From the IMG/VR virus record IMGVR_UViG_3300021468_000001, positions 10,683-74,682 of that record: a DNA stretch of 64,000 nt; one strand, written 5' to 3'. Numbering within the stretch: the stretch's first letter is position 1; every line of letters starts with the position of its first letter. The stretch is from a virus. The position numbers and the translations under genes were made by a program. Of this stretch, positions 1 through 64,000 are shown piece by piece. Below the pieces are notes generated by a model. That model was given only the letters and a program-made list of their open reading frames with translations. It searched no databases and had not been told where the DNA came from.

Positions 1-270
1 TTCGCCCAGTAACATAAGCGCCTCGAAGATTTCGTCATCCCAACTGTAGCCAAGCCGCTCTTTGATTCCCAGAAGCGCCTCAGCCGCGCGTTGCCCGCCG
101 ATTTCGCCGATGCTCTTAATCGCGCGACCGCGAACACGAAAGTCCTCATCTTCCGCCACCTTGACAAGCACATCAATCATCTCTTCGTCGCCAGATTCGC
201 CGAGCGCTTGCGCAGCAGTCCAGCGAACATACCAGTTTGTGTCTTTCAACGATTCAAGCGGGTTATTCAT
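1..270 (-). CDS. HEAT (PBS lyase-like) repeat protein, partial (runs off window)
   Basis: Not in ORF track. AGGAGG RBS, ATG at 270; translates MNNPLESLKDTNWYVRWTAAQALGESGDEEMIDVLVKVAEDEDFRVRGRAIKSIGEIGG, i.e. two D-x-x-x-x-VR-x-x-A-x-x-x-(L/I)G repeats. Confidence 0.85.
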   Translation of the reverse strand, partial: MNNPLESLKDTNWYVRWTAAQALGESGDEEMIDVLVKVAEDEDFRVRGRAIKSIGEIGGQRAAEALLGIKERLGYSWDDEIFEALMLLGE

Positions 271-1139
271 TTCGTGCCTCCTACTGCTTTCGCAATCGCC
301 TTTGCCCTGTTGATCATTCTGATAAGACCGCCGTCGATGTCTCCAATGGAGAAAAGACCTTCTGATTGGCATGTCATAAAGGTAAATGTATAACGCTGTT
401 TGTGGTACTTGGGGAAGGTTACAAACAGTTGTCCTTCATGCCAAACGTAGCCTTGGATTTCGGTTGTTTTGGACTCCGGGAGGCTCGCGCATCCAATCTC
501 CATTTCCTCTTCATAGAAGGCTTCTGCGAAGGCAAGCAGATACCACGGCCTGATAGCGAACACGTGAGGCCGACAACCGTGATTACATTCAGTAGTCGCG
601 AAAATGTGGCCTTCATCAGATGGGAGCATGAAGATTGCCCGCCTTCCGTCCAAAATCACAAACATGGCTTTGTGCGAAGGAAAGAGGCGGAGCGCATCAC
701 ATATTTCGCCAGCGAATGGGAAATGAAAGAGCGCCTTGATGCTGTTCTTCCTCTCGCATACATTGGCGATTCCTGTTGCAGTAGGGAAGGTTGTTGGCGT
801 GCCGACGCTATCTTTCACATGTATTGCTTTGCCTGTTGTCTTGCCTGCCCCCCTGCCTATGCGCCACCAGATTAGTTTTTTGAATTCCAGCAATTGCCTG
901 CGGTCGAGGTAAAACTGATTGGGTATGATTGAGTCTTTGATTGGAATGCGCGCGACCATCAACGCTGCCATTGCCCCGTCTATGACAGTTATTTCTGCGC
1001 TCTTGCCCTTTCTGGCGACCTTTGCGAATCGCGTATGCGGATGCTCGGGGTTACGTTTTGTGGGCAAAAGGCGAAATGCCAGATTAAACACGCTGTCAAA
1101 CCACTGTTCCTCTTTCAACTCTTTCTCATCCTTGTTCAT
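267..1139 (-). CDS. Hypothetical protein, possibly a divergent sliding-clamp (beta) like fold
   Basis: 290 aa, coupled RBS; ITVIDG weakly resembles the ATDG clamp motif. Confidence 0.55.
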   Translation of the reverse strand: MNKDEKELKEEQWFDSVFNLAFRLLPTKRNPEHPHTRFAKVARKGKSAEITVIDGAMAALMVARIPIKDSIIPNQFYLDRRQLLEFKKLIWWRIGRGAGKTTGKAIHVKDSVGTPTTFPTATGIANVCERKNSIKALFHFPFAGEICDALRLFPSHKAMFVILDGRRAIFMLPSDEGHIFATTECNHGCRPHVFAIRPWYLLAFAEAFYEEEMEIGCASLPESKTTEIQGYVWHEGQLFVTFPKYHKQRYTFTFMTCQSEGLFSIGDIDGGLIRMINRAKAIAKAVGGTK

Positions 1140-1533
1140 TTTCAGCCTCCTTCAAGTGATTCGCAATGTGGGCAAAAACTTCTACTGGAAGCCCAAGACT
1201 GCAATTGTGAATGCTGCGCCCAATCATTATTTCTTCCAGGTCTTCTGCATCTGGCCCATATGGACCGCGACTCTGATGCCACTGGAACGTTATGATATAA
1301 ACTCTTCTCCCCTGCTGTTTGTAAAGATAATAAGCCGTGATTGCGGCATTCGCCCGCCTTTCAAGTAGGTACCATTTGTCACCGAATATCTCTACTTGCT
1401 CTGCTTTCATTCTCTGGTCTCCTCTTTCGTTTTCCTGAAGGCTGGAGTCCGCCTCGCAGTGGCAATTAGCCGCCTCTTCCAAACTAAACCGCAGATACCG
1501 AGTAAGGTCCATTTTTTTACCCTGCTCATTCAT
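1126..1533 (-). CDS. Hypothetical protein (family A; paralog of 12188-12454); alternative start at 1410
   Basis: MKAEQVEIFGDKWY..YYLYKQQGRRV..FQW..RGP aligns with MNARQVTVDGEKWY..YYLWRREGRVV..FRW..RGP. Confidence 0.75.
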   Translation of the reverse strand: MNEQGKKMDLTRYLRFSLEEAANCHCEADSSLQENERGDQRMKAEQVEIFGDKWYLLERRANAAITAYYLYKQQGRRVYIITFQWHQSRGPYGPDAEDLEEIMIGRSIHNCSLGLPVEVFAHIANHLKEAENEQG

Positions 1534-1750
1534 TTTCGGCCTCCTCCAATTCCCGCACTACCTGCAACAACTCCCGCTTGCCGATGCCCAACTTGCGGCA
1601 GAAATCGACAAGCGTGATTTCGTGCGCTTCGATGCCGACGAGTTCGTCATACCACCCGTCAACGCGGATTACGCGCCGAGACTTCACAAACTCAATGCCA
1701 ATACCGGTCCATGCATTCCCGAAGATTATTGATTTAGGCTCGCCCATCAA
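1526..1750 (-). CDS. Hypothetical protein
   Basis: Coupled to the downstream gene through the GGAGGCCGAAAATG junction. Confidence 0.7.
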   Translation of the reverse strand: MMGEPKSIIFGNAWTGIGIEFVKSRRVIRVDGWYDELVGIEAHEITLVDFCRKLGIGKRELLQVVRELEEAENE

Positions 1751-1757
1751 CTTGCCC

Positions 1758-2057
1758 TCACAAAAGCACTCTATTGCCAGATCTGATTATCAACGCTGCA
1801 TCTTCCACTGCTTCTTTTACCTTTTGCCATGCTTTCTTCACGCTGTTGTTGCGAGCACGGCTAATGACTTTCTCGACTGTTTTATAAAACGCCCCTGACA
1901 GCACGCCGGCTCCACGGATACGCATTGCATGGGAGCAAGCAAGTCGGCCTTGTTTGCTTATTTGCTTGCCATACTTTTTGCTTTCACGCAACGCATTCAC
2001 AAGGGCGTTCCAGATGCGTGCTATTGATTGCACATGCTCAATCCCATCCTTGTCCAT
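1758..2057 (-). CDS. Hypothetical protein (family B; paralog of 3514-3819)
   Basis: IARIWNALVNALRES..LSGAFYKTV..RARNNSVKKAWQKV vs MAQLWQALAEALYES..LSFAFYTAV..RASNDAVRSAWEKV. Confidence 0.8.
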   Translation of the reverse strand: MDKDGIEHVQSIARIWNALVNALRESKKYGKQISKQGRLACSHAMRIRGAGVLSGAFYKTVEKVISRARNNSVKKAWQKVKEAVEDAALIIRSGNRVLL

Positions 2058-2326
2058 CAATCCCCCCTTTCGCCTTCTAACGCTTTCGAGTTTTTCTCCC
2101 TCCCATGCAGCACATCGGCGAATCGGCGCTTCAGCTTCCTTATCACTTCTTCGCGCGAATATCCCCAAGCCCAGACGTCTTCCGGGACCGTGAGATACAC
2201 CCCGAAGAAAAGATCAAGCAGCCCACAGGGGAGGCACCAAATACCTGCATTGAAGGCGACCTTCTTGCCGCCAATTCCAATCGTGTGCAGAAACACTTGT
2301 TCGAATGATTCAGTCTCTCCCCCCAT
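2057..2326 (-). CDS. Hypothetical protein
   Basis: GGAGG RBS; stop overlaps next start. Confidence 0.65.
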   Translation of the reverse strand: MGGETESFEQVFLHTIGIGGKKVAFNAGIWCLPCGLLDLFFGVYLTVPEDVWAWGYSREEVIRKLKRRFADVLHGREKNSKALEGERGD

Positions 2327-2612
2327 GTGATTCCCTCCTAATGGAATTTTCAAGATCCGCGCGAAGAGCGCCCTCCAGATTGTAAATTGCTCGGCCGAGG
2401 ACGGTTGCGTGCTTCACTCCCCATTCACTCATAGGTTTGCCCACAAGATAAAGAGGGGGGAAGTCGCCGTATCGCAGGTAATACGCTCCACGCAGTTGGT
2501 CTATCAGAAACTGTCGGGGTTCCCCTTCTCTCAAATCACAAACTGCCTGTCTGAGCATTACCATGATGCGCTTTCGGAGCCTCTCGCTTCTAACAATTTC
2601 ACACATAGTCAC
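2310..2612 (-). CDS. Hypothetical protein (family C; paralog of the 3816-4271 C-terminus)
   Basis: QLRGAYYLRYGDFP..TVLGRAI vs QLEGMHALRYGTYP..TVLWRAI. Confidence 0.75.
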   Translation of the reverse strand: MTMCEIVRSERLRKRIMVMLRQAVCDLREGEPRQFLIDQLRGAYYLRYGDFPPLYLVGKPMSEWGVKHATVLGRAIYNLEGALRADLENSIRRESHGGRD

Positions 2613-2630
2613 TCCTCTCCCTAAACGAAA

Positions 2631-2993
2631 TCAAACTGCATCAATTATTATTTGTAAGCGCCACCGGTTATTAAGCCGCGCACCTGGCACTCTACCATTA
2701 TCTTTTAGATAATGCTCAAGCGCTTTTTTATCAACCGCTCCCCCACGAAGGCACCATGATGCGCTCTCTTTCGCCCACGTTATTACACCCTCCTCATCCT
2801 CAATCACCAGTTCCAAATCAGGAGGGGCCAATACAAGCGTTATCCCGTCAACATTGACTCTATTTACTTTTTCCAACAACTGCATTTGATCGCCAAGATG
2901 CACGATATCTCGTAAAGATCCCGATGCCAATTTCAATAACTCTTTGATTTGCGTTGAGGGCAACATTGCTTTCAAGCCTCCATTAGACTTCAT
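2631..2993 (-). CDS. Gam/Gp157-like host-nuclease inhibitor-related protein
   Basis: C-terminal IEDEE..ITWAK..VDKKAL..LKDNGRVPGARL pattern. Confidence 0.5.
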   Translation of the reverse strand: MKSNGGLKAMLPSTQIKELLKLASGSLRDIVHLGDQMQLLEKVNRVNVDGITLVLAPPDLELVIEDEEGVITWAKESASWCLRGGAVDKKALEHYLKDNGRVPGARLNNRWRLQIIIDAV

Positions 2994-3285
2994 ATCCCTC
3001 TTCTCTTCTCCGTTTTTGTATTAGGTATTTCTCTATCATACGGAATATGCGAACCGCTAATTCTGGCGTGTGAGGCTCGCCTTCGCTCAAAGCCTTTATC
3101 ATTTCCTTTACAACTTTGCGTTCATCCGGTGTTGTAAAGTCAGGGAGGCTGAATTCGAGGCGCCAGTCACCTGCTATGAACAGAAGCCACGAGCGCTCAA
3201 AAACGATGGTCCGTTTCCCCCATTCTACAGCCTCAATACCCCTCATAAAAATATCCTCCAAAAGGAAACTGTTTTTCAATCCCAC
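2983..3285 (-). CDS. Hypothetical protein
   Basis: ORF in tightly packed leftward operon. Confidence 0.6.
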   Translation of the reverse strand: MGLKNSFLLEDIFMRGIEAVEWGKRTIVFERSWLLFIAGDWRLEFSLPDFTTPDERKVVKEMIKALSEGEPHTPELAVRIFRMIEKYLIQKRRREEGYEV

Positions 3286-3527
3286 TCAGATTCATGAAAT
3301 AAAGGACACAACTTCCCGCAGCTACAGCCTTTCTGCCATGCCTCAATTTGCGCTTTAACTTCTTCTAAGCGACCCTCATCAGTTGCGTTGGCAAGAGCTT
3401 CCTGTTTTGCATCTTCGAAGAGAGTCGTATCGTCATCTAGCGCACAGTGAAACCGTGAGATTAGCCGGTCGCCAAGAAATTCGTAATTGTAGGAAGCGTA
3501 GCGACAGCTTGAATCACAGGAGCACAT
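3276..3527 (-). CDS. Cys-rich hypothetical protein
   Basis: GGAGG RBS; Cys clusters at both ends. Confidence 0.6.
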   Translation of the reverse strand: MCSCDSSCRYASYNYEFLGDRLISRFHCALDDDTTLFEDAKQEALANATDEGRLEEVKAQIEAWQKGCSCGKLCPLFHESEWD

Positions 3528-3819
3528 TTGGTGTTCCTCCGCCTTCTCCTTTCAGTCCCCACAGCCGCGTTGTCGTGTCCGCGACTAAACGACCGACTTT
3601 CTCCCAAGCGCTCCGCACAGCATCGTTGCTGGCGCGCCGCACTACGTCGCAAACTGCCGTGTAGAACGCGAAGGACAACATCCTGCCGTCAAGTGCGTCT
3701 TGCATCGCAACGATCACTGGTCTACTGAGTTTCCCGCGCTGCCCGCTTTCATATAGTGCCTCGGCAAGTGCCTGCCACAACTGTGCCATCGCTTCTGTCT
3801 TTTCATCTTCACCGCTCAT
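3514..3819 (-). CDS. Hypothetical protein (family B)
   Basis: Paralog of 1758-2057; both end in VLL. Confidence 0.8.
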   Translation of the reverse strand: MSGEDEKTEAMAQLWQALAEALYESGQRGKLSRPVIVAMQDALDGRMLSFAFYTAVCDVVRRASNDAVRSAWEKVGRLVADTTTRLWGLKGEGGGTPNVLL

Positions 3820-4271
3820 TCCCACTCTCCTTTACGTCCGGTCCAGTAATCAGGATTGCCGCCGCACTTTACCCAGCGCTTCTGTAGCCGCCGAATCGCG
3901 CGCCAAAGGACGGTTTCCGGCCGCATCACGGCGACCGGATATGTGCCGTAGCGTAGCGCGTGCATCCCTTCCAGTTGGTGGATACGCTTTTTTGCGAGTT
4001 CGAGGTTATTAGTTTCCAAGGCAGCAACGGCAAGGTGCAACCTCGTTCTAATTGTAGCGATTGCCCAGGGATTAAAACCCCTTACCCTCGCTGTTTTTTT
4101 CGCGCAATCAAGAGCATCGCGTGCGGTTTTTACCGCCAGCACAATGTCGTCGATGAGCCTCCGAATTGCGCCCCACTTTACTTTCACGACATCTTCATCT
4201 TGAATCGCTTTCGCGTAGCACGCTTTAACCAAGCGCAATACCTCTTCCTGAAAGTCCTTGTCCTCGTTCAC
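3816..4271 (-). CDS. Hypothetical protein (family C)
   Basis: AGGAGG RBS, GTG start; paralogy to 2310-2612. Confidence 0.75.
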   Translation of the reverse strand: MNEDKDFQEEVLRLVKACYAKAIQDEDVVKVKWGAIRRLIDDIVLAVKTARDALDCAKKTARVRGFNPWAIATIRTRLHLAVAALETNNLELAKKRIHQLEGMHALRYGTYPVAVMRPETVLWRAIRRLQKRWVKCGGNPDYWTGRKGEWE

Positions 4272-4305
4272 CCTCGACCTCCTTTACTATCTTCCTGCCG
4301 CATTC

Positions 4306-4635
4306 CTATAACGCCTTTTCCATCAGAAGGCTCAAAGAGTCCTCAATCGCATGAAGGCTATCTTCCCATTCCGACACCAATATGCCATGTAGCCGCGCTA
4401 TTTCGCGGACTTGTTTGTTCTTCAATTCAGACGTTTCTGTGAGTTGAAAAGCAAGAATTAGAACGGCAAGCGCGGCCGCGCAATCCGAACGGGCACCGAC
4501 AGCGTAGTTGTGCGCCCTCAAATACTCTTCGTCCCGAAGCGCGGCCCAATACTCCGACATGCGGTCGCGTGCCGTCTTCTCTAACTTCCGCGCGCTCTCC
4601 ACAATCCACTCGACAACTTCTTTCGCCTTTTTCAT
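4306..4635 (-). CDS. Hypothetical helical protein
   Basis: RBS and operon context. Confidence 0.65.
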   Translation of the reverse strand: MKKAKEVVEWIVESARKLEKTARDRMSEYWAALRDEEYLRAHNYAVGARSDCAAALAVLILAFQLTETSELKNKQVREIARLHGILVSEWEDSLHAIEDSLSLLMEKAL

Positions 4636-5047
4636 TTCCTGACTCCCTATTCCCAAGCCCCACAGTCTATCATGTCCCGCACGCTGTTACCGTCGCCGTC
4701 AGGTAGCGCCTTCGGCTCGGCGGCGAGGTCTATCCGCTCCGCCTTCTCCAGGCCGCTTCCAAGCGTGCGCCCATGCTCACCGGACTCTTGCCATCTTCTT
4801 TCATGCTTTGGCCTCCCACGAAGCAGGAAGAATGCCATTGATGCGGACATACTGCCGAATATAATGCCACACATCAAGGCGCAAGGAAAAATCACAAATT
4901 AGCATCGCGGTCCATACAGCATGGAACCATTCGCGCTCGCGCACCGAAAGCACGGCCTTGCGCGCCGTTGCTTGGTCGTCAACGGATGCTTTTGCATAAG
5001 ACACAAGCGTATCAAGATACTCGTAAGGAAGCAAGCCCCTCATCATT

Positions 5048-5311
5048 TCACTTCTCCTTTCTTTCCTCTGCGGCTCGACCCCAACGCTGTTTCCAACGCC
5101 GTGTGTCTTGCCAAGCCGATAACGTGCACAGCATAACTACAATCCACATAGGAATCAGCATCAGTATCCGCAACCACAGCGGGTAGAGAACAGAGAGCGT
5201 TGGGTCCAGAACAATGTAAGTTACCGGTCCTGCCGCCACCGCCTCATACAGAATGAACAACAAAAAGGCAGGGTCAAATCCATGCCTTTCCGCCCACTCC
5301 TTAACGCTCAT
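5048..5311 (-). CDS. Small membrane protein (2 TM segments)
   Basis: Hydrophobic FLLFILYEAV and LWLRILMLIPMWIVVMLC stretches, basic tail. Confidence 0.7.
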   Translation of the reverse strand: MSVKEWAERHGFDPAFLLFILYEAVAAGPVTYIVLDPTLSVLYPLWLRILMLIPMWIVVMLCTLSAWQDTRRWKQRWGRAAEERKEK

Positions 5312-5580
5312 TCGCCTTCTCCCTTCAACTCCAACAGCCGCGCGGCGATGCGCAGCATACCGACTACGTCTTCTACTGTTGCGCTTTCGTTCAGTCCAGC
5401 ACGTATTACGTCCATCATTTCATCCCTTTCCGTAGGCAGCGGCCGCCGCGGCAGCAGAATTGTCAATATCCAGTTGCTTCGGTGCGCTGTTATCTGATCA
5501 CCTATGAACGATATGCACCAACCGCAGAAAGCACGGCCAAAAAGGCGCGTCTCGTATGCCTTCTCATTTTCACTACTCAT
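5308..5580 (-). CDS. Hypothetical protein
   Basis: AAGGAG RBS, overlapping stop/start. Confidence 0.65.
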   Translation of the reverse strand: MSSENEKAYETRLFGRAFCGWCISFIGDQITAHRSNWILTILLPRRPLPTERDEMMDVIRAGLNESATVEDVVGMLRIAARLLELKGEGE

Positions 5581-5899
5581 CACTGAACTCCTTCCGCTTT
5601 TCAAGCACATCCGTCGCTACATCGAAAGCCCTCTCTCCGACATAGCCACTCGCTATATCCTCGACCGCTTTCTCCGTCGCAAACGCGATTTCGTCAGCGA
5701 CTATCGCGTAGAACGGGTCCGAACTTCTGCGCAACAACGAGGCTTTATGCTCCACCGCGCTTTCTATCGCCTCTATCACGCGATTTCTTATCTCCTCCTT
5801 CAGGATGTTTGTGAAGTCTCCATTAACAACCGCGCTTGCGATTTTCCTCGCAACCATTTCGGCGACGCTACTTTTGCGCCTCGGTTTGCCCTTACTCAT
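5573..5899 (-). CDS. Hypothetical protein
   Basis: GGAG RBS, overlapping stop/start. Confidence 0.65.
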   Translation of the reverse strand: MSKGKPRRKSSVAEMVARKIASAVVNGDFTNILKEEIRNRVIEAIESAVEHKASLLRRSSDPFYAIVADEIAFATEKAVEDIASGYVGERAFDVATDVLEKRKEFSDE

Positions 5900-6176
5900 T
5901 TTCGTCTCTCCAAAACATGTGCTGTTTCGCACTATCAAGCGCTCTGGTTATCGCCTCGAATGCCTGCTCGACGATTTTGAACGCCTCGGCCCTTTCCTCA
6001 TCGGAGTACTCCTGCGAAAAGACCCAGGTTGATTGTACCGCGCTCGCAACATCTACCGCGGCATCTACGGTAGCCTCCAGTTGGAAAAGCGCGCCGTCCA
6101 TCGTTCTGCACTGTTCGGCACGCGCCGCACCAACCTCAACCGCCCGCAATGCCCGTTTTGCTTGTTCAAGACTCAT
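5892..6176 (-). CDS. Hypothetical protein (family D; paralog of 8207-8485)
   Basis: MSLEQAKRALRAVEV..GALFQLEATVDAA vs MGLEEARKALNGVQV..GALHQIKAAVDAA. Confidence 0.8.
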   Translation of the reverse strand: MSLEQAKRALRAVEVGAARAEQCRTMDGALFQLEATVDAAVDVASAVQSTWVFSQEYSDEERAEAFKIVEQAFEAITRALDSAKQHMFWRDENE

Positions 6177-6481
6177 TTTGTGTCCCCCTCTTCTAACAAA
6201 CGCGCGTCTACCAACCGCGCTATCGTGGGCCACTCTTTTGCGAGCCCCCACCAATACTCACCCGTGGCTGGCCGACAAAGAACAAAATACTCGCCGTTCG
6301 ATTCCTCGTCAGCAAGCCACTGAACCGAGAGTCCCAAGTGAGGGTAGTGATAGTATTCGCCAAGCACCAAGTAATCCCCCTCCGCGTCCGCTTCCTCTGC
6401 TTCTTCCCAAGAAGAATAGAGCTTGTACCCTTCTTCCCGCGCGACCTTCCGCGCAAGCCTTTCTACCGATTTTCTCCGCAT
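6173..6481 (-). CDS. Hypothetical protein
   Basis: Starts in the GGAGGCCGAGTGATG junction motif. Confidence 0.75.
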   Translation of the reverse strand: MRRKSVERLARKVAREEGYKLYSSWEEAEEADAEGDYLVLGEYYHYPHLGLSVQWLADEESNGEYFVLCRPATGEYWWGLAKEWPTIARLVDARLLEEGDTK

Positions 6482-6750
6482 CACTCGGCCTCCTCCTTCA
6501 GCGCCTCTTTCAGCGTCCGCCAAACGCGATAGCGAAACAGGTCATTTGGATCATACTGGCGAAATGGCCTGCACATTTGCCGCGCTTGCGTCCGACTAAA
6601 TATCAGATAGTCCTTTGAATGCTCGCCAGTCTCGACAAACCTTGTTTTTTCTTCTTCTGTCGGCCAGTAGCGTTGGCCGGGATAGCCATATCGTAGAGAC
6701 CTAGACCCCGCCCATACCCAAATTGCCCTTTCCCTTGCGTCTCTCCGCAT
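6481..6750 (-). CDS. Hypothetical protein
   Basis: Bounded by two junction motifs; ends EEAE. Confidence 0.75.
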   Translation of the reverse strand: MRRDARERAIWVWAGSRSLRYGYPGQRYWPTEEEKTRFVETGEHSKDYLIFSRTQARQMCRPFRQYDPNDLFRYRVWRTLKEALKEEAE

Positions 6751-6761
6751 CACTCGGCCTC

Positions 6762-7226
6762 CTATATTGCCAATTGCGCGGACGCGGCGATTTCCTCAAT
6801 AAGACAGTCTGCGCGATACTCCATCTGCATCCAGTAGTAGTAACAACCCCGCCCGCGACACTGGCGATATTCGCCGCTCTCTGGGCAAGTGATGTATTCG
6901 CGCCCGCACGGAGCATTAGCCGCACCCTGCTGGGCTCCACGATAGTATTGCCCCAGCGTCAACACTATCTGCATATATCTCGCGTAGTGCCGAATCACGG
7001 GCAGGTCGTCCGGGTCATAATAATTTGTCTCTTTCCAATTCCATCCGCTGTGATGCCACTCCGTTTCCACGCCCAACCTGTCTACGGCCGCCGCCGTTAC
7101 CCGACGGCGACGCCCGCGCACGCGCACGGTCCCGCATCGCCGGGCCACTTCTGCGGCAGTCAGCAAGCCGCGCGCGCTCGCATCTGCCGCACGCCGACTC
7201 CGCCGCGCTCCGCATTTCGTCAACAT
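6762..7226 (-). CDS. Hypothetical phage protein (EWHH motif, CxxC-x3-C tail)
   Basis: TEWHHSG..TNYYD motif; junction motif start. Confidence 0.75.
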   Translation of the reverse strand: MLTKCGARRSRRAADASARGLLTAAEVARRCGTVRVRGRRRRVTAAAVDRLGVETEWHHSGWNWKETNYYDPDDLPVIRHYARYMQIVLTLGQYYRGAQQGAANAPCGREYITCPESGEYRQCRGRGCYYYWMQMEYRADCLIEEIAASAQLAI

Positions 7227-7507
7227 CACTCGGCCTCCTTCAATATCACAAGGTCGCATATCCGAAGCCAGTCGGGCTCGCTTACGATTGTTGATCGTGA
7301 GCCATCCCGCGACCAATCGCTTACGCTAAAAATGCCAGTTTCCAACAATGGGACTACCTTACTATCCCAAAACCTTCGCTCCTGAAGACGTCGGTTTTTC
7401 GCGGCGCGCAACTTGATGACTACCTCATCCCCGCGAATCTGCCCGCCCGTTACTAAGGCTATAATTCTACGGGCTGCATCAACGCTCATTGAGAAACTTT
7501 CGGACAT
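7226..7507 (-). CDS. Hypothetical protein
   Basis: Junction motifs at both ends; ends KEAE. Confidence 0.7.
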   Translation of the reverse strand: MSESFSMSVDAARRIIALVTGGQIRGDEVVIKLRAAKNRRLQERRFWDSKVVPLLETGIFSVSDWSRDGSRSTIVSEPDWLRICDLVILKEAE

Positions 7508-7935
7508 CTCTCGGCCTCCTCCAACTTATACTGGGCGACGTCCTCGAACAGAAGCGACCACACGTCCAGAAGCAACTGCTTGTTGTCGCCTTCCAATACT
7601 CGCCTTGCGCCGTCGCCCCAGTCCATGAACACGTATTCGACCCGGTGAACGTGGAGCGCGGCATCTGTGTAAAACCGGAACTCGTCGCTCGGCCCGCCCC
7701 AAGATATTTGGTAGCAGAAGTATCCCTCGTCCTGTCCGTCGAACGTGCCCGCCAACACGTAGTCGAAGCACAGGCCGTGCTCGTAAATGGCTTCTTCGGG
7801 ATGTTCTCCATACTCCGCGACCATTGCGTCACGCTCCTTTTCCGAAAGATCGTCGGTTGCAGCGCGATAGAGCAGCCGGAGCTCTTCTATCTCGTCCGCC
7901 AAACTTGCCTCGATTCTTTCCTCACACGTCAACAT
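7486..7935 (-). CDS. Conserved phage hypothetical protein (SWGGPSDE motif)
   Basis: YQISWGGPSDEFRF..MDWGDGA. Confidence 0.8.
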   Translation of the reverse strand: MLTCEERIEASLADEIEELRLLYRAATDDLSEKERDAMVAEYGEHPEEAIYEHGLCFDYVLAGTFDGQDEGYFCYQISWGGPSDEFRFYTDAALHVHRVEYVFMDWGDGARRVLEGDNKQLLLDVWSLLFEDVAQYKLEEAERCPKVSQ

Positions 7936-8207
7936 TACTCGGCCTCCTTAAAGCAGGCGGCCTCGACCGCGTATCCAACCCCGTCGCTGCCATCCAGTAT
8001 TCTGGTGTGATACTCTGCGGCGATTTCTCTTGGCAGGAGGCGCGCTACGCTTCCAACAATTCGGTATAGCCGCTCGGCTACTTCGAGCACGTCGTCGCTT
8101 GCGTCGCCTTTCACGTGGTTAGCAACGTTTCCGAGCGCTTCCATTGCGAGGCAGGCGTCTTCAGCGACACACTCTGCGATTCTTTTTACCATCCTTCCTA
8201 TCTGCAT
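7935..8207 (-). CDS. Hypothetical protein
   Basis: Junction motifs at both ends. Confidence 0.75.
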   Translation of the reverse strand: MQIGRMVKRIAECVAEDACLAMEALGNVANHVKGDASDDVLEVAERLYRIVGSVARLLPREIAAEYHTRILDGSDGVGYAVEAACFKEAE

Positions 8208-8485
8208 TACTCGGCCTCCTCTACATGTTCAAAGATAAGCATCCGCATCTTCCCAAGCGCTAGAGATATCACACCGAATGCCTGGTTTAGAAGCTTCCCG
8301 AGTTCTTTCCTTTCTTCCTCTGTTCCGTTAATCCAGGCGTCCTCTGCTTCAAGTGCCATAGCCATCGCTGCGTCAACTGCGGCCTTTATTTGGTGAAGTG
8401 CCCCGCTCAACATCTTATGATTGCTAGCCCTTGTAGAAGCTACTTGAACTCCATTTAACGCCTTCCGCGCCTCCTCAAGCCCCAT
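8207..8485 (-). CDS. Hypothetical protein (family D)
   Basis: Paralog of 5892-6176; ends EEAE. Confidence 0.8.
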   Translation of the reverse strand: MGLEEARKALNGVQVASTRASNHKMLSGALHQIKAAVDAAMAMALEAEDAWINGTEEERKELGKLLNQAFGVISLALGKMRMLIFEHVEEAE

Positions 8486-8497
8486 GTGCTGACCCTC

Positions 8498-8746
8498 TCA
8501 GAGCAAAAACCTATAGTAACCGCGCCCCACGCGCACGCAACGCCCAGCTTTCCGTAGGCTCTGTATCCCCCTGTGAAAGGCACGACGTGTAGTGTCCGAG
8601 TCTACTATCCCTTTCCGCTCCCGGTAGTCCCGCGTTATCCTGAATACTTGCGTTGCTGACAGCGCATAGCCCAAGTTGATTACGTGATACAGCCTTGCTT
8701 CATCGAGCGCCTTGAGTATGCTATCCGCCCACGATTCTTTTAACAT
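8498..8746 (-). CDS. Winged-helix DNA-binding protein (putative)
   Basis: Helix followed by LRKAGRCVRVGRGYYR wing. Confidence 0.55.
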   Translation of the reverse strand: MLKESWADSILKALDEARLYHVINLGYALSATQVFRITRDYRERKGIVDSDTTRRAFHRGIQSLRKAGRCVRVGRGYYRFLL

Positions 8747-8826
8747 TGCAGGACCTCCCACCTTGTTCCGGAGTGCATTATGCGATCCGCCAATTGCCGC
8801 TCTACCATTTCACTAGCACGGCTTTA

Positions 8827-9228
8827 CTATCTTTTCCACGCATCGAAAGCCTCTTGTTCCGCAATATACCATTCGTCCCCGCGGAAGTAAACCTTTCCGC
8901 CCCAACGAGCAACACGCAGTACTCCTACATGTTCTCGCGAGTCGCCTTCCACCCAAAAAGATCCTCTTACCAGGTTATCTTTTATATCCTCCGTTATCCT
9001 AAATTTGACAATCCGTTTCGGCTCTCCAAGTAAAGCAGTCATCTCACTTTCTGCGTTGGCTATTTCCGCAAAAGCAGAATCTATAAGGCGTGCTAGCCTT
9101 CGTGAGTCTCCTTCTACTTTGTCAGCTTCATTAAGCGCAACGCACGCGCGCTCAAGAAACTCAAGCGCCCGAAGCGCTCTCCATTCTGTTTCGGACTGGG
9201 CGCAATCAATATGATTCCTTCCTCGCAT
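8827..9228 (-). CDS. Hypothetical protein
   Basis: AGGAG RBS, operon context. Confidence 0.65.
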   Translation of the reverse strand: MRGRNHIDCAQSETEWRALRALEFLERACVALNEADKVEGDSRRLARLIDSAFAEIANAESEMTALLGEPKRIVKFRITEDIKDNLVRGSFWVEGDSREHVGVLRVARWGGKVYFRGDEWYIAEQEAFDAWKR

Positions 9229-9239
9229 TGCGAGATCTC

Positions 9240-9563
9240 CTACTGCATCCACGCAGGCACGAATACTCGCTCCGGGTCAAGCCCCAAAGCGCGGATATAC
9301 TTGTGTCCCGCTTTCGTGGCGTAAACTATGCCGTTCGGTGTCGCCGGGACAAGGTCGAAAACGGCTACAGGGCAGCACTTCTGCGGCGTGATAATCTCTG
9401 CGACTCCCACTTTAGCGCGCCCATCACGGTAGCCCGTGCCCTCGTTCGCATCGTAGAGCACGTAGCGCTTCCTGTCCACCTCGAACCCGACAAACGGGTT
9501 GAAAGCGTCCGCAGGCAACGCCTGCATAGCCTCTCCAACACTCGCATCACAAGACCATCCCAT
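9240..9563 (-). CDS. Hypothetical protein
   Basis: GAGGAGG RBS. Confidence 0.7.
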   Translation of the reverse strand: MGWSCDASVGEAMQALPADAFNPFVGFEVDRKRYVLYDANEGTGYRDGRAKVGVAEIITPQKCCPVAVFDLVPATPNGIVYATKAGHKYIRALGLDPERVFVPAWMQ

Positions 9564-9586
9564 TGTGTGGCCTCCTCAAATTGCGC

Positions 9587-10063
9587 TTAGTGGTGCAGGT
9601 CCACTAAAACCGCAAACGCATTCCCGACATGCGCCTCCACTTCGCGGCCATCGAGCACCCAGTACCAGGGCTGCATCAGGTCACAGCCTTCATCTACGCT
9701 ACCCATTTCTGACCTTAGATACTTTGCGATTTCCTTATTCAGCGGCAGCACATCATCAGGATACTCACCGTCTTTGAAGCCATCTCGCTTTTCTATAGGC
9801 GGAGATATTTCAGGATACTCTTCAGCCTCAGAAGTAGCCTCATCCCGCCGGAATTTCCAATACCGCTCGGCGCCCAGCGATATTGCTTTTAATATCCCTG
9901 AGTATCCGCCGCCGATTCGGAACCAGTCGTAGAGCGGCCACACGAAGAGTCCGGGTTTCGCCCCCACGCCTTCCTCTGCCAACTTACCCCTAACAAGATC
10001 TTTCGCTTCCTCTTCAGAAGAAGCCATGCTCTTCGGAACGATTACCACTGCCATCATGTGCAT
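9587..10063 (-). CDS. Conserved phage hypothetical protein (DW-x-IGG motif)
   Basis: YDWFRIGGGYSG and C-terminal VLVDLH. Confidence 0.75.
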   Translation of the reverse strand: MHMMAVVIVPKSMASSEEEAKDLVRGKLAEEGVGAKPGLFVWPLYDWFRIGGGYSGILKAISLGAERYWKFRRDEATSEAEEYPEISPPIEKRDGFKDGEYPDDVLPLNKEIAKYLRSEMGSVDEGCDLMQPWYWVLDGREVEAHVGNAFAVLVDLHH

Positions 10064-10075
10064 CTTCAGGCCTCC

Positions 10076-10115
10076 AAAAAAAAGCGAGCCTCACAACTCG
10101 TCGTTTCCGGCTCGT
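10076..10115 (-). terminator. Rho-independent terminator
   Basis: ACGAGCC/GGCTCGC stem followed by T8 on the minus strand. Confidence 0.7.
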
Positions 10116-10118
10116 AAA

Positions 10119-10223
10119 GCGGTGCAAGGGCCAAGTAGGGGCACGCGCGCCTCCTTGATGTACCGCGGACCCCTTCAGCCGAGCGAAGGCGAGACTCGAC
10201 TTCAGACTCGGCCCTGCACCAGC
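10119..10223 (-). ncRNA. Putative structured RNA (three-way junction, possible kissing loops)
   Basis: Intergenic; closing stem GGTGCAGGGCCGAGT/ACTTGGCCCTTGCACC encloses two hairpins; G-U pairs favour the minus strand. Confidence 0.55.
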
Positions 10224-10254
10224 GCAAGAAGGAGCAGGACAATCAATAACTTTA

Positions 10255-10884
10255 TCATTCCTGCACTTCCTTTTCAACTTCAGGCGGCTGAACGACCATG
10301 TAGTTTTGAGTCTGTGCGATAGGCGACTCGACATTCCCCTCGCCGAGCGCTTTTCGCAATCCCTCGTAAAGCGCCGCGATAAAGGCCGTTGATTCGTTGA
10401 TGTTCCTGGCGAGCACTTTCAGGTCCCTTGTCTCGTAGAAGTCACCTTCGTCATAGACGCGCGCTAAAATACCGTGCGCCTTGCAAATATCCAGCATCCG
10501 CACGACAAGAAGGTGCGCCTTCAAAAACTCTTCTGCGTATTGCGTTTTCGTGAAGTGGCCTCCACGCCACCGCTCTGACTTCCCAAGCCGCCCGAGTATG
10601 ATGGTGAAACTTTCGCAACCAGGCCCGACGTTTACCCTGAGTATGAGCCCGTTCGCATACCCGCAGTAAAGGCTCCTGTCACTGGGGAAGTCGTCCGATA
10701 TCTTCATCATTTTGGCGAGTTCAAATTCATCTCTGTCTCCGCTTTCTGTCGCTACTACCGAGCGAACTAGCCCTACCGCGCTCACGGGAAGGCCCAGAAT
10801 CTCTTGCCGAATGGCATTCAGCTTGCGTTCGAGCACAGCCTTGGGACCGTCGAACGCAAAGCCGTAATGGATTGTGAGTCCCAT
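10255..10884 (-). CDS. Conserved hypothetical protein (MGLTIHY / KTQYA / DEG family)
   Basis: MGLTIHY start, FTKTQYA, H-x5-LD, VYDEGDFYETRD. Confidence 0.8.
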   Translation of the reverse strand: MGLTIHYGFAFDGPKAVLERKLNAIRQEILGLPVSAVGLVRSVVATESGDRDEFELAKMMKISDDFPSDRSLYCGYANGLILRVNVGPGCESFTIILGRLGKSERWRGGHFTKTQYAEEFLKAHLLVVRMLDICKAHGILARVYDEGDFYETRDLKVLARNINESTAFIAALYEGLRKALGEGNVESPIAQTQNYMVVQPPEVEKEVQE

Positions 10885-10886
10885 CT

Positions 10887-11087
10887 TCAATCCTCCTCAC
10901 TCATTTTCTGCAGCGCATCGTTCGCCGCTTTCGCAAGTAACAACCACCCGCCTAGCCGCATCTTTCGCGCAACGTCAACCGCGCTGCTTGCATACTGCCT
11001 CCCGCGGCGGATGTTACCATCTTCCAGGCAACAAATCACGAGCCGTAAGTACTGCTTCAACATTTCAACTGCTTCTCCCTTCGACAT
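10887..11087 (-). CDS. Hypothetical protein
   Basis: GGAGG RBS. Confidence 0.6.
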   Translation of the reverse strand: MSKGEAVEMLKQYLRLVICCLEDGNIRRGRQYASSAVDVARKMRLGGWLLLAKAANDALQKMSEED

Positions 11088-11470
11088 GCCTGCCCCTCCA
11101 AAACAGCCCTCCGGGCTTGTCGAATACGAGCGCGCAACTCTAAAACTACATCACCGCCAAACTCTGTTGAGATTGAAGATAGCAGCCTTGAAGCACGCTC
11201 AATCATTCCCGGGTTGCCCGTAGTAACCGCGGCTTCGAGAACCTCAAGTACTTCACGCTGCCTATTCCTGACAACCTCAACTTGCCTGCGAAGCGTCGAA
11301 GTCTCCGCCATCCCATCTACTGCCTCAATAAACCGCTCGCAAAACGAAAGGAAGTCGCAGTCGAGGCCCGCGACGATGTAAAGATTACGCAGTGCGTCTA
11401 TTCGAAGTCCACGTTGCGCTATCGCCCCTCTTCGTTTTTGCTTTCGCTCCGGGTTGAACCGTATCATCAT
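11057..11470 (-). CDS. Hypothetical protein
   Basis: AAGGAGG RBS. Confidence 0.65.
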   Translation of the reverse strand: MMIRFNPERKQKRRGAIAQRGLRIDALRNLYIVAGLDCDFLSFCERFIEAVDGMAETSTLRRQVEVVRNRQREVLEVLEAAVTTGNPGMIERASRLLSSISTEFGGDVVLELRARIRQARRAVLEGQACRREKQLKC

Positions 11471-11650
11471 AGCCTCCTTTTATCCATATTGCCGTAGTAA
11501 TCTGAGACCCGAACTCTTGCTCCAGTGCCGCGACTATTCCCCAATTTGCAGGCAATCCCAGTCGCTTGAGCCCGCGCTTCACGCGCCTGCTCCACTGCGC
11601 TGCTTTACCGCGACACTTGTTCAACTCAATCTTTATCTGATGTTTGCTTA

Positions 11651-11968
11651 TCATCGTTCTATCCTTTCGACTCGCCCCGTCGTGAAGTCTGTCAACTTTA
11701 AGCCCGGGCCTTCCTGCTCCACCTTGATCTCCGCTTTCCACCACATTGGCGTCTGCAGTCCAATCACGACTCCCCAGCGCCGCTCCTTCCGAACCACCAA
11801 GGCAACCCCCCCCTGCTCCGCCATCTTGATAGCCCAGGCCAAAGCACCGCGTAAACTCCACCACTTCCGCATCTTTACGCCTGCACCCTCTAGCCTCGCA
11901 TTCATGAAGATTCTCCCAAAGGAGGCCGTTACGTTGCGGCTCGTCCACCGCTCAGTCCAGCTCGGCAA
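11651..11968 (-). CDS. Hypothetical protein
   Basis: Operon context; start uncertain. Confidence 0.5.
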   Translation of the reverse strand: MPSWTERWTSRNVTASFGRIFMNARLEGAGVKMRKWWSLRGALAWAIKMAEQGGVALVVRKERRWGVVIGLQTPMWWKAEIKVEQEGPGLKLTDFTTGRVERIER

Positions 11969-12175
11969 GCTGCGTGCCTACTGTATCCGTCCCATCGGGC
12001 TCAGTCGCATGAAACAACACGCCGTTGTCAATCCACCACACGAAGCCGTGATAGTCGTCCATCTTTTCGCCAGACAGCAGGCATTTCCAGCAAGCCTCAC
12101 AGACCTGCAATTCGCAGCCGCAGTAGCCTGCTTTCATCTCTTTCTCTGCATCCTTACCGCAAAAGACGCAGTCCA
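11952..12175 (-). CDS. Small Zn-finger protein
   Basis: AGGAGG RBS; CVFC..CGC..CEAC. Confidence 0.65.
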
Positions 12176-12187
12176 TCTCAAACCTCC

Positions 12188-12454
12188 TTATAAGGCCGCA
12201 TCCTCCAGGCATCTTGCGATGAATCGGAAAACGTCCACTAATATAGTGAGACGCCACACGTCAGGCTCACGCCCGAAGACCATTCTCGCCAACTCCTTCT
12301 TGCTTGGCCCGCGGTGAAAGCACCAGCGGAATTTTATCACCCGGACTACTCTCCCCTCGCGCCTCCACAGGTAGTAATCTGCGTTCATTACGCCTAGCGG
12401 CACCCGCATTTGATACCACTTCTCGCCGTCCACTGTTACTTGCCTTGCATTCAT
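12188..12454 (-). CDS. Hypothetical protein (family A)
   Basis: Paralog of 1126-1410; junction motif start. Confidence 0.8.
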   Translation of the reverse strand: MNARQVTVDGEKWYQMRVPLGVMNADYYLWRREGRVVRVIKFRWCFHRGPSKKELARMVFGREPDVWRLTILVDVFRFIARCLEDAAL

Positions 12455-12476
12455 CACTCGGCCTCCCTATAGCAGC

Positions 12477-13010
12477 TCAACACGCCAATTGGCTTTCCAG
12501 TTGCTTAACCTGCCTCACGCTCCACTTTTCAAACTCGCTGCTGAACCGTCCCGGTGTGCTCCACCTTCCGCGGTGCGAGCCTTCACGCCCGAGACCCCTT
12601 CGTTCTAATTCCGCCCACGTCCACATACGCGGCGCGCTGCGTTTCCAGGCGCTCCTATCTACTACCGCTAACTGCCGCGTTATCGGCTCCCGCAAGTGGC
12701 CAGAGAATCGGAAGCCTGCGAATGCTCCGTTCATGCGCAGCGACACGTAAAATGACTCCGTTGTCTTCGCGCTGCTTACATACAGGTCTTTCGCGTTGCA
12801 GCCCCATCTGGCCAATATCAGAAGCACGCACGCCGCGTCGCGCGCATACGTATCCTCTCCCGCTACTAGTCGCCGCAATGCGCAGCGTATGTTGCCTTTC
12901 TCTTTCTTCCAGAGCGGGTCCAACTCCGTCCTTTCCCAGGCCTCCCGCACCAGTTTACGAGCAATGCGCGCCGCCTTGCGCCAAACCTGCCGCCCTAATT
13001 CGTCACTCAT
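12477..13010 (-). CDS. Hypothetical protein
   Basis: AAGGAGG RBS; TESFYVSL..FRFSGH motif. Confidence 0.7.
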   Translation of the reverse strand: MSDELGRQVWRKAARIARKLVREAWERTELDPLWKKEKGNIRCALRRLVAGEDTYARDAACVLLILARWGCNAKDLYVSSAKTTESFYVSLRMNGAFAGFRFSGHLREPITRQLAVVDRSAWKRSAPRMWTWAELERRGLGREGSHRGRWSTPGRFSSEFEKWSVRQVKQLESQLAC

Positions 13011-13025
13011 CTGTCGCTGCCTCCT

Positions 13026-13475
13026 TCAGCGGCTTGATAAAAACTCCAATTCATAAGCAATCCTTGGCGCTGGCGCTATCTTCACACGAACGCCGTTCAC
13101 GGTCTGAACAGGCTCTCCGCGCCGCGTCGTCCAGCCCACAAAATCAAGCCCGGCCCTCTCAACCGCGCCCTTGAGTTTACGGCAAAACCGCTGCCGGCTT
13201 TCCTCAACCCGCTTCTTCAACAATGACAATTTATACTCCAGATCATCTGCCCGTGAAGCCCTCGAAGTCTCCATCTCCACTACATCAATCACATGTTGAG
13301 AGTCGCCGTCTATCACCCAAACAACAAACGGCCTCCCCGTCTTGCTTTTCTCGGACGCTCGCACATAGGCTGTGTATCCAAGTCGCTCCAACGCCGCAGC
13401 CACACCTTCTGCCTCTTCCCTTGTTCGCATTGCATGGAACACCGCAAACTTTTCCGCCTCCGTCTTGCGCTTCAT
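13026..13475 (-). CDS. Hypothetical protein with SPOR-like N-terminus
   Basis: TREEAEGVAAALERLGYTAYV. Confidence 0.6.
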   Translation of the reverse strand: MKRKTEAEKFAVFHAMRTREEAEGVAAALERLGYTAYVRASEKSKTGRPFVVWVIDGDSQHVIDVVEMETSRASRADDLEYKLSLLKKRVEESRQRFCRKLKGAVERAGLDFVGWTTRRGEPVQTVNGVRVKIAPAPRIAYELEFLSSR

Positions 13476-13485
13476 TATATCCTCC

Positions 13486-13722
13486 CTATATCGCTACGAT
13501 TATTTCTCTGCGCTCAACACAAGGCCGCTTCTCAAGCGCGATCATCGCACGCTCCCAATTTCTCCACTTCTCCTCGTAGGCCTCCTCCGCCTCACGCCGC
13601 GCCCTGTAAACCGTCTTGCCGCCGTCGTGACTCCACACTACGCCCGGCGGCACGCCTTCGCCGCACCAGACTTTCCCAACGCGCTCCCACCGCGGCCCCA
13701 TCCCGTTCCGAAACCTGCTCAT
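13486..13722 (-). CDS. Hypothetical protein
   Basis: RBS, operon context. Confidence 0.6.
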   Translation of the reverse strand: MSRFRNGMGPRWERVGKVWCGEGVPPGVVWSHDGGKTVYRARREAEEAYEEKWRNWERAMIALEKRPCVERREIIVAI

Positions 13723-13734
13723 TGCTCGCCCCCT

Positions 13735-14004
13735 CTAAAATTTCCCCCTCCACGCAAACGGGCCTATTACCAATGTTCCTCCTTCGTCCTCTGACCGAGC
13801 AGGCACCATCACCGCCTTCTCCTTCCGAAGTACCTGAGCCAAAATGTCAATGTGCTGACGAACCCATAAGTCCGCTTCAACAAACCCTATAGCCCACTCT
13901 ATCGCTTCTCGCGCAGTCTCGCACTGCGATACGCCAAGCGGCGGAACGTCAACTATCCGCCCGTCCCGCCTCACAACTATCGCCAAGTATGCATTCCGCT
14001 CCAT
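13735..14004 (-). CDS. Hypothetical protein
   Basis: RBS, operon context. Confidence 0.6.
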   Translation of the reverse strand: MERNAYLAIVVRRDGRIVDVPPLGVSQCETAREAIEWAIGFVEADLWVRQHIDILAQVLRKEKAVMVPARSEDEGGTLVIGPFAWRGKF

Positions 14005-14022
14005 AATTCTTCCCTCAACCGC

Positions 14023-14295
14023 TCAATCTATTCCGCCTACTGTTGTTTCCACTGCGATTGTCGGATACAGGCGACGTAGCAACCGCTTGAACGCCCCTTC
14101 GACTTCGTCCGGGTTTCTTGGCGCATTGCCCACCGATTCGCAGAGCCGAATTGCTTTCATGCAGTTCCGCACTGCTTCTCCGGCTGTATCGCCCCAGTCT
14201 GTCCATCTCCAATCCGTCCATTCCGCTCGCGCCTTCCATCGCTTCGTTTCCAGCGAGAATTCGATTGATACCTTTATCATCAGCACGTCCTCCAA
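14023..14295 (-). CDS. Hypothetical protein, HicB-like N-terminal pattern
   Basis: WGDTAGEAVRN resembles the HicB G-x-T-x-x-EA motif. Confidence 0.5.
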   Translation of the reverse strand: MEDVLMIKVSIEFSLETKRWKARAEWTDWRWTDWGDTAGEAVRNCMKAIRLCESVGNAPRNPDEVEGAFKRLLRRLYPTIAVETTVGGID

Positions 14296-14327
14296 TCCAC
14301 GACGTTTTTGCGAGCAGGCGAGTCAGG

Positions 14328-14579
14328 CTATTCACGCCTCAGTATTGCGTCCGTAACTTCCGCCGCCGCGTCGCGCACTTTCTCCATCATCTGGACGGCT
14401 TCCTGCAGCACTCGCAGCAGCTGCTTGGCAGGGCCTTCCGCCCCGCTGCCACTGTGGTCATAAACCGCGTCCTCGAGCGCGGCAAACCACATGAAGACGT
14501 TGCACAGACGCCCGCGCAATTCCGCCGTGAATTTCTCCGCTTTCTCAATCGCGGCATCATGCTTTGCCTGCCCTTCCAT
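14328..14579 (-). CDS. Hypothetical helical protein (possible paralog of 14591-14800)
   Basis: AGGAGG RBS. Confidence 0.65.
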   Translation of the reverse strand: MEGQAKHDAAIEKAEKFTAELRGRLCNVFMWFAALEDAVYDHSGSGAEGPAKQLLRVLQEAVQMMEKVRDAAAEVTDAILRRE

Positions 14580-14590
14580 TTTCCAGCCTC

Positions 14591-14800
14591 CTACGATTTG
14601 TCCGCAACCGCGGCGATTGTCTCCGCGGCCGACCGCAATTCGCCTATTTCACGGAACAAGTCATCCATAGCGCACGACAGGTCGCGCCCGTCACTATAGA
14701 CCTTGTTCCTGATCGCCTCAAACTGCGTGGCCACCCTGCGGAGTTGCTCGCGAAACAGCACGAACAAGGCGGTTACTTCTCCGAGTTGTTGCGCTCCCAT
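14591..14800 (-). CDS. Hypothetical helical protein
   Basis: AGGAGGCCGGAAGATG; the upstream extension in the ORF track is non-coding repeat DNA. Confidence 0.7.
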   Translation of the reverse strand: MGAQQLGEVTALFVLFREQLRRVATQFEAIRNKVYSDGRDLSCAMDDLFREIGELRSAAETIAAVADKS

Positions 14801-14844
14801 CTTCCGGCCTCCTATTGCAGCCCGACCGCATCCTGTTTTAGGGA

Positions 14845-15140
14845 CGCGCGCGCGCCCGTATATCGCACGCCCGTATATAATATATATAGCCGGTCGCGCT
14901 CTGCGTTCCAGGGCGCGTGCGATCTGCGTTGTCTGCGCCTGCGCACTCCCAGGGGATTTCCCGCCCGCGTATTTGCGCTCGCACAAGTCGCAAGTCGACA
15001 GGGTTTTCTGCGAGCATACGAGCCGTATGTGCGCGCTCGCGTAGCACGCACCCGCGCCCGCCCGTAGTACGTAGCACGTTTGCCCGCGCCCGTAGTACGT
15101 GCGCCCGTAGCACGCGCTCGCGCCTGTGTAGCACGTGAGC
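14845..15140. repeat. Non-coding repeat cluster: CGCCCGTA x5, GTAG(C/T)ACG x6, TA tract
   Basis: CGCCCGTA at 14853, 14868, 15059, 15087, 15102; GTAGYACG at 15041, 15064, 15071, 15092, 15107, 15128; TATATAATATATATA ~14874-14888. Confidence 0.85.
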
Positions 15141-15143
15141 GCG

Positions 15144-15190
15144 AAAAAAAAGAGCGCGGGGCGGGGCGCCCGCCGCCCACGCCCGCGCCC
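15144..15190 (-). terminator. Rho-independent terminator
   Basis: GC-rich hairpin (GAGCGCGGG..CCCGCGCCC on plus) followed by T8 on the minus strand. Confidence 0.75.
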
Positions 15191-15292
15191 ACGTGATCCC
15201 GTGTCCGTGTCCGCGCGCCCCACCACGAACGGCGGACGGGGCGGCCCTGTGGCCGCCCGCGCCCGTCCGCGCCCGTGTGGTGGTGGTAGTGA

Positions 15293-15607
15293 TCATTTTC
15301 GCGCGCCCGCCTTCTGCGCGGTTTTCTGGCCGGCCTGCATTTCGGCGAAGGCCGCGTCCACGACCGCGGCCAGTTTGCCAGAATACGCGAGCGCGGCCAG
15401 TTTGTACTTGTCCACCGCGGCCGCGCCACGTTTCAGTTGCGCGAATTCCGCGCCCGTGTCCACACAGACGCCCGCGCCCGGTTCTGTTCCGTCGCGCTCG
15501 TGACGTTCGCGAATGTGCGCGCGCGCGAGAAGCCAGTACGCGTGCGCCGGCTCGGCATTTTTGCCGTTGCCGTTGCCGTTGTTTCGACCATTGTTCGAGA
15601 GTCCCAT
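15293..15607 (-). CDS. Hypothetical protein (early)
   Basis: AGGAGG RBS; NG-repeat N-terminus. Confidence 0.65.
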   Translation of the reverse strand: MGLSNNGRNNGNGNGKNAEPAHAYWLLARAHIRERHERDGTEPGAGVCVDTGAEFAQLKRGAAAVDKYKLAALAYSGKLAAVVDAAFAEMQAGQKTAQKAGARK

Positions 15608-15735
15608 CCCAAGACCTCCTATAGGGTTATTCTACGCGCGCGTTATACGCGCACCTTTTTCCGCGAACACCGCGGCGACCGCATCTGCCGCCGCACGTAA
15701 CAGATTGTATTCGTGCTCGTTCATCACGTATCCCC

Positions 15736-16011
15736 TTATACACGCGCCCGCGTCGCCGCCGACCACCCGCGGCGCGCGTTCCATGTCGCGCCCTCGAGCG
15801 CCGTCTGTCGCCCGCCGCCTGCCGCACAGGCCCAATCCGCGAGCGCGTATCGCAACGCCGCGGATATCACCGACGCCAACGCCGCCGACGCCAACGCCAC
15901 CACGCCCGCCTTGAACGCGCTCACGAAGAGCCGCGCGTTGAATCGGTCTTCCACGCCCGCGTTTCGATATGCGCCCGCAAATTCCCGCTTCCAATCCACC
16001 GCGTATTCCAT
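15736..16011 (-). CDS. Hypothetical Ala-rich protein, first gene of the leftward unit
   Basis: GGAGGTG RBS downstream of the leftward promoter. Confidence 0.6.
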   Translation of the reverse strand: MEYAVDWKREFAGAYRNAGVEDRFNARLFVSAFKAGVVALASAALASVISAALRYALADWACAAGGGRQTALEGATWNARRGWSAATRARV

Positions 16012-16058
16012 GATCACCACCTCCACATTGTCCGCCGCGGCCCACCCGTGACCGCCAC

Positions 16059-16087
16059 AATATACCCCACGGTCGCCGGACCCGCAA
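16059..16087 (-). promoter_or_regulatory. Leftward sigma70-type promoter
   Basis: TTGCGG-17nt-TATATT. Confidence 0.7.
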
Positions 16088-16227
16088 ACTTGCCCAAAAC
16101 AAAAAATCCGCCGCCGCCGCGGGACGGCCGCAAACCGTTGCGCCACAAGGGGTTGCAAAATTGAAGCGGGGTCCGCAACGGGCCACGCAGCCCTCCACTC
16201 TCCTCGATGTATGAAGCTAAATGGGGC

Positions 16228-16256
16228 TTGCGTGTGGTGGGGTAGGGATGTAGAAT
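16228..16256 (+). promoter_or_regulatory. Rightward sigma70-type promoter for packaging/structural genes
   Basis: TTGCGT-17nt-TAGAAT. Confidence 0.75.
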
Positions 16257-16284
16257 AGTGTAGGAGATAGGGAGGAGACGAGAC

Positions 16285-16707
16285 GTGGGGCGAAAGGTAA
16301 GGGGGTTAGGGCGCGAGGTAGTTGAGGCGGTGATAGGGGGGATAGAGCGCGGGATAGAGGTAGGGGACATGGTACAGTTAGCGGTGCTGTGGGGCGAGTT
16401 ATGGGAGGCGGAGGTAAGGAGCATGGGGGCAGTGAGGGCGCGGATAGGGGAGGTGAGGGAGCGGTTGGAAGGGGAGGTAGTAAAGCGGTTAGGGGAGGCA
16501 GAAGAGGTAAAAGGGAGGATGTTAGAGGGGTGTGGGCGGATGATACAGGTGATGGCAGCGCGGCGGTATTTGATGGCGGAGCGTGCTGAGGCAGTAGAGC
16601 GTGGCGAGTGGAGGGCGGATGGGCGGATAAAGGAGTGGCGCAAGATAGTGGGGGAGGTAGGGCGGTGCGCGAAGAAGAAGAATGGGGGCAAGGCAAGTGA
16701 CGAATGA
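16285..16707 (+). CDS. terS: Probable terminase small subunit
   Basis: 140 aa helical protein directly upstream of and overlapping TerL; GGAGG RBS; positional assignment. Confidence 0.55.
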   Translation: MGRKVRGLGREVVEAVIGGIERGIEVGDMVQLAVLWGELWEAEVRSMGAVRARIGEVRERLEGEVVKRLGEAEEVKGRMLEGCGRMIQVMAARRYLMAERAEAVERGEWRADGRIKEWRKIVGEVGRCAKKKNGGKASDE

Positions 16708-19510
16708 GGACAAGTTACGGCGATTGGTAGGGTATCGGCCGGAGAGCAAGGAAGAGTTGTGGTTGTACTACAAAGCGGCGTTTGGGATGGGGCTGGTGCG
16801 AGAAAGTGTCTGTGAGGCACACAGTTCGCAATTAGATTTTGCGTGGGAGATGGTGCGAGGCGGTGCGGGGAACATAATAGCGCTGGCATGTCGGCATGGT
16901 GGGAAGACAAGCACGGCAGCGGCAAGTACGTTGGTGCGGGCAGTTACGCAGCCTGATCTTGATGGATTTGTAATGAGCGGATGTGTTGCACCGTGGCAAT
17001 TTTTGGTAGTGCAGGAAGGTGGGATGGTGTATTGCAAGCCGCTTGGTTGGGCAAAGGCAGGTGACGTGGTATGGACAAAAGAGGGATGGCGGAAGGTTAA
17101 AGCAGTAATGGTAAAGCCTGGGATAGAGGAGTTTTCGCGGCTTCGGACCGCGATAGGAGATATAACGACGACCGGCGACCATCTAATATACATAAAGGAT
17201 GCAATAGATGGGGACCGGAAGTGGGTTCCTGCGAAGGATATAGGGCGTTTGCAGGTGCCGCTAGTCCCGACGCGAGGGGCTGACGGCTCGAGATTGTTAC
17301 CATCGGATGAAAACTCCACGCTCGATCCATATCTGGCTGGAGTGATGGCAGGTCTTCCGGTAGACAAAAAGAGAAGTACAAGCGAAATGCTTTATGTCAG
17401 GTGGGGGTGGCGGGCTCCTGTGGGCATGAAGAGCAAAAAGGGATTGGCTTGGCGAGCTGAGCGCGAGAAGGCATCATGCTTGGGGGCACTAGGGTATGCG
17501 GCAAAGATACTGAAAGGCGTGGGGGTCTATCTTCACATATATGAATGTAGTGGCGAGAAGGAAGGGTCTTTTAGCACAACTGTACCGGTAGCTTCGATTC
17601 CTCGAGCGTATCTCGAACAGGACATTCGTTGGTATTGGCGGTACGATCGCGAGTGGCGGAGGCGCTTTCTGGAAGCATTTTTTGCGGTCGCATTTCGGAA
17701 AACTTCGTATGGGAAGGCGGGATATTTTCGGAGAAATGCTGGGGATGCTATATATTTTAGGGCAAGAGGATTGCCGCAAATCCCGGATCTTGTGAACGAA
17801 CCTCTTTGGCGGCAGGAGATTGCTAAGGCAAGCATAATCCTTTTGCTGAGTTTGGACGTTGCCGAGTTGTGGATGATCCCTACATGGCCGAAGTTCCCAA
17901 CATGGATGCCATATAGTAGTCAGTTTCCTGCATTGGTTTGGTTTAGGCCGGGGTCCTCAATACCGATAACAGATATGCCGTTTAGGTCAGCAGTTTTCAA
18001 GGATAGCACGCTTTACAATCCTGTTTTAATAGAACCGGCTCCTAGCGAGGTTTTTATAGGGAGGGCTGGGATAAAGGACAAGAGAAAGCGGGGCGATCCA
18101 TCGGTATTTTTTGATCTTGAGATTGAGGGCGCCGACAACTTTATGATTCTACCTGGTTGCATCGTTCACAATTCAAAACGGCAGGCACGAAGATTTTATC
18201 AGTTTTTTGAAAAGATGTCGCGGAAGTCTTGGTTTGAAGATGATTTTGATGGTAGGCCGGAGAAGGAGGAAGTGCGATTCAAAACCGGGAGTCGTGTAGA
18301 GATTCTTGCTACTTCGGAAACGTCAGCGCGATCTCCTCATGGGAACTTAATTATTGCCGATGAAGCAGATGCAATTCCATCAGGCGTCTATGAATCGTTG
18401 AATTTTGCGGTTGACCTAACAGACGAAATATCAGATAGGCGCGCCCTGTTCGTTATTACGTCAACGCAGCATAGGCTTGGTGGAAATATCTCGCGATTGC
18501 TCGAGAGATTAGAAGAACAGGGATCGAAGCATACTCGCGTTTTTCGATGGTGCATGAGGGAGGTGATTGCTCCATGCCCGCGCGATGCGGTTTGTGCGAA
18601 TTGCGACTTGTTCAATGATTGTGGAGGTGTAGCAAAAGAAAAGCAAGACGGGTTTCTAACGAGAGAAAAACTGGTTTCATTGAAAGAACGACTGGTTAGT
18701 AAGGATGCGTGGGATCGCGAGATGATGCTGAAGCCGCCTCGAGCAGGCGATACCGCTTGTCCTCTTTTCAGGGATGGATTTCCTTATGTCTATCGCTTCG
18801 ATGCGATGAAAACACTACCTTCTTTTCATGGCTGGGATTTTGGAGTTTCGACGGCGATTGTGTTTGCCAATTTTGATGAGAAGAAACAGCGAGTTTTTGT
18901 CTTTGATGAGCGGCTTATTCAGCATAAAGACCATCAGCACGTTGTTGATGTTGTGAATCGGATAGATGCGTATCACAGACTACCTAACCCGAAATCGTTT
19001 GGAGATCCGCATGGCGGGCAAGATATTCTTACATATGCACGTCTTGGGCATGTAATTTTGTCATATATGGGGCGGAGAAAACAGAGTAGACTAGATGTTC
19101 TAAACTGGTTTATGGAGTATCGGGACGACGGCAAGCCCGGGATTGCAATACATCCGCGGTGCAAACAGCTAAGGCATGAATTGATTGTTGCTACTAGGGG
19201 TGACCTTATTCAGTATGATCCGGTTTCAAAGAAGAGACTTGTAGTTGCAAAAGAAGGATTCCATATCCTAAATGCCCTAATATATCTTTTGGATGGGATT
19301 TATATGGGCCTTGATAGAAGCCGAGAGGTGTTGGCAAGAGAACGGAGAAAAGCGATAAATGCATCTTTGGGGACTGTTCCTCATCCTAATTGGGGAAAGG
19401 GCAAGAGAATTCATAATGAAGGTTCTCCGCCCTTTATCATCGAGCCTGGTGCCCCGCCTTCTCTTGATGGCATTGATGAAGGACTTGACCTTAATGCTGG
19501 CTTAGGTTAA
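16682..19510 (+). CDS. terL: Terminase large subunit with intein
   Basis: Walker A CRHGGKT, SxRQA (after splicing), Walker B IIADEAD, coupling motif ITST, nuclease GWDFG and GDP. Confidence 0.93.
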   Translation: MGARQVTNEDKLRRLVGYRPESKEELWLYYKAAFGMGLVRESVCEAHSSQLDFAWEMVRGGAGNIIALACRHGGKTSTAAASTLVRAVTQPDLDGFVMSGCVAPWQFLVVQEGGMVYCKPLGWAKAGDVVWTKEGWRKVKAVMVKPGIEEFSRLRTAIGDITTTGDHLIYIKDAIDGDRKWVPAKDIGRLQVPLVPTRGADGSRLLPSDENSTLDPYLAGVMAGLPVDKKRSTSEMLYVRWGWRAPVGMKSKKGLAWRAEREKASCLGALGYAAKILKGVGVYLHIYECSGEKEGSFSTTVPVASIPRAYLEQDIRWYWRYDREWRRRFLEAFFAVAFRKTSYGKAGYFRRNAGDAIYFRARGLPQIPDLVNEPLWRQEIAKASIILLLSLDVAELWMIPTWPKFPTWMPYSSQFPALVWFRPGSSIPITDMPFRSAVFKDSTLYNPVLIEPAPSEVFIGRAGIKDKRKRGDPSVFFDLEIEGADNFMILPGCIVHNSKRQARRFYQFFEKMSRKSWFEDDFDGRPEKEEVRFKTGSRVEILATSETSARSPHGNLIIADEADAIPSGVYESLNFAVDLTDEISDRRALFVITSTQHRLGGNISRLLERLEEQGSKHTRVFRWCMREVIAPCPRDAVCANCDLFNDCGGVAKEKQDGFLTREKLVSLKERLVSKDAWDREMMLKPPRAGDTACPLFRDGFPYVYRFDAMKTLPSFHGWDFGVSTAIVFANFDEKKQRVFVFDERLIQHKDHQHVVDVVNRIDAYHRLPNPKSFGDPHGGQDILTYARLGHVILSYMGRRKQSRLDVLNWFMEYRDDGKPGIAIHPRCKQLRHELIVATRGDLIQYDPVSKKRLVVAKEGFHILNALIYLLDGIYMGLDRSREVLARERRKAINASLGTVPHPNWGKGKRIHNEGSPPFIIEPGAPPSLDGIDEGLDLNAGLG
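16982..18172 (+). mobile_element. Intein (397 aa) with degenerate LAGLIDADG-like region
   Basis: Starts C101 (SG/CVAP); block B TTTGDHLIY; block F FFDLEIEGADNF; ends IVHN followed by +1 Ser. Confidence 0.92.
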
Positions 19511-19542
19511 TCTCTGTTTGATACTCGGGGAGGATAACTTAG

Positions 19543-21090
19543 ATGCCGAGTCGAAAAGTGTTTCCGCCTCAACTCCTTCCGGAAAAGTCTAAGGGAGTTC
19601 TCAAAAGCATAGAGGATGGAACTGATGAAAGAAAAAAAGAGCGCCTTTTGCAAGACTATCAGAAGATGCGAGACTGTCCTACCATTAGGTTCTGTTTTTT
19701 TCTTATTTCCTTGCCGATTCGTAGAGCAAGAATTACGTATCAGCATCCAGATGCCGAAATACGAGAGTTTGTGAACAGGAACCTCGCAATTATTAGGCGA
19801 AACCTTACTGAGCATATCCTTGCTGGTCTTGAATTTGGGTTCGCACCATTCGAGAAACGATTTCAGGTAATTGACTCGCGAGTTTTTTACAAAGAGTTTT
19901 TGCCGCTTCGTCCCTGGCATGTGAAAGTCTTGACAGATGGAGTATCTTTCAAAGGAATGAGGCTTTTTAAGCAGCCGATTTATCATGGTGAAGGCGGTTC
20001 ATTTGTTGAGATTCCGCCGAGAAAAAGCTTTATCTATACCCATCAATTCAGATTCATGGACTTTCGAGGCGAATCACTCTACCGTTCAGCGCGGATTCCT
20101 TGGCTTCTTTGGAAAGAAGTGGTACGACTTCACGCGCACACCATGCAGGACCATGCACTTCCGCCGCTTGAGGCGAGAGCGCCTGATGCTGTTCTTACCA
20201 TAAACTATGATGATAGGGTTGAACAAATAACTGCTCGCGAGTTGATGATAAGGGTAGCAGAGGCGATTCGGTCGAGGTCGTCCTATTTGCTGCCTCCCGA
20301 CGAGGATTATGGGATTGAGGCGAAACAAACTGCGCGACAGTGGGACTATGAGAAAGATTACGACCTTTGTGAGCGGATGATTGCTCAATCTTTATTGACG
20401 CCGAGAGACCTTTTTAGGGAAGGTGGCGGATCCTATGCAAAAGCGTACGTCCAGTCGCATTGGTTTGCTGGGATTGTAGATGCTATAGTCGAGGAAATTA
20501 TATCTTTCGTGTTCTCATTTGCGATAGTCCCCATCGTCCGCTATAACTTTGCGAAATACCAGGATCCCGCAATTCATGATTTTGGCAGGCTTTCGTATGA
20601 AAGCTTGTCACTGAAAGACATTGACTTTCTTCAGAAACTTGCGTTGACGATGGTAAAAGAAGGGTTTGCAGATGAAGTACCGGAACCGGCAGAAATTTTG
20701 AAGCGCCTTCACGTACCAATCAAAACCCGCCCGGGCAAGCCGTTGCTTTCGATGCCAATATCAAAGGCATCGCTTTTCGAGAGTCTGAGAAAAGAACTAT
20801 TTGCAGAGATTGCCCGAACGAAAGAAGAGCTTGGGTTCTCCGAATACATTTCTGTTCCACCTCAAGTGATGGCATTCTTGAAAAATTTTGCCGGGAAAAC
20901 AATGGACCTCGTTGAGGAAAGTACGGATCGCGATGCCGTCTTGTCGGATGCGTTGCTTAAGGCGCATTCACTTGCTCGTGCTTTGACGTATACTGCTCTT
21001 GGTTCTAAGGTCTGGAGGGTTGATACTCATGACGATTCTGGATCTATTGAAAGTCCCGCCAGAGAAATACTCGCCTCAAAAGATAAGTGA
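19543..21090 (+). CDS. Portal protein (Mu gp29/DUF935-like)
   Basis: Follows TerL; LEFGFAPFEK, GESLYRSA..PW..K, GSYAKA..VQ, IVRYNF motifs. Confidence 0.88.
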   Translation: MPSRKVFPPQLLPEKSKGVLKSIEDGTDERKKERLLQDYQKMRDCPTIRFCFFLISLPIRRARITYQHPDAEIREFVNRNLAIIRRNLTEHILAGLEFGFAPFEKRFQVIDSRVFYKEFLPLRPWHVKVLTDGVSFKGMRLFKQPIYHGEGGSFVEIPPRKSFIYTHQFRFMDFRGESLYRSARIPWLLWKEVVRLHAHTMQDHALPPLEARAPDAVLTINYDDRVEQITARELMIRVAEAIRSRSSYLLPPDEDYGIEAKQTARQWDYEKDYDLCERMIAQSLLTPRDLFREGGGSYAKAYVQSHWFAGIVDAIVEEIISFVFSFAIVPIVRYNFAKYQDPAIHDFGRLSYESLSLKDIDFLQKLALTMVKEGFADEVPEPAEILKRLHVPIKTRPGKPLLSMPISKASLFESLRKELFAEIARTKEELGFSEYISVPPQVMAFLKNFAGKTMDLVEESTDRDAVLSDALLKAHSLARALTYTALGSKVWRVDTHDDSGSIESPAREILASKDK

Positions 21091-22813
21091 CAGCGAACTC
21101 AAATATGATTTGACGTTGGCTGTGTCTTGGGGTACGAAAGGCGCTCCGGACATAAGACAGAAGGCTCAGAAATACGCGCTCAAGATCATCCCTGAACTTC
21201 TGAAACGAGGGAAAGTCACATTTCATTTTGAGTCCTGGAAAGAAGCGCCGCGCAAATTTTTGGTCGAAATCTTCAAGCGCCTTTTTACTTCAGGGATCTA
21301 TCTTGTTCCCCCGCATGGCGAGATGATCTACAAGGGCCGAAAGACGGCAATTGTTAAGGTCAAACCAGATCAAAGACTCCCGGAAACGTTTTCTGTTCTC
21401 GTGAGCGGGAAACACGCTTTCGGGTTCATACGAGCGAAGGAATCTCGTGAGATTACCGTCGCCGAGTTCCAACGGCTCAAGAAGTATCACCGCATCACCG
21501 AAGATGAGCGAAACTCGTGGTGGCCGAACAAGGAGAAATTCCAGTACTATGAGATTCGCGATTTTTTGCCTTTTGAAAAGCCTCATCCGGTTGAGGTCGT
21601 TCATGGGATCCAGACGAGGATAAAGAAAGTGAGTTTCGACGATGCGTCGTGGGATGATTTCGATGAAGCAGGGGTTGTTTTTCTGGAGAGGCGGAGTCGA
21701 ATTTACAAGCCATTTAACTTCTATATGGGATCACATTTCCAGTATGGACTTCTGAAAAGCCTACTGCGGAAGCAAGACTGGGACCTCTACTGTGAGCCGT
21801 TCTGTGGTTCGGCCAGCGTTTTTTGGGGTCTCCGCCGCGACATTGGAAATGATTTTAAGGCAATCCTTTCCGATTTACACCCGACTGTCATTTTCATATT
21901 TCGCTTTCTGAAAGGGTTGACGCCTGAACAAGCAAAGCGCGTCCGGCAGAAGAACTGCAAGTTCAGTGTTGCTCGATACAAAGAATTCAGGAAATCGAAA
22001 TTTCAAGATCCTGTCGATGAGTTCTTCAGGGCGATCTATGTAGCGCATTTTTCATTCGGCGGTTTGAGAGTTGTTCCTGAAAAGGCTTCTTTGATAGTTG
22101 CCGAAAACAGGATATCTACTTCTTTAGCAATAAAGAGTTGCGAAAGAAGGCTCAGGTCAACGATCGAAAGGCTTGAATATTTTCGAGACGCGTTGAAAAA
22201 CACCACTGTTTTACAGGATGATGCTCTCGTCGTGATCGAAAAGTTCAATTCGAGCAAAACATTTTTCTACATCGACCCGCCATATCAGAAATGGTCTATG
22301 AAGGATGAAGGGGGGAAAGATGGTTTGATTGCAAGGATCCCGGCCTTCAATCGCGTTTTGAAATCGATCAAGGGCCGGTTCATCATGGAGACTACAGGGG
22401 AAAGTCCAATTCTACATGGGATCAAAGGCTTTCATAGAAAGAAAATCGTGCGCAAATCGCCACTCAAATCAGAGAAGAATCTTTCGTTTGTATTTCTTTC
22501 TAACTTCCCCATCGATCCGAAGCTTTCTGTTGTCTTGGATGATGAACCGGAAGATCTTGATGCTTTGCTCGAACGGCTTTCCGAATTGAGTCCGTTCGAG
22601 CTGATTTGCATTCACGGATGGTTGCATGGCGAGGCTGATCAAGAAGATCCAATACCGCAGCATATTGCGATGGCGCATCTTCTTCTTGTTTCCAGAATGA
22701 AACAGATAGGAATGGAACACCGCTGGGAATCGTTTCTTGATGAAGAAAGCGAGATGCTTGCCGCGAAGGCACAGATGATTACTGGCGCTGATTTGGAAGG
22801 GGAGGCTTACTGA
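21029..22813 (+). CDS. Multidomain protein: ASCH-like domain + D12/Dam-class N6-adenine DNA methyltransferase + His-rich helical tail
   Basis: GIYLVPPHGEMIYKGRKTAIVK (ASCH-like); YCEPFCGSASVF, LSDL, FFYIDPPY; RBS GGAGG before ATG at 21029. Confidence 0.82.
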   Translation: MTILDLLKVPPEKYSPQKISDSELKYDLTLAVSWGTKGAPDIRQKAQKYALKIIPELLKRGKVTFHFESWKEAPRKFLVEIFKRLFTSGIYLVPPHGEMIYKGRKTAIVKVKPDQRLPETFSVLVSGKHAFGFIRAKESREITVAEFQRLKKYHRITEDERNSWWPNKEKFQYYEIRDFLPFEKPHPVEVVHGIQTRIKKVSFDDASWDDFDEAGVVFLERRSRIYKPFNFYMGSHFQYGLLKSLLRKQDWDLYCEPFCGSASVFWGLRRDIGNDFKAILSDLHPTVIFIFRFLKGLTPEQAKRVRQKNCKFSVARYKEFRKSKFQDPVDEFFRAIYVAHFSFGGLRVVPEKASLIVAENRISTSLAIKSCERRLRSTIERLEYFRDALKNTTVLQDDALVVIEKFNSSKTFFYIDPPYQKWSMKDEGGKDGLIARIPAFNRVLKSIKGRFIMETTGESPILHGIKGFHRKKIVRKSPLKSEKNLSFVFLSNFPIDPKLSVVLDDEPEDLDALLERLSELSPFELICIHGWLHGEADQEDPIPQHIAMAHLLLVSRMKQIGMEHRWESFLDEESEMLAAKAQMITGADLEGEAY

Positions 22814-25680
22814 TGGGGTCCGACCAAAAGAAAATTCATGCTTCGGAGTTCTTTGCGAGACTTCCTTTTTATAAGATTGTATTCAAAGACTATCTGAAGT
22901 TGGTCGGGTCGGTGGCCATTTCCGGGGCGGGGAACGATCTTGACGTTTTGATTGACGGAGAGCCGTTGCGCGCTGTTGAGTTTAATTTGAAACGAATGTT
23001 CCCGCCATCTATCGCAGAACGCCTCCATGTTTTTCACGATCAAGGGCCTTTCACATCTTATATCCCCCTTGCAGATCTGGTTTTGCAATTCAAACCGCCT
23101 ATGGTTGAGTCGCTTTCTGTTGGCAAGTCGCTTGAACCGGAGGGTAGAAAATCTGCTCGTGAAGACAAGGTTGTTCCTTTTCGGTTTTTCTTTCCGCAGA
23201 AGACTAGAGCAGGATACCACAAGCGTGAGTTTTTTACGGTCGAAGATGCACTGGAAGTTGCTGAGTCAAAATGGTACCCGTGGGTCGGAGAAGAGAAACT
23301 AGATGGAATGCTGTGGGAGGTTCATAAAGTAGGAGACCGGGTTGAGGTCTTTTCTGAAGATGGACGGGAGGTTAATATCAACCAGGCTGGTCCTTTGATA
23401 AACGAGATTCGCTCGCAGCCAGAAGATTTTGTTGCGGTTGGAGAATTGGAGACTTGGCTTGCTCCTGATGCGGCAAAAAAGTTTGGTGAAGAGGTAACTT
23501 CGCAAAAAATGTTCAAGGGGAAGGTTCATGTGGGACGAGCAAAAACTACAGGATACATCCACTCAAGTAAATTTGATCGTGAGTTTGCCGAAGGGCTAAG
23601 GCTTACCTTTCATACTCTTGTTTGGTGGGGGCGCGACGGAAAAGATGATTTCCACAAGAAGCCAGAGATTGAAAGGCTGAAAATCCTTGATAGAATTGTA
23701 AAAGAGGGAGAGCACATCCGAAAGGTTTATTGGCGACTTCTAAAACGCCCAAAAGATGTAAGGCGGTTTTGGGTGGGTGTGTTGCGCGAGCGGGGTTATC
23801 TCGAAGGAATCATGCTGAAGCCGGCAATGGAACGATACTATTTGAATCCTAACCAGGGTCACTGGGTAAAGGTTAAAAAACTATACGAATTGAAAGTTCG
23901 TATCCTTGCCCGTGAACGCGGGAAGACAAAAGAGGGTGTCCCCCTGAACGTTTATCGTTTTGCCTGTGCAATCGAGGGCAAGAAGGGGAATCCGGTTTGG
24001 ATCGGGTGGACATACCATAGGAGGTTCAAAAAAGTTCCGAAGGTTGGTGATGTAATTGAAGTTCGCTTCCAGAATCTTAACAAGTACACCGATCCCAAAA
24101 CAGGGAAAATTTGGATGAACTGGTGGTGCCCGGTTGTTGTGTCCGATGAGCCGGAAAGTGCACAGCCAGACTCCGTCGTAATTGCCGAAAGAATGGTTGC
24201 GGCAAGCAAGGGCGACGTTTCGACGAAGCGCCCACCCAAGGATGTGAGAGATATAATGCGGGGGGTTGGTGTCGAATTCCAAATGACATCTGATGAGGTA
24301 CTCGAAATTTTGGAAAGGACGCCGCCCCTCGATTCTACAAACCTTGCAAAAGTTAGTAAGAATCCCGCGATGCCAAAAGAGATGGTGGAGGCAATAGAAA
24401 AAGCGCGCTCGTTTTCGGTTGACAAGCAGGTTCAGGTTGCAAAATCTAGAAATTACGGAAAGATTCCGCCGCACTTTGGAGTCTTTCAACTCCATTTCAG
24501 AGGTAAAAGTTTGCACATTGACTTTAGGTTTCTCCTGCCAGATCGGGCCAGTTGGTCAGGAAAGACAATCCTTAACCAGATTGAGGGCGTTCCAAGCGAG
24601 CCCGTTACGGCGATTGAAGAAGCGAAACGTTTTGCCAATATGATTCTAAAGAAAAAAGCCGAAGTGTCGAAATTTTATCCGGGGATGCCATCTGGCCAGG
24701 GAGTTGTTGTTATTCCAAAGTTTGAAGGGAAGTCTTCGTTTTTGGAATGGCTGGTTTTAGGTGCAGCGAAAGTAGATTGGCCGCACGCAGGCGCAACAAA
24801 AGAGTTTCCTGGCGTTTTCTACCCGCTAGATTTTGGATGGCATATGCAGACTGTAGATAAGCCTTGGTTTGAAGAGCATTGGATTTTCTTTAAGCACTTT
24901 CGGGGTAGATTGGTATTTCGTGCGCTACCGGCGAGCAAGAAGTATAAAGGAAGGATCGGGAAAGCGCCGATCTTTTGGCGAGCGCACTTTGCCAATCCTG
25001 AATCCCCGCCGTATGTCTTTTCGCGCTCTTTCTTTGATGACCCAGAAGATTGGGTACCCGTTGACTCTGCGCTCCCGCCTCATTGGGAGGCCGTTGTTCC
25101 GAAAGACCTCCGTTGGTGGGAACAATCGTACTCAAAAAAGAAAAGGCTGTCGATGATTGTCGAAGCGCATAATGCATTGATCGAGCAGGGATACTTAAAG
25201 GGAAGGCCTATTTCACTATCTTCTAGTCTTGAGCGTGCAAAGTGGGTGCTCCATGAAATTTCATGGAAAGGGCCTATTCATGTGCGAGGGGAGTGGATAA
25301 GTACATATTACTTGCGTCTTTTTGGCCCGAATGGCATCGAGACGTTTGCGGGAAGCGACAACCCCTTACTGGCTGCAAAGGGAACGAAAATCCCAATGCG
25401 GAAACTTCCGGCTGATGAGGTACCCTTACCGCCACAGGGGAAGGATCAGGATGATTGGCTTCGGTTTGAAGGGAAAATTCCCCCGAAGAGGGCGGACAAC
25501 CCAAATTTGGAAATTGAAGCTGACTGCTCTATCATCGAGTCTGGGGTTGCCGAAATAGAGCGTGATGCTTCACTTCGACGAATTCTTTTAAGACTTGAAG
25601 GAGAGAACTTAAAAGGATACTATACTCTACAGCGAGAAGGGAAAGGTTCGCCGCTCTTCTCGTTTGAGAAAGTCAAGTAG
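22813..25680 (+). CDS. Multidomain protein: pol-beta-type nucleotidyltransferase + ATP-dependent DNA ligase (with OB) + LigD 3'-phosphoesterase-like domain(s)
   Basis: VGS..NDLDVLI; EEKLDG, VGELE, EGIMLK, WVKVK; QLHFRGKSLHIDFRF; C-terminal LEGENLKGYYTL. Confidence 0.82.
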   Translation: MGSDQKKIHASEFFARLPFYKIVFKDYLKLVGSVAISGAGNDLDVLIDGEPLRAVEFNLKRMFPPSIAERLHVFHDQGPFTSYIPLADLVLQFKPPMVESLSVGKSLEPEGRKSAREDKVVPFRFFFPQKTRAGYHKREFFTVEDALEVAESKWYPWVGEEKLDGMLWEVHKVGDRVEVFSEDGREVNINQAGPLINEIRSQPEDFVAVGELETWLAPDAAKKFGEEVTSQKMFKGKVHVGRAKTTGYIHSSKFDREFAEGLRLTFHTLVWWGRDGKDDFHKKPEIERLKILDRIVKEGEHIRKVYWRLLKRPKDVRRFWVGVLRERGYLEGIMLKPAMERYYLNPNQGHWVKVKKLYELKVRILARERGKTKEGVPLNVYRFACAIEGKKGNPVWIGWTYHRRFKKVPKVGDVIEVRFQNLNKYTDPKTGKIWMNWWCPVVVSDEPESAQPDSVVIAERMVAASKGDVSTKRPPKDVRDIMRGVGVEFQMTSDEVLEILERTPPLDSTNLAKVSKNPAMPKEMVEAIEKARSFSVDKQVQVAKSRNYGKIPPHFGVFQLHFRGKSLHIDFRFLLPDRASWSGKTILNQIEGVPSEPVTAIEEAKRFANMILKKKAEVSKFYPGMPSGQGVVVIPKFEGKSSFLEWLVLGAAKVDWPHAGATKEFPGVFYPLDFGWHMQTVDKPWFEEHWIFFKHFRGRLVFRALPASKKYKGRIGKAPIFWRAHFANPESPPYVFSRSFFDDPEDWVPVDSALPPHWEAVVPKDLRWWEQSYSKKKRLSMIVEAHNALIEQGYLKGRPISLSSSLERAKWVLHEISWKGPIHVRGEWISTYYLRLFGPNGIETFAGSDNPLLAAKGTKIPMRKLPADEVPLPPQGKDQDDWLRFEGKIPPKRADNPNLEIEADCSIIESGVAEIERDASLRRILLRLEGENLKGYYTLQREGKGSPLFSFEKVK

Positions 25681-25696
25681 TTTGGGGGTTTGAAGA

Positions 25697-27361
25697 ATGT
25701 CGGATCTGGACCTGGTCTTGAACCTTGGCGAGAGCGTGGAGTTTGAGGAAGTTGAGGGCGGGGCGCTTGTTGTAAAAAGGGTCCCGGCTCTCATTGAGGG
25801 TACGCACAAAGGACACGAGTTTACACCAGATATTATCGAAGAAACAGCCAAAAATATGCAGGATGTTACCGATGTGCAGTTGTTCAAGTCTCACGAAGAA
25901 GCGGAACAGAACCTAGTTGGTGGGGCAGTCAATTTCACTTTCGGTGAAAGTAATGGCAAGAAGGCGGTGCTTGCTGATCTTGTGATTGGCGATACCGATA
26001 CCGCCACTCTCGTTAAAAACCTCAAGAATTCTGGACTGAAAAACCTGGCAATCTCTCCGAGAGTTGACGTTTCTGAAAACAAAATCCTCCATGTTGCCCT
26101 TGTTTTGGAGCCTGCACAGGGTGAAGATGTTAGGCTAAAGGCTGACAAGGAGCCCGATGAAGAAGATCCCGAAGAAAAACCGGATGAAGAGCCGAAACAG
26201 AAAGAGAAGAAAATAGAGGAGAAGAAAGACGGTTCGTGGCCTGCATACACCCCTTATAAAACGTGGTGGGAAAATGTCAAGGCTATAATCTCTAAGACGC
26301 AGAACCCGGAGGAGGCGATAAAGAAACTGAAAGAGCTTATCGAGAAAGCAGAAAAGGCTTGCCGGGGGAAAAACCAAGAGCGTCCATATCCGAACGTAAA
26401 AGCGGCGATGTCTTCGGGCGTTCAGGTTGTGGAAATGTTACCTTCGCCGTCAGTGAACTTTCAGCAGGCAACTGACAGTATCTATCGGGTCTTCCTTTTT
26501 GAAGAAGGTAAATATGTTTTTGGTGAAGACCGGTACCTCGTGGCGAACGCCAAAACATTCAAAGACTGGAAAGAAAGCCTTAGCTTGCTCAAGAAGGTTC
26601 CTGTTTTTCTTGGCCATCCGAAGAAGGGTGAGGAAAATGCTCCGGCCGTTGTTGGGTGGTTACTTGATGTCGATACAGAGGGCAAAAAGTGTTACGGGGT
26701 GATGGAAATTGTCGAAAAAGAAGTTGCCGATGCGATTGATAAAGGCAAGATTCTCGGAGTTTCAGTAGGGACAATGCCGCTGCGCCGAACCGAAGATGGT
26801 AACTTTATTTCGAATGCCCTCGACCATGTTGCCCTAACCGTTGATCCTGTTCTGAGGCAAACATTGGAGGAGGGATTTGAGAAGTTGGAACGCTATGTTG
26901 CTTCTGAGGAAGAGAAGGAGTATGTCGAGGGGTCGCTGGAAAGAATTGTTGATGAAGAAGAGGTAAGCCGTCTCAGAAGGGAAATCGAGGAGCAAAAACA
27001 GAAACTTAGCGAGGTAGTGAAGCGCCTTATGGCAACTGAAAATGAAAAGGCGAAGAGGGACCGAGAAGCAATAGATGAGCTTTTCAATAAGGCCATTGCT
27101 GAAGGAAGGATAACTCCGGCAGAAGTGACCTTGCGAAAGCCGGTTTACTACCAACTCCTTAACCTCAGGCGTCCCGTAAAAGTCGGGGATGAGGAAATCT
27201 CAGTTGTGGAGATGCTTCAAAGGGAGTTGGCGGTTCGCAAATCGGAATCGCTTGAGCCGGTCAACCAGTCGCAGGAAGCAAAGGCGTTCAATATCGAGAG
27301 CCTAATAGGGCTTCCACCGGATGAGTTCGTTTCGAAATTGAGGGATGTTTTCGGGGATTAA
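25697..27361 (+). CDS. Prohead protease/scaffold with two tandem Mu gpI-like protease domains
   Basis: Repeat 1 KSHE..LVG..ISP..ILHVALVLEPA; repeat 2 LGHP..VVGW..GVSVG..LDHVALTVDPV; coiled-coil AIAEGRITPAE scaffold tail. Confidence 0.82.
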   Translation: MSDLDLVLNLGESVEFEEVEGGALVVKRVPALIEGTHKGHEFTPDIIEETAKNMQDVTDVQLFKSHEEAEQNLVGGAVNFTFGESNGKKAVLADLVIGDTDTATLVKNLKNSGLKNLAISPRVDVSENKILHVALVLEPAQGEDVRLKADKEPDEEDPEEKPDEEPKQKEKKIEEKKDGSWPAYTPYKTWWENVKAIISKTQNPEEAIKKLKELIEKAEKACRGKNQERPYPNVKAAMSSGVQVVEMLPSPSVNFQQATDSIYRVFLFEEGKYVFGEDRYLVANAKTFKDWKESLSLLKKVPVFLGHPKKGEENAPAVVGWLLDVDTEGKKCYGVMEIVEKEVADAIDKGKILGVSVGTMPLRRTEDGNFISNALDHVALTVDPVLRQTLEEGFEKLERYVASEEEKEYVEGSLERIVDEEEVSRLRREIEEQKQKLSEVVKRLMATENEKAKRDREAIDELFNKAIAEGRITPAEVTLRKPVYYQLLNLRRPVKVGDEEISVVEMLQRELAVRKSESLEPVNQSQEAKAFNIESLIGLPPDEFVSKLRDVFGD

Positions 27362-27376
27362 AAAGGAGGAACCGAG

Positions 27377-28465
27377 ATGATTCAGGTTGCTAAGGATGCT
27401 TTTATCGTAAGACCGTTTGAGGACCTTCTGAGTGTAGCAAATTTCGGTGAGGAAGTTATGGCGCAGTTTGCAAACTACACCCAGGCTATGAAAAAGGCAG
27501 ACCTCACCGACAAGCTGATTCAGCCGCTCTTTTCGGCGCGGACTATTCAGGATCTTCAAACGACATCTGCGCTTCTTGACCTAGCGCGAAAGATGGTCAA
27601 GATTAGCTGGAAGGGGCAGGGAGACCCCCTTCAGGTTCCCTATATCGACTATCTGAGTGGATCCGGTGTTTCTGAGGGAACCTCAACTGAGGGTTCTGAG
27701 GAAAAACTTTCGGTGACAATGAAGTCGGTGGCTCTTGCCGAAAAGGCCCATTCAACGGCCTGGACGAGACATGCAGGGCGGCTGGCGCGATACTCTGTGC
27801 TGGAAGCGTCTCGTGAGGCGCTCAAAGATTGGGCAGTTCGAAAGATAGAGGCTGATATTCGTACCTCGCTTCAGACTTCGATCACTCAAATCATACGTCC
27901 GAATGATAAAGGTTCTGATGAGGCAATGACCGCTACCGATGTTCTGGACACCGAGACGATTCGTCAGGCGCGGTGGATTCTTTGGAAGAAGAGGGCGGCC
28001 AGTTTCTCGCCTAAGGACGTGGATACCGAGGGTAAGATGAAAAAGTCGATGGGGACGTACGTTCTCATTTGCCCGGGCGAGTTGCTTAAAGACCTCGAGG
28101 ATGATACCGATTTTAAGAATGCTCAGGAGAAAGCTGCCGACCTTGCGCGTGGATTCTCGCCGTGGGAAGGCGATATTTATCTCTATAAGGGCGTTCTTAT
28201 CGTGAAGGGCGATCCGAGAATCTGGACGACTGAGACCATTTCGGCCGGGTACTCGTACAAGATGGCTCGTGCCCTAATGCTCGGGTCCGACGCTTTTGTC
28301 TTAGGCCTTGGCCAGCCGGAAGGCGAAAACTTCCTGACCGTGACACCCGAGGAAAGCGATGGTGGCCGTTTGCAGCGGCTGGTTCTGTCCATCATATACG
28401 GAGTCGGGGTTATCCGGGCGACTTCGGGTGTTTGGATTCATGCGGCGACGCAAGACCTAATCTAA
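27377..28465 (+). CDS. Major capsid protein (HK97 fold, N4-gp56-like)
   Basis: 362 aa after protease; strong RBS; G-D-x-x-x-VP, YVLI, DLEDD..F, G-x-x-Y-KGV, ALMLGSDA; terminator follows. Confidence 0.88.
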   Translation: MIQVAKDAFIVRPFEDLLSVANFGEEVMAQFANYTQAMKKADLTDKLIQPLFSARTIQDLQTTSALLDLARKMVKISWKGQGDPLQVPYIDYLSGSGVSEGTSTEGSEEKLSVTMKSVALAEKAHSTAWTRHAGRLARYSVLEASREALKDWAVRKIEADIRTSLQTSITQIIRPNDKGSDEAMTATDVLDTETIRQARWILWKKRAASFSPKDVDTEGKMKKSMGTYVLICPGELLKDLEDDTDFKNAQEKAADLARGFSPWEGDIYLYKGVLIVKGDPRIWTTETISAGYSYKMARALMLGSDAFVLGLGQPEGENFLTVTPEESDGGRLQRLVLSIIYGVGVIRATSGVWIHAATQDLI

Positions 28466-28486
28466 CCGGTTAGGTCGGCCCAGAGA

Positions 28487-28523
28487 GCGAGGAGGGGAGG
28501 ATTTCCTCCCCTTCTCTTTTTTT
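28487..28523 (+). terminator. Rho-independent terminator after capsid gene
   Basis: GAGGGGAGG/CCTCCCCTT stem plus T-run. Confidence 0.85.
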
Positions 28524-28526
28524 CGC

Positions 28527-28555
28527 TTGACGGCGAAGTCCCAATCTGCTATCTT
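28527..28555 (+). promoter_or_regulatory. sigma70-type promoter
   Basis: TTGACG-17nt-TATCTT with extended -10 TG. Confidence 0.75.
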
Positions 28556-28561
28556 CAAGTC

Positions 28562-31432
28562 ATGGACTTTGTGGAGGTTCTAGTCTTGGAGCTTTTCGTC
28601 GTAGAAAATATAAGCCCGGTTGCTCACACCTTGAAAGACTTTCAAGGGAAGCGAAAAACGATTGGATTCTCTCAGAAAGCTATAGTTTCGGCTGAAGTAG
28701 CATCTCTTTTAAGGCGGACTGGTCAGTTCAAGATTCATGGAGTAGATTGGGATAAGATTGTTTCGGTTCTTGAGAAAGACATATCAGAGCCGACAGCAAT
28801 CCAAAAACTCCAGAAATTTCGCCCGCCAACCGCTGGAAGTTTTGTCTTTGCAGTATTTCCAGAGGAAGAAGATATATCAATCCAAAGGTGGTTCTTTTCA
28901 CAACTCGTTCGTCTATCGAGGGGCAATGATTCGCTTTGTGTTTACGCAAGAGACCTGCCAAAATTTGCCAGATTTTACTTTGGAACTCACAATATCGGGT
29001 GGATTTTTACTGAGAGTTTCTTTGGCAAGGTCGATGTGGTCATTGGGTTTTCTCAAAGCAATATAAGGAAATATTGTAGCAAATTTGGCGCGAGGGGGCT
29101 TCAAATATCGCCATCCCTGCTTCCAGATTGGGAAACTTCCGACCAGTTTCTTAATTCTCGAAGTAGCGGTAATAAAAACACGTTCCTTCTTTTGAGCAAG
29201 GATGTCCCGCCAAAATGGGTACAGGGATTTTCGGATTCTTTGAGAATCGAACACGTGAAGCCGGATGATGCCGAATGGATTTTTGATGCTGAAAGGGCAA
29301 GGCTTCTGTCTAGGGCTTTAATCTTTTTGAATCTTGAGAAGACGACCCTGCCATTCTATGAAAGAGAGGCAAAGCTGTGCGGGGCCTATGTTGTTTCAGA
29401 TGCAAATCTGTTTTCGGATATTGGTCCCGATGTGGCGCGCAATGAAAAGCCGCACGACTTGGTTGAGAAAGCGAGAACTATCCGCCCAGCTAGGCCGATC
29501 TCTCTCTCTTCGATTACCACACTCGACTTGCTTCCAAAACGATCTACCCCTTCTCGAACCAAGGAGTATGACGTTCTAATTGTTCATTCGCCTTCATTGT
29601 CTGGGCGTTCCGGGGCAGATAAAGCAACTATTGCGCTGAAAAAGCACTTGAGTAAAGAATGGAATGTAGGGCTGATGATTGCATCAACAGGGGAAAAATC
29701 CGGCCCGCTTGCCGAGATAGCAGATTTTTGGGCACCGCTTTCTAAAATCGTATCCGATCATAATAAGTTTCCAGTGGCAAGTCTGTACATTGTGTCAGAT
29801 TCTCTTATTCCTGCTGTCTCGGAAGTAGTGCCGAAATCGTCTATTCTTGGATATTTGCATTACTTGGGCGACCTGGCTGACGACAAAAACCGCGCCATCG
29901 AAACGCTTAAGGCAGGCTTCCTTCAAGGGGTGAAGATTCTTTCTCCATCCCGCTGTCTTGCTGAGAAGCTAAGAGAGATGTACTCGCTTGATGTTGAACA
30001 CTGCGTGCCGAAGTATGACTTCCCGCAAAAAAAGTCGCCTCCGCCTTCGGGAAAGAATAGAGATATGGTTTTTGTCCCGGTTCTTTATAACTCGGCGAAA
30101 GATCTTCAATTCTTACACGAGATTGCAGAGTTGGTTCCTGAGGCTAACTTTGTTGTCGGAGATTGTCGGGCTCCGAAGTCGGCTATCAAGGCAAGAAATG
30201 TGAAGGTCCAATATTTTGAAAACGTACAAAATGCCTTTTCAAGGGCAAAGATAGTTCTTGTATTTAGTACAATTTCTACAACCCTTTCTATTTCTGCATG
30301 GGAGGCTTTAGCGGCCGGGATCCCGGTAATCGCCGAGGATAAAGTCCCATTTAAGGATCTCTTCGACCGATTTCGGCTTCCGAGAAACCCGGATATATGG
30401 GCGTCAGTAATTCGGAAGAATCTTAATCTCGAAAGTTATGCGTGGGGTGGAACGCGAAGGGCATGTAGAAGTGATTTCATGTCTTATATGGAAAAGGCAG
30501 ACCGCTGGGACATATTGGTTTCTGAGGCAATTTCAAGGCGGGAAGTCGGCTTCAGTGTTCGTCCGTCGCCTTATGCTGGCGTTCAGAATGCGCTGGAGTG
30601 CATGAAACATGTTATTGTAAATGAGAACTCTGACATCGTAGTCGCATCTGTTTTGGACCATGATGCCCCTCATGGGTGTATAGGGTTTATAGCGTCATCC
30701 CTATCGCAACTCGCACTAGATGGACAGAATGACTTGATTGGCGAGTGTGCATCTTCATTGTCGCGCGGGAGGTTTTCTGCAATCATCACATTCGATACTG
30801 CAATTGCACGTCTTTTGAATATGATCGTCGGAGATGAATTTGCGTTTGCACTGCCCGTTCCAATCAAGCCGATTAGAGGAATTGCGCGCCTTAAACCGCT
30901 AAAAACATCCATTCTTTTCAGGTCAAACGCACCAAGAAAAGATTTCTTTTTCAACTTGCTTTTGGCGGCTGAGGCGGGGGTCCAGGCCGTTGAGGTTTCA
31001 GATTCAGTTCCGCCGGAAGCATCTGCGATTGCCCAACGAATGGGGGTCATCCTTCGATTTCACCCGCTTTACTCGGGTGATGCCTATAGGAGTTTTTTGT
31101 CAGAAGTCAAGGTTGGCTTGCAGGTCACGCTATCGGAGTCTTTCAATTATACTGCCTTCGATCATTTTCAGGTAGGTACGCCTTGTCTTGTCTCCGAGCA
31201 GACAAGATGTATTTTCGACTTGCCCAAAAGATGGAGATGGCTGATAATCAACCAAAGAGATCTTTTAGGCGCAGTTGATGTTTTCAGGGATGCAGCTAAA
31301 ATGACAGAAAGGGATAGACTTTCTCTTGCAAAGGATGCTCGGAAGGTGGCTGATGCGCTAAATATACGATTTAAGGCTGCTTTTTCTAGAGTGATGAGGT
31401 TGGTTCAGCGTAGAGCAAAAATATTAGCGTGA
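28562..31432 (+). CDS. Large multidomain GT-B glycosyltransferase (about 3 GT modules)
   Basis: EREAKLCGAYVVSD; SGADKA..LSISAWEALAAGIPVI; RKDF..SESFNYTAFDHFQVGTPCLVS. Confidence 0.78.
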   Translation: MDFVEVLVLELFVVENISPVAHTLKDFQGKRKTIGFSQKAIVSAEVASLLRRTGQFKIHGVDWDKIVSVLEKDISEPTAIQKLQKFRPPTAGSFVFAVFPEEEDISIQRWFFSQLVRLSRGNDSLCVYARDLPKFARFYFGTHNIGWIFTESFFGKVDVVIGFSQSNIRKYCSKFGARGLQISPSLLPDWETSDQFLNSRSSGNKNTFLLLSKDVPPKWVQGFSDSLRIEHVKPDDAEWIFDAERARLLSRALIFLNLEKTTLPFYEREAKLCGAYVVSDANLFSDIGPDVARNEKPHDLVEKARTIRPARPISLSSITTLDLLPKRSTPSRTKEYDVLIVHSPSLSGRSGADKATIALKKHLSKEWNVGLMIASTGEKSGPLAEIADFWAPLSKIVSDHNKFPVASLYIVSDSLIPAVSEVVPKSSILGYLHYLGDLADDKNRAIETLKAGFLQGVKILSPSRCLAEKLREMYSLDVEHCVPKYDFPQKKSPPPSGKNRDMVFVPVLYNSAKDLQFLHEIAELVPEANFVVGDCRAPKSAIKARNVKVQYFENVQNAFSRAKIVLVFSTISTTLSISAWEALAAGIPVIAEDKVPFKDLFDRFRLPRNPDIWASVIRKNLNLESYAWGGTRRACRSDFMSYMEKADRWDILVSEAISRREVGFSVRPSPYAGVQNALECMKHVIVNENSDIVVASVLDHDAPHGCIGFIASSLSQLALDGQNDLIGECASSLSRGRFSAIITFDTAIARLLNMIVGDEFAFALPVPIKPIRGIARLKPLKTSILFRSNAPRKDFFFNLLLAAEAGVQAVEVSDSVPPEASAIAQRMGVILRFHPLYSGDAYRSFLSEVKVGLQVTLSESFNYTAFDHFQVGTPCLVSEQTRCIFDLPKRWRWLIINQRDLLGAVDVFRDAAKMTERDRLSLAKDARKVADALNIRFKAAFSRVMRLVQRRAKILA

Positions 31433-31441
31433 AGGAGAAAT

Positions 31442-32869
31442 GTGATGGAATATGGGCTTGCTCTCAAGGATTTCAAAAAGCTTTTTAAGCGACTAGGTCT
31501 TCTTCATAGGATTTATAAGGACATAGAGACGCTTCGAGATAAGATAAGGGACTACTCTTTCTCGATTGAAGAGTTTGGAGACGTAGATAGCCAGCTGTCT
31601 TCATGGTCGCTATCCGGCGTAGAGTTCGAAACCAATACGGATGTAGATGGGCTAATTTATGTCTCGCTTGATTATAATGGGGTAGACACATATACTGTAT
31701 CTCTTTTCAAGGATTCTGGAAGAACAGAAAAAGTAGCTGAGGGGACAACCGGATCTTCAACTGGGACGGTTTCGCTATCTGAACAAAATGACTCGGGTCT
31801 TTCGGGTTTAGTTAATCTTGATTATTCCAATGATTCGACTGATATTTATCTCAAAATCATTCCCGATTTTCGGTTGGTACTTAAGTGGTTATCTCCAGAG
31901 GAAGGCGAGGAATGGCAAGAAGCTTACCAGCGTTTTGTGTTTGATCTTTTAGATAAACTGAAGGCCCAAATGGAATCAGCGTTGTCGAAAGTTGAAAGCT
32001 CTTTTGACAAATTCCTTACTGATGCTTGGGCAAAATTGGTCGGCTCCACCGAGTCTACGATAACGTCTCAAGATGTTGATACTGATGCAAGCGGTGACAC
32101 AACTATTTCTTACGAGGGGCTTGCAGGCGATTTCGCAGACTCGATGGATGATGTTGGCGTTTCAGTTACGGAAGCGGGTTTTTCGGTTAGTAGTGAGTTT
32201 GATGATGACAACACTGGCGAGGGTGAGATTGATGCAACTCTTGACCCCCTTGCTCATTGCCGCCTTGCTGAAGCAACGCTTGAATGTACAGATGAAACGA
32301 TCGGATCTGAAACGTTCGAGGTTAAAGGACGCCTTCCAGATGACACAATTGTTTATCCTGAGAGCGACCTGGTTGTGAAGAAGCACTGGAAGTCACCGGC
32401 GCTTGGGTTGAATATGCGCATCCTTAGGGCGATTACGGACACAATAGATGATGTTTATGTGGATGTGTCACAATGGAGTTTTAGCGGAGAAACATCGGCT
32501 AATACAGACGGCGGGATCCTCCATGCAAAGTTTACAACCTCGGACTCTAAGTTTCATTTTTACTCTTCCGCGGCAAAGCAAAGTACGGATGAGGTTGCCG
32601 AAAGTGAGGAAATAACTGGAAGTGGAACTTTTGATATTGAAGAAGTTAATAATTCGGGACTTACTGGAACGGTTGTTGTGCTTTCGGTGCCGCCAAGCGA
32701 TATTAACTTTCAGGTCGACCTCCATGTTTTCAAGGAAGGAGACAAGATCCGGCTTTCCTTTACATCAACATTGAGTGAGTATAACAGGCTTTTTGGATGG
32801 GCAATGAGCACTCCGCTGCCAGATTCAGATAGTCCCAACATACCTGAATCGTATGCGACACGTGGATAG
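31442..32869 (+). CDS. Acidic virion structural protein with an internally duplicated beta domain
   Basis: SSWSLSG..NTDVDG..EQNDSGLSG repeated as SQWSFSG..NTDGG..EVNNSGLTG. Confidence 0.65.
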   Translation: MMEYGLALKDFKKLFKRLGLLHRIYKDIETLRDKIRDYSFSIEEFGDVDSQLSSWSLSGVEFETNTDVDGLIYVSLDYNGVDTYTVSLFKDSGRTEKVAEGTTGSSTGTVSLSEQNDSGLSGLVNLDYSNDSTDIYLKIIPDFRLVLKWLSPEEGEEWQEAYQRFVFDLLDKLKAQMESALSKVESSFDKFLTDAWAKLVGSTESTITSQDVDTDASGDTTISYEGLAGDFADSMDDVGVSVTEAGFSVSSEFDDDNTGEGEIDATLDPLAHCRLAEATLECTDETIGSETFEVKGRLPDDTIVYPESDLVVKKHWKSPALGLNMRILRAITDTIDDVYVDVSQWSFSGETSANTDGGILHAKFTTSDSKFHFYSSAAKQSTDEVAESEEITGSGTFDIEEVNNSGLTGTVVVLSVPPSDINFQVDLHVFKEGDKIRLSFTSTLSEYNRLFGWAMSTPLPDSDSPNIPESYATRG

Positions 32870-32878
32870 AGGAGAAGA

Positions 32879-33559
32879 TTGATGGCCCTTCCTTTCGGTT
32901 CTGTTGATGGCGTGAAAGCAGTTTTGCGCAGTTCTCCTCCGACTGGAGGAGGAGAGTCCTTTATCCGAGTGCCGGAGGATATTGCGGAGTCGAGAGTCGA
33001 ACACCTGCTTAATGTTACTGCTGAAGAGATAATCTCAAAGATCGGGTTTCAGCCAGTGGCGAACTATATCTTAAAAGAGATTAACAACAAGCTAGCAGCC
33101 TGGCATGTCTATATGGAGGTTTGGTCATCCGCAGGGCAGTTTGAACGCGGAATTCCTGAACAAGTTAGTGCTTGGCGTTTGTGGGCTTTTGAGAAGCTTG
33201 AGGATCCCGATTTTGTTTCTTCTCTTGAACCGGAGACATCAACAGAGGTGGTTTCGCCGGAGGAGATTTGTGAGGATTTCGTAAGGATTCAAGACGAGTC
33301 AATCATTTTTTACTCTGACCATGACTCTTTCCTGGGAACAGTTCCGATTATAGAGGGATCAGAAGAGGTTAGAACGGCAAAGCGTGGTGGAGGAACTGTT
33401 TTCAAAAGAGGAACCGATTATCATATCTGGTATGCGGATGGACGTATGCGGGTTATAAGCGGCGGTTCGATAACGATAGGACAGCAGTTGTATGTAACGT
33501 ATCATGCAGTTCGTAGGCGTGAGTTTCTTGATAAGATTTCATCGGAACTCGACAATTGA
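32879..33559 (+). CDS. Head-tail adaptor (Mu gp36-like) with C-terminal beta extension
   Basis: Position; LKEINNKLAAWHVY; GTDY..Y..G..I..G..YVTY domain. Confidence 0.62.
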   Translation: MMALPFGSVDGVKAVLRSSPPTGGGESFIRVPEDIAESRVEHLLNVTAEEIISKIGFQPVANYILKEINNKLAAWHVYMEVWSSAGQFERGIPEQVSAWRLWAFEKLEDPDFVSSLEPETSTEVVSPEEICEDFVRIQDESIIFYSDHDSFLGTVPIIEGSEEVRTAKRGGGTVFKRGTDYHIWYADGRMRVISGGSITIGQQLYVTYHAVRRREFLDKISSELDN

Positions 33560-34764
33560 AAGCATTTCAACAAGCAATAGCTTGGGTAATTAGCGATGCG
33601 GCAAATCTCATAACGCGGCAATGCGCTATGGTGTTGCAAAAGGCGTCGTTACTTGCAGCGGATGAGATGAAAAGGATGAGAACAAGACAGAGAAGGTTAA
33701 AGCCGGTATCGTTTAGCGTTTTGGCGGGGACTATCGGGCTTGGATATCTTATTAGGAAGCTAGACGCAGAAACGCGAGAAACTTTGATGGGCGCGCTTCC
33801 GAGTTTCTATGCTACTGTTTTTTCGATTATGGCGAAGAGATCCTGGCAGAACATTTACGAGTCGTTCATGATCGGCGGCCCTAGGGCGAACGATCTCGAA
33901 CCGCATGGTCCGTGGCCAAAACTTTCGAAAAAAACCACGGACAGAAAAGGACATGACCGCTTCGGAGTTGACGATGGTCAAATGCTTAAGCGGATAAGAA
34001 GGTGGGCTAGGATAGCAGAGAGGCGGGGTCAGGCGTTCAGGCGGCTTGCCGGGGTTATCGAGCAGGCCGTTTCTGGCGCCCCTTCCCGTGATTTTGCAAT
34101 CGCCAATCTTGAAAGTGCAGTAGACATGGTTCGGTCTAAAGGCGGATGGAGTGTCCGCCGGCTAAATGCGTTGATTGCGCAGCTTGATAAGCCAGTGCCA
34201 CGAGTAGGGCGTTCTGGTGGGGTTCCGCCCAGACTCCATGCAAAAATGGGACCGTTAAGCCTGATTGGCGTTATCCCTCGTTCTCAAATGGGGAAGGGTC
34301 GTTGGTTACTTTCAATTTCTGTGGTCCATCGCTTGAAGGCTGAAAGAAAATGGGAGCAGAAACTTGTGTGGTTCCATAGTGGAAGAAGGGCATCTGAAAG
34401 GAGTGGGCCGCAGCCGCCAAGACCGTTCACCATTTTTACAACCAGGGATTATGAGGAGTCAACTGACCTGGCCGCAAAGGTGTTTCTCTCGGTTATTGCA
34501 CCGAAAGTGCGAGAATCTGTTAGTAGAACAAAAATGGGCTTCAATCGTTTCATGCAGAGATTGTATGTTAAATTAACGCAGCAGGGGTTTCGCGTCGAGC
34601 GTCAGATTTCGCTTGCCGAGAAACGGATATTGGCGATTGCAGAGCGAATGCGCAAAGTTGGGAAAGGTCCGCCGGGACGGCCGGGGGCATTCGAGGCTGG
34701 TGCGAAGGAAATTTTGAAAGCGGCTTACTCCTTTCAAGCGGCTGTAGCACAATCGGAGGCGTGA
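33556..34764 (+). CDS. Neck/virion morphogenesis protein (Mu gpG-like), enlarged
   Basis: PWPKLS..T..RKG..DDGQML and PPRPF motifs. Confidence 0.62.
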   Translation: MKAFQQAIAWVISDAANLITRQCAMVLQKASLLAADEMKRMRTRQRRLKPVSFSVLAGTIGLGYLIRKLDAETRETLMGALPSFYATVFSIMAKRSWQNIYESFMIGGPRANDLEPHGPWPKLSKKTTDRKGHDRFGVDDGQMLKRIRRWARIAERRGQAFRRLAGVIEQAVSGAPSRDFAIANLESAVDMVRSKGGWSVRRLNALIAQLDKPVPRVGRSGGVPPRLHAKMGPLSLIGVIPRSQMGKGRWLLSISVVHRLKAERKWEQKLVWFHSGRRASERSGPQPPRPFTIFTTRDYEESTDLAAKVFLSVIAPKVRESVSRTKMGFNRFMQRLYVKLTQQGFRVERQISLAEKRILAIAERMRKVGKGPPGRPGAFEAGAKEILKAAYSFQAAVAQSEA

Positions 34765-34765
34765 A

Positions 34766-35209
34766 ATGGCGCTTTCTTCCAAAATTCAGGAAGTTAGGGA
34801 CGCCCTAAAAACTCTATTGCAGGGCATTTCTGGAGATATAGGAAGTCCGCATTTTGTAGATACTGAACCTTCAGAGAAGGGATGGAACCTTCTCCCTGTT
34901 GTCTTTATCGCTGCTGCTAGCGCACAACTGGGAAGGCTGACAAATGCTACTGTGATTTACAGCCTTGATTTTGTCATCAACTACTTTTACTCTGAAGTTC
35001 CTCCTGGTGATAGGCGGCACCAAGCATGGGATGCGGCTGCTACAATCGCGGAGAAGATTCAAAGCGATCCGTCTCTTGGTGGTCTTGTGGTAGGAATTGA
35101 TGGAGATATTGGAATTAGGGATTCGGCAGTTGAGTTTGGGATTCAAGAAAGATTCTTGACCGGAATTCAATTAACAGTAACTTATGTATTGACTCCTTTC
35201 GAAAAATGA
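34766..35209 (+). CDS. Tail terminator protein
   Basis: 147 aa before tail tube; DPSLGGLV motif. Confidence 0.65.
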   Translation: MALSSKIQEVRDALKTLLQGISGDIGSPHFVDTEPSEKGWNLLPVVFIAAASAQLGRLTNATVIYSLDFVINYFYSEVPPGDRRHQAWDAAATIAEKIQSDPSLGGLVVGIDGDIGIRDSAVEFGIQERFLTGIQLTVTYVLTPFEK

Positions 35210-35221
35210 GGAGATAGAAGA

Positions 35222-36139
35222 ATGGCGGAAGATTGGAAAAAGGTCTGCGGAATAGCGTTCGAAACCGGGGGGTGGCCCCCGGCCTCTTCTACTGACCCGA
35301 CTGTTTGGTTTCCTGGCATGACGGAAGCCGATTTTCAACAGGAACCTGCTATTGTTGATGTTCCCGATACTCGCGGGGATCGCGCAGAATATCTACAGCC
35401 ACTTGGAGGCTTTACGACAACGGGGAGCGTCCGTGACGCCTATATAACGATGGGGATCGCAAGGCTTTTGCTTCCTCATGTTTTTGCTAAGTTAAGTGAT
35501 ACCGCGTATTATGAACGCTTCGATGGAGCTCCTGGTGATGCTGGTAGCGCTGCTTATCCGCTTTCTGTTACATTCGAAAAGGGTGGTATTTGGCGGGCTG
35601 GAATCGGATGTTTCGTCAAGAGCCTGGAAATGCTATATAGTTCTAATGTCTTGACTGCAAATATTGACCTTTCTGGGTATTCTGTTGTCACTCCATCTCC
35701 CACTCCGACTCCTTCATTTAATAATCCAATAAAGCTTTTTCCGCTTCACAACTTGAAGGTTATACTCGACTCTTCCGAAGTTCACGTGACAGATGTAACT
35801 TTCCGGGCGGAAACCGGTGTTCCCGATACAGATCTTCGGTCTGGCTCACAGTATCCAGCTGCACTAACGCAAGGGAAGCTTGCAGTCTCAGTTGAATTTT
35901 CCGTGGAAGCATCGGGCACGATTTGGGATAATATAAAGAGCGGGCACGAATACAATGTCGTTCTTGAGATGAAAAATCAAGACTCGACTGAGAAGATTGT
36001 GATCGAACTCCCGCAACTTCGCGTCAATCCGTCACGTCACGATGATTCTGAAGACAGAAATCTACTCTTTACAAAACTTGCCTGTAATGCTCTTGTTGAT
36101 ACTACGCTTGGTTATGAAACACGCGTTTATCTTGCGTAA
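35222..36139 (+). CDS. Major tail tube protein
   Basis: 305 aa; GIAFET..W, SVTFEKG, GCFVKSL; no sheath gene, so non-contractile. Confidence 0.75.
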   Translation: MAEDWKKVCGIAFETGGWPPASSTDPTVWFPGMTEADFQQEPAIVDVPDTRGDRAEYLQPLGGFTTTGSVRDAYITMGIARLLLPHVFAKLSDTAYYERFDGAPGDAGSAAYPLSVTFEKGGIWRAGIGCFVKSLEMLYSSNVLTANIDLSGYSVVTPSPTPTPSFNNPIKLFPLHNLKVILDSSEVHVTDVTFRAETGVPDTDLRSGSQYPAALTQGKLAVSVEFSVEASGTIWDNIKSGHEYNVVLEMKNQDSTEKIVIELPQLRVNPSRHDDSEDRNLLFTKLACNALVDTTLGYETRVYLA

Positions 36140-36165
36140 GTTGCGATTGAACTACTGATTTTCGT

Positions 36166-36193
36166 TTGACAAGTCTGTTTTTGCTCGTAAACT
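36166..36193 (+). promoter_or_regulatory. sigma70-type promoter
   Basis: TTGACA-16nt-TAAACT. Confidence 0.6.
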
Positions 36194-36223
36194 TTAGGCA
36201 GGTTATTAAGTGGAGGTTTCAGA

Positions 36224-36601
36224 ATGGCGTTCGTTTACAAGCCCGGGGTCAGGCGGATCGAAGTTGAAATAGAGGATGATGAGGGGAAAGAGGAAAAGAT
36301 TGTGCTTTTCGTCAAGCGGCCTGAAGTTAGCGATCTGGAGGCATACGTGAGGGCTGAAGGGAATACAACGCGAAATACCATGGTTATTCTTTCCCATGTT
36401 GAAGGATGGGAAGGTGTCGTGGATTCAGAGGGAGCAGAGGTTCCGTTCACACGAGAAAACTTTAACCGGCTTCCGCTTGCTGCAGCTCGAATCATAGCGG
36501 AAAAAATTACAGACGTTTTTTTTCGAAGAACCCTTGAGAAAATTGGCGGAGTGGGAGCGAGCGGTACAGGAATTGGCAGTTCGGAAAATCCCAACATGTA
36601 G
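36224..36601 (+). CDS. Tail assembly chaperone (G)
   Basis: VEGWEGVVD..G..VPFTREN motif; between tube and tape measure. Confidence 0.82.
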   Translation: MAFVYKPGVRRIEVEIEDDEGKEEKIVLFVKRPEVSDLEAYVRAEGNTTRNTMVILSHVEGWEGVVDSEGAEVPFTRENFNRLPLAAARIIAEKITDVFFRRTLEKIGGVGASGTGIGSSENPNM

Positions 36602-36905
36602 TGCATGTAGAGAGAAATTTCAGGGCATTCCGGGCCGACCTGATTGCGACAAGCCAGATGGATTTCAGTGGGATTGTCCGCGAGCGCGGATCAATCGGCT
36701 GCCAAAATCTATCCTCTTCAACATCCAACTTGCTCAAGTCTGCATAGAGATTAAGTGTTTGCCGAAACCAGGCGGTTTGCTTTCTCAAGACCTTGAGTTC
36801 TTCTTCGTTTTGATGCGGGTTTTGGAGTTGAGGCAGAAACTGTCTGGTGCGCTTTTAAAAGAATCTCAAGGCCAGATGAGACTTCAACGCTATCCAATCT
36901 ACTAG
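36516..36905 (+). CDS. Tail assembly chaperone frameshift extension (T)
   Basis: Overlapping frame open from 36498, T8 run at 36516-36523; LPKPGGLLSQD motif. Confidence 0.7.
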   Translation, partial: FFFEEPLRKLAEWERAVQELAVRKIPTCSACREKFQGIPGRPDCDKPDGFQWDCPRARINRLPKSILFNIQLAQVCIEIKCLPKPGGLLSQDLEFFFVLMRVLELRQKLSGALLKESQGQMRLQRYPIY

Positions 36906-36967
36906 ACTTGACTTGACATATCCTATTCCCGCCTAAAAGATATTGAGAGGTTACTGAGGAATTTAGT

Positions 36968-39916
36968 ATGCCTGAGTCAAGATTGCGCATAGAAACGGGG
37001 GGGCTTTCGGGCGTTGTTGGCTATCTTGGAAGTCTTGCCTCCCAGGTCCGATCTCTTATACTCGCACCCGGAGCAGCGGTTCCAAGAGATGTTACAGTCC
37101 GTGCACCAACAACAACGCTGTTGAAAAGTGAAGTTTCAATGCTTCTGAGACAGTTAACGCCGGGGGGTATTGGTGGAAAACCAGCGCTGAAAGGAGTCCC
37201 AACTTTTCCCAGAGAAGAAACTATTGCGAAAGGTTTTGGGGGCTTGATAGCGCAAGTTCGGCAGCAAACTGGAATGCGACTAGAGGGGTTGACTCAAATC
37301 CAGCAGGTCGCATCCAGGTTTTCCCGTGATTTTTATCGCTTGATTGCGAAACTTCCAAAACTTGATCCCCGCGTTGCTACTAGAAGAGTCGCTAGCTTTA
37401 TGAAGAGATATGCTGGTATAGGAAAAGATCTTAGTCAGCTATTCACTCGCGAAATAAACCGCTTAATCCCTATCCTTAAAAGAGCAACGCCGGAACACAG
37501 GGCAATTCTTAAAAGACTAGTCGGGGCATTGAGGCGTTATCGGGGAAATTGGACAGCAAACGCGCACAAAATCCAGGCTGAAATGGCTGCTTTTTGTAGA
37601 GCAATTATTAGTGATGTTCATCGGATATCGGAACAGGCGAAAATTCGAAAACTCCCCCGGCCAGCCATCCCAGTTGTTAAAAGAATATACGGCGGTTTGG
37701 TACCGAACGATATAGCTGGGGCTGGTGCGGAAGAGGCGGGAGAAAAGGCAGAGTCGAGATGGAGCAAGACAGGGGGGCACCTTCGGCGCGTCGCATCTTT
37801 AGTTTCGCAAGTTTCTTCATCTTTTACCCGCGCGGGACGGGTTATCGGCGAATCTCTTTTCGCGCCTTTGAAAATTCTCCATAACCTACATATGGAAGTC
37901 AGAAGGTGGATGTTCTCCGCATTGTTGTTCTGGTACTCGATGGACAGATTTTTTAGGCCAGCTGCTGCTGTCATCCGCAAGGTTCAGGCCGCTACTATAA
38001 TGGCAACCGGGGCGTTCAAGGATTGGGGAACCCACCTTTCTTATGTTTCGCGTCTTGGTGGCAAGTTTGCGGTTCCTCTCCGCCAGATTTCTGAAGGATA
38101 TTACACGCTAACGAAGGCTGGGTTTTCCGCGCAAGAATCTCAAAATATGCTTACGGCTTCACTGTCTTACGCCACGATTCACGGCTCTGAACTTCAGGGC
38201 GTAATCGGTCAGTTGATTACAGTCATACATGCGTGGAACTTAAAGGGTGAGGATGCAACGAGGATCGTTAACTCGCTTCAAAATGCAGTTGCAAAGTCTA
38301 ACCTTGGGATCAACGATCTCAACACTGCATTGGGATATGTTGCGAGTTCGGCTGGGGATCTTGGAATATCGCTGAACGAAACGTTGGCCGCAATGATGGC
38401 GCTTCGTGATGCTGGCGTTCGTGCAGGAAGAATCGGGACCGGTCTCCGCAGGGTTATTCAGGGGCTAGTACAGGCGACGGCAAGAGCTGTTGGTGAGCAG
38501 ATGAATGCCAAGGATGCAATTGGAGTGTTAGAAGCATCTGGTGTTCAGTGGAAACGCCTTGCTAGTGCGATTGAAAATGCAGGGAAAGGTCCATCATTTT
38601 TTAGGGTTGCGCTTGAAGAATTAAACAAGGTCGTTCGGGACGGGATTACGGTTCAAGAGCGATATGCATTCAAAGTACTTTTTGGCTTGAGGGGCGTTCA
38701 AGTCGCGACCCTTTTGGCTAGAAAACGCAAAGAAATCCTCGAAGAGAATATTCGGAAACTAGAAGAGAATGCTAGACTTGAAGAAAAAGCTGCTCAGGTT
38801 ACTTCCCAATTTGCCGGCATCTTCGATGTCCTTAACAATCTCTGGTTAATATTTAGAAGCGGTGTACTTGAGGGGTTGGGTACATTTGGGAACGAATTTA
38901 CCAAAACCACTACAAGCATTGCAGATTCCCTATTACAAACTGGGAAGCGCATTGGGACAATGATTGCAAAAGAGTTTGGGATCGAAAACCTTTTTAAGGG
39001 TATTGGGGGTGGATTGCCAAAGACGATAGAGTGGATCGCCGGGGAAATAATGGGATTCATAAAATATATTGGTCGTGGAATCAAGGAAAGTGCTAGAATC
39101 CTAATGGATGCTTTTGGAATGGCTATAGGGAAGGGAAAAGGTGTTGGCGAAACAATTGGGGCAGTGGTTTCTGGAATTCTCATCGGCCTTTCAAAGGTAT
39201 CCGCAATAATCATCAAAATCATTAACGAAATTATGAAGGCTATTGGTGGTGGAGAAAGTTTTGAGAAAACAGTGGCGAAAATGGTGCAGGTATTTGCAAC
39301 ATTAAAACTTGGCGTGGCTGCTGTACTCACGCCCTTTACATCACTGGTAAAACTTGGCTGGCAGTTGACAATGATCTCCGCAATTTTAGGGAAAGGTGGT
39401 CTTTTCGGTGGTGCGGCTGCGGGGAAAGGCGCCGGTCTCTTTGGCGGTGCTGGTTTCCTTGGTGGCGCAAAGTGGATTTTTGGGAAAGCGTTACTGCCGG
39501 TTGGCGCGGGGATAGCGGGCGCAGAAGTAGCCGGAGCTTTTGGCGGAGGGAAATGGTGGCAAATGGGTACGGGAGCGGCCACAGGTGCGGGGGTGGGGTT
39601 TGCAACTGGTGGACCAGTAGGGGCAGTTGTTGGCGCTATTGGCGGAGGGATATATGGATACCTCCGTGGTAGTTCCGAAGAAGCCGCCCAAAGGGAGGCT
39701 GAAATTGCGCGAGAAAGAGCGCTAGACCGACAAGAAAGACTTGAAAGAATTGCTGCTGAAAGAGAACGGAGGTGGGCTGAGTATCGTAGAAAGATTGGGG
39801 TTGAAATCACTCATAAAGGGGGCGGTAAAGAAGAAGAGGAGCGGGTCTATGAAACTATAATATCTGCGCTCAAAAAAGAATATAATGTGATTGCGACTAT
39901 GAGAGAGGAGGCGTGA
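36968..39916 (+). CDS. Tail tape measure protein (TP901 family)
   Basis: 982 aa; SNLGINDLNTALGYV..GISLNETLAAM..AG..GTGLR core; Gly-rich C-terminal segment. Confidence 0.93.
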   Translation: MPESRLRIETGGLSGVVGYLGSLASQVRSLILAPGAAVPRDVTVRAPTTTLLKSEVSMLLRQLTPGGIGGKPALKGVPTFPREETIAKGFGGLIAQVRQQTGMRLEGLTQIQQVASRFSRDFYRLIAKLPKLDPRVATRRVASFMKRYAGIGKDLSQLFTREINRLIPILKRATPEHRAILKRLVGALRRYRGNWTANAHKIQAEMAAFCRAIISDVHRISEQAKIRKLPRPAIPVVKRIYGGLVPNDIAGAGAEEAGEKAESRWSKTGGHLRRVASLVSQVSSSFTRAGRVIGESLFAPLKILHNLHMEVRRWMFSALLFWYSMDRFFRPAAAVIRKVQAATIMATGAFKDWGTHLSYVSRLGGKFAVPLRQISEGYYTLTKAGFSAQESQNMLTASLSYATIHGSELQGVIGQLITVIHAWNLKGEDATRIVNSLQNAVAKSNLGINDLNTALGYVASSAGDLGISLNETLAAMMALRDAGVRAGRIGTGLRRVIQGLVQATARAVGEQMNAKDAIGVLEASGVQWKRLASAIENAGKGPSFFRVALEELNKVVRDGITVQERYAFKVLFGLRGVQVATLLARKRKEILEENIRKLEENARLEEKAAQVTSQFAGIFDVLNNLWLIFRSGVLEGLGTFGNEFTKTTTSIADSLLQTGKRIGTMIAKEFGIENLFKGIGGGLPKTIEWIAGEIMGFIKYIGRGIKESARILMDAFGMAIGKGKGVGETIGAVVSGILIGLSKVSAIIIKIINEIMKAIGGGESFEKTVAKMVQVFATLKLGVAAVLTPFTSLVKLGWQLTMISAILGKGGLFGGAAAGKGAGLFGGAGFLGGAKWIFGKALLPVGAGIAGAEVAGAFGGGKWWQMGTGAATGAGVGFATGGPVGAVVGAIGGGIYGYLRGSSEEAAQREAEIARERALDRQERLERIAAERERRWAEYRRKIGVEITHKGGGKEEEERVYETIISALKKEYNVIATMREEA

Positions 39917-41304
39917 CTGTGGCTTTTGTGATGAAGATTTTTAGCAATTCAAGTTCGTATGAATTTCAGGCTCCTCCACGCTTCAAAGTTTCTGAGGAGA
40001 TGGAAATTGTTGATGACAAAAAAGTTTGGCGTGAGAACTGGGAGTTTGAAGGGCTCGAACCGTGTTCCGGCAATGATGATGCAAAAACCCGGTGGGAAAA
40101 CATCCTTGCAATTCTTCATCCTGAAACCTTTGATGGCTTCACGATTTATAAAGATATTGGTGGATCTTTGATCTCTTTCATTTCGAGGCGCGATGCTGAC
40201 TGTCTTGTTCGCCCAAGAATCGGGGCCGTAAGCCTGCCGAGCTCTGGCGCTGATGCAGCTTGGGCAACAAATATACGTTACTCGTTTACCGTTTCGGCAC
40301 TTCCTCGGTATAGTGATCTTGCAACTGGAGAAGCCAGAAGGAACTGGCGCGTCGAAATCCAGATCGACGAATTGGGATTTATGGCGATTACGGAAAGTGG
40401 GGAGGTAGAGTATTCTGAAGAACCGAATCATGGCCCGTTGCCGCGTATGTCACCGAGTAAGCGCAGATTCGAATCTAAGGGGCTAAGAACAACGTGGAGT
40501 GAAGGAAAACGCAAGTGCTCATATTCTTATTCATGGAAGGAGAGGCGTTTTGTTCTTGATGAGGATATGGATGTAGTCGGATTGCAATTTTCCTGTAACA
40601 GGTCGTTTGCGCCTTTTTTTAAGCGATTTGAGATAAAGATTTCATGTGGTGTTCCGAAGGCAAAAGGTGGTGCGGTCAGATGGTCAAGCGAGTTGGGAAA
40701 GTTTAAGCGGAGTGGCGGTGCTGTTCGTGTGGGAATGATAAGTTCTGAACCTGATGTTACACCAACCGAGTTTTTGGATTCGCTTCCTCCCGAAGCAAAA
40801 GATGTTGCGGTAAAAATTGAGGAAGCGCTAGTTCCATCTTCTGCGTTTGATATTGATAGGCGTGCATCGTGGGATTCTGAATCAAGGAACCTTTCGCTTG
40901 ATTTGTCGTATTCGGTTTTGAAATCTGATGCGAAGTGGGTCTCCCTTTCGTTTTCACTTGATTTACAAGAATCCTTGCCATCTGTGTCTGAATTTAAGAG
41001 AGCATACGGGCGGTACCCCATTCTGTTCTTTTCCGGCAACAACGCAAAGCGGATTGCGGTTTCGATTCGAGTTGAAAGCCTATCTCAGATTCCGAATGAG
41101 AACCTTTTGTTCCCAAGGATAGAGACGGGGCTTTGGTGGTCAAGGCGGCGTGTCCGAAAGGGCGTTGCAAAGATTTTTAATGATGGCACCTATTCTTGGG
41201 CCTACTCGGCCGACGGTGAGTTGGTCGTTCCAGAGTCGTCTAGAAGTGTGAGCCTTTCGGGGATTACATCCAAGATATTTGCCGCACTGGGGGTATCGCC
41301 GTGA
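39913..41304 (+). CDS. Distal tail / tail tip protein
   Basis: Directly after tape measure, beta-rich; positional assignment. Confidence 0.55.
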   Translation: MTVAFVMKIFSNSSSYEFQAPPRFKVSEEMEIVDDKKVWRENWEFEGLEPCSGNDDAKTRWENILAILHPETFDGFTIYKDIGGSLISFISRRDADCLVRPRIGAVSLPSSGADAAWATNIRYSFTVSALPRYSDLATGEARRNWRVEIQIDELGFMAITESGEVEYSEEPNHGPLPRMSPSKRRFESKGLRTTWSEGKRKCSYSYSWKERRFVLDEDMDVVGLQFSCNRSFAPFFKRFEIKISCGVPKAKGGAVRWSSELGKFKRSGGAVRVGMISSEPDVTPTEFLDSLPPEAKDVAVKIEEALVPSSAFDIDRRASWDSESRNLSLDLSYSVLKSDAKWVSLSFSLDLQESLPSVSEFKRAYGRYPILFFSGNNAKRIAVSIRVESLSQIPNENLLFPRIETGLWWSRRRVRKGVAKIFNDGTYSWAYSADGELVVPESSRSVSLSGITSKIFAALGVSP

Positions 41305-44300
41305 CCAAGGTATTTTCGGGCGTTGCCAGGCTAGTTGATCTTAATGTTATAAAAGGAGGAAAGTTCGGACCATCTCCAAGGGAGCGTATCCGCAGTGGGA
41401 AATTTCATACGCGAGTTACTGTTGGCGGTTCTGGAGGACAGAATACCGCTGCTGTACCGCCCCCTCAAAAATTGCTTTCGCAAAAAGAGTTCGAGGTAGT
41501 TGAGTTTACGATGACAAGACAGTCGGGGGTTTCCCCTTCGAAGGGAAGCACCATTATTCTTGGTCCCCCGGGTATCGCAACTGCCTTAAAAACCCGTCCG
41601 TTCATTGAGTTTGACCTGCTTGAAGAAGATCTTGAATTGAACTCTACTGTGAAAAGAAAAATTAGAAAACTGAAAGTAGTTCGTTACGAAGAAGTCATGC
41701 CGCGCTTGTCGAAGAAGGTCCCAGCTGGGATGCTTGCTTATAAAGTAGAGTTTGAGGACTTTCGATGGATACTCAATTTTGGTGGCGTTTTTGGGGAGTT
41801 CAATATAATCCAAGACTTTGCGTTCGACGGAAAGCCGATATTCAAAAGGCATTCATTAAAGAAGGACGGAACTCCTTGGTTATACGGGGAATTGATTTCG
41901 TTAGTTCTCAAAAGCTTGTTAGTCTCATTTGAAGGCGGGCGAGAGAATGTCGATTGCAAAGTGATTTTCCTTACAAAAGGAAAATCGGAGACAAGGACGA
42001 GGGCGGTGGTGGCGGAGCCCCAATTAGGCTCGCATCTTACTGGAGATGTGATTGACGTTGCTTTTGAAAGTAAGGAAACGGCATTGGGAAACTTTCCTTG
42101 GAATAAAAAGTGGTGGGGCACTTCTAGGAGGGCGGTTCTTAATGAGTTGCTAAGAGAAATAGGTTATGAACTTTCTATAGATGATGCTGGTGATATATTT
42201 ATAGTTCCGCAGCCCAAACAAGTTGATGTTAGAGTTTCAGGAATTGAAGACGAGAAAAGCCCGCGGGTGGGGCTTTTCAAGGGGGCCGTCCCCGAAAAGG
42301 TGTTTGTAATTGGTGCGAAATCCGTAAGAATGGAACTTGTTGAGGCAATGCTTCCACAATCAAAATCGTACCAACAGACAGTTTCAGATTTTATAGAAGA
42401 AATTGGGGCTAGCACTTCACTTGCAACTGCGAATGACGCAATCGCAAAGTTTATTGCGAGAAAGTTCAACGAGTTAGCCGGGACGGTTGATTATCCTATT
42501 TGGCCAGCAATTCCAGATCTTTCTGGTCGCTGGCGCATTCTTTGGGATATTTTGGACCAGTGGGATATAGATATAGGCGGGTTTTGTCTTTGGATGGGAT
42601 CGCAAGAAAGCATCAAAACGCTGCAGGACAATATCCCGCATGATCCTCCTAATGCAGCACTGCCAGAAGTTTTGTATCCGGAAGAGGTTGAATTTGTAGA
42701 AACGCTTTTGAAACTCGGGCTTCCGGTTGATTGCAAGCAAACAAAAGCATCTTTACTTCATGCAAATGCTTTTAAGGCTTGGTGGTTAAAAGGGCCAATA
42801 AGAGTGGAATATAATTGGGATGCCGAACAGAAAAAAATCATCTCGGATTTTGCAGGAGATGTTCCGAGCGGTACCACGGAACTTGACTCAGAGCAGTTTC
42901 TCCCGCTTCGAGATTTTCTTTCTCCGATATGGGTTTTTTCTAGCAAGGAGAAAGAAGAGGGCAAAGATGGTCTCATAAATCTTTTTGGCGATTCAAAAGG
43001 ATCAAGGGCGGGTAAGCATGGTTACGGTTCTGCGCGGCAAAAAGTGCGAATGTTGGCCTGGCTTCCTGAGTGGTCAAAACATCTTTCCGGTCAACTTGGA
43101 TGGTACGAGCCCAGATTTTGCGAGTCTTGGGCAAAAACGTTTAAGACGGTTGCGTCATTAGGGTATGTTGCTCCATCTTTGTTGAGAAAACAGGGATTCA
43201 CGCTTGAGCAACCGATGGTGTTGGATGCACAGAAGGGAGTAATCGCATTTGCGAACCGTACGCGCGGTCTTCGAATTCCGAACCCAGGTCTTTCTGAACA
43301 CTCGCCGTTCATGCCATTCATCCAGCCTATGTCGCTATTATTTGCATTTGAGTCGCATGATGAACGGCTTGGCGTCCTCAACTTTTTCATTCATGAGGTC
43401 AAGCGGCCTAATAAAGATAGGTTTATGTACCCGATAAAGGGATTGGCCAAGTTTGTAAGAATTGAGGAGCTCAGGGAGTATATCAGGCTTGGAGAAAGCG
43501 TAAATCGCGAGGAGCTTTGCAATCTAGTTGATGAGTTTGCGCCCCAAATTTGGGATGCTGCGGTTGAAGGAAGGAGTCAGCGGATCTCGACTAGGGTGGG
43601 GACGATTTCTCTTGATGCGAGTTCGATCTATCCTCAATCGAGCATAACATGGCGGGCAAAGGGCGAAACGTCTACGTCAATCGAGATCTCTTCGCCTCAT
43701 AAAGCGGGGATGCCGCTTCTCCCGTTAAAGCGCCGGATTGCTCGTGACTGGGGCGAAAAAAGAAAAGACCACGATCTAACGTTGTTTTCCCACGATGCGG
43801 CAAGTGATTTTGCAGATGGAAGAGATGAGTTTGCAGAAAAGCAGGTTCTGGCACCTGACCGCTCATCGGAGGAGCGCCGACTTCTGAATGCGCAGCACTT
43901 CGGGATACTCGGCATGTATGATCCGAATGAAGATGAGGATGTTATTGCCGCTGAGGTTGTTCTTGCGCGCCCAGACTGGCACATTCACTCGCTTTCGAAA
44001 ATTGGCCCGTTGCTCTCCCGCGAACCAATAGGACAAGATCCAGCCGGGTATGGTTCCAACGAGTTTATGATTTTGTATGGTCATTTTTGGTGGACACCAA
44101 ATGTTGACAAAGCAGGCTGCGGCCACTCGCATAAAATTGGCGGGTTTTGGTATCCCTATGTGCGGCTTCCATTGAGAATTCTGACTGGAGGACCGAAGAG
44201 TTCCTGGCAACGCGCCGGGAGTGATTTGTATCCTGATGTTACTTCTGTTGGTAGAGTCACGGGGCTTGTTTTCCCGCAGGGATCGGACAAAAAGGCCAGG

Positions 44301-44690
44301 CTTGAACTAAATGTAATGAACCGTCCCGAGCAAAATGGGGAGCCTGTAAAGTTTGGGTTGCTTTTTGAGTATGTTTTTACGGATACCGCGAGCGACAAAA
44401 ACGCTGTGTTTCAGTTTGATTACGTTTCGCATTCCCAAGGCGACTCCGTAACTGATCCCATTCCATCTACCCTAACGGTTTCCCTTTCGATAGACGGCGA
44501 TGCAGGAGTGCTCCAAAAAAGAACCTTGGTGGTATTCCCGGATGGCTTCGACGCCTGGTCTCTTTCGGCAATTGATATTTCAAGACCAAGTCATGCTTCA
44601 GATACATATACCGGCGATGTAATCGTATTGGGAGTCAAGCCGGTTTATGGATTGGATGAAATGATTTCCATAGGAGGAGCACCATCATGA
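41301..44690 (+). CDS. Large tail tip/hub protein
   Basis: 1129 aa; position; LNELL..GYELSIDDAGDIFI hub-like motif. Confidence 0.6.
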   Translation: MTKVFSGVARLVDLNVIKGGKFGPSPRERIRSGKFHTRVTVGGSGGQNTAAVPPPQKLLSQKEFEVVEFTMTRQSGVSPSKGSTIILGPPGIATALKTRPFIEFDLLEEDLELNSTVKRKIRKLKVVRYEEVMPRLSKKVPAGMLAYKVEFEDFRWILNFGGVFGEFNIIQDFAFDGKPIFKRHSLKKDGTPWLYGELISLVLKSLLVSFEGGRENVDCKVIFLTKGKSETRTRAVVAEPQLGSHLTGDVIDVAFESKETALGNFPWNKKWWGTSRRAVLNELLREIGYELSIDDAGDIFIVPQPKQVDVRVSGIEDEKSPRVGLFKGAVPEKVFVIGAKSVRMELVEAMLPQSKSYQQTVSDFIEEIGASTSLATANDAIAKFIARKFNELAGTVDYPIWPAIPDLSGRWRILWDILDQWDIDIGGFCLWMGSQESIKTLQDNIPHDPPNAALPEVLYPEEVEFVETLLKLGLPVDCKQTKASLLHANAFKAWWLKGPIRVEYNWDAEQKKIISDFAGDVPSGTTELDSEQFLPLRDFLSPIWVFSSKEKEEGKDGLINLFGDSKGSRAGKHGYGSARQKVRMLAWLPEWSKHLSGQLGWYEPRFCESWAKTFKTVASLGYVAPSLLRKQGFTLEQPMVLDAQKGVIAFANRTRGLRIPNPGLSEHSPFMPFIQPMSLLFAFESHDERLGVLNFFIHEVKRPNKDRFMYPIKGLAKFVRIEELREYIRLGESVNREELCNLVDEFAPQIWDAAVEGRSQRISTRVGTISLDASSIYPQSSITWRAKGETSTSIEISSPHKAGMPLLPLKRRIARDWGEKRKDHDLTLFSHDAASDFADGRDEFAEKQVLAPDRSSEERRLLNAQHFGILGMYDPNEDEDVIAAEVVLARPDWHIHSLSKIGPLLSREPIGQDPAGYGSNEFMILYGHFWWTPNVDKAGCGHSHKIGGFWYPYVRLPLRILTGGPKSSWQRAGSDLYPDVTSVGRVTGLVFPQGSDKKARLELNVMNRPEQNGEPVKFGLLFEYVFTDTASDKNAVFQFDYVSHSQGDSVTDPIPSTLTVSLSIDGDAGVLQKRTLVVFPDGFDAWSLSAIDISRPSHASDTYTGDVIVLGVKPVYGLDEMISIGGAPS

Positions 44691-45295
44691 AGGACTACTG
44701 GGCAGAAAGAGTAAAGCGCCAGGGCTTTCTTTACGTTGGGAATAATAAATACCGCAGTATGGACGACTTAAATCGCCAAACGTCTCTAATTCTGCCATTT
44801 TTGAGGTCTGCGAAAGATAGGGTGGCCGCCGAACTTGATGCACCGTATCGCGTTCTTGACTTCGGATGCGGGTGGGGACGGTTTTGTGAATTTTTCTCCT
44901 TCCCATTTGACTGGGTTGGCATTGATATTTGCGAGGCAGCAGCAAAACTTTCAGGCAACCCAAAAATTTCTATCTACGATGGAGATGATTTGCCGTATAA
45001 AGATGGAGTGTTTTCTTTGGTTCTAGCAATTTTTGTTTTTCAGCATATTGTAGATGACTCAGAGCTGCGCATCTCAATTCTTGAAATAGTAAGAGTCTTG
45101 AAAGACAATGGGTTTTTGTTTGTGGTTGACAATGCGGCCGTGAACCGGAAGTTTGTTAAAAGTAGGCCGGGTCTTGTAAAAATGCTAAAGGCTTACGGTT
45201 TCCAATTAGATTTCGAGACTCAAATTTTGATTGACGGGGAAAGCCATAACGTGTATCTTTTCTGCTGGCGACCATCACCGATGGTAACGAGTTAA
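44687..45295 (+). CDS. Class I SAM-dependent methyltransferase
   Basis: VLDFGCGWGR, GIDI, LPY, VFQHI, RVLK. Confidence 0.9.
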   Translation: MKDYWAERVKRQGFLYVGNNKYRSMDDLNRQTSLILPFLRSAKDRVAAELDAPYRVLDFGCGWGRFCEFFSFPFDWVGIDICEAAAKLSGNPKISIYDGDDLPYKDGVFSLVLAIFVFQHIVDDSELRISILEIVRVLKDNGFLFVVDNAAVNRKFVKSRPGLVKMLKAYGFQLDFETQILIDGESHNVYLFCWRPSPMVTS

Positions 45296-45308
45296 TGGAG
45301 GTAGATTG

Positions 45309-46457
45309 ATGCCGCAAGTTGCTTGGCCGGTTGAACATCTACCAACAGGACATCATTCGCTAGTTGCCGATCTTCCCATGAACGGAAACTTTCTCAAGGA
45401 ACCAGGTGGCGTCAAGGATTCGGCGGGCAATAAACACACAATCTACGTGGAAGAAGGCGATGACATCAAGTCCATAATCGAAGCCGCGCCCGCAGGCTCA
45501 AAGGTGTATATCTTGAGCGGCACCCATACCTTTACCGATACTATCAACCCGCCCGACGGCGTAGAAATCGAAGGCGAAAACAAACATAAGACCATTCTCA
45601 ACTTCAAACCTTCGGCAAATAACAAGGCCGCTTTTGGCTGGAGTGCTGTTGATTGTCTATTTAAGGCCCATAATTTCACGCTGCAATATGACGATTCGGT
45701 TGCGGGAAGCCCGACGTGGGGATGCTATGGATTCAGCATCAAATATGTCGGCTCAACGAAGTTGTTTGCGGTCCAACTTGAGAACTTGATAATCACCGAC
45801 TTTCATTCGGGAATAGTGTGGGCGGGCAACAAGTATAAGTACACCAGCATGTTTTTGCGCAATATCCTTTGTAAAAGTTGCTCGTATGCAGGCTTTTACG
45901 GCGGCGGATATCATTCCCTGTTTACTTCGATAACGGCGCGAAGTTGCGGTATCGGTTTTTACTTCAGCAATCAATTCGCTACAACCGTCAACATGTTTGA
46001 AACCGTCGATTGCAGCACTGGTATTCTGGTTTATTCGCAGTCAGGCGAAAGCGCTCGGTATCCGGGTAGCCTTTTCACAAACGGCATTATCGTCAGGCCG
46101 ACAAATGCAGTGTGGTTGCGGACCACCGGTAGCGGTACTGACCTGCGTCGCCTTCACGCCCCCCGCATAACGAACGTCAGAATCAATAACTGCTCGGGCA
46201 AAATGGTCGCCTGTGGCGGCATCAACAACCTCGGCTACATTGACGGCATCGTCCTTGAAAACATAGAGCATCTCACAGGCGACGAAGCAGGAACGTCTAT
46301 CGTCACGCCGGATTACGGGCTTTACATCAACGTTGCGAGCGACATAGACTTCGCCAAGGTATTCGGCTGTGACTTCTCTGCCGCTACGACCCCCGTCTAT
46401 ATCGCCGCCGGTGCGAACACAAACTGGAGCACATGCTGGAAGGAGGTTCTGATATGA
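45309..46457 (+). CDS. Tailspike-like parallel beta-helix (pectate lyase-like) protein
   Basis: IKSIIEAAPAGSKVYILSGTH..EIEGE entry motif; Asn/Gly/Cys beta-helix rungs. Confidence 0.75.
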   Translation: MPQVAWPVEHLPTGHHSLVADLPMNGNFLKEPGGVKDSAGNKHTIYVEEGDDIKSIIEAAPAGSKVYILSGTHTFTDTINPPDGVEIEGENKHKTILNFKPSANNKAAFGWSAVDCLFKAHNFTLQYDDSVAGSPTWGCYGFSIKYVGSTKLFAVQLENLIITDFHSGIVWAGNKYKYTSMFLRNILCKSCSYAGFYGGGYHSLFTSITARSCGIGFYFSNQFATTVNMFETVDCSTGILVYSQSGESARYPGSLFTNGIIVRPTNAVWLRTTGSGTDLRRLHAPRITNVRINNCSGKMVACGGINNLGYIDGIVLENIEHLTGDEAGTSIVTPDYGLYINVASDIDFAKVFGCDFSAATTPVYIAAGANTNWSTCWKEVLI

Positions 46458-46633
46458 GAGTGAAGCGTGAGGTGCCGGTCGAGCGGCTTGAAGTATTCCC
46501 TGATGGGCGTGCGGTTATCTGGCTTGCGGGCGGAGAAGGTGTCGAAGTCCATTTGCCGGAGAAGGTGATGAGCGCGATTGTCAATGCGCTTGCCGCGAAG
46601 GTGGAGGTCATAACCGATGACCGTGAGGCGTAG
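46454..46633 (+). CDS. Small hypothetical protein
   Basis: GGAGG RBS, ATG overlapping the previous stop. Confidence 0.6.
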   Translation: MRVKREVPVERLEVFPDGRAVIWLAGGEGVEVHLPEKVMSAIVNALAAKVEVITDDREA

Positions 46634-47531
46634 TGGTTTCACGGTAGATGGCGATATCATTCCCGATGCGGATGACACACGCAATCTCGGCTCGTCAAGC
46701 AAGCAGTTCGCGGCAATCTACGCCGTGGACGGATATTTCGAGACCGCGGAAGGCGAGAAAGTCGAGGTCAACAACGCAGCGGGCACATGGCGCAGCGTCG
46801 AGTATCAAACCGGCGGGAGTATGCGCTGGGTAATCACCGCCGACTCCGCATCCGAATCGGGCGGGAACGCGGGGAGCAATTTTCAAGTCCGGCGGTATGA
46901 CGACAGCGGCTCGTATATTGACAACCCGATTCACATTTACAGAAGCGACGGCGTGGTCCGTATGGTGAACGGCGCGAAGATGGACACGATTGAGGAATAC
47001 ACTTCCGATACGGGCGTGACGGTTGACGGGGTGTTGATAAAGGATGGCCAAGTTGATGGGGTGGACATAAGCGCTCATGCCTCTCGCCACCAAAACGGGG
47101 GCGCGGATGAACTCGACCTCACGGGACTTGAAGGCGACAACATCAAGGTTGATACGATTGGCGAAAAGACCCCTGGCGCGGGTGTGAGTTTCGGGAGCGT
47201 GGTTGACTTCGGCCACGCCGTTACGCGAGAGGTGAAGACGCTTTCACTCGGAGATTACACCATCACCGATAGCGACCCGGACTTATTTTTCCTGGACAAT
47301 CCAGGGGATACAGATAGTACTATCACGCTCCCCACAGCAGCGGACAACAAGGGGCGGATTTTACGGTTTGTGGTAAGGTCTCCGCAGGTAGGCGCGAACA
47401 ATTGGATTCTGGATGGAGAAGGAACGGAGACCATCAATGGGGACGCGACTTATACCTTATCGGCGGCCACGTATGACCGCGTAACTATAGCCTGTGACGG
47501 CAGCAACTGGTTCATTCTGGCGGAGCAGTGA
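46617..47531 (+). CDS. Tail fibre-like mosaic protein
   Basis: IPDADDTRNLGSSS, ESGGNAGSNF, HASRHQNGGADE, TITLP..DG..TING..DGSNW modules. Confidence 0.75.
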   Translation: MTVRRSGFTVDGDIIPDADDTRNLGSSSKQFAAIYAVDGYFETAEGEKVEVNNAAGTWRSVEYQTGGSMRWVITADSASESGGNAGSNFQVRRYDDSGSYIDNPIHIYRSDGVVRMVNGAKMDTIEEYTSDTGVTVDGVLIKDGQVDGVDISAHASRHQNGGADELDLTGLEGDNIKVDTIGEKTPGAGVSFGSVVDFGHAVTREVKTLSLGDYTITDSDPDLFFLDNPGDTDSTITLPTAADNKGRILRFVVRSPQVGANNWILDGEGTETINGDATYTLSAATYDRVTIACDGSNWFILAEQ

Positions 47532-47782
47532 TGGCGAAGAAGTTTATGGCGTGGTGTCCGGTGTGCAAAGGGGCGCGGCGGTTCAACGCATCCGGGCACC
47601 ACGTCGCTTACTGTGAAGATTGCGGCGAATACATCTGGGCGCACACTTTCCGCACGTGTCCGCGATGCAGGTCGCCGAGGCGGTTCTACGTTATGAACAA
47701 GGACGGGACGCGGCTGCGGTGTCGCGTCTGCGGGTTCATCCTGGATGAGGAGGAAAAGGACTATGGCACCGGAAAGGTTTAG
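47531..47782 (+). CDS. Multi-Zn-ribbon protein
   Basis: CPVC, CEDC, CPRC, CRVC. Confidence 0.65.
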   Translation: MAKKFMAWCPVCKGARRFNASGHHVAYCEDCGEYIWAHTFRTCPRCRSPRRFYVMNKDGTRLRCRVCGFILDEEEKDYGTGKV

Positions 47783-48284
47783 ACTGCTGGCGGCCGTTGT
47801 CGCCGCGCATCCCGATAGACGGGTTGTTTGTCAAGGCCGCCTTCAAAATACAGTCCTGCTCCTACAAAGCGCAGGTCTTTCAACCGACTACGACTACACA
47901 ACGCATTTTCACAGACCCTATAGTGAGGGACTTCAAGCAGAAATCGGGCTGCTTGAACATATGGGACTTGCAGAAGGGCATCCTCCTCGTCCAGCGGAAG
48001 ATAGACCCTGTTATGTCATCAAGGCAAAGCCGAAAGCAGCGCTGAAAGAAGTGGAGGAGCAATTCGGAGACGCGATTCGATTGACAGCACAATCCGACCT
48101 CGAAGTTCTGGAGTTGGCGGCGACCTATGTGGTGTTTCGTGAGAAAGGGATGACGCACGACGAGGCGCTGGCAGTTATCCGTCGGAGAAAGGGCGCTGAG
48201 CGCGTAGCCAAAAACGAAAAGAGCATTTTTGAATTGCTTGATAAACTTGGGCTTCTGGAGGAGGAGCATCGTGAGTATTCCTGA
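47763..48284 (+). CDS. YwgA/SocA(Panacea)-like antitoxin-related protein, divergent
   Basis: GRLQNTVLLLQ..Y..HFHRPYSEGL..LELAAT resembles RLQK..GPYS..LEL.AT. Confidence 0.6.
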   Translation: MAPERFRLLAAVVAAHPDRRVVCQGRLQNTVLLLQSAGLSTDYDYTTHFHRPYSEGLQAEIGLLEHMGLAEGHPPRPAEDRPCYVIKAKPKAALKEVEEQFGDAIRLTAQSDLEVLELAATYVVFREKGMTHDEALAVIRRRKGAERVAKNEKSIFELLDKLGLLEEEHREYS

Positions 48285-48531
48285 ATGGGCACGCGAGTTG
48301 CTTGACCGCATGGGGAAGGTCGAGGACAAGGTCGGCGACCTTTCCGAGCGCATGGGCAAGGTTGAGGCCAAACTCGGCAATCTTGAAGGCTGGCTTGACA
48401 AGCAGAACGGCCGCGTCTGGACTCTTTCGGAGCGGCAGGGGCGCCTGACCGGCAAGGTAGCGATACTCGTGGTCTTGACAAGCGCGGCTGTATCGGCTAT
48501 ATTTGGTGTGGTGTTGTCTCTTTTGAAGTAG
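48271..48531 (+). CDS. Coiled-coil protein with C-terminal TM (XhlA-like lysis accessory)
   Basis: Heptad repeats RMGKVE; QNGRV; hydrophobic tail; GGAGGAG RBS with GTG start. Confidence 0.65.
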   Translation: MSIPEWARELLDRMGKVEDKVGDLSERMGKVEAKLGNLEGWLDKQNGRVWTLSERQGRLTGKVAILVVLTSAAVSAIFGVVLSLLK

Positions 48532-48542
48532 GAGGAAGGACG

Positions 48543-48698
48543 ATGGTGAGAAATCTCAACCCGCCCCGCGACGGACGGGGCAAAGGACGCGGGATGCCTG
48601 GCGGCGGGCGTCGGGGTCGGAACACAGGGCCCTGTAAGAAAGGCGGTCCGGGACACGGTCGTGGCGGAGGCCGTGGCGGAGGGCGCGGCCGTGGGTAG
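48543..48698 (+). CDS. 51-aa Gly/Arg-rich peptide
   Basis: Not in ORF track; GGAGGAAGGA RBS; MVRNLNPPRDGRGKGRGMPGGGRRGRNTGPCKKGGPGHGRGGGRGGGRGRG. Confidence 0.7.
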   Translation: MVRNLNPPRDGRGKGRGMPGGGRRGRNTGPCKKGGPGHGRGGGRGGGRGRG

Positions 48699-48927
48699 AG
48701 GAGCACGAATCGGCATCATTCTCATTCTGTTCCTGCTCGTGACCGTAAGCGCCAGCTGCAACAGGGCGATGATACCTGTTAACGACCTGCGAGACTTCCG
48801 CGACTGCTACAAAGCGATGGAGCAGGGGGTAACGTTCGATAAGCCAGAAGCGAGATCTATCTACGATGACCTGCGAAAGACACTTGATAACTGGCTTAAA
48901 CCTTTTGAGGAGAACAAGGGTGAGTGA
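48691..48927 (+). CDS. Small lipoprotein (spanin-like?)
   Basis: Basic N-terminus, hydrophobic IILILFLLV, lipobox VSAS-C. Confidence 0.6.
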   Translation: MGRGARIGIILILFLLVTVSASCNRAMIPVNDLRDFRDCYKAMEQGVTFDKPEARSIYDDLRKTLDNWLKPFEENKGE

Positions 48928-49219
48928 CAAGATGAGTCTGGAAGAGGCTGCGGAAAAGGCCAAGAAACTGGCTACCCGCAGCGGCGCGAAGTCCACAGAG
49001 TTTTGGGCTGTGGCCGCTGCCGCCGTCGCTGGCGTGGTGATGTCCGTGTTCAAGGTCGGCGCGGAGCACTGGGTCGTCCAAATCATCTCGAACTGGCTAC
49101 CGCTCGTCGGCGCGCTCGCCTATGCCGCCTTCCGGGGCCGGCTCAAAAAGGTCGCGCTCGACGTGCTGCCGATGCTGGTTGAGAAACTGAAAGAAAAAGA
49201 GAAGGAGCGTTCGATATGA
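48920..49219 (+). CDS. Holin
   Basis: GAKSTEFW followed by two TM segments and a charged tail. Confidence 0.68.
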   Translation: MSDKMSLEEAAEKAKKLATRSGAKSTEFWAVAAAAVAGVVMSVFKVGAEHWVVQIISNWLPLVGALAYAAFRGRLKKVALDVLPMLVEKLKEKEKERSI

Positions 49220-49752
49220 TGAAAAATCTTTCGTTCAAAGAACTTTGGGAATACCTTGAAGAAAGAGCAAAGACAACTAAGGGGTGGCACATTTCAATTC
49301 GAGGAGAACCTGAGGAAATTCTGCGGGCATTGAAGGGTATAATCCCGAAGGGTAGGATTCTTGAAGTTGGGGCTCGTGGCGGTCGGCTTCAAAAACTGTG
49401 TGATTCGCTAAAATATGATTATGCTGGCGTGGAATTTTCGGAAGCGATGGTCGAAGGTAACGATGCGCTTCTTCCGGTTCGGAAACCGTCTGATTTGCCA
49501 GAGGGGCCTTTCGACTGCGTAGTTTTGAACACAACAATTTGTATGCTATCACGGAAGGCTGCGAAGTCTCTTGTGAATGAGGCGACAGCCCGCTTAAAAG
49601 AAAACGGGGTTCTGATTCAGGTTGATCCCAAAGCCAAAAGGCTGTTTACCCTCCCAGATGGGAATATGATTGAAGTTACGGCGTTCAGCGAACCACACGT
49701 AATCATTCACCGAAAGAAAGAAAAGGATGCCCGCTCCAGTCGTCGGCGTTAA
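49216..49752 (+). CDS. Class I SAM-dependent methyltransferase
   Basis: ILEVGARGGR, GVEFSEAM, LPEGPFD. Confidence 0.75.
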   Translation: MMKNLSFKELWEYLEERAKTTKGWHISIRGEPEEILRALKGIIPKGRILEVGARGGRLQKLCDSLKYDYAGVEFSEAMVEGNDALLPVRKPSDLPEGPFDCVVLNTTICMLSRKAAKSLVNEATARLKENGVLIQVDPKAKRLFTLPDGNMIEVTAFSEPHVIIHRKKEKDARSSRRR

Positions 49753-50602
49753 GATTCATGGCGGAATCGGAAATGCGCTTCAGTCGTTGCCGTTAATTCG
49801 CCACCTTCAGTCCTTAGGGATTACACCGAATGTTTTACCTGGGCGATTAGAATCTGGCGGGATCTCAGATATTTTCCGGTGTCTCGCGCAACACGAAAGG
49901 GTGCTCTTTGATGCAAACGTTATAATGCAATTTGTGCTAGATCTCCCCTATTTTAAGAACTGCGTTTCGCCCATGACGGGAATGCCGCTTTTTTGGCATG
50001 AAGTATTTGATGTTTCATGGGGATGGCTTTCTGGTGAAGCGGCCCTTTACTTGAGGATGGCAACAACGGAAAAAACATTGCCTCCACCTCAGAAGTACCG
50101 TTTTTATCTAGATGCGGATATAAAACGAGTTGAGCAATGGAAGGGGCGAACGGTGGTTTCTTTTGAGGGGAAGCGTAAACAGAAAATTAAACGGTATCCA
50201 TTTGCGGTTGAAGTAGCAGAGCGTCTTCCGGGATCCGTTTTTGTTGGCCTTGAACGTCTGCCTGCACTTCCTGAGTCTGTCATCGACCTACGCGGAAAAT
50301 TGAAACTAACGGAGGTTGCCGCTCTTTTGGGCAGTGCAAAAAGGTGTATTGCAAATGACAGTGGGATTGCTCATCTATCAGCCGCTGTTGGTTGTCCAAC
50401 TTTTGTTATTTTTGGGCCAACATCTCCGTTAAAAAATAGACCGCCCTGGCCTTGGGTTGAGGTTTTCACGAAGCAAGAAGGATGCATTGATTGCCAGTCA
50501 AAGGGGGCAATGAAAGAAGATTGCCCGCTTTCAATGCCCCCGCCCTGCCTTTCAATCGATCCTGGCTATATCCTTGCCGAGTTTAAAAAAAGATTTCCTT
50601 GA
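49727..50602 (+). CDS. Glycosyltransferase family 9 (heptosyltransferase-like)
   Basis: GGIGN..LP, KRYP, DLRGKL, NDSGIAHLSAAVG.P..IFGPT. Confidence 0.9.
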   Translation: MPAPVVGVKIHGGIGNALQSLPLIRHLQSLGITPNVLPGRLESGGISDIFRCLAQHERVLFDANVIMQFVLDLPYFKNCVSPMTGMPLFWHEVFDVSWGWLSGEAALYLRMATTEKTLPPPQKYRFYLDADIKRVEQWKGRTVVSFEGKRKQKIKRYPFAVEVAERLPGSVFVGLERLPALPESVIDLRGKLKLTEVAALLGSAKRCIANDSGIAHLSAAVGCPTFVIFGPTSPLKNRPPWPWVEVFTKQEGCIDCQSKGAMKEDCPLSMPPPCLSIDPGYILAEFKKRFP

Positions 50603-51548
50603 CTTTTGCCATCCACTTCTCAGCGCGGTGCCTATAAGTATGAAACCCATGCGCTTGTTTCCATGCGCTCTCTCGCTTTTCGTAAATCTCATCTTCTCCA
50701 ATTGTTTCGATGATGTTTAGTGCAGACTCCACAATGTTAGATTTGCTCGTCCAAAACACCGAATCGCCGAATTCCAGTTTTAATTCTTGTCGCTCGATTG
50801 CGAGATAGCTTGCACCCCACCCTGTCATTATGTAAATGCGGTTTGACCAATAATGGTCCATAACCAAATTGGGAGCATCAAGTACGATCTTATATTGCGG
50901 AATTACCTGCCCGAGCCTCCACCCATATACTCCACGCCTGATATTTTTTACTTTGCCATCCAGCCCTTCGATCATCTCTATCCGTTCTTTTTGATAGAGC
51001 ATCCCAACGAAAAGGGCTTTTTTTCTAATAGGAACCGTTAGGAACGGCCACTTGCTTCTACAACCCTGTCTGATTAGAACCCAGTCAACGTGAGGGGCTA
51101 GATACTCCCATCGCCCAGTTGCAAATACTGGTATCTCAGACGGAACCTTTTTGAGAAAAATCTTTCTACTACGAGTGTCCATGCAATCAAAAGTGAAAAG
51201 TAGAAGTCTTGACTTATCTACTCTCTGCCATCCTGGCATGTCTTCTTTTCTAAGTGGAATCGCGACGATAGAATCTGGTGGGGCATCCAAAGGATCCCGA
51301 ACAGCGTGGACAATAAAATTACTTGCTGCTTTCTTGATATGATAAGGAGGGTTTGCCCTCGGCAATGGGAGCGGTCCTTCGTAGCTTGCCCCCGCCTCGC
51401 AGAATCCTTCAATTAGGTCCCACTCTGTTGGGATTTGCCCCCAAGGATATTGCGAGATTCTAATTACAAAGGTTAGGCGGGGGGACCGCCCGCGAGGTGC
51501 GGGATGGAGGGGCTCGCTCCGCACCCCGCGAGTTTTGCCCGGCCCCAT
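50583..51548 (-). CDS. Glycosyltransferase (CgeB/GT-B-like)
   Basis: FVG, YWSNRIY..G.G, HTYRHRA. Confidence 0.82.
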   Translation of the reverse strand: MGPGKTRGVRSEPLHPAPRGRSPRLTFVIRISQYPWGQIPTEWDLIEGFCEAGASYEGPLPLPRANPPYHIKKAASNFIVHAVRDPLDAPPDSIVAIPLRKEDMPGWQRVDKSRLLLFTFDCMDTRSRKIFLKKVPSEIPVFATGRWEYLAPHVDWVLIRQGCRSKWPFLTVPIRKKALFVGMLYQKERIEMIEGLDGKVKNIRRGVYGWRLGQVIPQYKIVLDAPNLVMDHYWSNRIYIMTGWGASYLAIERQELKLEFGDSVFWTSKSNIVESALNIIETIGEDEIYEKRESAWKQAHGFHTYRHRAEKWMAKVKEIFF

Positions 51549-51554
51549 TTTTGT

Positions 51555-51962
51555 TTACTCCAAGGTTGGTTCAGGAATCGCATTGAAAACTGCGTCAAGA
51601 TCAAGGAATGTGTCGAACCGTTGATTGATAATTTCACGCTTTATGGCGCCGAATATAACTTTCAACCGCGATTCGCATTTTTCCTTCGTAAGCGGGCTTT
51701 TGGCAGTGCCTTCCCGCGACTTGAAAATCGTTGGGCCAACACCGGGGATGGAAACACGCAAAGTTTGCTGAATAGGAATCGACTCCCCGCTTTTTCTGGG
51801 GAAATGAATGTCTGCTGTGCCCTCGTGAAAAACAAAGATTGGCTTCGGTATTGAAGAATGAACGAAAAGTACCGCCCACTCAGCTCTAGGAATTTTGCAC
51901 CACCCCTCGTACGTAAGGCTCGTCCAGATAACGCCAATTGGGAGAGATGTTAGACTATCCAT
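51555..51962 (-). CDS. Hypothetical protein
   Basis: AGGAGG RBS, overlapping the upstream stop. Confidence 0.6.
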   Translation of the reverse strand: MDSLTSLPIGVIWTSLTYEGWCKIPRAEWAVLFVHSSIPKPIFVFHEGTADIHFPRKSGESIPIQQTLRVSIPGVGPTIFKSREGTAKSPLTKEKCESRLKVIFGAIKREIINQRFDTFLDLDAVFNAIPEPTLE

Positions 51963-53130
51963 TTCGTTCCTCCTGTTGCGCGATTTCAATCAAATAAACT
52001 AAGAGCAAGACAACTTGTTCTTTGGAAAGATCGTCTATTTTGACCGGCGATGATGCGCTGAGTCCGATTTTTTCTTTGAACTCCTTTATCGCGGCAATAA
52101 ACTTTTCCCTATCAGCGTGTTTTGCCCTTCGTCTCCATTCTGCAAGAACGTCTTTCCTCTGTTCTATGTTTTCGATTTTACTTGCGATTTCAGCCGCGAG
52201 TTTTTCTGCTTTTGCTTGTTTGGGCTCAGGTTTCGTCGGTTCTTCTTTGCTTTCTTTTTCTACGTCAAGTTCGGGTTCTTCACAAAGATCTTCCCCTTCA
52301 GAATGTTCACGAGGTTCGTCTTCGGTTTTTGCTTCCTTTTCTATCTTTTTCTTTTTAGGCCTACCACGCTTTTTCTTTTCCGAAGGCTTCGATTCCTTTT
52401 CCCCTCCCGTCGTTTCTGATTCGAGATCCTTAATCAGTTGCGCTTCGATAGGTTCTTTTGTTTCGTCAGCCTCGTTAAAATGAGGTATTTCATCTTCTAG
52501 GAATAGTTCGGTCATGTTTTCACTGTACGGAACCAGGCTGATAATGGCACGCTTCCTGGCTCTCGTAATTGCCCGGCCAAAAGCCGCATGGATTTTATCA
52601 GACGTCTGGAGGCTGATACCCTGGATTGGCGTTATTGTCATGCCGAAATCTGTGGAAACGCGGTTAAACCGGTCTCGTATCCGAACCTTTGCAACAACCC
52701 GAAGTGTTCCCCCGCCATTTTGAACAACTTCATCCAGGTTATCAACAACAGAAAGTTCTTCTTCTTGGACGCCAAAAAAAGTGGCCATCTTTGTGGTTGC
52801 CTTCTTCAATGGTTGACAGGCAACGCGATAAGCCATCTCCTTTTCCTTCGCCATTTCGATCCACCTTTTTAACTCATCCTTTGATTGAGTAAACTTTTGT
52901 TTCCATTCATCAACTAACTTCCCATTCTTGACCTTCTTGATTTTTATCGAGAAAATCCAAAGAAAATCGGAATCGTCCAGTATGTTGCCGACTGCCTTAA
53001 AAAGTGCCGAGTAGGACTTTGAAATTAAAGCAATCGTTTCTTCATCTGGAAGAATCACTCCGGTTTCTGGGAGAGATACCCCCATTTGTGCCTCGGGCGT
53101 GACTCTTGCAATACTAGTTTCTTCACTCAT
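51955..53130 (-). CDS. Putative single-strand annealing protein/recombinase with acidic linker
   Basis: RAITRARKRAI helix; adjacent to exonuclease. Confidence 0.5.
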   Translation of the reverse strand: MSEETSIARVTPEAQMGVSLPETGVILPDEETIALISKSYSALFKAVGNILDDSDFLWIFSIKIKKVKNGKLVDEWKQKFTQSKDELKRWIEMAKEKEMAYRVACQPLKKATTKMATFFGVQEEELSVVDNLDEVVQNGGGTLRVVAKVRIRDRFNRVSTDFGMTITPIQGISLQTSDKIHAAFGRAITRARKRAIISLVPYSENMTELFLEDEIPHFNEADETKEPIEAQLIKDLESETTGGEKESKPSEKKKRGRPKKKKIEKEAKTEDEPREHSEGEDLCEEPELDVEKESKEEPTKPEPKQAKAEKLAAEIASKIENIEQRKDVLAEWRRRAKHADREKFIAAIKEFKEKIGLSASSPVKIDDLSKEQVVLLLVYLIEIAQQEERNG

Positions 53131-53144
53131 GACTTCTCCTTTCT

Positions 53145-53915
53145 TCAAACGACAACCCGACCTCTACCAAACTCACAGACGTCCCACCACCCGCACCACT
53201 TCTCGCTGCACCACCATCCCGATGTATTCGGAACAGGGCGCTCTTCTACCATCATCATCCCAACATTGCGAACAATTTGGGCGAAAGCCTCAATAGACTT
53301 TGCGTTAGGGGACGTTTTGCGAAACTCAAAACAGTCTCTCTTTCTCTCAACGATGTTCGGGTAGAAAACGGAAAACGTGAAATCCAATAGCTTTTTCTCT
53401 TTCCTCCAAAATGGAAGTGCGTAAGCAAGTGGCTGAACCTCTTTGTGTTCCCTTCCTGTTGCCCATTTCCTCCAAGCGGTTTTGTGATCAACAATCCCCA
53501 TTCCTCTTGCTATGAGGTCAATCCTGCATCTCATTTTGAATCCATCAATGTCTACCTCCAAAGGAACCTCAACAGCTACAGGATCAAATTGCGGAGATAT
53601 TGCCTCTTTGTGTCTCTTGATTGACGCGACTCCTATATTGAAGTACTCGGACGCCGCAAGTTCACCATCTTTCCTTTCTGCTTCGCAAAGCCGATCCTGG
53701 AATTCAGCCTCGAAAGCCGTAATCATCTCGTCAACTTCACAGTTTTCTCCTTCAATCTTTTTTTGAAGATCAACCTCAACTCCGGCATGATAACTGCTTC
53801 CAAACACCATTGTGAATCCTGGCGGTCTAGGGCCTACTGTTAGTAGATGCCAAAGCTGCATGGGGCATCGCATTGCCATCGCAACTTTGGATGGTGATAG
53901 GCTGTAAATTCTCAT
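53145..53915 (-). CDS. PD-(D/E)XK exonuclease (RecB/Cas4-like, likely Fe-S)
   Basis: LSPS..CP, GSSYH, RIDLI, IVDHKT, QxxxY, C-x3-C-x5-C tail. Confidence 0.88.
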   Translation of the reverse strand: MRIYSLSPSKVAMAMRCPMQLWHLLTVGPRPPGFTMVFGSSYHAGVEVDLQKKIEGENCEVDEMITAFEAEFQDRLCEAERKDGELAASEYFNIGVASIKRHKEAISPQFDPVAVEVPLEVDIDGFKMRCRIDLIARGMGIVDHKTAWRKWATGREHKEVQPLAYALPFWRKEKKLLDFTFSVFYPNIVERKRDCFEFRKTSPNAKSIEAFAQIVRNVGMMMVEERPVPNTSGWWCSEKWCGWWDVCEFGRGRVVV

Positions 53916-53925
53916 CTCTCTTCCC

Positions 53926-56628
53926 TCATGACCAGATTTCATCGGTATCGTTATTATCGAATATTACTTCTTCTTCCGACCTTGACTCACCGCCTCCCAC
54001 GATTATTTCCATCAGCTTTCTCCCGATTTCGCTTTGACAATCGAAGAACCACGCTTTGCATACTTTGCCCTTTATGTTTCTGATTGTTTGCTTTTCGCCG
54101 CCAGAAGCGTGAAGAAGTCTTCCAAGAGCGTTTTTTGTGATCCGTTCCACAACCGGCCTACGGTGGCGCTTGAGGATGTTAAAAATTTGTCCGCTTGCAA
54201 TCCAAACCTGGTCATTTCTCATGCTGATGTGTATCCCGTCTTCAATTTCCCCCTCGCCATAAAGATCCATCATTTCCGAAACAAAATCATCTAGGTCGCG
54301 GTTCCCACTTCTGTCGTCCTCGCTAAGCCCGTTTTCAAGAACATCGGCAATCCCCTCGTCGCTAATTCCTAATCGTCGAAGCGCAACATCAATTAGCCAA
54401 AGTGATCGTTTTTTCCTGTCAATAACATCCTTTGGAAACTCAATTTCGTGGAGGAATGGGCGCTTTAGACTTTCTTCGATGATTGCACAGCCGAGTTTTT
54501 TTAGCGTTTTCCCGGTCTCGTTTAAGAACTTTAGCTGATCAGGGCTTCGTTCTTTACGCTGAAATTCAACAAGCACACATCGCTCTTCTAGCGCCGGATC
54601 TTCTGGAACCGACTGCGATGTAATTAACAACGGGGACCGCACTACACGTCGGACTACGGCAGTGTGGAGGCGATTTTGTCCCCGTATCGTTCCCTTGGCA
54701 TCTTTTGACCTATCATAACTCTGCCGCATCAAGTTTTTGAACCCTGCTGCTCTCAAAACGTCTTCACGAAAATCATCAAGCACTACTGGTAGGCATGAAA
54801 CGTTTGAAAGGACCCGTGCGAGCCCTTCAGTTGTTGTGTTTACAGCGGACAGAAATAACGTTTCCGCACTCGACTTCCGTGCAAAAAGATTTAGAAGCCA
54901 TCGTGCAAACGTGGATTTCCCTGCACCTTGCTCGCCTGTAATCCAAAGGAGAGGGAACCCGCCGAACATCTCCTGGATTTCATAGTACCACGGGGCCATC
55001 GTGCACCAGGCAAAAGCTATAAGTTGATGAGGGTTAAGCCCTTCACAGATTTGAGATATTGACGTTCTGTCTCCATTTACAAAGTCATCGCCCTTACTGA
55101 GAACTGAAATTCCTCCCTTCATTCCCGAACCAGAGCACGTGGGGAGATAAATCCTATCGGATTCCTCAAGGACGATAAATCCCTCTTTTGATATTCTTTG
55201 TAACCCACGGCTCGTCATAAAGCAATCTCTCCAGAGGAAAAGAGGGTCGATTATTTCTGATGGATCAGCCCTGCCATAGTAGCTGATGGCTTTTACTTCG
55301 GAGTAGTCATCTACTTTAAGTTTCTGTTGGATGAATTGCCTGTGCCGAGTAGGTGAAGATAGGTTCCAGAGTAGTTTTCTGCTACCCGTAAATCGAGAAA
55401 AGTCCTTCAAGTCGTAAACCTCTTCGGCCGGGACCGCAACCACAAAGGGTTCTCGCCCGTCAAACTCTTCTGGGTTAGGCCTGATTTTCAAAAAGAGCAC
55501 AGACGTTTGATCGTCGCCGATTTCTTCTCCGATCACGGAGAAAGTGAAGTTGGAAACTTGATGGTTGCCTGTTTCATCTGAGATGAAATAGCCCTGCGAT
55601 GTTTCTGCGAGCGGGAGGACCTGGCTACGCTGTACGTTTTCCGCTGAGAACAATCCGCTCCTAATTTCTTTGTCGATGTCTTCATTTGGGACATAGATAA
55701 AGACATTCCGCGACGCTAGCGCTGTTGCGAGTTTTTTAAGGTACTGGTTTCCGGCGTCATCGTTATCAACTGCTATCACAAACTTTTCGACTCGTGATGA
55801 AACTAGCATTTTAATTTTGTCACGTGAGACCCCGCCACATATTGCTACTGCATGGAGCCCTGCTTTTTCAAGTTGCAAGACGTCATCTTCGCCCTCTGTG
55901 ATCCAAACTTCTTTTCTATAGAGAGCATCAGAGTTGTAAAGCGGAATGTCGTGAAGCCATGCGTTCCTAGGTATCTGCGAGATCCGCTTTTTTTGATCTC
56001 CTGCAACTGCAGCGTACGTTTTGAATCGAAAGTATGCTGGTTCTCCAATTCTTAAGACAGGGAAAATAATATCTGATGTCGACCAAACAAACTGCCCGCC
56101 TTTTAGGAGTCCGCACTTACTTAATAGGTCATCCTCAAATCGTTCCCTTAAAAACTCGAAAAGCTCGGGATCGCCGAACTCATTACACGAGCACCCAATC
56201 CTCATTCGCTTTATAACATTTTCGTCATGGCCGCGCTCCTGTTTTAGGAATTCGAGCGCTCCGATCTCCTCCCCTCTCTCACTGACAATTACCCCACCGT
56301 TTTGAAGTAACTGGCTTGCCTTGTCCGCCATTAAGCGTAGGACGACCTCTTCGCGTCCCCTCTTCTTTGGACGACCGCGCTTCTCGTTCCTAATTCTTTC
56401 TAAAACCCTGGCCGCTGCAACTTGGAGGCCAGGTGTTCGACTGTCCTCGGCCAATCTTTCAATCAGCCTTCGCCACGAAAAATACTCACGGCACCCAAAG
56501 CAATAAGCATGATCATCGTAAAGCGCAAACGACGGGGTGTCGTCTTGGTGGAACGGGCAGGGTACTTTTGTTGGCCTGCTAGATGGAGGTACCCCAAAAA
56601 TACCCTCGATTTCTGACCTCAAGTCCAC
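53926..56628 (-). CDS. Primase-helicase (CHC2 Zn finger + TOPRIM + DUF927-like P-loop ATPase)
   Basis: CPFH..TPS..CFGC; EGEDD; DNDDAG; GEQGAGKST; VVLDD; GTG start at 56628 with GGAGG. Confidence 0.9.
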   Translation of the reverse strand: MDLRSEIEGIFGVPPSSRPTKVPCPFHQDDTPSFALYDDHAYCFGCREYFSWRRLIERLAEDSRTPGLQVAAARVLERIRNEKRGRPKKRGREEVVLRLMADKASQLLQNGGVIVSERGEEIGALEFLKQERGHDENVIKRMRIGCSCNEFGDPELFEFLRERFEDDLLSKCGLLKGGQFVWSTSDIIFPVLRIGEPAYFRFKTYAAVAGDQKKRISQIPRNAWLHDIPLYNSDALYRKEVWITEGEDDVLQLEKAGLHAVAICGGVSRDKIKMLVSSRVEKFVIAVDNDDAGNQYLKKLATALASRNVFIYVPNEDIDKEIRSGLFSAENVQRSQVLPLAETSQGYFISDETGNHQVSNFTFSVIGEEIGDDQTSVLFLKIRPNPEEFDGREPFVVAVPAEEVYDLKDFSRFTGSRKLLWNLSSPTRHRQFIQQKLKVDDYSEVKAISYYGRADPSEIIDPLFLWRDCFMTSRGLQRISKEGFIVLEESDRIYLPTCSGSGMKGGISVLSKGDDFVNGDRTSISQICEGLNPHQLIAFAWCTMAPWYYEIQEMFGGFPLLWITGEQGAGKSTFARWLLNLFARKSSAETLFLSAVNTTTEGLARVLSNVSCLPVVLDDFREDVLRAAGFKNLMRQSYDRSKDAKGTIRGQNRLHTAVVRRVVRSPLLITSQSVPEDPALEERCVLVEFQRKERSPDQLKFLNETGKTLKKLGCAIIEESLKRPFLHEIEFPKDVIDRKKRSLWLIDVALRRLGISDEGIADVLENGLSEDDRSGNRDLDDFVSEMMDLYGEGEIEDGIHISMRNDQVWIASGQIFNILKRHRRPVVERITKNALGRLLHASGGEKQTIRNIKGKVCKAWFFDCQSEIGRKLMEIIVGGGESRSEEEVIFDNNDTDEIWS

Positions 56629-56664
56629 GGGAGCCCCTCCCCTACGGTTGGACGAATCAAATTG

Positions 56665-56693
56665 ATTGTAGTGCGTTCTCAAAGGAACGTCAA
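56665..56693 (-). promoter_or_regulatory. sigma70-type promoter of primase-helicase
   Basis: TTGACG-17nt-TACAAT. Confidence 0.8.
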
Positions 56694-56754
56694 GTGCTTT
56701 TTCTTTTTTTTTCTGACGCCATCTTCCCGGGACGCCCAAAACGGCGTTTTTGGG

Positions 56755-57070
56755 GGTTTTTAGGTTACAAATGCCCTTTTGTAACCTTATTTTTTAGCAC
56801 CGGTTACACGTAACCCATTGTCATACAACGAGATAACCGTTGTAACCATGTAACCGGTGGTTATGCACGTGTATAAGACGGGAAGAAAATAAAAATAAAA
56901 AAGAGTGACGGCGTCTATTTTATTTTTTCGTCCCCCCTATATATATATATGTTTGTAGAAAAAGGTAACTAGGTAACAGATTCTTCTTCTTCTTAGACGC
57001 CGCCTGAAAAAATTGATGTTACCGATGTCGTTACCGAATCATATTTGTAACCGGTTAAGGGTTACGGCGA
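56755..57070. repeat. Probable replication origin with GTAAC/GTTAC iterons and AT-rich core
   Basis: About 12 GTAAC/GTTAC copies in both orientations flanking A/T tracts and (TA)n at ~56938-56950; non-coding, next to primase-helicase. Confidence 0.8.
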
Positions 57071-57305
57071 CAGTGTTCTTTATATTCGCGCGGACTACTA
57101 TTTAGATCCGCCCGTATTCGGGCGTGCGTTCCGAACGTTCGAGTATGGATGCGAAACCGCGAGTTCGGGCGGCAGGGCCGTGACTACGGGACGATTTCGA
57201 CAGGGGCGACCCCAAACCCCACTGCGTAAAAATCGTCCGCCAGGTCCGATTTTTCGCCCGTATTCGGGCGCGCGCGTCCCAAGAGAAGGATGTTCGCCCG
57301 TCCCG

Positions 57306-57809
57306 TTATAGAAAATCGCCGTTCACTGACTCTAACGGTTCGTATTGCACTACTCGCGTAATCCATTCCCGCCCGTATTTCGTTTTTTCTCCAAGGGGCA
57401 ACCTTTTCGTTTTCAGCGTTAAACGCAATGCCATTTCGCCTTTCACGTCCAGGTCCTCTGGCCTCAAGTGTTTTTTCTTTTTGTTCTTTACAGCATCCTC
57501 AATCCCAATTGCCCTAAGAAACTCAATGAGTTTTTTTGTAAGCCATATTCTTCTACGGTCATCTGTCCATAGCACCACGTAGTCAGTCACACGCTGTTTT
57601 CCCTCGCTTGGAAGAACGAAGTGGATGCGCCATGCATACTCGATTCCTGGTAACCCGTCTGGCCTTCGAACCTTTCGTTTTACTGGTTCTATCTTTTCCA
57701 CCTTTGCTTCATATTCGCCATCCTTAATCGGGCTTGCCATTTCGCGCCGATTCCAACGGATAGTAATTTCGATGTCCGGCGAATTGTCAATAGGGCGGTC
57801 CGTCACCAT
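57306..57809 (-). CDS. DUF669-like / SSB-like OB-fold protein
   Basis: PIKDGEYEAKVEKIE..IHF..DY..FLRAIG. Confidence 0.6.
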   Translation of the reverse strand: MVTDRPIDNSPDIEITIRWNRREMASPIKDGEYEAKVEKIEPVKRKVRRPDGLPGIEYAWRIHFVLPSEGKQRVTDYVVLWTDDRRRIWLTKKLIEFLRAIGIEDAVKNKKKKHLRPEDLDVKGEMALRLTLKTKRLPLGEKTKYGREWITRVVQYEPLESVNGDFL

Positions 57810-58266
57810 TTTCCGATCTCCAACTTTCACTTGCGAGATCTCTGATTTCTTTGTCGATCAGTCGCAAAAACTCCATAATCGGCGAAATATAGTATGAGAG
57901 ATCGCGATCAAATAATGCGCAATGTGGGGCATTGCTTTCAGATTCTGGATGGTCGGCCGGGCGATACGCACGGCAAATTGGCCGGACAGCGTTGATTTCG
58001 TGACAGGGCCGCTGAAAGAATGGGCAGATACGCACCTGTGTATTGCGTCCAGTTTCGCAATAATGAAGCATACCTTCCTTATAAAGACGAGCACGGAGTT
58101 TGTCAACATCATACTGGCTTTTAACTTCCGGTGATAAGAGTTGTAGAAAATGACGCCTGCGTGCGGCGGTTAGGCCAATCTTAAAGATTGCGGCGGCGAC
58201 TTTGTCGGTATCGTGCTGTAACGCCGCTTCGAGGCGCTCTTTGTGGACGCTCTTTTGTTTCTCCAT
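57787..58266 (-). CDS. Hypothetical protein with Cys4 module
   Basis: CPFFQRPC..C..HC. Confidence 0.6.
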   Translation of the reverse strand: MEKQKSVHKERLEAALQHDTDKVAAAIFKIGLTAARRRHFLQLLSPEVKSQYDVDKLRARLYKEGMLHYCETGRNTQVRICPFFQRPCHEINAVRPICRAYRPADHPESESNAPHCALFDRDLSYYISPIMEFLRLIDKEIRDLASESWRSENGDGPPY

Positions 58267-58305
58267 TGTGCACACCTCTCTCTTCCAGTTACAATCCTCA
58301 GTATA

Positions 58306-59400
58306 TTACTCCTTTGGTAGCCCAAACATGATAGCAATATTTTGCCATCTCACTTCACGACGGAAAGCACGGATTTCTCCGTCTGTCCAGTTTGGGTGGA
58401 TATAGTAACTGCCTCTGGTTTGTACCTTCACCTGAGGCATGTAGTTATCGAATAAGCTATCGAGAGGGCGAAAGCGGCAATCCGCAACTCGGACTTTCCA
58501 GCGCCAACAGAAGTCTAACTTTTGCTTCAGCTCTTCATACGTTATCGTGTAATTGTAAAGCATGAAGACGAATATGTCTTTTGCACGGTACCCTGCGGAA
58601 AGCAAAACCTGGACCTGGTTTTGTATCCTTTTGTGTTCGGATACAGGTCCATCCCAGGCTATGCGCGGAGTGTGGAACCGGGCCTTTTTGAGTAGTCGCG
58701 CGAGATGCGGCTTCTCTTCTAAAATGCGCCCGTCTAAGCCGCTTTGACTTTCGCACTTGACCTGATAACGGCTATAGGGAGTACCTTTAGAGAACCCGAA
58801 CTCTATTATCTCTCCCAAAATGTTCTCTATTCGCGGATTAGCAAGAAGGTTGTTGTCATAGAAAATCAATTTGGGCTTGACGATCTCGTTTCTAATGCTG
58901 CTTTTCCACGTAAAGCGCGGTTCAATTTTCCACACGCCGCAAAAGGGGCAACGCCGCGGGCACCCCCTGGAAGCGTGGATTACCTGATAGTCTACGTCTT
59001 CGGGAAGGAGAGAAAAGTCAATCCGCTCCATTTCTGCGATGCCTCCCTTGTAAAGCCCAACATATACTTCGTCACACTCGGTTACTCTTCGGCATTCGTC
59101 CGGCATAAGCGACGCGAAAATTCCGCCGACCACAACTCGCGCTCCAGGGAATAGTCGTTTATAGTGCCTGACCGTTCTGGCAACGTAGCCAGACCAGTAC
59201 GTGAAGAGAGAGGAGACCATAACAATATCGGGATCAAAGAAGACTTTCTTTTTGGGGAGGTCCCCGCGCACCAGTTGAACCGAGTCTCCGAGTCGCTTGT
59301 GATAACTACCGATTTTTAACAGGCCGATAGGAAAGAAGTGCTTGTGGTTTTTACTTTTGCGCGATACCGGGAAAGGGGGTTCAACAAGCAAAATGTTCAT
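58306..59400 (-). CDS. Radical SAM protein with B12-binding-like N-terminus
   Basis: PIGLLKIG, VVVGGIFAS, SRGCPRRCPFC, YDNN, GLD. Confidence 0.9.
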   Translation of the reverse strand: MNILLVEPPFPVSRKSKNHKHFFPIGLLKIGSYHKRLGDSVQLVRGDLPKKKVFFDPDIVMVSSLFTYWSGYVARTVRHYKRLFPGARVVVGGIFASLMPDECRRVTECDEVYVGLYKGGIAEMERIDFSLLPEDVDYQVIHASRGCPRRCPFCGVWKIEPRFTWKSSIRNEIVKPKLIFYDNNLLANPRIENILGEIIEFGFSKGTPYSRYQVKCESQSGLDGRILEEKPHLARLLKKARFHTPRIAWDGPVSEHKRIQNQVQVLLSAGYRAKDIFVFMLYNYTITYEELKQKLDFCWRWKVRVADCRFRPLDSLFDNYMPQVKVQTRGSYYIHPNWTDGEIRAFRREVRWQNIAIMFGLPKE

Positions 59401-59439
59401 TCTTACCGCATTCCTTATCTTGTGGCTACAAGAGGTCTT

Positions 59440-59688
59440 CTACTCCCCGGCCTTTTTCGTCTGTGTCACCCTGACCGCAAACTCGTCGCCAGTCGCAAAC
59501 CTGACGACTATGCCATTGCCAAGATGTTCAGGTTCGACTTCCCAATAAGACTTCACGTCTTTAATCACAGGTGCGTTACAGACACCAAGGGCGTGCGCAG
59601 GGTCTTCGCCCTTGATGAAGTAGTAGAAGATTGCGCGCAGGAATCCCTCAAACCACGCCTCTGTCGGCGTCGCATGCCCTTCGCCCAT
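59440..59688 (-). CDS. Hypothetical protein
   Basis: RBS; GIVVRFATGDEF motif. Confidence 0.65.
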   Translation of the reverse strand: MGEGHATPTEAWFEGFLRAIFYYFIKGEDPAHALGVCNAPVIKDVKSYWEVEPEHLGNGIVVRFATGDEFAVRVTQTKKAGE

Positions 59689-59699
59689 CGCTTTGCCCC

Positions 59700-59927
59700 C
59701 TAAAGCCTGTCCACCATCTCTCGAAGTTCGGCCTTCAAATCAGATAGTTCGCCAGACGACCTCACTCCCAAAGCGCGAATGGCAACTTCAGCTATCCGAC
59801 TGGCAAACTCAATACGTTCGTCGCCATCGTAAACCTTGTGGCGAGCGTGAAATCGGAAAGTGCGAAGATAGCCAGCGAGTTCCTCTACCTTCGACATGTA
59901 AACCACATTCACCATGTCGCTATCCAT
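59700..59927 (-). CDS. Hypothetical protein
   Basis: AGGAGGCCGAAGCGATG. Confidence 0.65.
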   Translation of the reverse strand: MDSDMVNVVYMSKVEELAGYLRTFRFHARHKVYDGDERIEFASRIAEVAIRALGVRSSGELSDLKAELREMVDRL

Positions 59928-59957
59928 CGCTTCGGCCTCCTAAAAGAGCGCCAAATG

Positions 59958-60410
59958 TTACTCGCCTCTTGCACGTAACGCTTTCGCCGGATACAGGGCT
60001 ATTACATCCCCATTCCTTGCGATTTGCAGATAGTCCCTTGCGGGCAGTTCAAACTTGCGAATATCGCCTGGCTGAAGTGTCGTAGTCCATCGCTTTACTA
60101 TCCGCCCTGCGGAAAATACACTGCTCGTCAGCGTTACGCGCGAAACCGTGACCGCATAATCGTTTGTGTTGTGTAATGTGCCGCGTATGGTGCAAATGCT
60201 CATAATCCCTTCGATTTGGACGCCTTGTATATTTCTCGAAAAGGGTTCTGTGTGAAGGCACGACCATGCGGCAGTACATAAACAGATGACGGCTCCAGCG
60301 ATAAGCACTATGCCCACTTTCTTTTTCTGCTCCGGGCCCAAAAGAAAGATGCCCAAAAAGGCAAGTGCGTACCCCAATACGAACCCAAATCCAAAAAGCA
60401 CTTCCATCAT
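59958..60410 (-). CDS. Membrane protein with FxLYD-like Ig-fold domain
   Basis: Two TM segments, then IRGTLHNT..LQPGD..FEL. Confidence 0.68.
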   Translation of the reverse strand: MMEVLFGFGFVLGYALAFLGIFLLGPEQKKKVGIVLIAGAVICLCTAAWSCLHTEPFSRNIQGVQIEGIMSICTIRGTLHNTNDYAVTVSRVTLTSSVFSAGRIVKRWTTTLQPGDIRKFELPARDYLQIARNGDVIALYPAKALRARGE

Positions 60411-60420
60411 CTCGACTTCC

Positions 60421-60461
60421 TAAAAAGCGCCGACCCCGCTGCATTCAGGTCGCGGGGCCGA
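60421..60461 (-). terminator. Terminator closing the ncRNA
   Basis: GTCGGCCCCGC/GCGGGGTCGGC stem then GCTTTTT. Confidence 0.7.
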
Positions 60462-60757
60462 CTGCATTTGTGCGGCACACGGGGAAGGGCGATTGCACCA
60501 GAGCGGCGAGACTGGCCAAGTCCCGGTCGCCGCCTTCCCCGTGCCCGCGGCATATTTACTGTAACGCGGTGAGGTCGTCGCCTCTCCGCGTCGTTCATTG
60601 CGCACAGGCAGGGAAGACGCTTGGCGACTCCCCTGCCCACGCAGCGCAACGTTGCGGCTGACGCTGCTCGAAAGAACAACGCCAGTGCCCTTTCCACACA
60701 TGGTGGACGGGCCATAAGCGCGACCTACTACCGCCCTTCGGCGGGGTCGTGTCACGC
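60421..60757 (-). ncRNA. Putative ~335-nt structured ncRNA of unknown class
   Basis: Own promoter and terminator; seven consecutive hairpin domains; wobble pairs specify the minus strand. Confidence 0.75.
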
Positions 60758-60763
60758 AGGATA

Positions 60764-60792
60764 AGGATAACACAGGGGCGTTCATTTGTCAA
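60764..60792 (-). promoter_or_regulatory. sigma70-type promoter of the ncRNA
   Basis: TTGACA-17nt-TATCCT. Confidence 0.8.
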
Positions 60793-61088
60793 GCCCTTCT
60801 CCCCAACCGGTCCCACTCCTCCAGCGTCATGCGCATTCCCTTTAATTTTCTGATGGCGACTTTGGTTCGACGGCGCTTTATGTCATCGATAATTTCTTCA
60901 AGGAAGTCGCTAATCGCGTAGTTCCAATTATAGTCGATAGCGCAAAATCGACAACAGCGCTTGCCGTCGCCTCTTCCATCGCTCCAGGCATCGCTTTCCA
61001 TCAAACAGTATTTGCAGACCAGTTCTCCGCAACCGTGACAACGTTCGGTTGCGCTATCACCCTTGCAACAAGAGCACGTATTAGGCAT
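60789..61088 (-). CDS. Zn-finger protein
   Basis: CSCC, CHGC, CKYC, CRFC. Confidence 0.7.
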   Translation of the reverse strand: MPNTCSCCKGDSATERCHGCGELVCKYCLMESDAWSDGRGDGKRCCRFCAIDYNWNYAISDFLEEIIDDIKRRRTKVAIRKLKGMRMTLEEWDRLGRRA

Positions 61089-61478
61089 CTACTCTTCCTC
61101 CAATTCTGCCCAAGGATTATCATGGAAAGCCCTGTAAAGGGGCCGCAACAAGTCGGCGTTTTCTTCCACAAACTTCAACACGGGGCCACTGAATGTTGGA
61201 AGGCCAACTACGCAGGCAAAGGCATAGAGACGAAAAGGGAAAGGAATCAGCCACGCGATTGCATTCAAGGCCCAGTTGATTATTCTTTCTATTTCGTATC
61301 CCCTTTCTTCCCACTCCTTAAATTCGCCCAGTCGCCGCGCCCACTCTTTCTCATCTACTTTACACATCATCGTCTTATGTGCTGCTCGTTTCACTCTATC
61401 CCATTCTCGCGCTTGCGCAGCGGCTGCGATAATGTCCTCTTCTTTTAAGTTGCCAAAGGGGGTTTTACCTTCCTGCAT
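61089..61478 (-). CDS. Hypothetical protein
   Basis: GAGG RBS. Confidence 0.65.
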   Translation of the reverse strand: MQEGKTPFGNLKEEDIIAAAAQAREWDRVKRAAHKTMMCKVDEKEWARRLGEFKEWEERGYEIERIINWALNAIAWLIPFPFRLYAFACVVGLPTFSGPVLKFVEENADLLRPLYRAFHDNPWAELEEE

Positions 61479-61488
61479 CTTTCCTCTC

Positions 61489-61854
61489 CTATTTTACTTC
61501 GTCTCCAGCCTTTTTCTGGCTCTGGGAACCTTCACGCCGCTGTCTTCGCTTTTGCTCTTCTGCACGCTTTCTTTTTGCTTCCTGATAAGCAGTTGAATAC
61601 CCCCACCCGAGGGCCCATTCAACTAACGTTTCCCCAAGTAGCATACTCGCAACCATATTCCCTGCGAAGTTTTTGTTTAGGAACAACTGGCTTGCGGCCT
61701 TTGCTATCGGCTCCCAAGGATTACGACTGTCCCCGCTCGTTTTTGCTTCCGCGAGCATTTCTTTATTTGCCCCATTTTCGCATAAAACTCGAAGCGTGGC
61801 TTCATAATGAAGCCCCTTTCCCCGCTCCTTAAAATCCACAGAGATCTTCATCAC
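61489..61854 (-). CDS. Hypothetical protein
   Basis: AGGAGG RBS. Confidence 0.65.
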   Translation of the reverse strand: MMKISVDFKERGKGLHYEATLRVLCENGANKEMLAEAKTSGDSRNPWEPIAKAASQLFLNKNFAGNMVASMLLGETLVEWALGWGYSTAYQEAKRKRAEEQKRRQRREGSQSQKKAGDEVK

Positions 61855-61867
61855 TCAATCTCCTCCT

Positions 61868-61934
61868 AAAAACGCACCGCCCCCGACCCGACTCCGGCAG
61901 GGGTTGGAGAGGACCGAAGGTCAGAGGCGGTGCT
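61868..61934 (-). terminator. Long hairpin/terminator with C-rich loop
   Basis: 15-bp GCACCGCCTCTGACC/GGTCGGGGGCGGTGC stem plus TTTTT. Confidence 0.6.
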
Positions 61935-62015
61935 CCAGTCCACCAAATGGTAGGTGCTATTAGGGTAGCGTTTGTGCAACAACTCCCCATACCGCATTCC
62001 CGCATAGGCAGCCTC

Positions 62016-62252
62016 CTATTGCGCGTTGTCCCCTGCCGGAGCCCTTCGAGAGAAGTAAATATGTTCTATGAGTTGACGCAGCATTTCTTTTGCTTCGTCG
62101 TCAAGTATTTCTTCAGGGAACATGCGATAAATACTGTGCACACGAATATCACTATCCCATGCCAGTAAAGCCATGCCGCTGATGATGTTCCAGTTGATTT
62201 CAATTCCCTCTCGCATGTTGCCCCGGTTAATTTCGAGTTTCTCCCGCATCAT
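62016..62252 (-). CDS. Hypothetical protein
   Basis: AGGAGG RBS. Confidence 0.55.
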   Translation of the reverse strand: MMREKLEINRGNMREGIEINWNIISGMALLAWDSDIRVHSIYRMFPEEILDDEAKEMLRQLIEHIYFSRRAPAGDNAQ

Positions 62253-62511
62253 CCATCCTCCTATTGAGTTCGAGTATTTCGCGAGCTATACGCTTACCTA
62301 TTGGAGAGCCACCCATCGCAATACATTGCGTTGGTGTTGCCGTGGAGGCTACAAAAGCCTCCGCACGACCGCACCCCCCACGTTTCGCGCTCCGGGTGCT
62401 CGCAAACAAATCTTTTTCGGCCGTTTTCCAGCACTATAGGCTTGCGGAACCTGCATTTGGACACCCTGCATTCGGATACCTTGCGCCTTCGCCGTTTTAG
62501 CAATCGCCGCT

Positions 62512-62733
62512 TCACGGCTTTTCCTCTTGATACGGCCTGATTTCCGCCCAAGCGATGGGATCGTCGGGTGATTGAAAAGGGGTGCCGCACATAGTCCAAG
62601 CCGGTTCGTCATCGTTAATGTCTTCCCATCGGACCACGTAGATACCATCTGGGAAAGTTCCCAAAATCTGCCGCCCATCCTTCGGCGGCGGCTTATCCTC
62701 ACTTCTAATCCAGGGACCAGCGGCAAACATCAT
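62512..62733 (-). CDS. DUF551-like protein (paralog 1)
   Basis: GPWIRSEDKPPPKDG..IL..W..P.AWAEI. Confidence 0.72.
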   Translation of the reverse strand: MMFAAGPWIRSEDKPPPKDGRQILGTFPDGIYVVRWEDINDDEPAWTMCGTPFQSPDDPIAWAEIRPYQEEKP

Positions 62734-63143
62734 TGCGTTTCTCCTTTATAGCAGGCCAAAAATTTTTCAAGAACCTTGATTATGTGAGGCGGCAATTCAA
62801 CATCATCCATTTTCTCTCCGGCGTCAAACACAATCTGTTTCCGTTTGGGCACGATGATAATGCGGTCAATATTGACCATGCTGCAACGCTTGAAGGGAAG
62901 CCACGCTTTTTCTTCTACTTCTCCGTTGTAGTCCTTAACCTCTGCCCAAACAACAGGGTCCTCTTCAATCCCTGTCATTGGCCCTATTGTCCAGCACCGG
63001 TCATCTTCATCGTCGGCCAGAAGCGGGCGTTCCCACGCGGTCAAAAACATTCCACACCCCGCGAATATCCCCAGAACAAGCGAGCCGTCTTTCGGCGGCG
63101 GCCTCTGCTCACTCCGATACCATGGTCCAGCTGCGGTACTCAT
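62730..63143 (-). CDS. DUF551-like protein (paralog 2, extended)
   Basis: GPWYRSEQRPPPKDG..VL..W..PVVWAEV. Confidence 0.72.
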   Translation of the reverse strand: MSTAAGPWYRSEQRPPPKDGSLVLGIFAGCGMFLTAWERPLLADDEDDRCWTIGPMTGIEEDPVVWAEVKDYNGEVEEKAWLPFKRCSMVNIDRIIIVPKRKQIVFDAGEKMDDVELPPHIIKVLEKFLACYKGETQ

Positions 63144-63153
63144 CTGGCCCCTC

Positions 63154-63573
63154 CTAAAAAAGGTCTGACGTAATTAGCCATCCCCTGTGTTCTTCAAGAA
63201 AATCAATTGTTTCCTTCGTTGGATATATTCGATAGTTTGTTACATTCGACAGCTCAATGGCTTTTCTCACTCCCTCAATAAACGCATCATCACATTCGCG
63301 CACTTCAGTCTCGTCAAAGAGTTCTTCAATCGCATCAATCGGGCCGGGGATATACTTCCCGGGCGAATCAAGGAGGGCGGCTTTCAGGAAGGAGCAACTC
63401 CCGACCGCTGTGTGGGGTAGCCTCAAATACTTCTTCATGGCTTTATCACGCGCCTCTTTATCGTAGTCCCACCGGAAGTAAGCGCTTCCCATGATATTGC
63501 TTTTAACGGCCGCCAATTCTTGGCGAGAGAACATCTCTTCTTTGAATGCCACGAGAACATACTCTGCACTCAT
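63154..63573 (-). CDS. Hypothetical protein
   Basis: AAGGAG RBS. Confidence 0.65.
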   Translation of the reverse strand: MSAEYVLVAFKEEMFSRQELAAVKSNIMGSAYFRWDYDKEARDKAMKKYLRLPHTAVGSCSFLKAALLDSPGKYIPGPIDAIEELFDETEVRECDDAFIEGVRKAIELSNVTNYRIYPTKETIDFLEEHRGWLITSDLF

Positions 63574-63788
63574 TTTTCGGTCTCCTTCTGACATTTGGGG
63601 CACTTGAAAATAAAAACCCTGTCATCATCCAGTTTCCCTAGCGCCTCAAGCACATCAACGCCTATTTCGAATCCAGGAACAATTTTGGCGTAGGCGACAA
63701 AGAGCATGTTGTTGCCCCAATGTTCAGTAAGGGCGTCAATAATGTCTTTTGCTTTCCACTTCGCACCACAACAAGGACACTCTATCAC
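63570..63788 (-). CDS. Zn-ribbon protein (paralog 1)
   Basis: CPCCG..W..FEIGVDVL..CPKCQ. Confidence 0.7.
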   Translation of the reverse strand: MIECPCCGAKWKAKDIIDALTEHWGNNMLFVAYAKIVPGFEIGVDVLEALGKLDDDRVFIFKCPKCQKETEK

Positions 63789-64000
63789 TTCTCTTCCTCC
63801 TGCTGACATTCAGGGCATCTGGTGATAAGGAACCCCACTCTGTCCGCCAATGGCAAACTCATAAGCACGTCTATTCCCATCTCGAACTCGCCGCACTTGC
63901 CCCACAACGTAAATCTTTCGTCAGGATACTCTTCGTAAACAACGTCCATCAATTCTTGATATTTCCATACCTTGCCACATCCGATACACCGCACTTCTGG
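63785..64000 (-). CDS. Zn-ribbon protein (paralog 2), start may lie outside the window
   Basis: CIGCG..W..FEMGIDVL..CPECQ. Confidence 0.7.
   Translation of the reverse strand, partial: PEVRCIGCGKVWKYQELMDVVYEEYPDERFTLWGKCGEFEMGIDVLMSLPLADRVGFLITRCPECQQEEEK

Follow-up and report, generated by a model that had tools for sequence, protein, structure and literature searches.

An ASCH–methyltransferase and NTase-like–ligase–phosphoesterase gene pair in the head module of a hydrothermal-vent phage

Two translationally coupled genes of an uncultured hydrothermal-vent phage, gene 1 (21029–22813) and gene 2 (22813–25680), were found by computational analysis to be a split form of a widespread, unnamed family of fused giant proteins from uncultured tailed viruses. 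The pair fits the "polyvalent protein" class, and a description of its cargo was not found in the literature. The reading preferred here, to which we give an even chance, is that of a split polyvalent head-module pair, loaded into the capsid, which would protect and repair the entering DNA.

Operon and gene structure

The window (the whole analysed stretch of 64,000 nucleotides) belongs to a complete genome of 74.7 kb with direct terminal repeats on record. Parts of it are contained in other hydrothermal-vent sequencing runs, with zero base differences or indels where covered; none of the RNA sequencing runs contained the sequence. The following features were located around the pair:

16682–19510, + strand: large terminase TerL, first gene of the operon (942 aa; PHROG terminase matches only over residues 494–887)
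19543–21090, + strand: Mu-like portal protein (PF06074, 1.7e-22; phrog_113, 2.8e-28)
25697–27361, + strand: prohead protease/scaffold, a separate gene (554 aa; phrog_976, 1.5e-9)
27377–28465, + strand: major capsid protein (PF13252, 6e-12; phrog_334)
28489–28516, + strand: intrinsic-terminator-like hairpin (12-bp stem, 8 of its pairs GC, and a T7 run behind it)

The hairpin is the strongest terminator-like structure of the region and the sole strong one, positioned 3′ of the capsid gene; the genes from TerL to capsid are predicted to be one operon, closed by this hairpin. TerL probably contains an intein (weak Pfam Intein_splicing match). For the protease, an assignment to the XkdF/S78_2 type was rejected, PF14550 being unmatched genome-wide.

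Gene 1 and gene 2 are flanked by the portal and protease genes. The open reading frame of gene 1 spans 20999–22813, with the real start at ATG 21029 behind a GGAGGG ribosome-binding site, and its TGA overlaps the ATG of gene 2 in a TGATG junction. The products have 594 (gene 1) and 955 residues (gene 2). An earlier note on this DNA had described two large coupled genes in the head module, and this observation was confirmed, with each quoted motif in place (EPFCGS, DPPY, VGSVAISGAGNDLDVLI, EEKLDG, VGELE, EGIMLK, WVKVKK and QLHFRGKSLHIDFR); the late head-operon placement that it proposed for the enzymes agrees with the operon structure.

Domains of the two proteins

Domains were delimited as follows:

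21029–21283, + strand: gene 1, N-terminal helical module (residues 1–85 from ATG 21029; AF2 model)
21284–21643, + strand: gene 1, ASCH (PUA-like) domain (residues ~86–205; contains GRKTAIVK)
21752–22447, + strand: gene 1, D12-class N6-adenine DNA methyltransferase (PF02086, 1e-11; phrog_56, phrog_13242)
22499–22810, + strand: gene 1, C-terminal His-rich helical module "P1_C" (domain map, 154 relatives)
22813–23097, + strand: gene 2, minimal pol-beta/MNT-type NTase-like domain (residues 1–95; motif and conservation)
23140–24162, + strand: gene 2, ATP-dependent DNA ligase, adenylation and OB domains (PF01068, 2.1e-11)
24163–24462, + strand: gene 2, linker (residues 451–550; conserved in close relatives only)
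24463–24927, + strand: gene 2, PE1, LigD-type 3′-phosphoesterase domain with insertion (residues 551–705)
24928–25233, + strand: gene 2, Trp/Pro-rich connector between the PE folds (W722, P733, Y734, P749, W769)
25234–25677, + strand: gene 2, PE2, complete LigD PE beta-barrel (residues 808–955)

The N-terminal module of gene 1 was modelled with four helices (H3–8, H21–37, H40–60, H72–85; AF2 pLDDT > 90); it gave generic helical structure matches only, and in the domain map many fused relatives carry it N-terminally. For the adjacent domain (AF2 pLDDT > 90) the top structure ranks were all ASCH, with Foldseek probability 1.0 against TTHA0113, ZmASCH, YqfB, EOLA1 and TRIP4 and VIA Z scores of 10.4, 9.2 and 8.6 (best match 5guq, rmsd 3.0 over 118 aa). 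The methyltransferase scored 45.5 bits in Pfam (cut-off 22), with motif I EPFCGS at 21794–21811 and motif IV DPPY at 22274–22285, so that fold and profile bear out the suggested fusion of ASCH to a Dam/D12 enzyme. P1_C had zero matches in a Pfam search to E ≤ 10, and directly precedes the NTase domain in fused relatives.

The NTase-like domain carries G32-S33...D42-x-D44, followed by GPFT at 78–81, with G32, D42 and D44 conserved at 94%, 94% and 91%, respectively (87 relatives). No Pfam profile was matched even at E ≤ 10; in the ESM Atlas, NTase-named viral clusters were retrieved at 0.93, and structural TM against NTP_transf_2/Polbeta clusters was 0.46–0.61. The identification as a minimal pol-beta NTase thus holds by motif, conservation and a language-model and structure lead.

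The ligase, a further domain that the earlier note had recognised together with its OB fold, scored 44.3 bits in Pfam (cut-off 26.2), and the family profile matched solved archaeal/eukaryotic ligases at 1e-34 across the adenylation and OB domains. Motifs I–V are intact (K162 in I, E211 in III, E331–K336 in IV, K353/K355 in V) and conserved at 81–91% among 123 relatives (K162 91%, E211 90%); an N-terminal DNA-binding domain is missing. No family was assigned to the linker at residues 451–550.

PE1 retains Q559, H561, R563, H568, D570 and R572, and thereby the Q-x-H...H-x-D-x-R metal/phosphate motif of LigD, in line with the phosphoesterase-like motif noticed earlier. These residues are nearly invariant among relatives (H561, H568, D570 and R572 at ~78–80%, a figure lowered by partial matches). 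The window's gene 2 protein scored 13 bits against Pfam LigD_N, below the cut-off of 31.1; the PE1-equivalent domain of a homolog (P0156) spans the whole profile, at cut-off. A degenerate second copy had been suspected at the C-terminus; it is real and is the better LigD PE match of the two, aligning with PE1 in hhalign at 96.5% (E 8e-10, 123 columns). The PE AF2 model had a pLDDT of 93.9, and its top six Foldseek matches were all LigD PE (Z 16.2–11.9). PE2 superposed on 3p43 with VIA Z 16.2 and rmsd 2.1 Å over 121/124 aa (profile 5e-11), on 3p4h with Z 15.6 and on 3n9b with Z 14.5. It lacks the metal-binding His/His/Asp/Arg, its conserved residues are purely structural, and it is probably non-catalytic. 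The connector between both folds, conserved at 84–93% and modelled with high pLDDT, matched no known family.

Gene 2 was compared with bacterial LigD and with archaeal PE proteins that stand alone (PDB 3n9b, 3n9d, 2lj6, 3p43, 3p4h, 5dmp). As in LigD, one polypeptide holds an ATP-dependent ligase and a 3′-phosphoesterase beta-barrel; it is not LigD, because an AEP polymerase and Ku are absent. In place of the AEP primase-polymerase stands a pol-beta-type mini-NTase, and there are two tandem PE copies, one of them degenerate. In PE1 the spacing between the histidines (H561 to H568) is longer by one residue and His84 has no clear equivalent; LigD serves cellular NHEJ, whereas gene 2 lies in a viral head operon. 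Ku was not found in the genome, as the proposed Ku-independence would have it. Of the earlier interpretation as a whole, the five domains, the late head placement, the portal slot and the lack of Ku stand; its "LigD-analogous" architecture is an analogy, in which a polymerase-like role of the 95-residue NTase is putative.

Fused relatives and head synteny

The family comprises 727 cluster representatives at E ≤ 1e-3, of which 109 also pass E ≤ 1e-30. A domain map of 154 retrieved relatives revealed the seven modules of both genes fused in single polypeptides in varied order, with all seven present in the 1811 aa of relative P0008. An XkdF/S78_2 prohead protease was located at the extreme C-terminus in 20 of the 154, and never elsewhere. 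One relative only (P0041) carries the anti-Thoeris domain Tad3 (8e-32); others add metallo-beta-lactamase, 2H phosphoesterase, PNK 3′-phosphatase or up to five C5 methylase stretches. Distant relatives keep the linkage to head genes: in 15 IMG/VR loci on viral contigs, the ORFs upstream of the family gene code for minor head proteins, portal and terminase, and those downstream of it for major head proteins and the head protease. Counterparts were almost absent from the BFVD viral structure library, and GenBank phages gave one match, so that a cultured model is lacking.

For polyvalent proteins, packaging and activity at the onset of infection were predicted, and an assemblin-like peptidase, where one occurs, always lies at the C-terminus (Iyer, Burroughs, Anand, de Souza and Aravind 2017; PMC5512222). 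Like this family, they string unrelated enzymatic domains, DNA methylases and pol-beta NTases among them, in one polypeptide encoded among virion genes of portal-terminase viruses; the window pair differs in being split into two coupled genes and in having its protease as a separate gene of another family. LigD and ASCH are unmentioned in that text, which names ligases solely to say that RNA ligases are not associated; the ligase and tandem-PE core is therefore cargo undescribed there (PMC5512222).

Packaging and alternative roles

Given the fusions to prohead protease and the conserved head synteny in relatives, loading of the gene 1 and gene 2 proteins into the capsid is likely. Counted against it are the absence of a protease fusion from both proteins in this genome and that no capsid-targeting signal was identified for either; passage through the tail would also require unfolding or cleavage of the 594- and 955-residue proteins.

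We infer that the split form would be incorporated into the capsid, ejected into the host and act on DNA. Both proteins would be made late from the terminase-to-capsid operon and enter the procapsid adjoining portal and protease, a step that relatives may manage by covalent protease fusion, and at the next infection would exit together with the DNA. The ASCH-Dam protein would then methylate adenines of the entering genome and blunt restriction, PE1, as a Mn-type phosphoesterase, would clean damaged 3′ ends (3′-phosphate or 3′-ribonucleotide), and the ligase would reseal nicks or breaks; degenerate PE2 may be a nucleic-acid-binding or scaffolding module and the small NTase may have an accessory role. 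With direct terminal repeats on record, cohesive-end ligation is not obviously needed for circularisation.

DarB of phage P1 carries a methyltransferase domain. The P1 Dar proteins (DarA, DarB, Hdf and others) are head-linked antirestriction proteins for which packaging was shown experimentally (PMC9024508, PMC12810830). They resemble the window pair as large proteins tied to head morphogenesis and shield the incoming genome from restriction; in contrast to the pair, for which packaging is predicted, they are without ligase, phosphoesterase and ASCH, and no sequence relationship was found between both systems. MuF/SPP1 gp7 minor head proteins, which are packaged and able to carry effector domains (PMC5512222), occupy the same slot immediately after the portal gene, and MuF-like "minor head protein" ORFs adjoin the ligase gene in relatives. 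The earlier note had assigned the pair to this MuF slot. As to position this stands, but neither protein has a MuF domain, and none was detectable elsewhere in the complete 74.7-kb genome.

Alternatively, the enzymes might act unpackaged and late in the producing cell, with the head-operon position serving timing only; ligase and phosphoesterase would seal nicks and heal ends of replicated concatemers for packaging, and the Dam-like methylase would mark progeny DNA or a packaging site. Gene 2 encodes the sole ligase and gene 1 the sole D12 methylase of a complete genome, so that the enzymes may simply support replication or packaging within the producing cell, which co-transcription with terminase and portal would also suit. 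T4 depends on ligase to make its DNA packageable, and Dam methylation controls pac cleavage in P1. We nevertheless consider this reading rather unlikely: relatives fuse the same domains to a prohead protease active inside the procapsid, one is fused to Tad3, a domain that counters host immunity, the portal–protease interval is conserved across very divergent viruses, and giant multi-methylase versions resemble counter-defence proteins.

A kit for RNA instead of DNA repair, packaged or not, appears improbable. The phosphoesterase would heal 2′,3′-cyclic or 3′-phosphate RNA ends, the ligase would rejoin tRNA or mRNA after cleavage by anticodon nucleases or HEPN RNases of the host, and RNA would be bound or modified by the ASCH and NTase domains. 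T4 Pnkp with Rnl1 and bacterial Pnkp/Hen1 heal and seal RNA ends, and resemble gene 2 in pairing a 3′-end-healing phosphoesterase with a ligase, reversing nuclease damage of virus–host conflict; they combine RNA ligases with a 5′-kinase and phosphatases of the HD or calcineurin type, and are not known as head-operon proteins. Some relatives have the 2H phosphoesterase, the PNK 3′-phosphatase or weak RNA_ligase/capping-enzyme profile matches, the characterised top-match ASCH proteins ZmASCH and YqfB act on RNA or nucleosides, and MNT-type NTases (structural neighbours) partner HEPN RNases in toxin–antitoxin systems. However, the window ligase is an OB-bearing ATP-dependent DNA ligase, nearest among solved structures to replicative archaeal/eukaryotic DNA ligases (1e-34), the family partners it with a methylase for DNA adenine or cytosine, LigD PE enzymes process primer-template ends of DNA (according to the titles of 3n9b, 3p43 and 2lj6), and a 5′-kinase is absent from the window proteins.

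It is very improbable that both serve mainly as structural or scaffolding parts of the head, with enzyme folds as non-catalytic relics, since catalytic residues of ligase, PE1 and NTase are conserved over > 80 divergent relatives and DPPY is kept in the methyltransferase, even though PE2 is conserved despite loss of its catalytic residues and an NTase-like fold elsewhere adjoins prohead proteases without other enzymes.

Record and head operon

The complete IMG/VR virus record comprises 74,682 bp with direct terminal repeats, and the window spans its bases 10683–74682. The stretch is contained in full in two hydrothermal-vent metagenome runs and to a third to a half in four others, and contigs from the vent runs showed 0 base differences and 0 indels against the window in the covered parts. 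None of the sequencing runs matching the window was an RNA run. The junction between gene 1 and gene 2 was not bridged by contigs from independent samples, and the split into two genes is read from the probable source assembly alone. Both genes lie in a tightly packed block on the plus strand with the gene order TerL (large terminase), portal, gene 1, gene 2, protease and major capsid protein.

Features of the head block (coordinates in the window, strand, description)
16682–19510, +, TerL, 942 aa; PHROG terminase matches at residues 494–887 only
19543–21090, +, Mu-like portal (PF06074, 1.7e-22)
21029–22813, +, gene 1, helical N-terminal module, ASCH, D12 methyltransferase and P1_C
22813–25680, +, gene 2, NTase-like domain, ligase, PE1, connector and PE2
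25697–27361, +, prohead protease, 554 aa; phrog_976
27377–28465, +, major capsid protein
28489–28516, +, terminator-like hairpin, the sole strong one, directly after the capsid gene

The open reading frame of gene 1 is open from 20999, with the actual start at ATG 21029 preceded by a GGAGGG ribosome-binding site. The stop codon of gene 1 and the ATG of gene 2 overlap as TGATG, and a gap of 16 nt separates gene 2 from the protease start. Based on the coupled starts, the tight packing and the sole strong terminator after the capsid gene, gene 1 and gene 2 were assigned to the late head operon; the placement proposed in the earlier note is thus upheld by gene order, start overlap and terminator position.

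TerL gave a weak Intein_splicing match at residues 462–497 (E 0.004) and, judged from its sequence, probably harbours an intein or other insertion. The ligase genes of several relatives are also intein-interrupted (LAGLIDADG/Hint matches). The phrog_976 match of the prohead protease is confined to residues 298–379 and leaves its N-terminal half and acidic linker without assignment; the protein did not match the S78_2 type, which is fused in relatives, and has no similarity to the gene 2 protein. Within 28489–28555 the terminator is followed by a promoter-like TTGACG-17-TATCTT, and downstream of both a 956-aa protein with GT4-type glycosyltransferase matches is encoded (28562–31432).

Domain composition of the two proteins

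The gene 1 product comprises 594 aa counted from ATG 21029. The sole Pfam/PHROG identification was a D12 N6-adenine methyltransferase (PF02086, 45.5 bits at a cut-off of 22), with SAM motif I EPFCGS at residues 266–271 and the catalytic DPPY at residues 426–429 (ORF numbering). Residues 1–244 were folded on alignment A7 with 39 relatives. The resulting model (mean pLDDT 85; >90 to residue ~200) comprises a helical N-terminal module (residues 1–85) and a subsequent beta-barrel, which was matched by Foldseek with a probability of 1.0 to nine ASCH chains (E ≤ 3e-5), including TTHA0113, Zymomonas ASCH, YqfB, EOLA1 and TRIP4. In a search independent of Foldseek, the top 10 matches of the barrel were all ASCH/PUA-like (Z 10.4–6.5; best three 10.4, 9.2 and 8.6). 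The ASCH Pfam profile (PF04266) gave no match in gene 1 and matched 1 of 30 relatives (E 0.005); the earlier designation as ASCH-like is therefore confirmed by fold, without support from the Pfam score. The last 104 residues form the conserved, His-rich and helical module P1_C, for which an identity as mini-HEPN partner of the NTase found no profile support.

The gene 2 product (955 aa) contains an ATP-dependent DNA ligase at residues 110–450 (PF01068, 44.3 bits). With the family profile, solved ligases of archaea and eukaryotes were matched at 1e-34 over both the adenylation and the OB domain; the N-terminal DNA-binding domain present in these solved ligases is missing in gene 2. Ligase motifs I–V are represented by K162 (I), E211 (III), E331–K336 (IV) and K353/K355 (V), residues which are invariant among close relatives and 81–91% kept in 123 relatives. 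Residues 1–95 carry the pol-beta signature G32-S33...D42-x-D44, read as VGS33...D42-L-D44-VLI, in agreement with the motif hG[GS]x9-13Dh[DE]h. Across 87 relatives, G32, D42 and D44 are kept at 91–94%, and D76, the downstream third carboxylate, at 65%. In the ESM Atlas, this segment reached a feature score of 0.93 to viral 'nucleotidyltransferase' clusters and, using a low-confidence Atlas model, TM values of 0.46–0.61 to NTP_transf_2/Polbeta (PF01909/PF18765) clusters; its first structural neighbour was a prohead-protease cluster bearing such a domain. Profile searches with the NTase-like domain gave neither a Pfam match at E ≤ 10 nor a PDB profile match, and a pol-beta-type NTase is considered probable, not proven. 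When the NTase, P1_C, linker, connector, N-helical and PE1 segments were searched individually, Pfam yielded nothing meaningful at E ≤ 10, and single-sequence PDB searches with both proteins returned nothing useful.

The C-terminal part of gene 2 (residues 551–955) was folded on alignment A1 with 59 relatives (pLDDT 93.9), and the best six Foldseek matches of the model were all solved LigD 3'-phosphoesterase (PE) structures (probability 1.0). Using a second-look aligner, LigD PE structures were superposed on model residues 258–405, corresponding to protein residues 808–955 (PE2), with Z 16.2 for 3p43 (rmsd 2.1, 121/124 aa), 15.6 for 3p4h and 14.5 for 3n9b. PE2 is devoid of the active-site His/His/Asp/Arg, and the residues kept are glycines, prolines and hydrophobics. 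The motifs quoted in the earlier note were all confirmed in place, and its phosphoesterase motif QLHFRGKSLHIDFR is located in PE1 (residues 551–705), in which H561, R563, H568, D570 and R572 are nearly invariant among relatives. Profile–profile comparison identified PE1 and PE2 as homologous (96.5%, E 8e-10, 123 columns). Taken together, the superposition of PE2, its homology to PE1 and the PE1 motif indicate two tandem PE folds, between which a conserved, Trp/Pro-rich connector (residues 706–807) is placed; the suspected degenerate second copy at the C-terminus was thus correct. According to its sequence, PE1 looks like an active PE fold carrying an insertion; no counterpart of LigD His84 was recognised in the PE1 sequence. 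On the LigD_N profile the window protein scored 13 bits at a cut-off of 31.1, which was attained by P0156 alone (31.2 bits). In this relative (30% identity, 95% of the region) the PE1 domain spans the entire Pfam LigD_N profile at gathering score, and the whole protein matched the archaeal PE structures 3p4h (E 2e-5) and 3p43 (E 1e-4), chiefly via the second domain.

Gene 2 shares with LigD the ATP-dependent ligase with motifs I–V and, by analogy, its protein may work like the PE + LIG half of LigD. In contrast to LigD, no AEP primase-polymerase was detected by Pfam in the two proteins and 62 scanned relatives, a pol-beta-type mini-NTase being found instead, and a search for the Ku partner (PF02735), covering the complete genome of the virus, was negative. 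Since an AEP polymerase domain and Ku are absent and the LigD_N cut-off is not reached, the protein is not a LigD.

Protein family and genomic neighbourhood of relatives

Exhaustive searching of 1.84 billion cluster representatives with phmmer yielded 727 relatives with E ≤ 1e-3, of which 109 reached E ≤ 1e-30; lengths of 1,200–2,600 aa are frequent in the set. The seven modules of gene 1 and gene 2, mapped on the retrieved relatives, recur within single polypeptides in variable order. Proteins of 1.8–2.6 kaa carry up to all modules, and the relative P0008 (1811 aa, 42% identity) contains every module of both window genes. In fused relatives, P1_C is almost always situated immediately upstream of the NTase-like domain; the boundary of gene 1 and gene 2 (TGATG) falls exactly at this joint, hence the window contains a split form. 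P1_C (22499–22810) and the NTase-like domain (22813–23097) may work as one unit across two proteins.

An XkdF/S78_2 prohead protease was found at the C-terminus in 20 of 154 retrieved relatives, always at the extreme end. Other domains in relatives were metallo-beta-lactamase (MBL) folds, inteins, 2H phosphoesterase and PNK 3'-phosphatase. Relative P0041 carries at residues 70–175 the type I Thoeris inhibitor Tad3 (PF25185, 8e-32), N-terminal to ASCH-NTase-ligase-PE. Inhibition of the Thoeris sensor ThsB by Tad3 has been demonstrated (PMC13728456), and accordingly a validated anti-defence module rides on the ligase-PE family. P0148 (2643 aa) is an extreme case of methylase accumulation in the family: five C5-cytosine methylase stretches and other methyltransferase profiles precede NTase and ligase, and an XkdF-type prohead protease forms the C-terminus. 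In P0008, P0009, P0011 and P0073, the D12 methylase is accompanied by an MBL-fold domain; that of P0009 (methylase at 418–602) lies between the N-terminal (341–388) and C-terminal (692–803) MBL parts and appears inserted.

Among GenBank phages (50,697 records), the sole match came from the archaeal virus ANMV-1, whose annotated 'ATP-dependent DNA ligase' has the architecture NTase-ligase-PE1, and the BFVD viral fold library gave one credible, unnamed match and nothing else. A GTDB genome scan with alignment A4, a pattern search of limited sensitivity and little informative on prophages, retrieved no relative. For P0002 and P0003, no related loci were found in viral contigs, and alignment A1, which offered no conserved stretch to such a search, gave none either.

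Relatives were located at 15 IMG/VR loci, plus 2 with the protease-fused P0007. In PHROG scans, the upstream ORFs belonged mainly to portal, terminase and minor-head/head-morphogenesis families, and the downstream ORFs to head-maturation protease and major head proteins. One locus (L007) has the order portal, polyvalent gene, protease and capsid, same as the window, and in another (L002) an HK97-type capsid gene lies one ORF downstream of the fused MTase-NTase-PE-protease gene. Homologs at the IMG/VR loci are thus linked to head genes, as the earlier note required of its proposal. In ANMV-1 (KP703175), the neighbours of the NTase-ligase-PE1 gene encode a 'MutT-like hydrolase' and a 1168-aa hypothetical protein (region 1913–9368), the terminase is ~4 kb off on the opposite strand, and head linkage is less obvious.

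Probable head loading and alternative roles

The system fits the class of polyvalent proteins (Iyer et al. 2017, PMC5512222), which are predicted to be packaged in the virion and delivered to the host, which combine at least two disparate domains per polypeptide, here ASCH and D12 MTase in gene 1 and NTase-like domain, ligase, PE1 and PE2 in gene 2, and which occur in portal-terminase phages in a virion-gene context, as in the window and the IMG/VR loci of relatives. It differs in that the in-polypeptide peptidase (zincin MPTase or C-terminal assemblin-like protease) is absent from both window proteins, the protease being the next, separate gene. LigD-type PE, DNA ligase and ASCH are unmentioned among the domains of the 2017 survey (PMC5512222). 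The polyvalent class itself was already known; head-module DNA ligase, LigD-type PE and ASCH would add putative cargo to it. Literature searches gave no description of a ligase associated with virions, of a ligase-PE protein in a head module, or of phage capsids containing a LigD PE.

Prohead proteases work inside the procapsid, and domains covalently joined to them are consequently expected to be carried into it. Head loading is the best reading of the window proteins, given the protease fusions in relatives, the conserved position next to the portal, the counter-defence domains that occur in the family and the lack of a MuF minor head protein domain (PF04233) in both proteins and the whole genome (E ≤ 0.1). 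A precedent for this reading is P1 Dar (PMC9024508, PMC12810830). Against it stands that in this genome the protease is a separate gene product, joined to neither of the two proteins. A late intracellular role, in which the enzymes ready the DNA for packaging, is a serious rival, favoured by the gene 2 ligase and the gene 1 D12 methylase being the only such enzymes in the genome. RNA repair is a possibility, to which the structural neighbours of the ASCH fold, being RNA-related, and the 2H and PNK modules of some relatives would point. Given the direct terminal repeats of the record, circularisation of the genome by ligation, also proposed earlier, is disfavoured.

If head loading applies, methylation would blunt restriction of the viral DNA in a new host, and 3'-end healing and ligation would reseal damaged DNA. 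We tentatively propose, as a scenario that is rather doubtful in its full extent, a capsid-borne kit of a (pre-adenylated) DNA ligase, a LigD-type 3'-end cleaner and a DNA methylase, which would enter with the DNA and reverse nicks and breaks by restriction, CRISPR and other nucleases before viral gene expression. Such repair-based counter-defence, anchored to the head either via the prohead protease or by a module close to the portal, would extend to uncultured viruses of bacteria and archaea in hundreds of lineages.

The virion-delivered counter-defences known so far, among them P1 Dar, T4 internal proteins and MuF-linked effectors, act by blocking, masking or degrading host immunity. If true, packaging of a ligase together with an end-healing phosphoesterase would follow a different principle of counter-defence, that of undoing the damage. 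The family is large (727 cluster representatives) and almost absent from cultured phages and the searchable literature. Its new compact architectures, i.e. a ligase lacking the DNA-binding domain and two PE folds in tandem, one apparently active and one degenerate, are of possible enzymological and biotechnological interest, and the conserved prohead-protease fusions offer a direct handle on cargo loading into HK97-type capsids.

The replication module (53926–56739, minus strand) encodes a bacterial-type DnaG zinc-finger/Toprim primase-helicase, and elsewhere in the genome a PD-(D/E)XK nuclease, a GT9 heptosyltransferase, radical SAM/B12 proteins and SAM methyltransferases were found; replication module and other genes hint at a bacterial rather than archaeal host.

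Follow-up and report, generated by a model that had tools for sequence, protein, structure and literature searches.

The question raised by this locus is what kind of gene lies in a GC-rich block between two small leftward genes of a phage from hydrothermal vents: a small protein gene, as gene callers would have it, or a structured RNA that stands on its own. The preliminary description of this DNA proposed an RNA; a 121-codon open frame across the block (P0001) was absent from it, and a coding reading needed to be ruled out. The window, that is, the whole stretch of 64,000 nucleotides that was analysed, is the right-hand 64 kb of a 74,682-bp complete IMG/VR virus record (IMGVR_UViG_3300021468_000001). 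The source sequence was found in hydrothermal-vent metagenome runs, and a small share of its words in two sediment runs. Among the genes of this genome are those for the large terminase, portal, prohead protease, tape measure protein, and primase, and this gene set therefore points to a divergent siphovirus-type phage. Prophage relatives of its terminase and capsid genes were sought for host inference and none were found, and a crude IVYWREL estimate from the phage proteins gave only about 49 °C. An exact 127-bp direct repeat is present at both genome ends (the window ends at 64000). Therefore, the record may be a circularly closed assembly and not one with long physical terminal repeats, in which case the distance of the element from an 'end' would be meaningless.

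Overall the genome has a GC content of 49.9% (standard deviation 5.6% across 200-nt windows), and the block stands at 66% against about 50% around it. Its small neighbouring genes are all ORFans with respect to Pfam and PHROGs. The gene immediately upstream (P0002; 60789 to 61088, minus strand) encodes a 99-residue Cys-rich protein with at least eight cysteines in CxxC-type pairs. Its B-box-like zinc-binding match is weak (E 0.003) and does not reach the Pfam cut-off; a small zinc-ribbon regulator is one possible identity. The gene immediately downstream (P0003; 59958 to 60410, minus strand) encodes a 150-residue ORFan with a hydrophobic N-terminus and without a family in Pfam or PHROG; its ribosome-binding site, AGGAAG, begins 1 nt past the end of the block.

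On the minus strand, the block is organized as a cassette from 60792 to 60422, with a promoter, six separate hairpins, and then a terminator hairpin with a U-run, from which an RNA of about 336 nt is predicted. The -35 box TTGACA (60787 to 60792) holds the TGA stop of the upstream gene and is identical in L003, a JGI metagenome contig that was retrieved with back-translated patterns of the P0001 pseudo-protein alignment and is the only full homolog compared. A 17-nt spacer that ends in TGT follows, and the extended -10 element, this TGT plus TATCCT, occupies 60764 to 60772 (hexamer at 60769 to 60764; TATCTT in L003). In the promoter scan this sequence gave 10 of 12 matches plus the TG. The consensus is of the sigma-70 type, and its recognition in the host of the phage is assumed; the pattern occurs three times in the window, a count that shuffled sequence also reaches. 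The -10 hexamer is directly duplicated (TATCCT TATCCT, 60758 to 60769, minus strand), and the equivalent in L003 is TATCTT TACTTT. From the promoter geometry, transcription is predicted to start at a G at 60757 (±2 nt), 7 nt past the -10 box, and hairpin 1 begins with the same base.

All of the hairpins differ from one another. Hairpin 1 (60718 to 60757) has a 7-bp stem, a symmetric 6x6 internal loop (ACGACC/UAGUAG), a 5-bp stem, and a GAAG loop (z -3.3), and no change was seen in it in any variant. Hairpin 2 (60687 to 60712) is formed by 4 + 5 bp with a CAUGU loop, and hairpin 3 (60658 to 60685) by a 12-bp stem with a UUUC loop (z -5.7). Hairpin 4 (60596 to 60651) consists of an 8-bp base, an internal loop, and 11 + 3 bp under a CAA loop (z -5.7), and hairpin 5 (60563 to 60592) of 7 + 4 bp (z -4.3). 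Hairpin 6 (60472 to 60548) is an irregular hairpin of 77 nt with an apical branch. The intrinsic terminator (60422 to 60465) has a GC-rich stem of about 12 bp (60465 to 60427) that is followed by T5 (60426 to 60422), and its U-run counts five U in the window and four in L003. Linkers that are single-stranded and conserved, such as AACGACG and GUAAAUAUGCC, join the hairpins. No multi-helix junction, repeated loop motif, internal repeats, or hairpin duplication was found in the element.

The 340-nt fold has a predicted energy of -184 kcal/mol, as compared with -150 ± 6.9 for dinucleotide shuffles (z -4.9), and none of the 100 shuffles was as good. Both the minimum free energy (MFE) and the centroid folds gave the same string of hairpins with all stems present, and when the seven hairpins were folded singly each yielded the expected stem (z -2.8 to -5.7). 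The plus strand folds 23 kcal/mol worse than the minus strand, and G-U pairs make up 14 of the 112 consensus pairs described below. Therefore, the structure belongs to the minus-strand transcript. In these respects the preliminary description holds up well: its promoter TTGACA-17-TATCCT lies where it was placed, the stems that it listed are all in the computed folds, the terminator hairpin and U-run are present, and its choice of strand from G-U pairing agrees with the energies. At 70 °C an energy of -86 kcal/mol is still predicted, where phage segments of equal length taken at random give -27 ± 7, and the high GC content and this predicted stability would be in keeping with a warm habitat. 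A separate observation concerns the two ends of the RNA. The 5' strand of hairpin 1, CGACCCCGC (60741 to 60749, minus strand), can pair without a mismatch with the terminator's 3' arm, GCGGGGUCG (60429 to 60437, minus strand), and above about 55-60 °C the predicted MFE structure flips to an end-paired fold, which is 4 kcal/mol better at 70 °C. This GC-rich 9-nt match is invariant in both sequences and is estimated to be at about chance level, so that the end-paired fold is a doubtful candidate for a thermosensing or antitermination switch.

How the block evolves can be seen from its comparison with L003. The RNA block is identical at 310 of 338 positions (92%) and the promoter at 27 of 35; the -35 box and the TG are unchanged, and the spacer is still 17 nt long even though four of its bases differ. 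A spacer of constant length despite sequence change is the pattern expected of a working promoter. The upstream Cys-rich gene is only 62% identical (185 of 296 nt; 49% in amino acids), the downstream gene has no detectable similarity to its counterpart in L003, and the sequence past the U-run is unalignable. Thus conservation between the two sequences switches on exactly at the -35 box and off after the terminator U-run. Further upstream, identity is 90-100% at 61040 to 61200, falls to 40-65% in the 3' half of the Cys-rich gene (60800 to 61000), and is back to 92% in the RNA block. Such sharp swings indicate that recombination breakpoints flank the element. Mosaic recombination could account for part of the 92% identity, but it has no power to explain why the substitutions avoid breaking pairs.

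When RNAalifold was applied to the window and L003, a consensus of 112 pairs was obtained, and none of these is broken in L003. Three pairs are changed on both sides, two in hairpin 2 (C-G to U-A and A-U to G-C) and one in hairpin 3 (U-A to C-G), and four on one side only, each as G-U/G-C or U-A/U-G. The tip of hairpin 3 is re-registered with a 1-nt deletion, and the inner base of hairpin 4 carries two G-U/G-C swaps. Thirteen of the 23 substitutions in L003 fall in unpaired columns, as do all four of its indels, each of 1 nt. When the 23 substitutions were placed at random, a mean of 8.0 pairs were broken, and each of the 20,000 trials broke at least one (P < 1e-4). Since the 112-pair structure was drawn from both sequences, this calculation is somewhat circular, and it was repeated with a structure from the window only; 2 of its 119 pairs are non-standard in L003 as compared with 8.1 expected (P = 0.0002), and one of the two is at the re-registered tip of hairpin 3. 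The covariation, with its three double and four single compensations, is drawn from two full sequences and low-depth fragments. As judged from these alignments, selection is shown to act on base pairs and not on codons.

The additional variants came from Logan DNA contigs of four runs, whose depth is only 2-4, so that single differences may be errors. X7 record 10 is a copy of the L003 type. X5 record 7 is a recombinant in which hairpins 1 to 3 are of the window type and the base of hairpin 4 is of the L003 type, with one extra base in the apical loop of hairpin 4. X7 record 11 has about 7 nt in place of the apical branch of hairpin 6, with a loose end, while the basal stem is fully paired; it also has two A>G changes, one in a linker and one in a bulge. 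The bulges of hairpin 5 take both the 1-nt insertion of L003 and an A>G change of this record. X5 record 4 brings a third downstream context, since it diverges right after the U-run into a different ribosome-binding site and start codon, so that three different sequences directly follow the cassette. In all three contexts the Shine-Dalgarno sequence of the next gene lies 1-3 nt past the U-run. Some linker bases differ among the variants. Overall, the variants agree with the structure, and also with recombination of the cassette at its borders.

It was then asked of the databases whether the element belongs to a known family. Rfam 15 (4227 covariance models) gave no match at gathering thresholds over the whole window; the models cover 6S, SRP, RNase P, tmRNA, Y RNA, riboswitches, T-box, GOLLD/ROOL/HEARO/OLE/raiA, CsrB/Rsm, pRNA, ribozymes, and introns. 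At relaxed thresholds only generic hairpin models appeared (E 0.12-6.8; 15-21 bits against thresholds of 34-168), and the best of them (E = 0.12) was on the wrong strand. ARAGORN found no tRNA or tmRNA in the window. No similar DNA was found by blastn among 50,697 phage records and 72,556 plasmids, and scans of IMG/VR with P0001, P0002, P0003, P0005, and the primase found no homolog of the element. Two structure-aware DNA patterns found nothing in IMG/VR and prokaryote genomes, and neither did back-translated patterns in prokaryote genomes. The element is present once in its own genome. The preliminary description could not match it to tRNA, tmRNA, RNase P, 6S, or SRP and proposed a novel phage RNA, with homologs that keep either pairs or a reading frame as the deciding comparison. 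The empty searches agree with the former, and L003, in which 112 of 112 pairs are kept while four 1-nt indels break the frame, decides the latter for the RNA. The family of the element is a previously undescribed and rare one.

Some features of the surrounding genome may be recorded here. About 1 kb downstream of the element, in the early region, lies a B12-binding/radical-SAM gene (58306 to 59400, minus strand), which has a relative with 46% identity at 4335 to 5570 of L002, an otherwise dissimilar viral contig of 37% GC. This AT-rich, distant relative has neither the GC island nor the element and is too distant to be informative on insertion. The strongest GC island of the genome is located at 14850 to 15460 (plus strand), just upstream of the terminase region, with 70-75% GC, an array of short direct repeats of the type GCCCGTAG(T/C)ACG / CCCGTATAT, and an A8 run. 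These repeats could be replication-origin iterons, or packaging/terminase-binding sites. It is the only other GC island with any excess folding (14.96-15.46 kb; z about -3 on both strands). Further islands at 7000 to 7300, 15620 to 16010, and 48520 to 48800, with 63-65% GC over the folded stretches and up to about 74% per 200 nt, showed no excess of RNA folding (z -1.4 to +1.0) and are probably GC-rich coding or acquired segments. No kinship was found between the RNA element and the other GC islands of the genome.

Several other explanations have to be weighed against an RNA gene. That the block encodes a small basic disordered protein, in the 121-codon frame (P0001; 60420 to 60785, minus strand) or in a shorter core of it, could be suggested by the open frame itself, by its ATG 3 nt past the upstream stop (TGA CAA ATG) and 8 nt after a weak AAGGG, by its stop 9 nt ahead of the next start, by the gene callers, which called it, and by 75 codons that are read in the same frame in a relative. 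The snug 5' fit is automatic since P0001 shares the frame of the upstream gene, and two further frames, of 98 and 102 codons, are open as well, as is expected at 66% GC. The product is rich in R, S, G, and A and of low complexity, and no Pfam family was found for it. A word-indexed search of 5.8 billion protein clusters found one other cluster only (P0004/P0005, encoded on contigs of 2.4 kb and 41.7 kb that carry the element as well), and 1.84 billion representatives yielded its own cluster and one other; the extra profile-search matches, P0008 and P0009, were discarded as noise, since they are translated tandem repeats in which weak similarity is summed over 12-22 copies. In L003 the frame ends at a stop after 62 codons, and the 1-nt indels shift about 45 of the 121 codons; the only indel in a neighbouring control gene is of 9 nt. 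The substitutions are distributed 14/8/10 over the three codon positions, with no third-position bias. P0001 was therefore rejected as a gene and is judged to be a chance open frame in GC-rich DNA; that the block encodes a protein is barely conceivable. That the DNA itself is the functional form, serving to start replication (as an origin or a single-strand initiation site), to direct packaging, or as a hotspot of recombination with hairpins in single-stranded DNA, is very improbable. It would suit a GC-rich island with dense inverted repeats between mosaic breakpoints, and a primase/helicase gene is encoded on the same strand about 3.7 kb away. It does not suit the 14 G-U pairs, nor the four substitutions that keep pairing through G-U on the minus strand only and leave A-C mismatches on the other, nor a conserved block that runs precisely from promoter to terminator. 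The element also has no iterons or AT-rich unwinding stretch, and the direct repeats at 14850 to 15150 are a much better candidate for an origin or pac site.

Other explanations accept a transcript and differ in its use. It may be a precursor that is cut, by RNase III or RNase E for example, into small hairpin RNAs, or a regulator whose linkers pair with host mRNAs. The long perfect stems on a beads-on-a-string layout (12 bp in hairpin 3, 11 bp in hairpin 4) resemble RNase III substrates, and the conserved linkers AACGACG and GUAAAUAUGCC are possible seed regions. However, there is no excess of complementarity to the phage's own genome, where the longest antisense match is 11 nt as compared with 12-14 nt in shuffles, and some linker bases vary among the variants; we consider such a role improbable. 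A cis-acting leader or transcription-unit boundary deserves more attention, although it too is rather unlikely. The terminator would halt upstream early transcription, the promoter would restart it, and partial read-through would feed the downstream genes. In this scheme the hairpins would make up an attenuator or a long 5' leader that resists nucleases, and might respond to temperature or to a factor. The next Shine-Dalgarno sequence 1-3 nt past the U-run in every context, the short U-run (five U here, four in L003), and the promoter scan, which shows no further evident promoter for the downstream operon past the terminator, all point in this direction. The element would then be an enlarged relative of the promoter/stem-loop cassettes of T4-type phages (PeSLs), which are mobile stop-promoter-SD-start units and also recombination points; PeSLs are short, carry a single stem-loop that lies at the promoter or within it, and occur in many copies in each genome (PMC2839356). 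The likeness is considerable, since the element likewise has an upstream stop, a strong sigma-70-like early promoter, a stem-loop/terminator, a Shine-Dalgarno sequence, and the next start, and breakpoints of recombination coincide with it. It differs in being single-copy, without internal repeats, and in the predicted transcription of about 335 nt of conserved structure between promoter and terminator, which far exceeds the needs of a boundary element or stabiliser. A PeSL-type cassette in the strict sense was rejected on its single copy in the genome and on a promoter pattern that is no more frequent than in shuffles. Also against a cis role, no conserved antiterminator pairing was found, the sole alternative fold (at 60 °C and above) being based on the near-chance 9-nt match; the riboswitch and leader models of Rfam gave no match; and the downstream genes are mutually unrelated, so that the element is not a gene-specific riboswitch.

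With these explanations weighed, it is likely that the block is a functional cassette for a structured non-coding RNA, and its architecture can be compared with those of known phage and bacterial elements. It resembles CsrB/RsmZ-type and 6S RNAs in architecture only, as a predicted stand-alone RNA of a few hundred nucleotides with consecutive hairpins and an intrinsic terminator. Unlike CsrB, RsmY/Z, and 6S, it has no repeated loop motif such as GGA, its hairpins are all different, and it has no Rfam match. With phi29 pRNA, GOLLD, and ROOL it shares being phage-encoded, highly structured, and non-coding, with a promoter of its own. GOLLD and ROOL are about twice as long as the element and have multi-helix junctions. 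As for pRNA, no Rfam match was obtained, and the phage of the element, which is tailed, has a genome of 74.7 kb, and encodes a tape measure protein, is not a terminal-protein podovirus. Type III toxin-antitoxin systems (ToxIN) and AbiF/RCd22 (PMC12373285) show the same succession of promoter, structured RNA, terminator, and, directly after it, a protein gene. The element differs from them in having neither tandem repeats nor a match to the abiF motif of Rfam. Since it has no internal repeats, it is not a ToxI-like or CRISPR-like array, and since the downstream gene has been swapped for unrelated ones while the RNA remains 92% identical, there is no co-inherited RNA-protein pair. A module of the type III or AbiF kind was accordingly rejected; in L003 an unrelated gene lies downstream, and what follows in the third context differs from both.

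The closest parallel is with morons. The moron concept is reportedly due to Juhala and Hendrix. A phage moron has its own promoter and terminator and a deviant GC content (PMC3594210). The element is like a moron, at the level of sequence, in being an independent unit with its own promoter and terminator between two operon genes, of deviant GC content, and carried between mosaic phages. It differs from the described morons, which carry protein genes, in carrying a structured RNA only. As to absence in close relatives, which is a criterion for morons, L003 is the only close relative and has the element, while L002, which lacks it, is too distant. It appears that the element is most likely an 'RNA moron', that is, an autonomous RNA gene cassette.

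A proposed mechanism for the element can be described as follows. A host polymerase of the sigma-70 type, if it recognises the extended -10 promoter as assumed, would initiate near 60757, and the intrinsic terminator would release a GC-rich RNA of about 336 nt near 60422. During transcription this RNA would fold into six independent hairpins and the terminator hairpin, a fold that is predicted to be stable at 70 °C or above. The discrete RNA may then act in trans during infection as a stable protein binder, either a decoy, a sponge, or a scaffold, for which the protein-sequestering RNAs of the CsrB/RsmZ type are the model. As loops and internal loops do not vary in hairpins 1, 4, 5, and 6, these could serve as the surfaces for recognition, and hairpins 2 and 3, which evolve by compensation and retain no more than their pairing, could be structural spacers. 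This trans-acting role is tentatively favoured over a cis leader or insulator, as one possible mechanism, because the RNA stays 92% identical while the downstream gene is swapped, because no antisense targets were found in the phage genome, and because invariance is concentrated in hairpins 1, 4, 5, and 6, including their loops. A string of separate hairpins without junctions, loop repeats, or internal repeats gives no positive sign of a particular partner, and a U-run of 4-5 U with the ribosome-binding site of the next gene 1-3 nt on would fit a leader or attenuator equally.

Few structured phage RNAs of several hundred nucleotides are, to our knowledge, known, and hardly any with a function. 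The clean boundaries, the stable and strand-specific structure, the selection on pairing, and the portability of the element therefore make it a compact and testable candidate for a new RNA family, and it hails from an under-sampled habitat, the hydrothermal vents. It also serves as a warning for annotation, since gene callers have recorded it in public collections as a hypothetical protein. A bolder scheme, which at present we regard as doubtful, would make the element the first representative of a new class of regulatory RNAs that are phage-encoded and thermostable. As a mobile RNA moron it would be made early in infection, would bind and neutralise a host protein (e.g. a defence or RNA-surveillance factor) through the invariant hairpins 1, 4, 5, and 6, and would be passed from one vent phage to another as a unit running from promoter to terminator. 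If the element is truly a trans-acting protein binder or an anti-defence RNA, the 'moron' concept would extend from proteins to RNAs.
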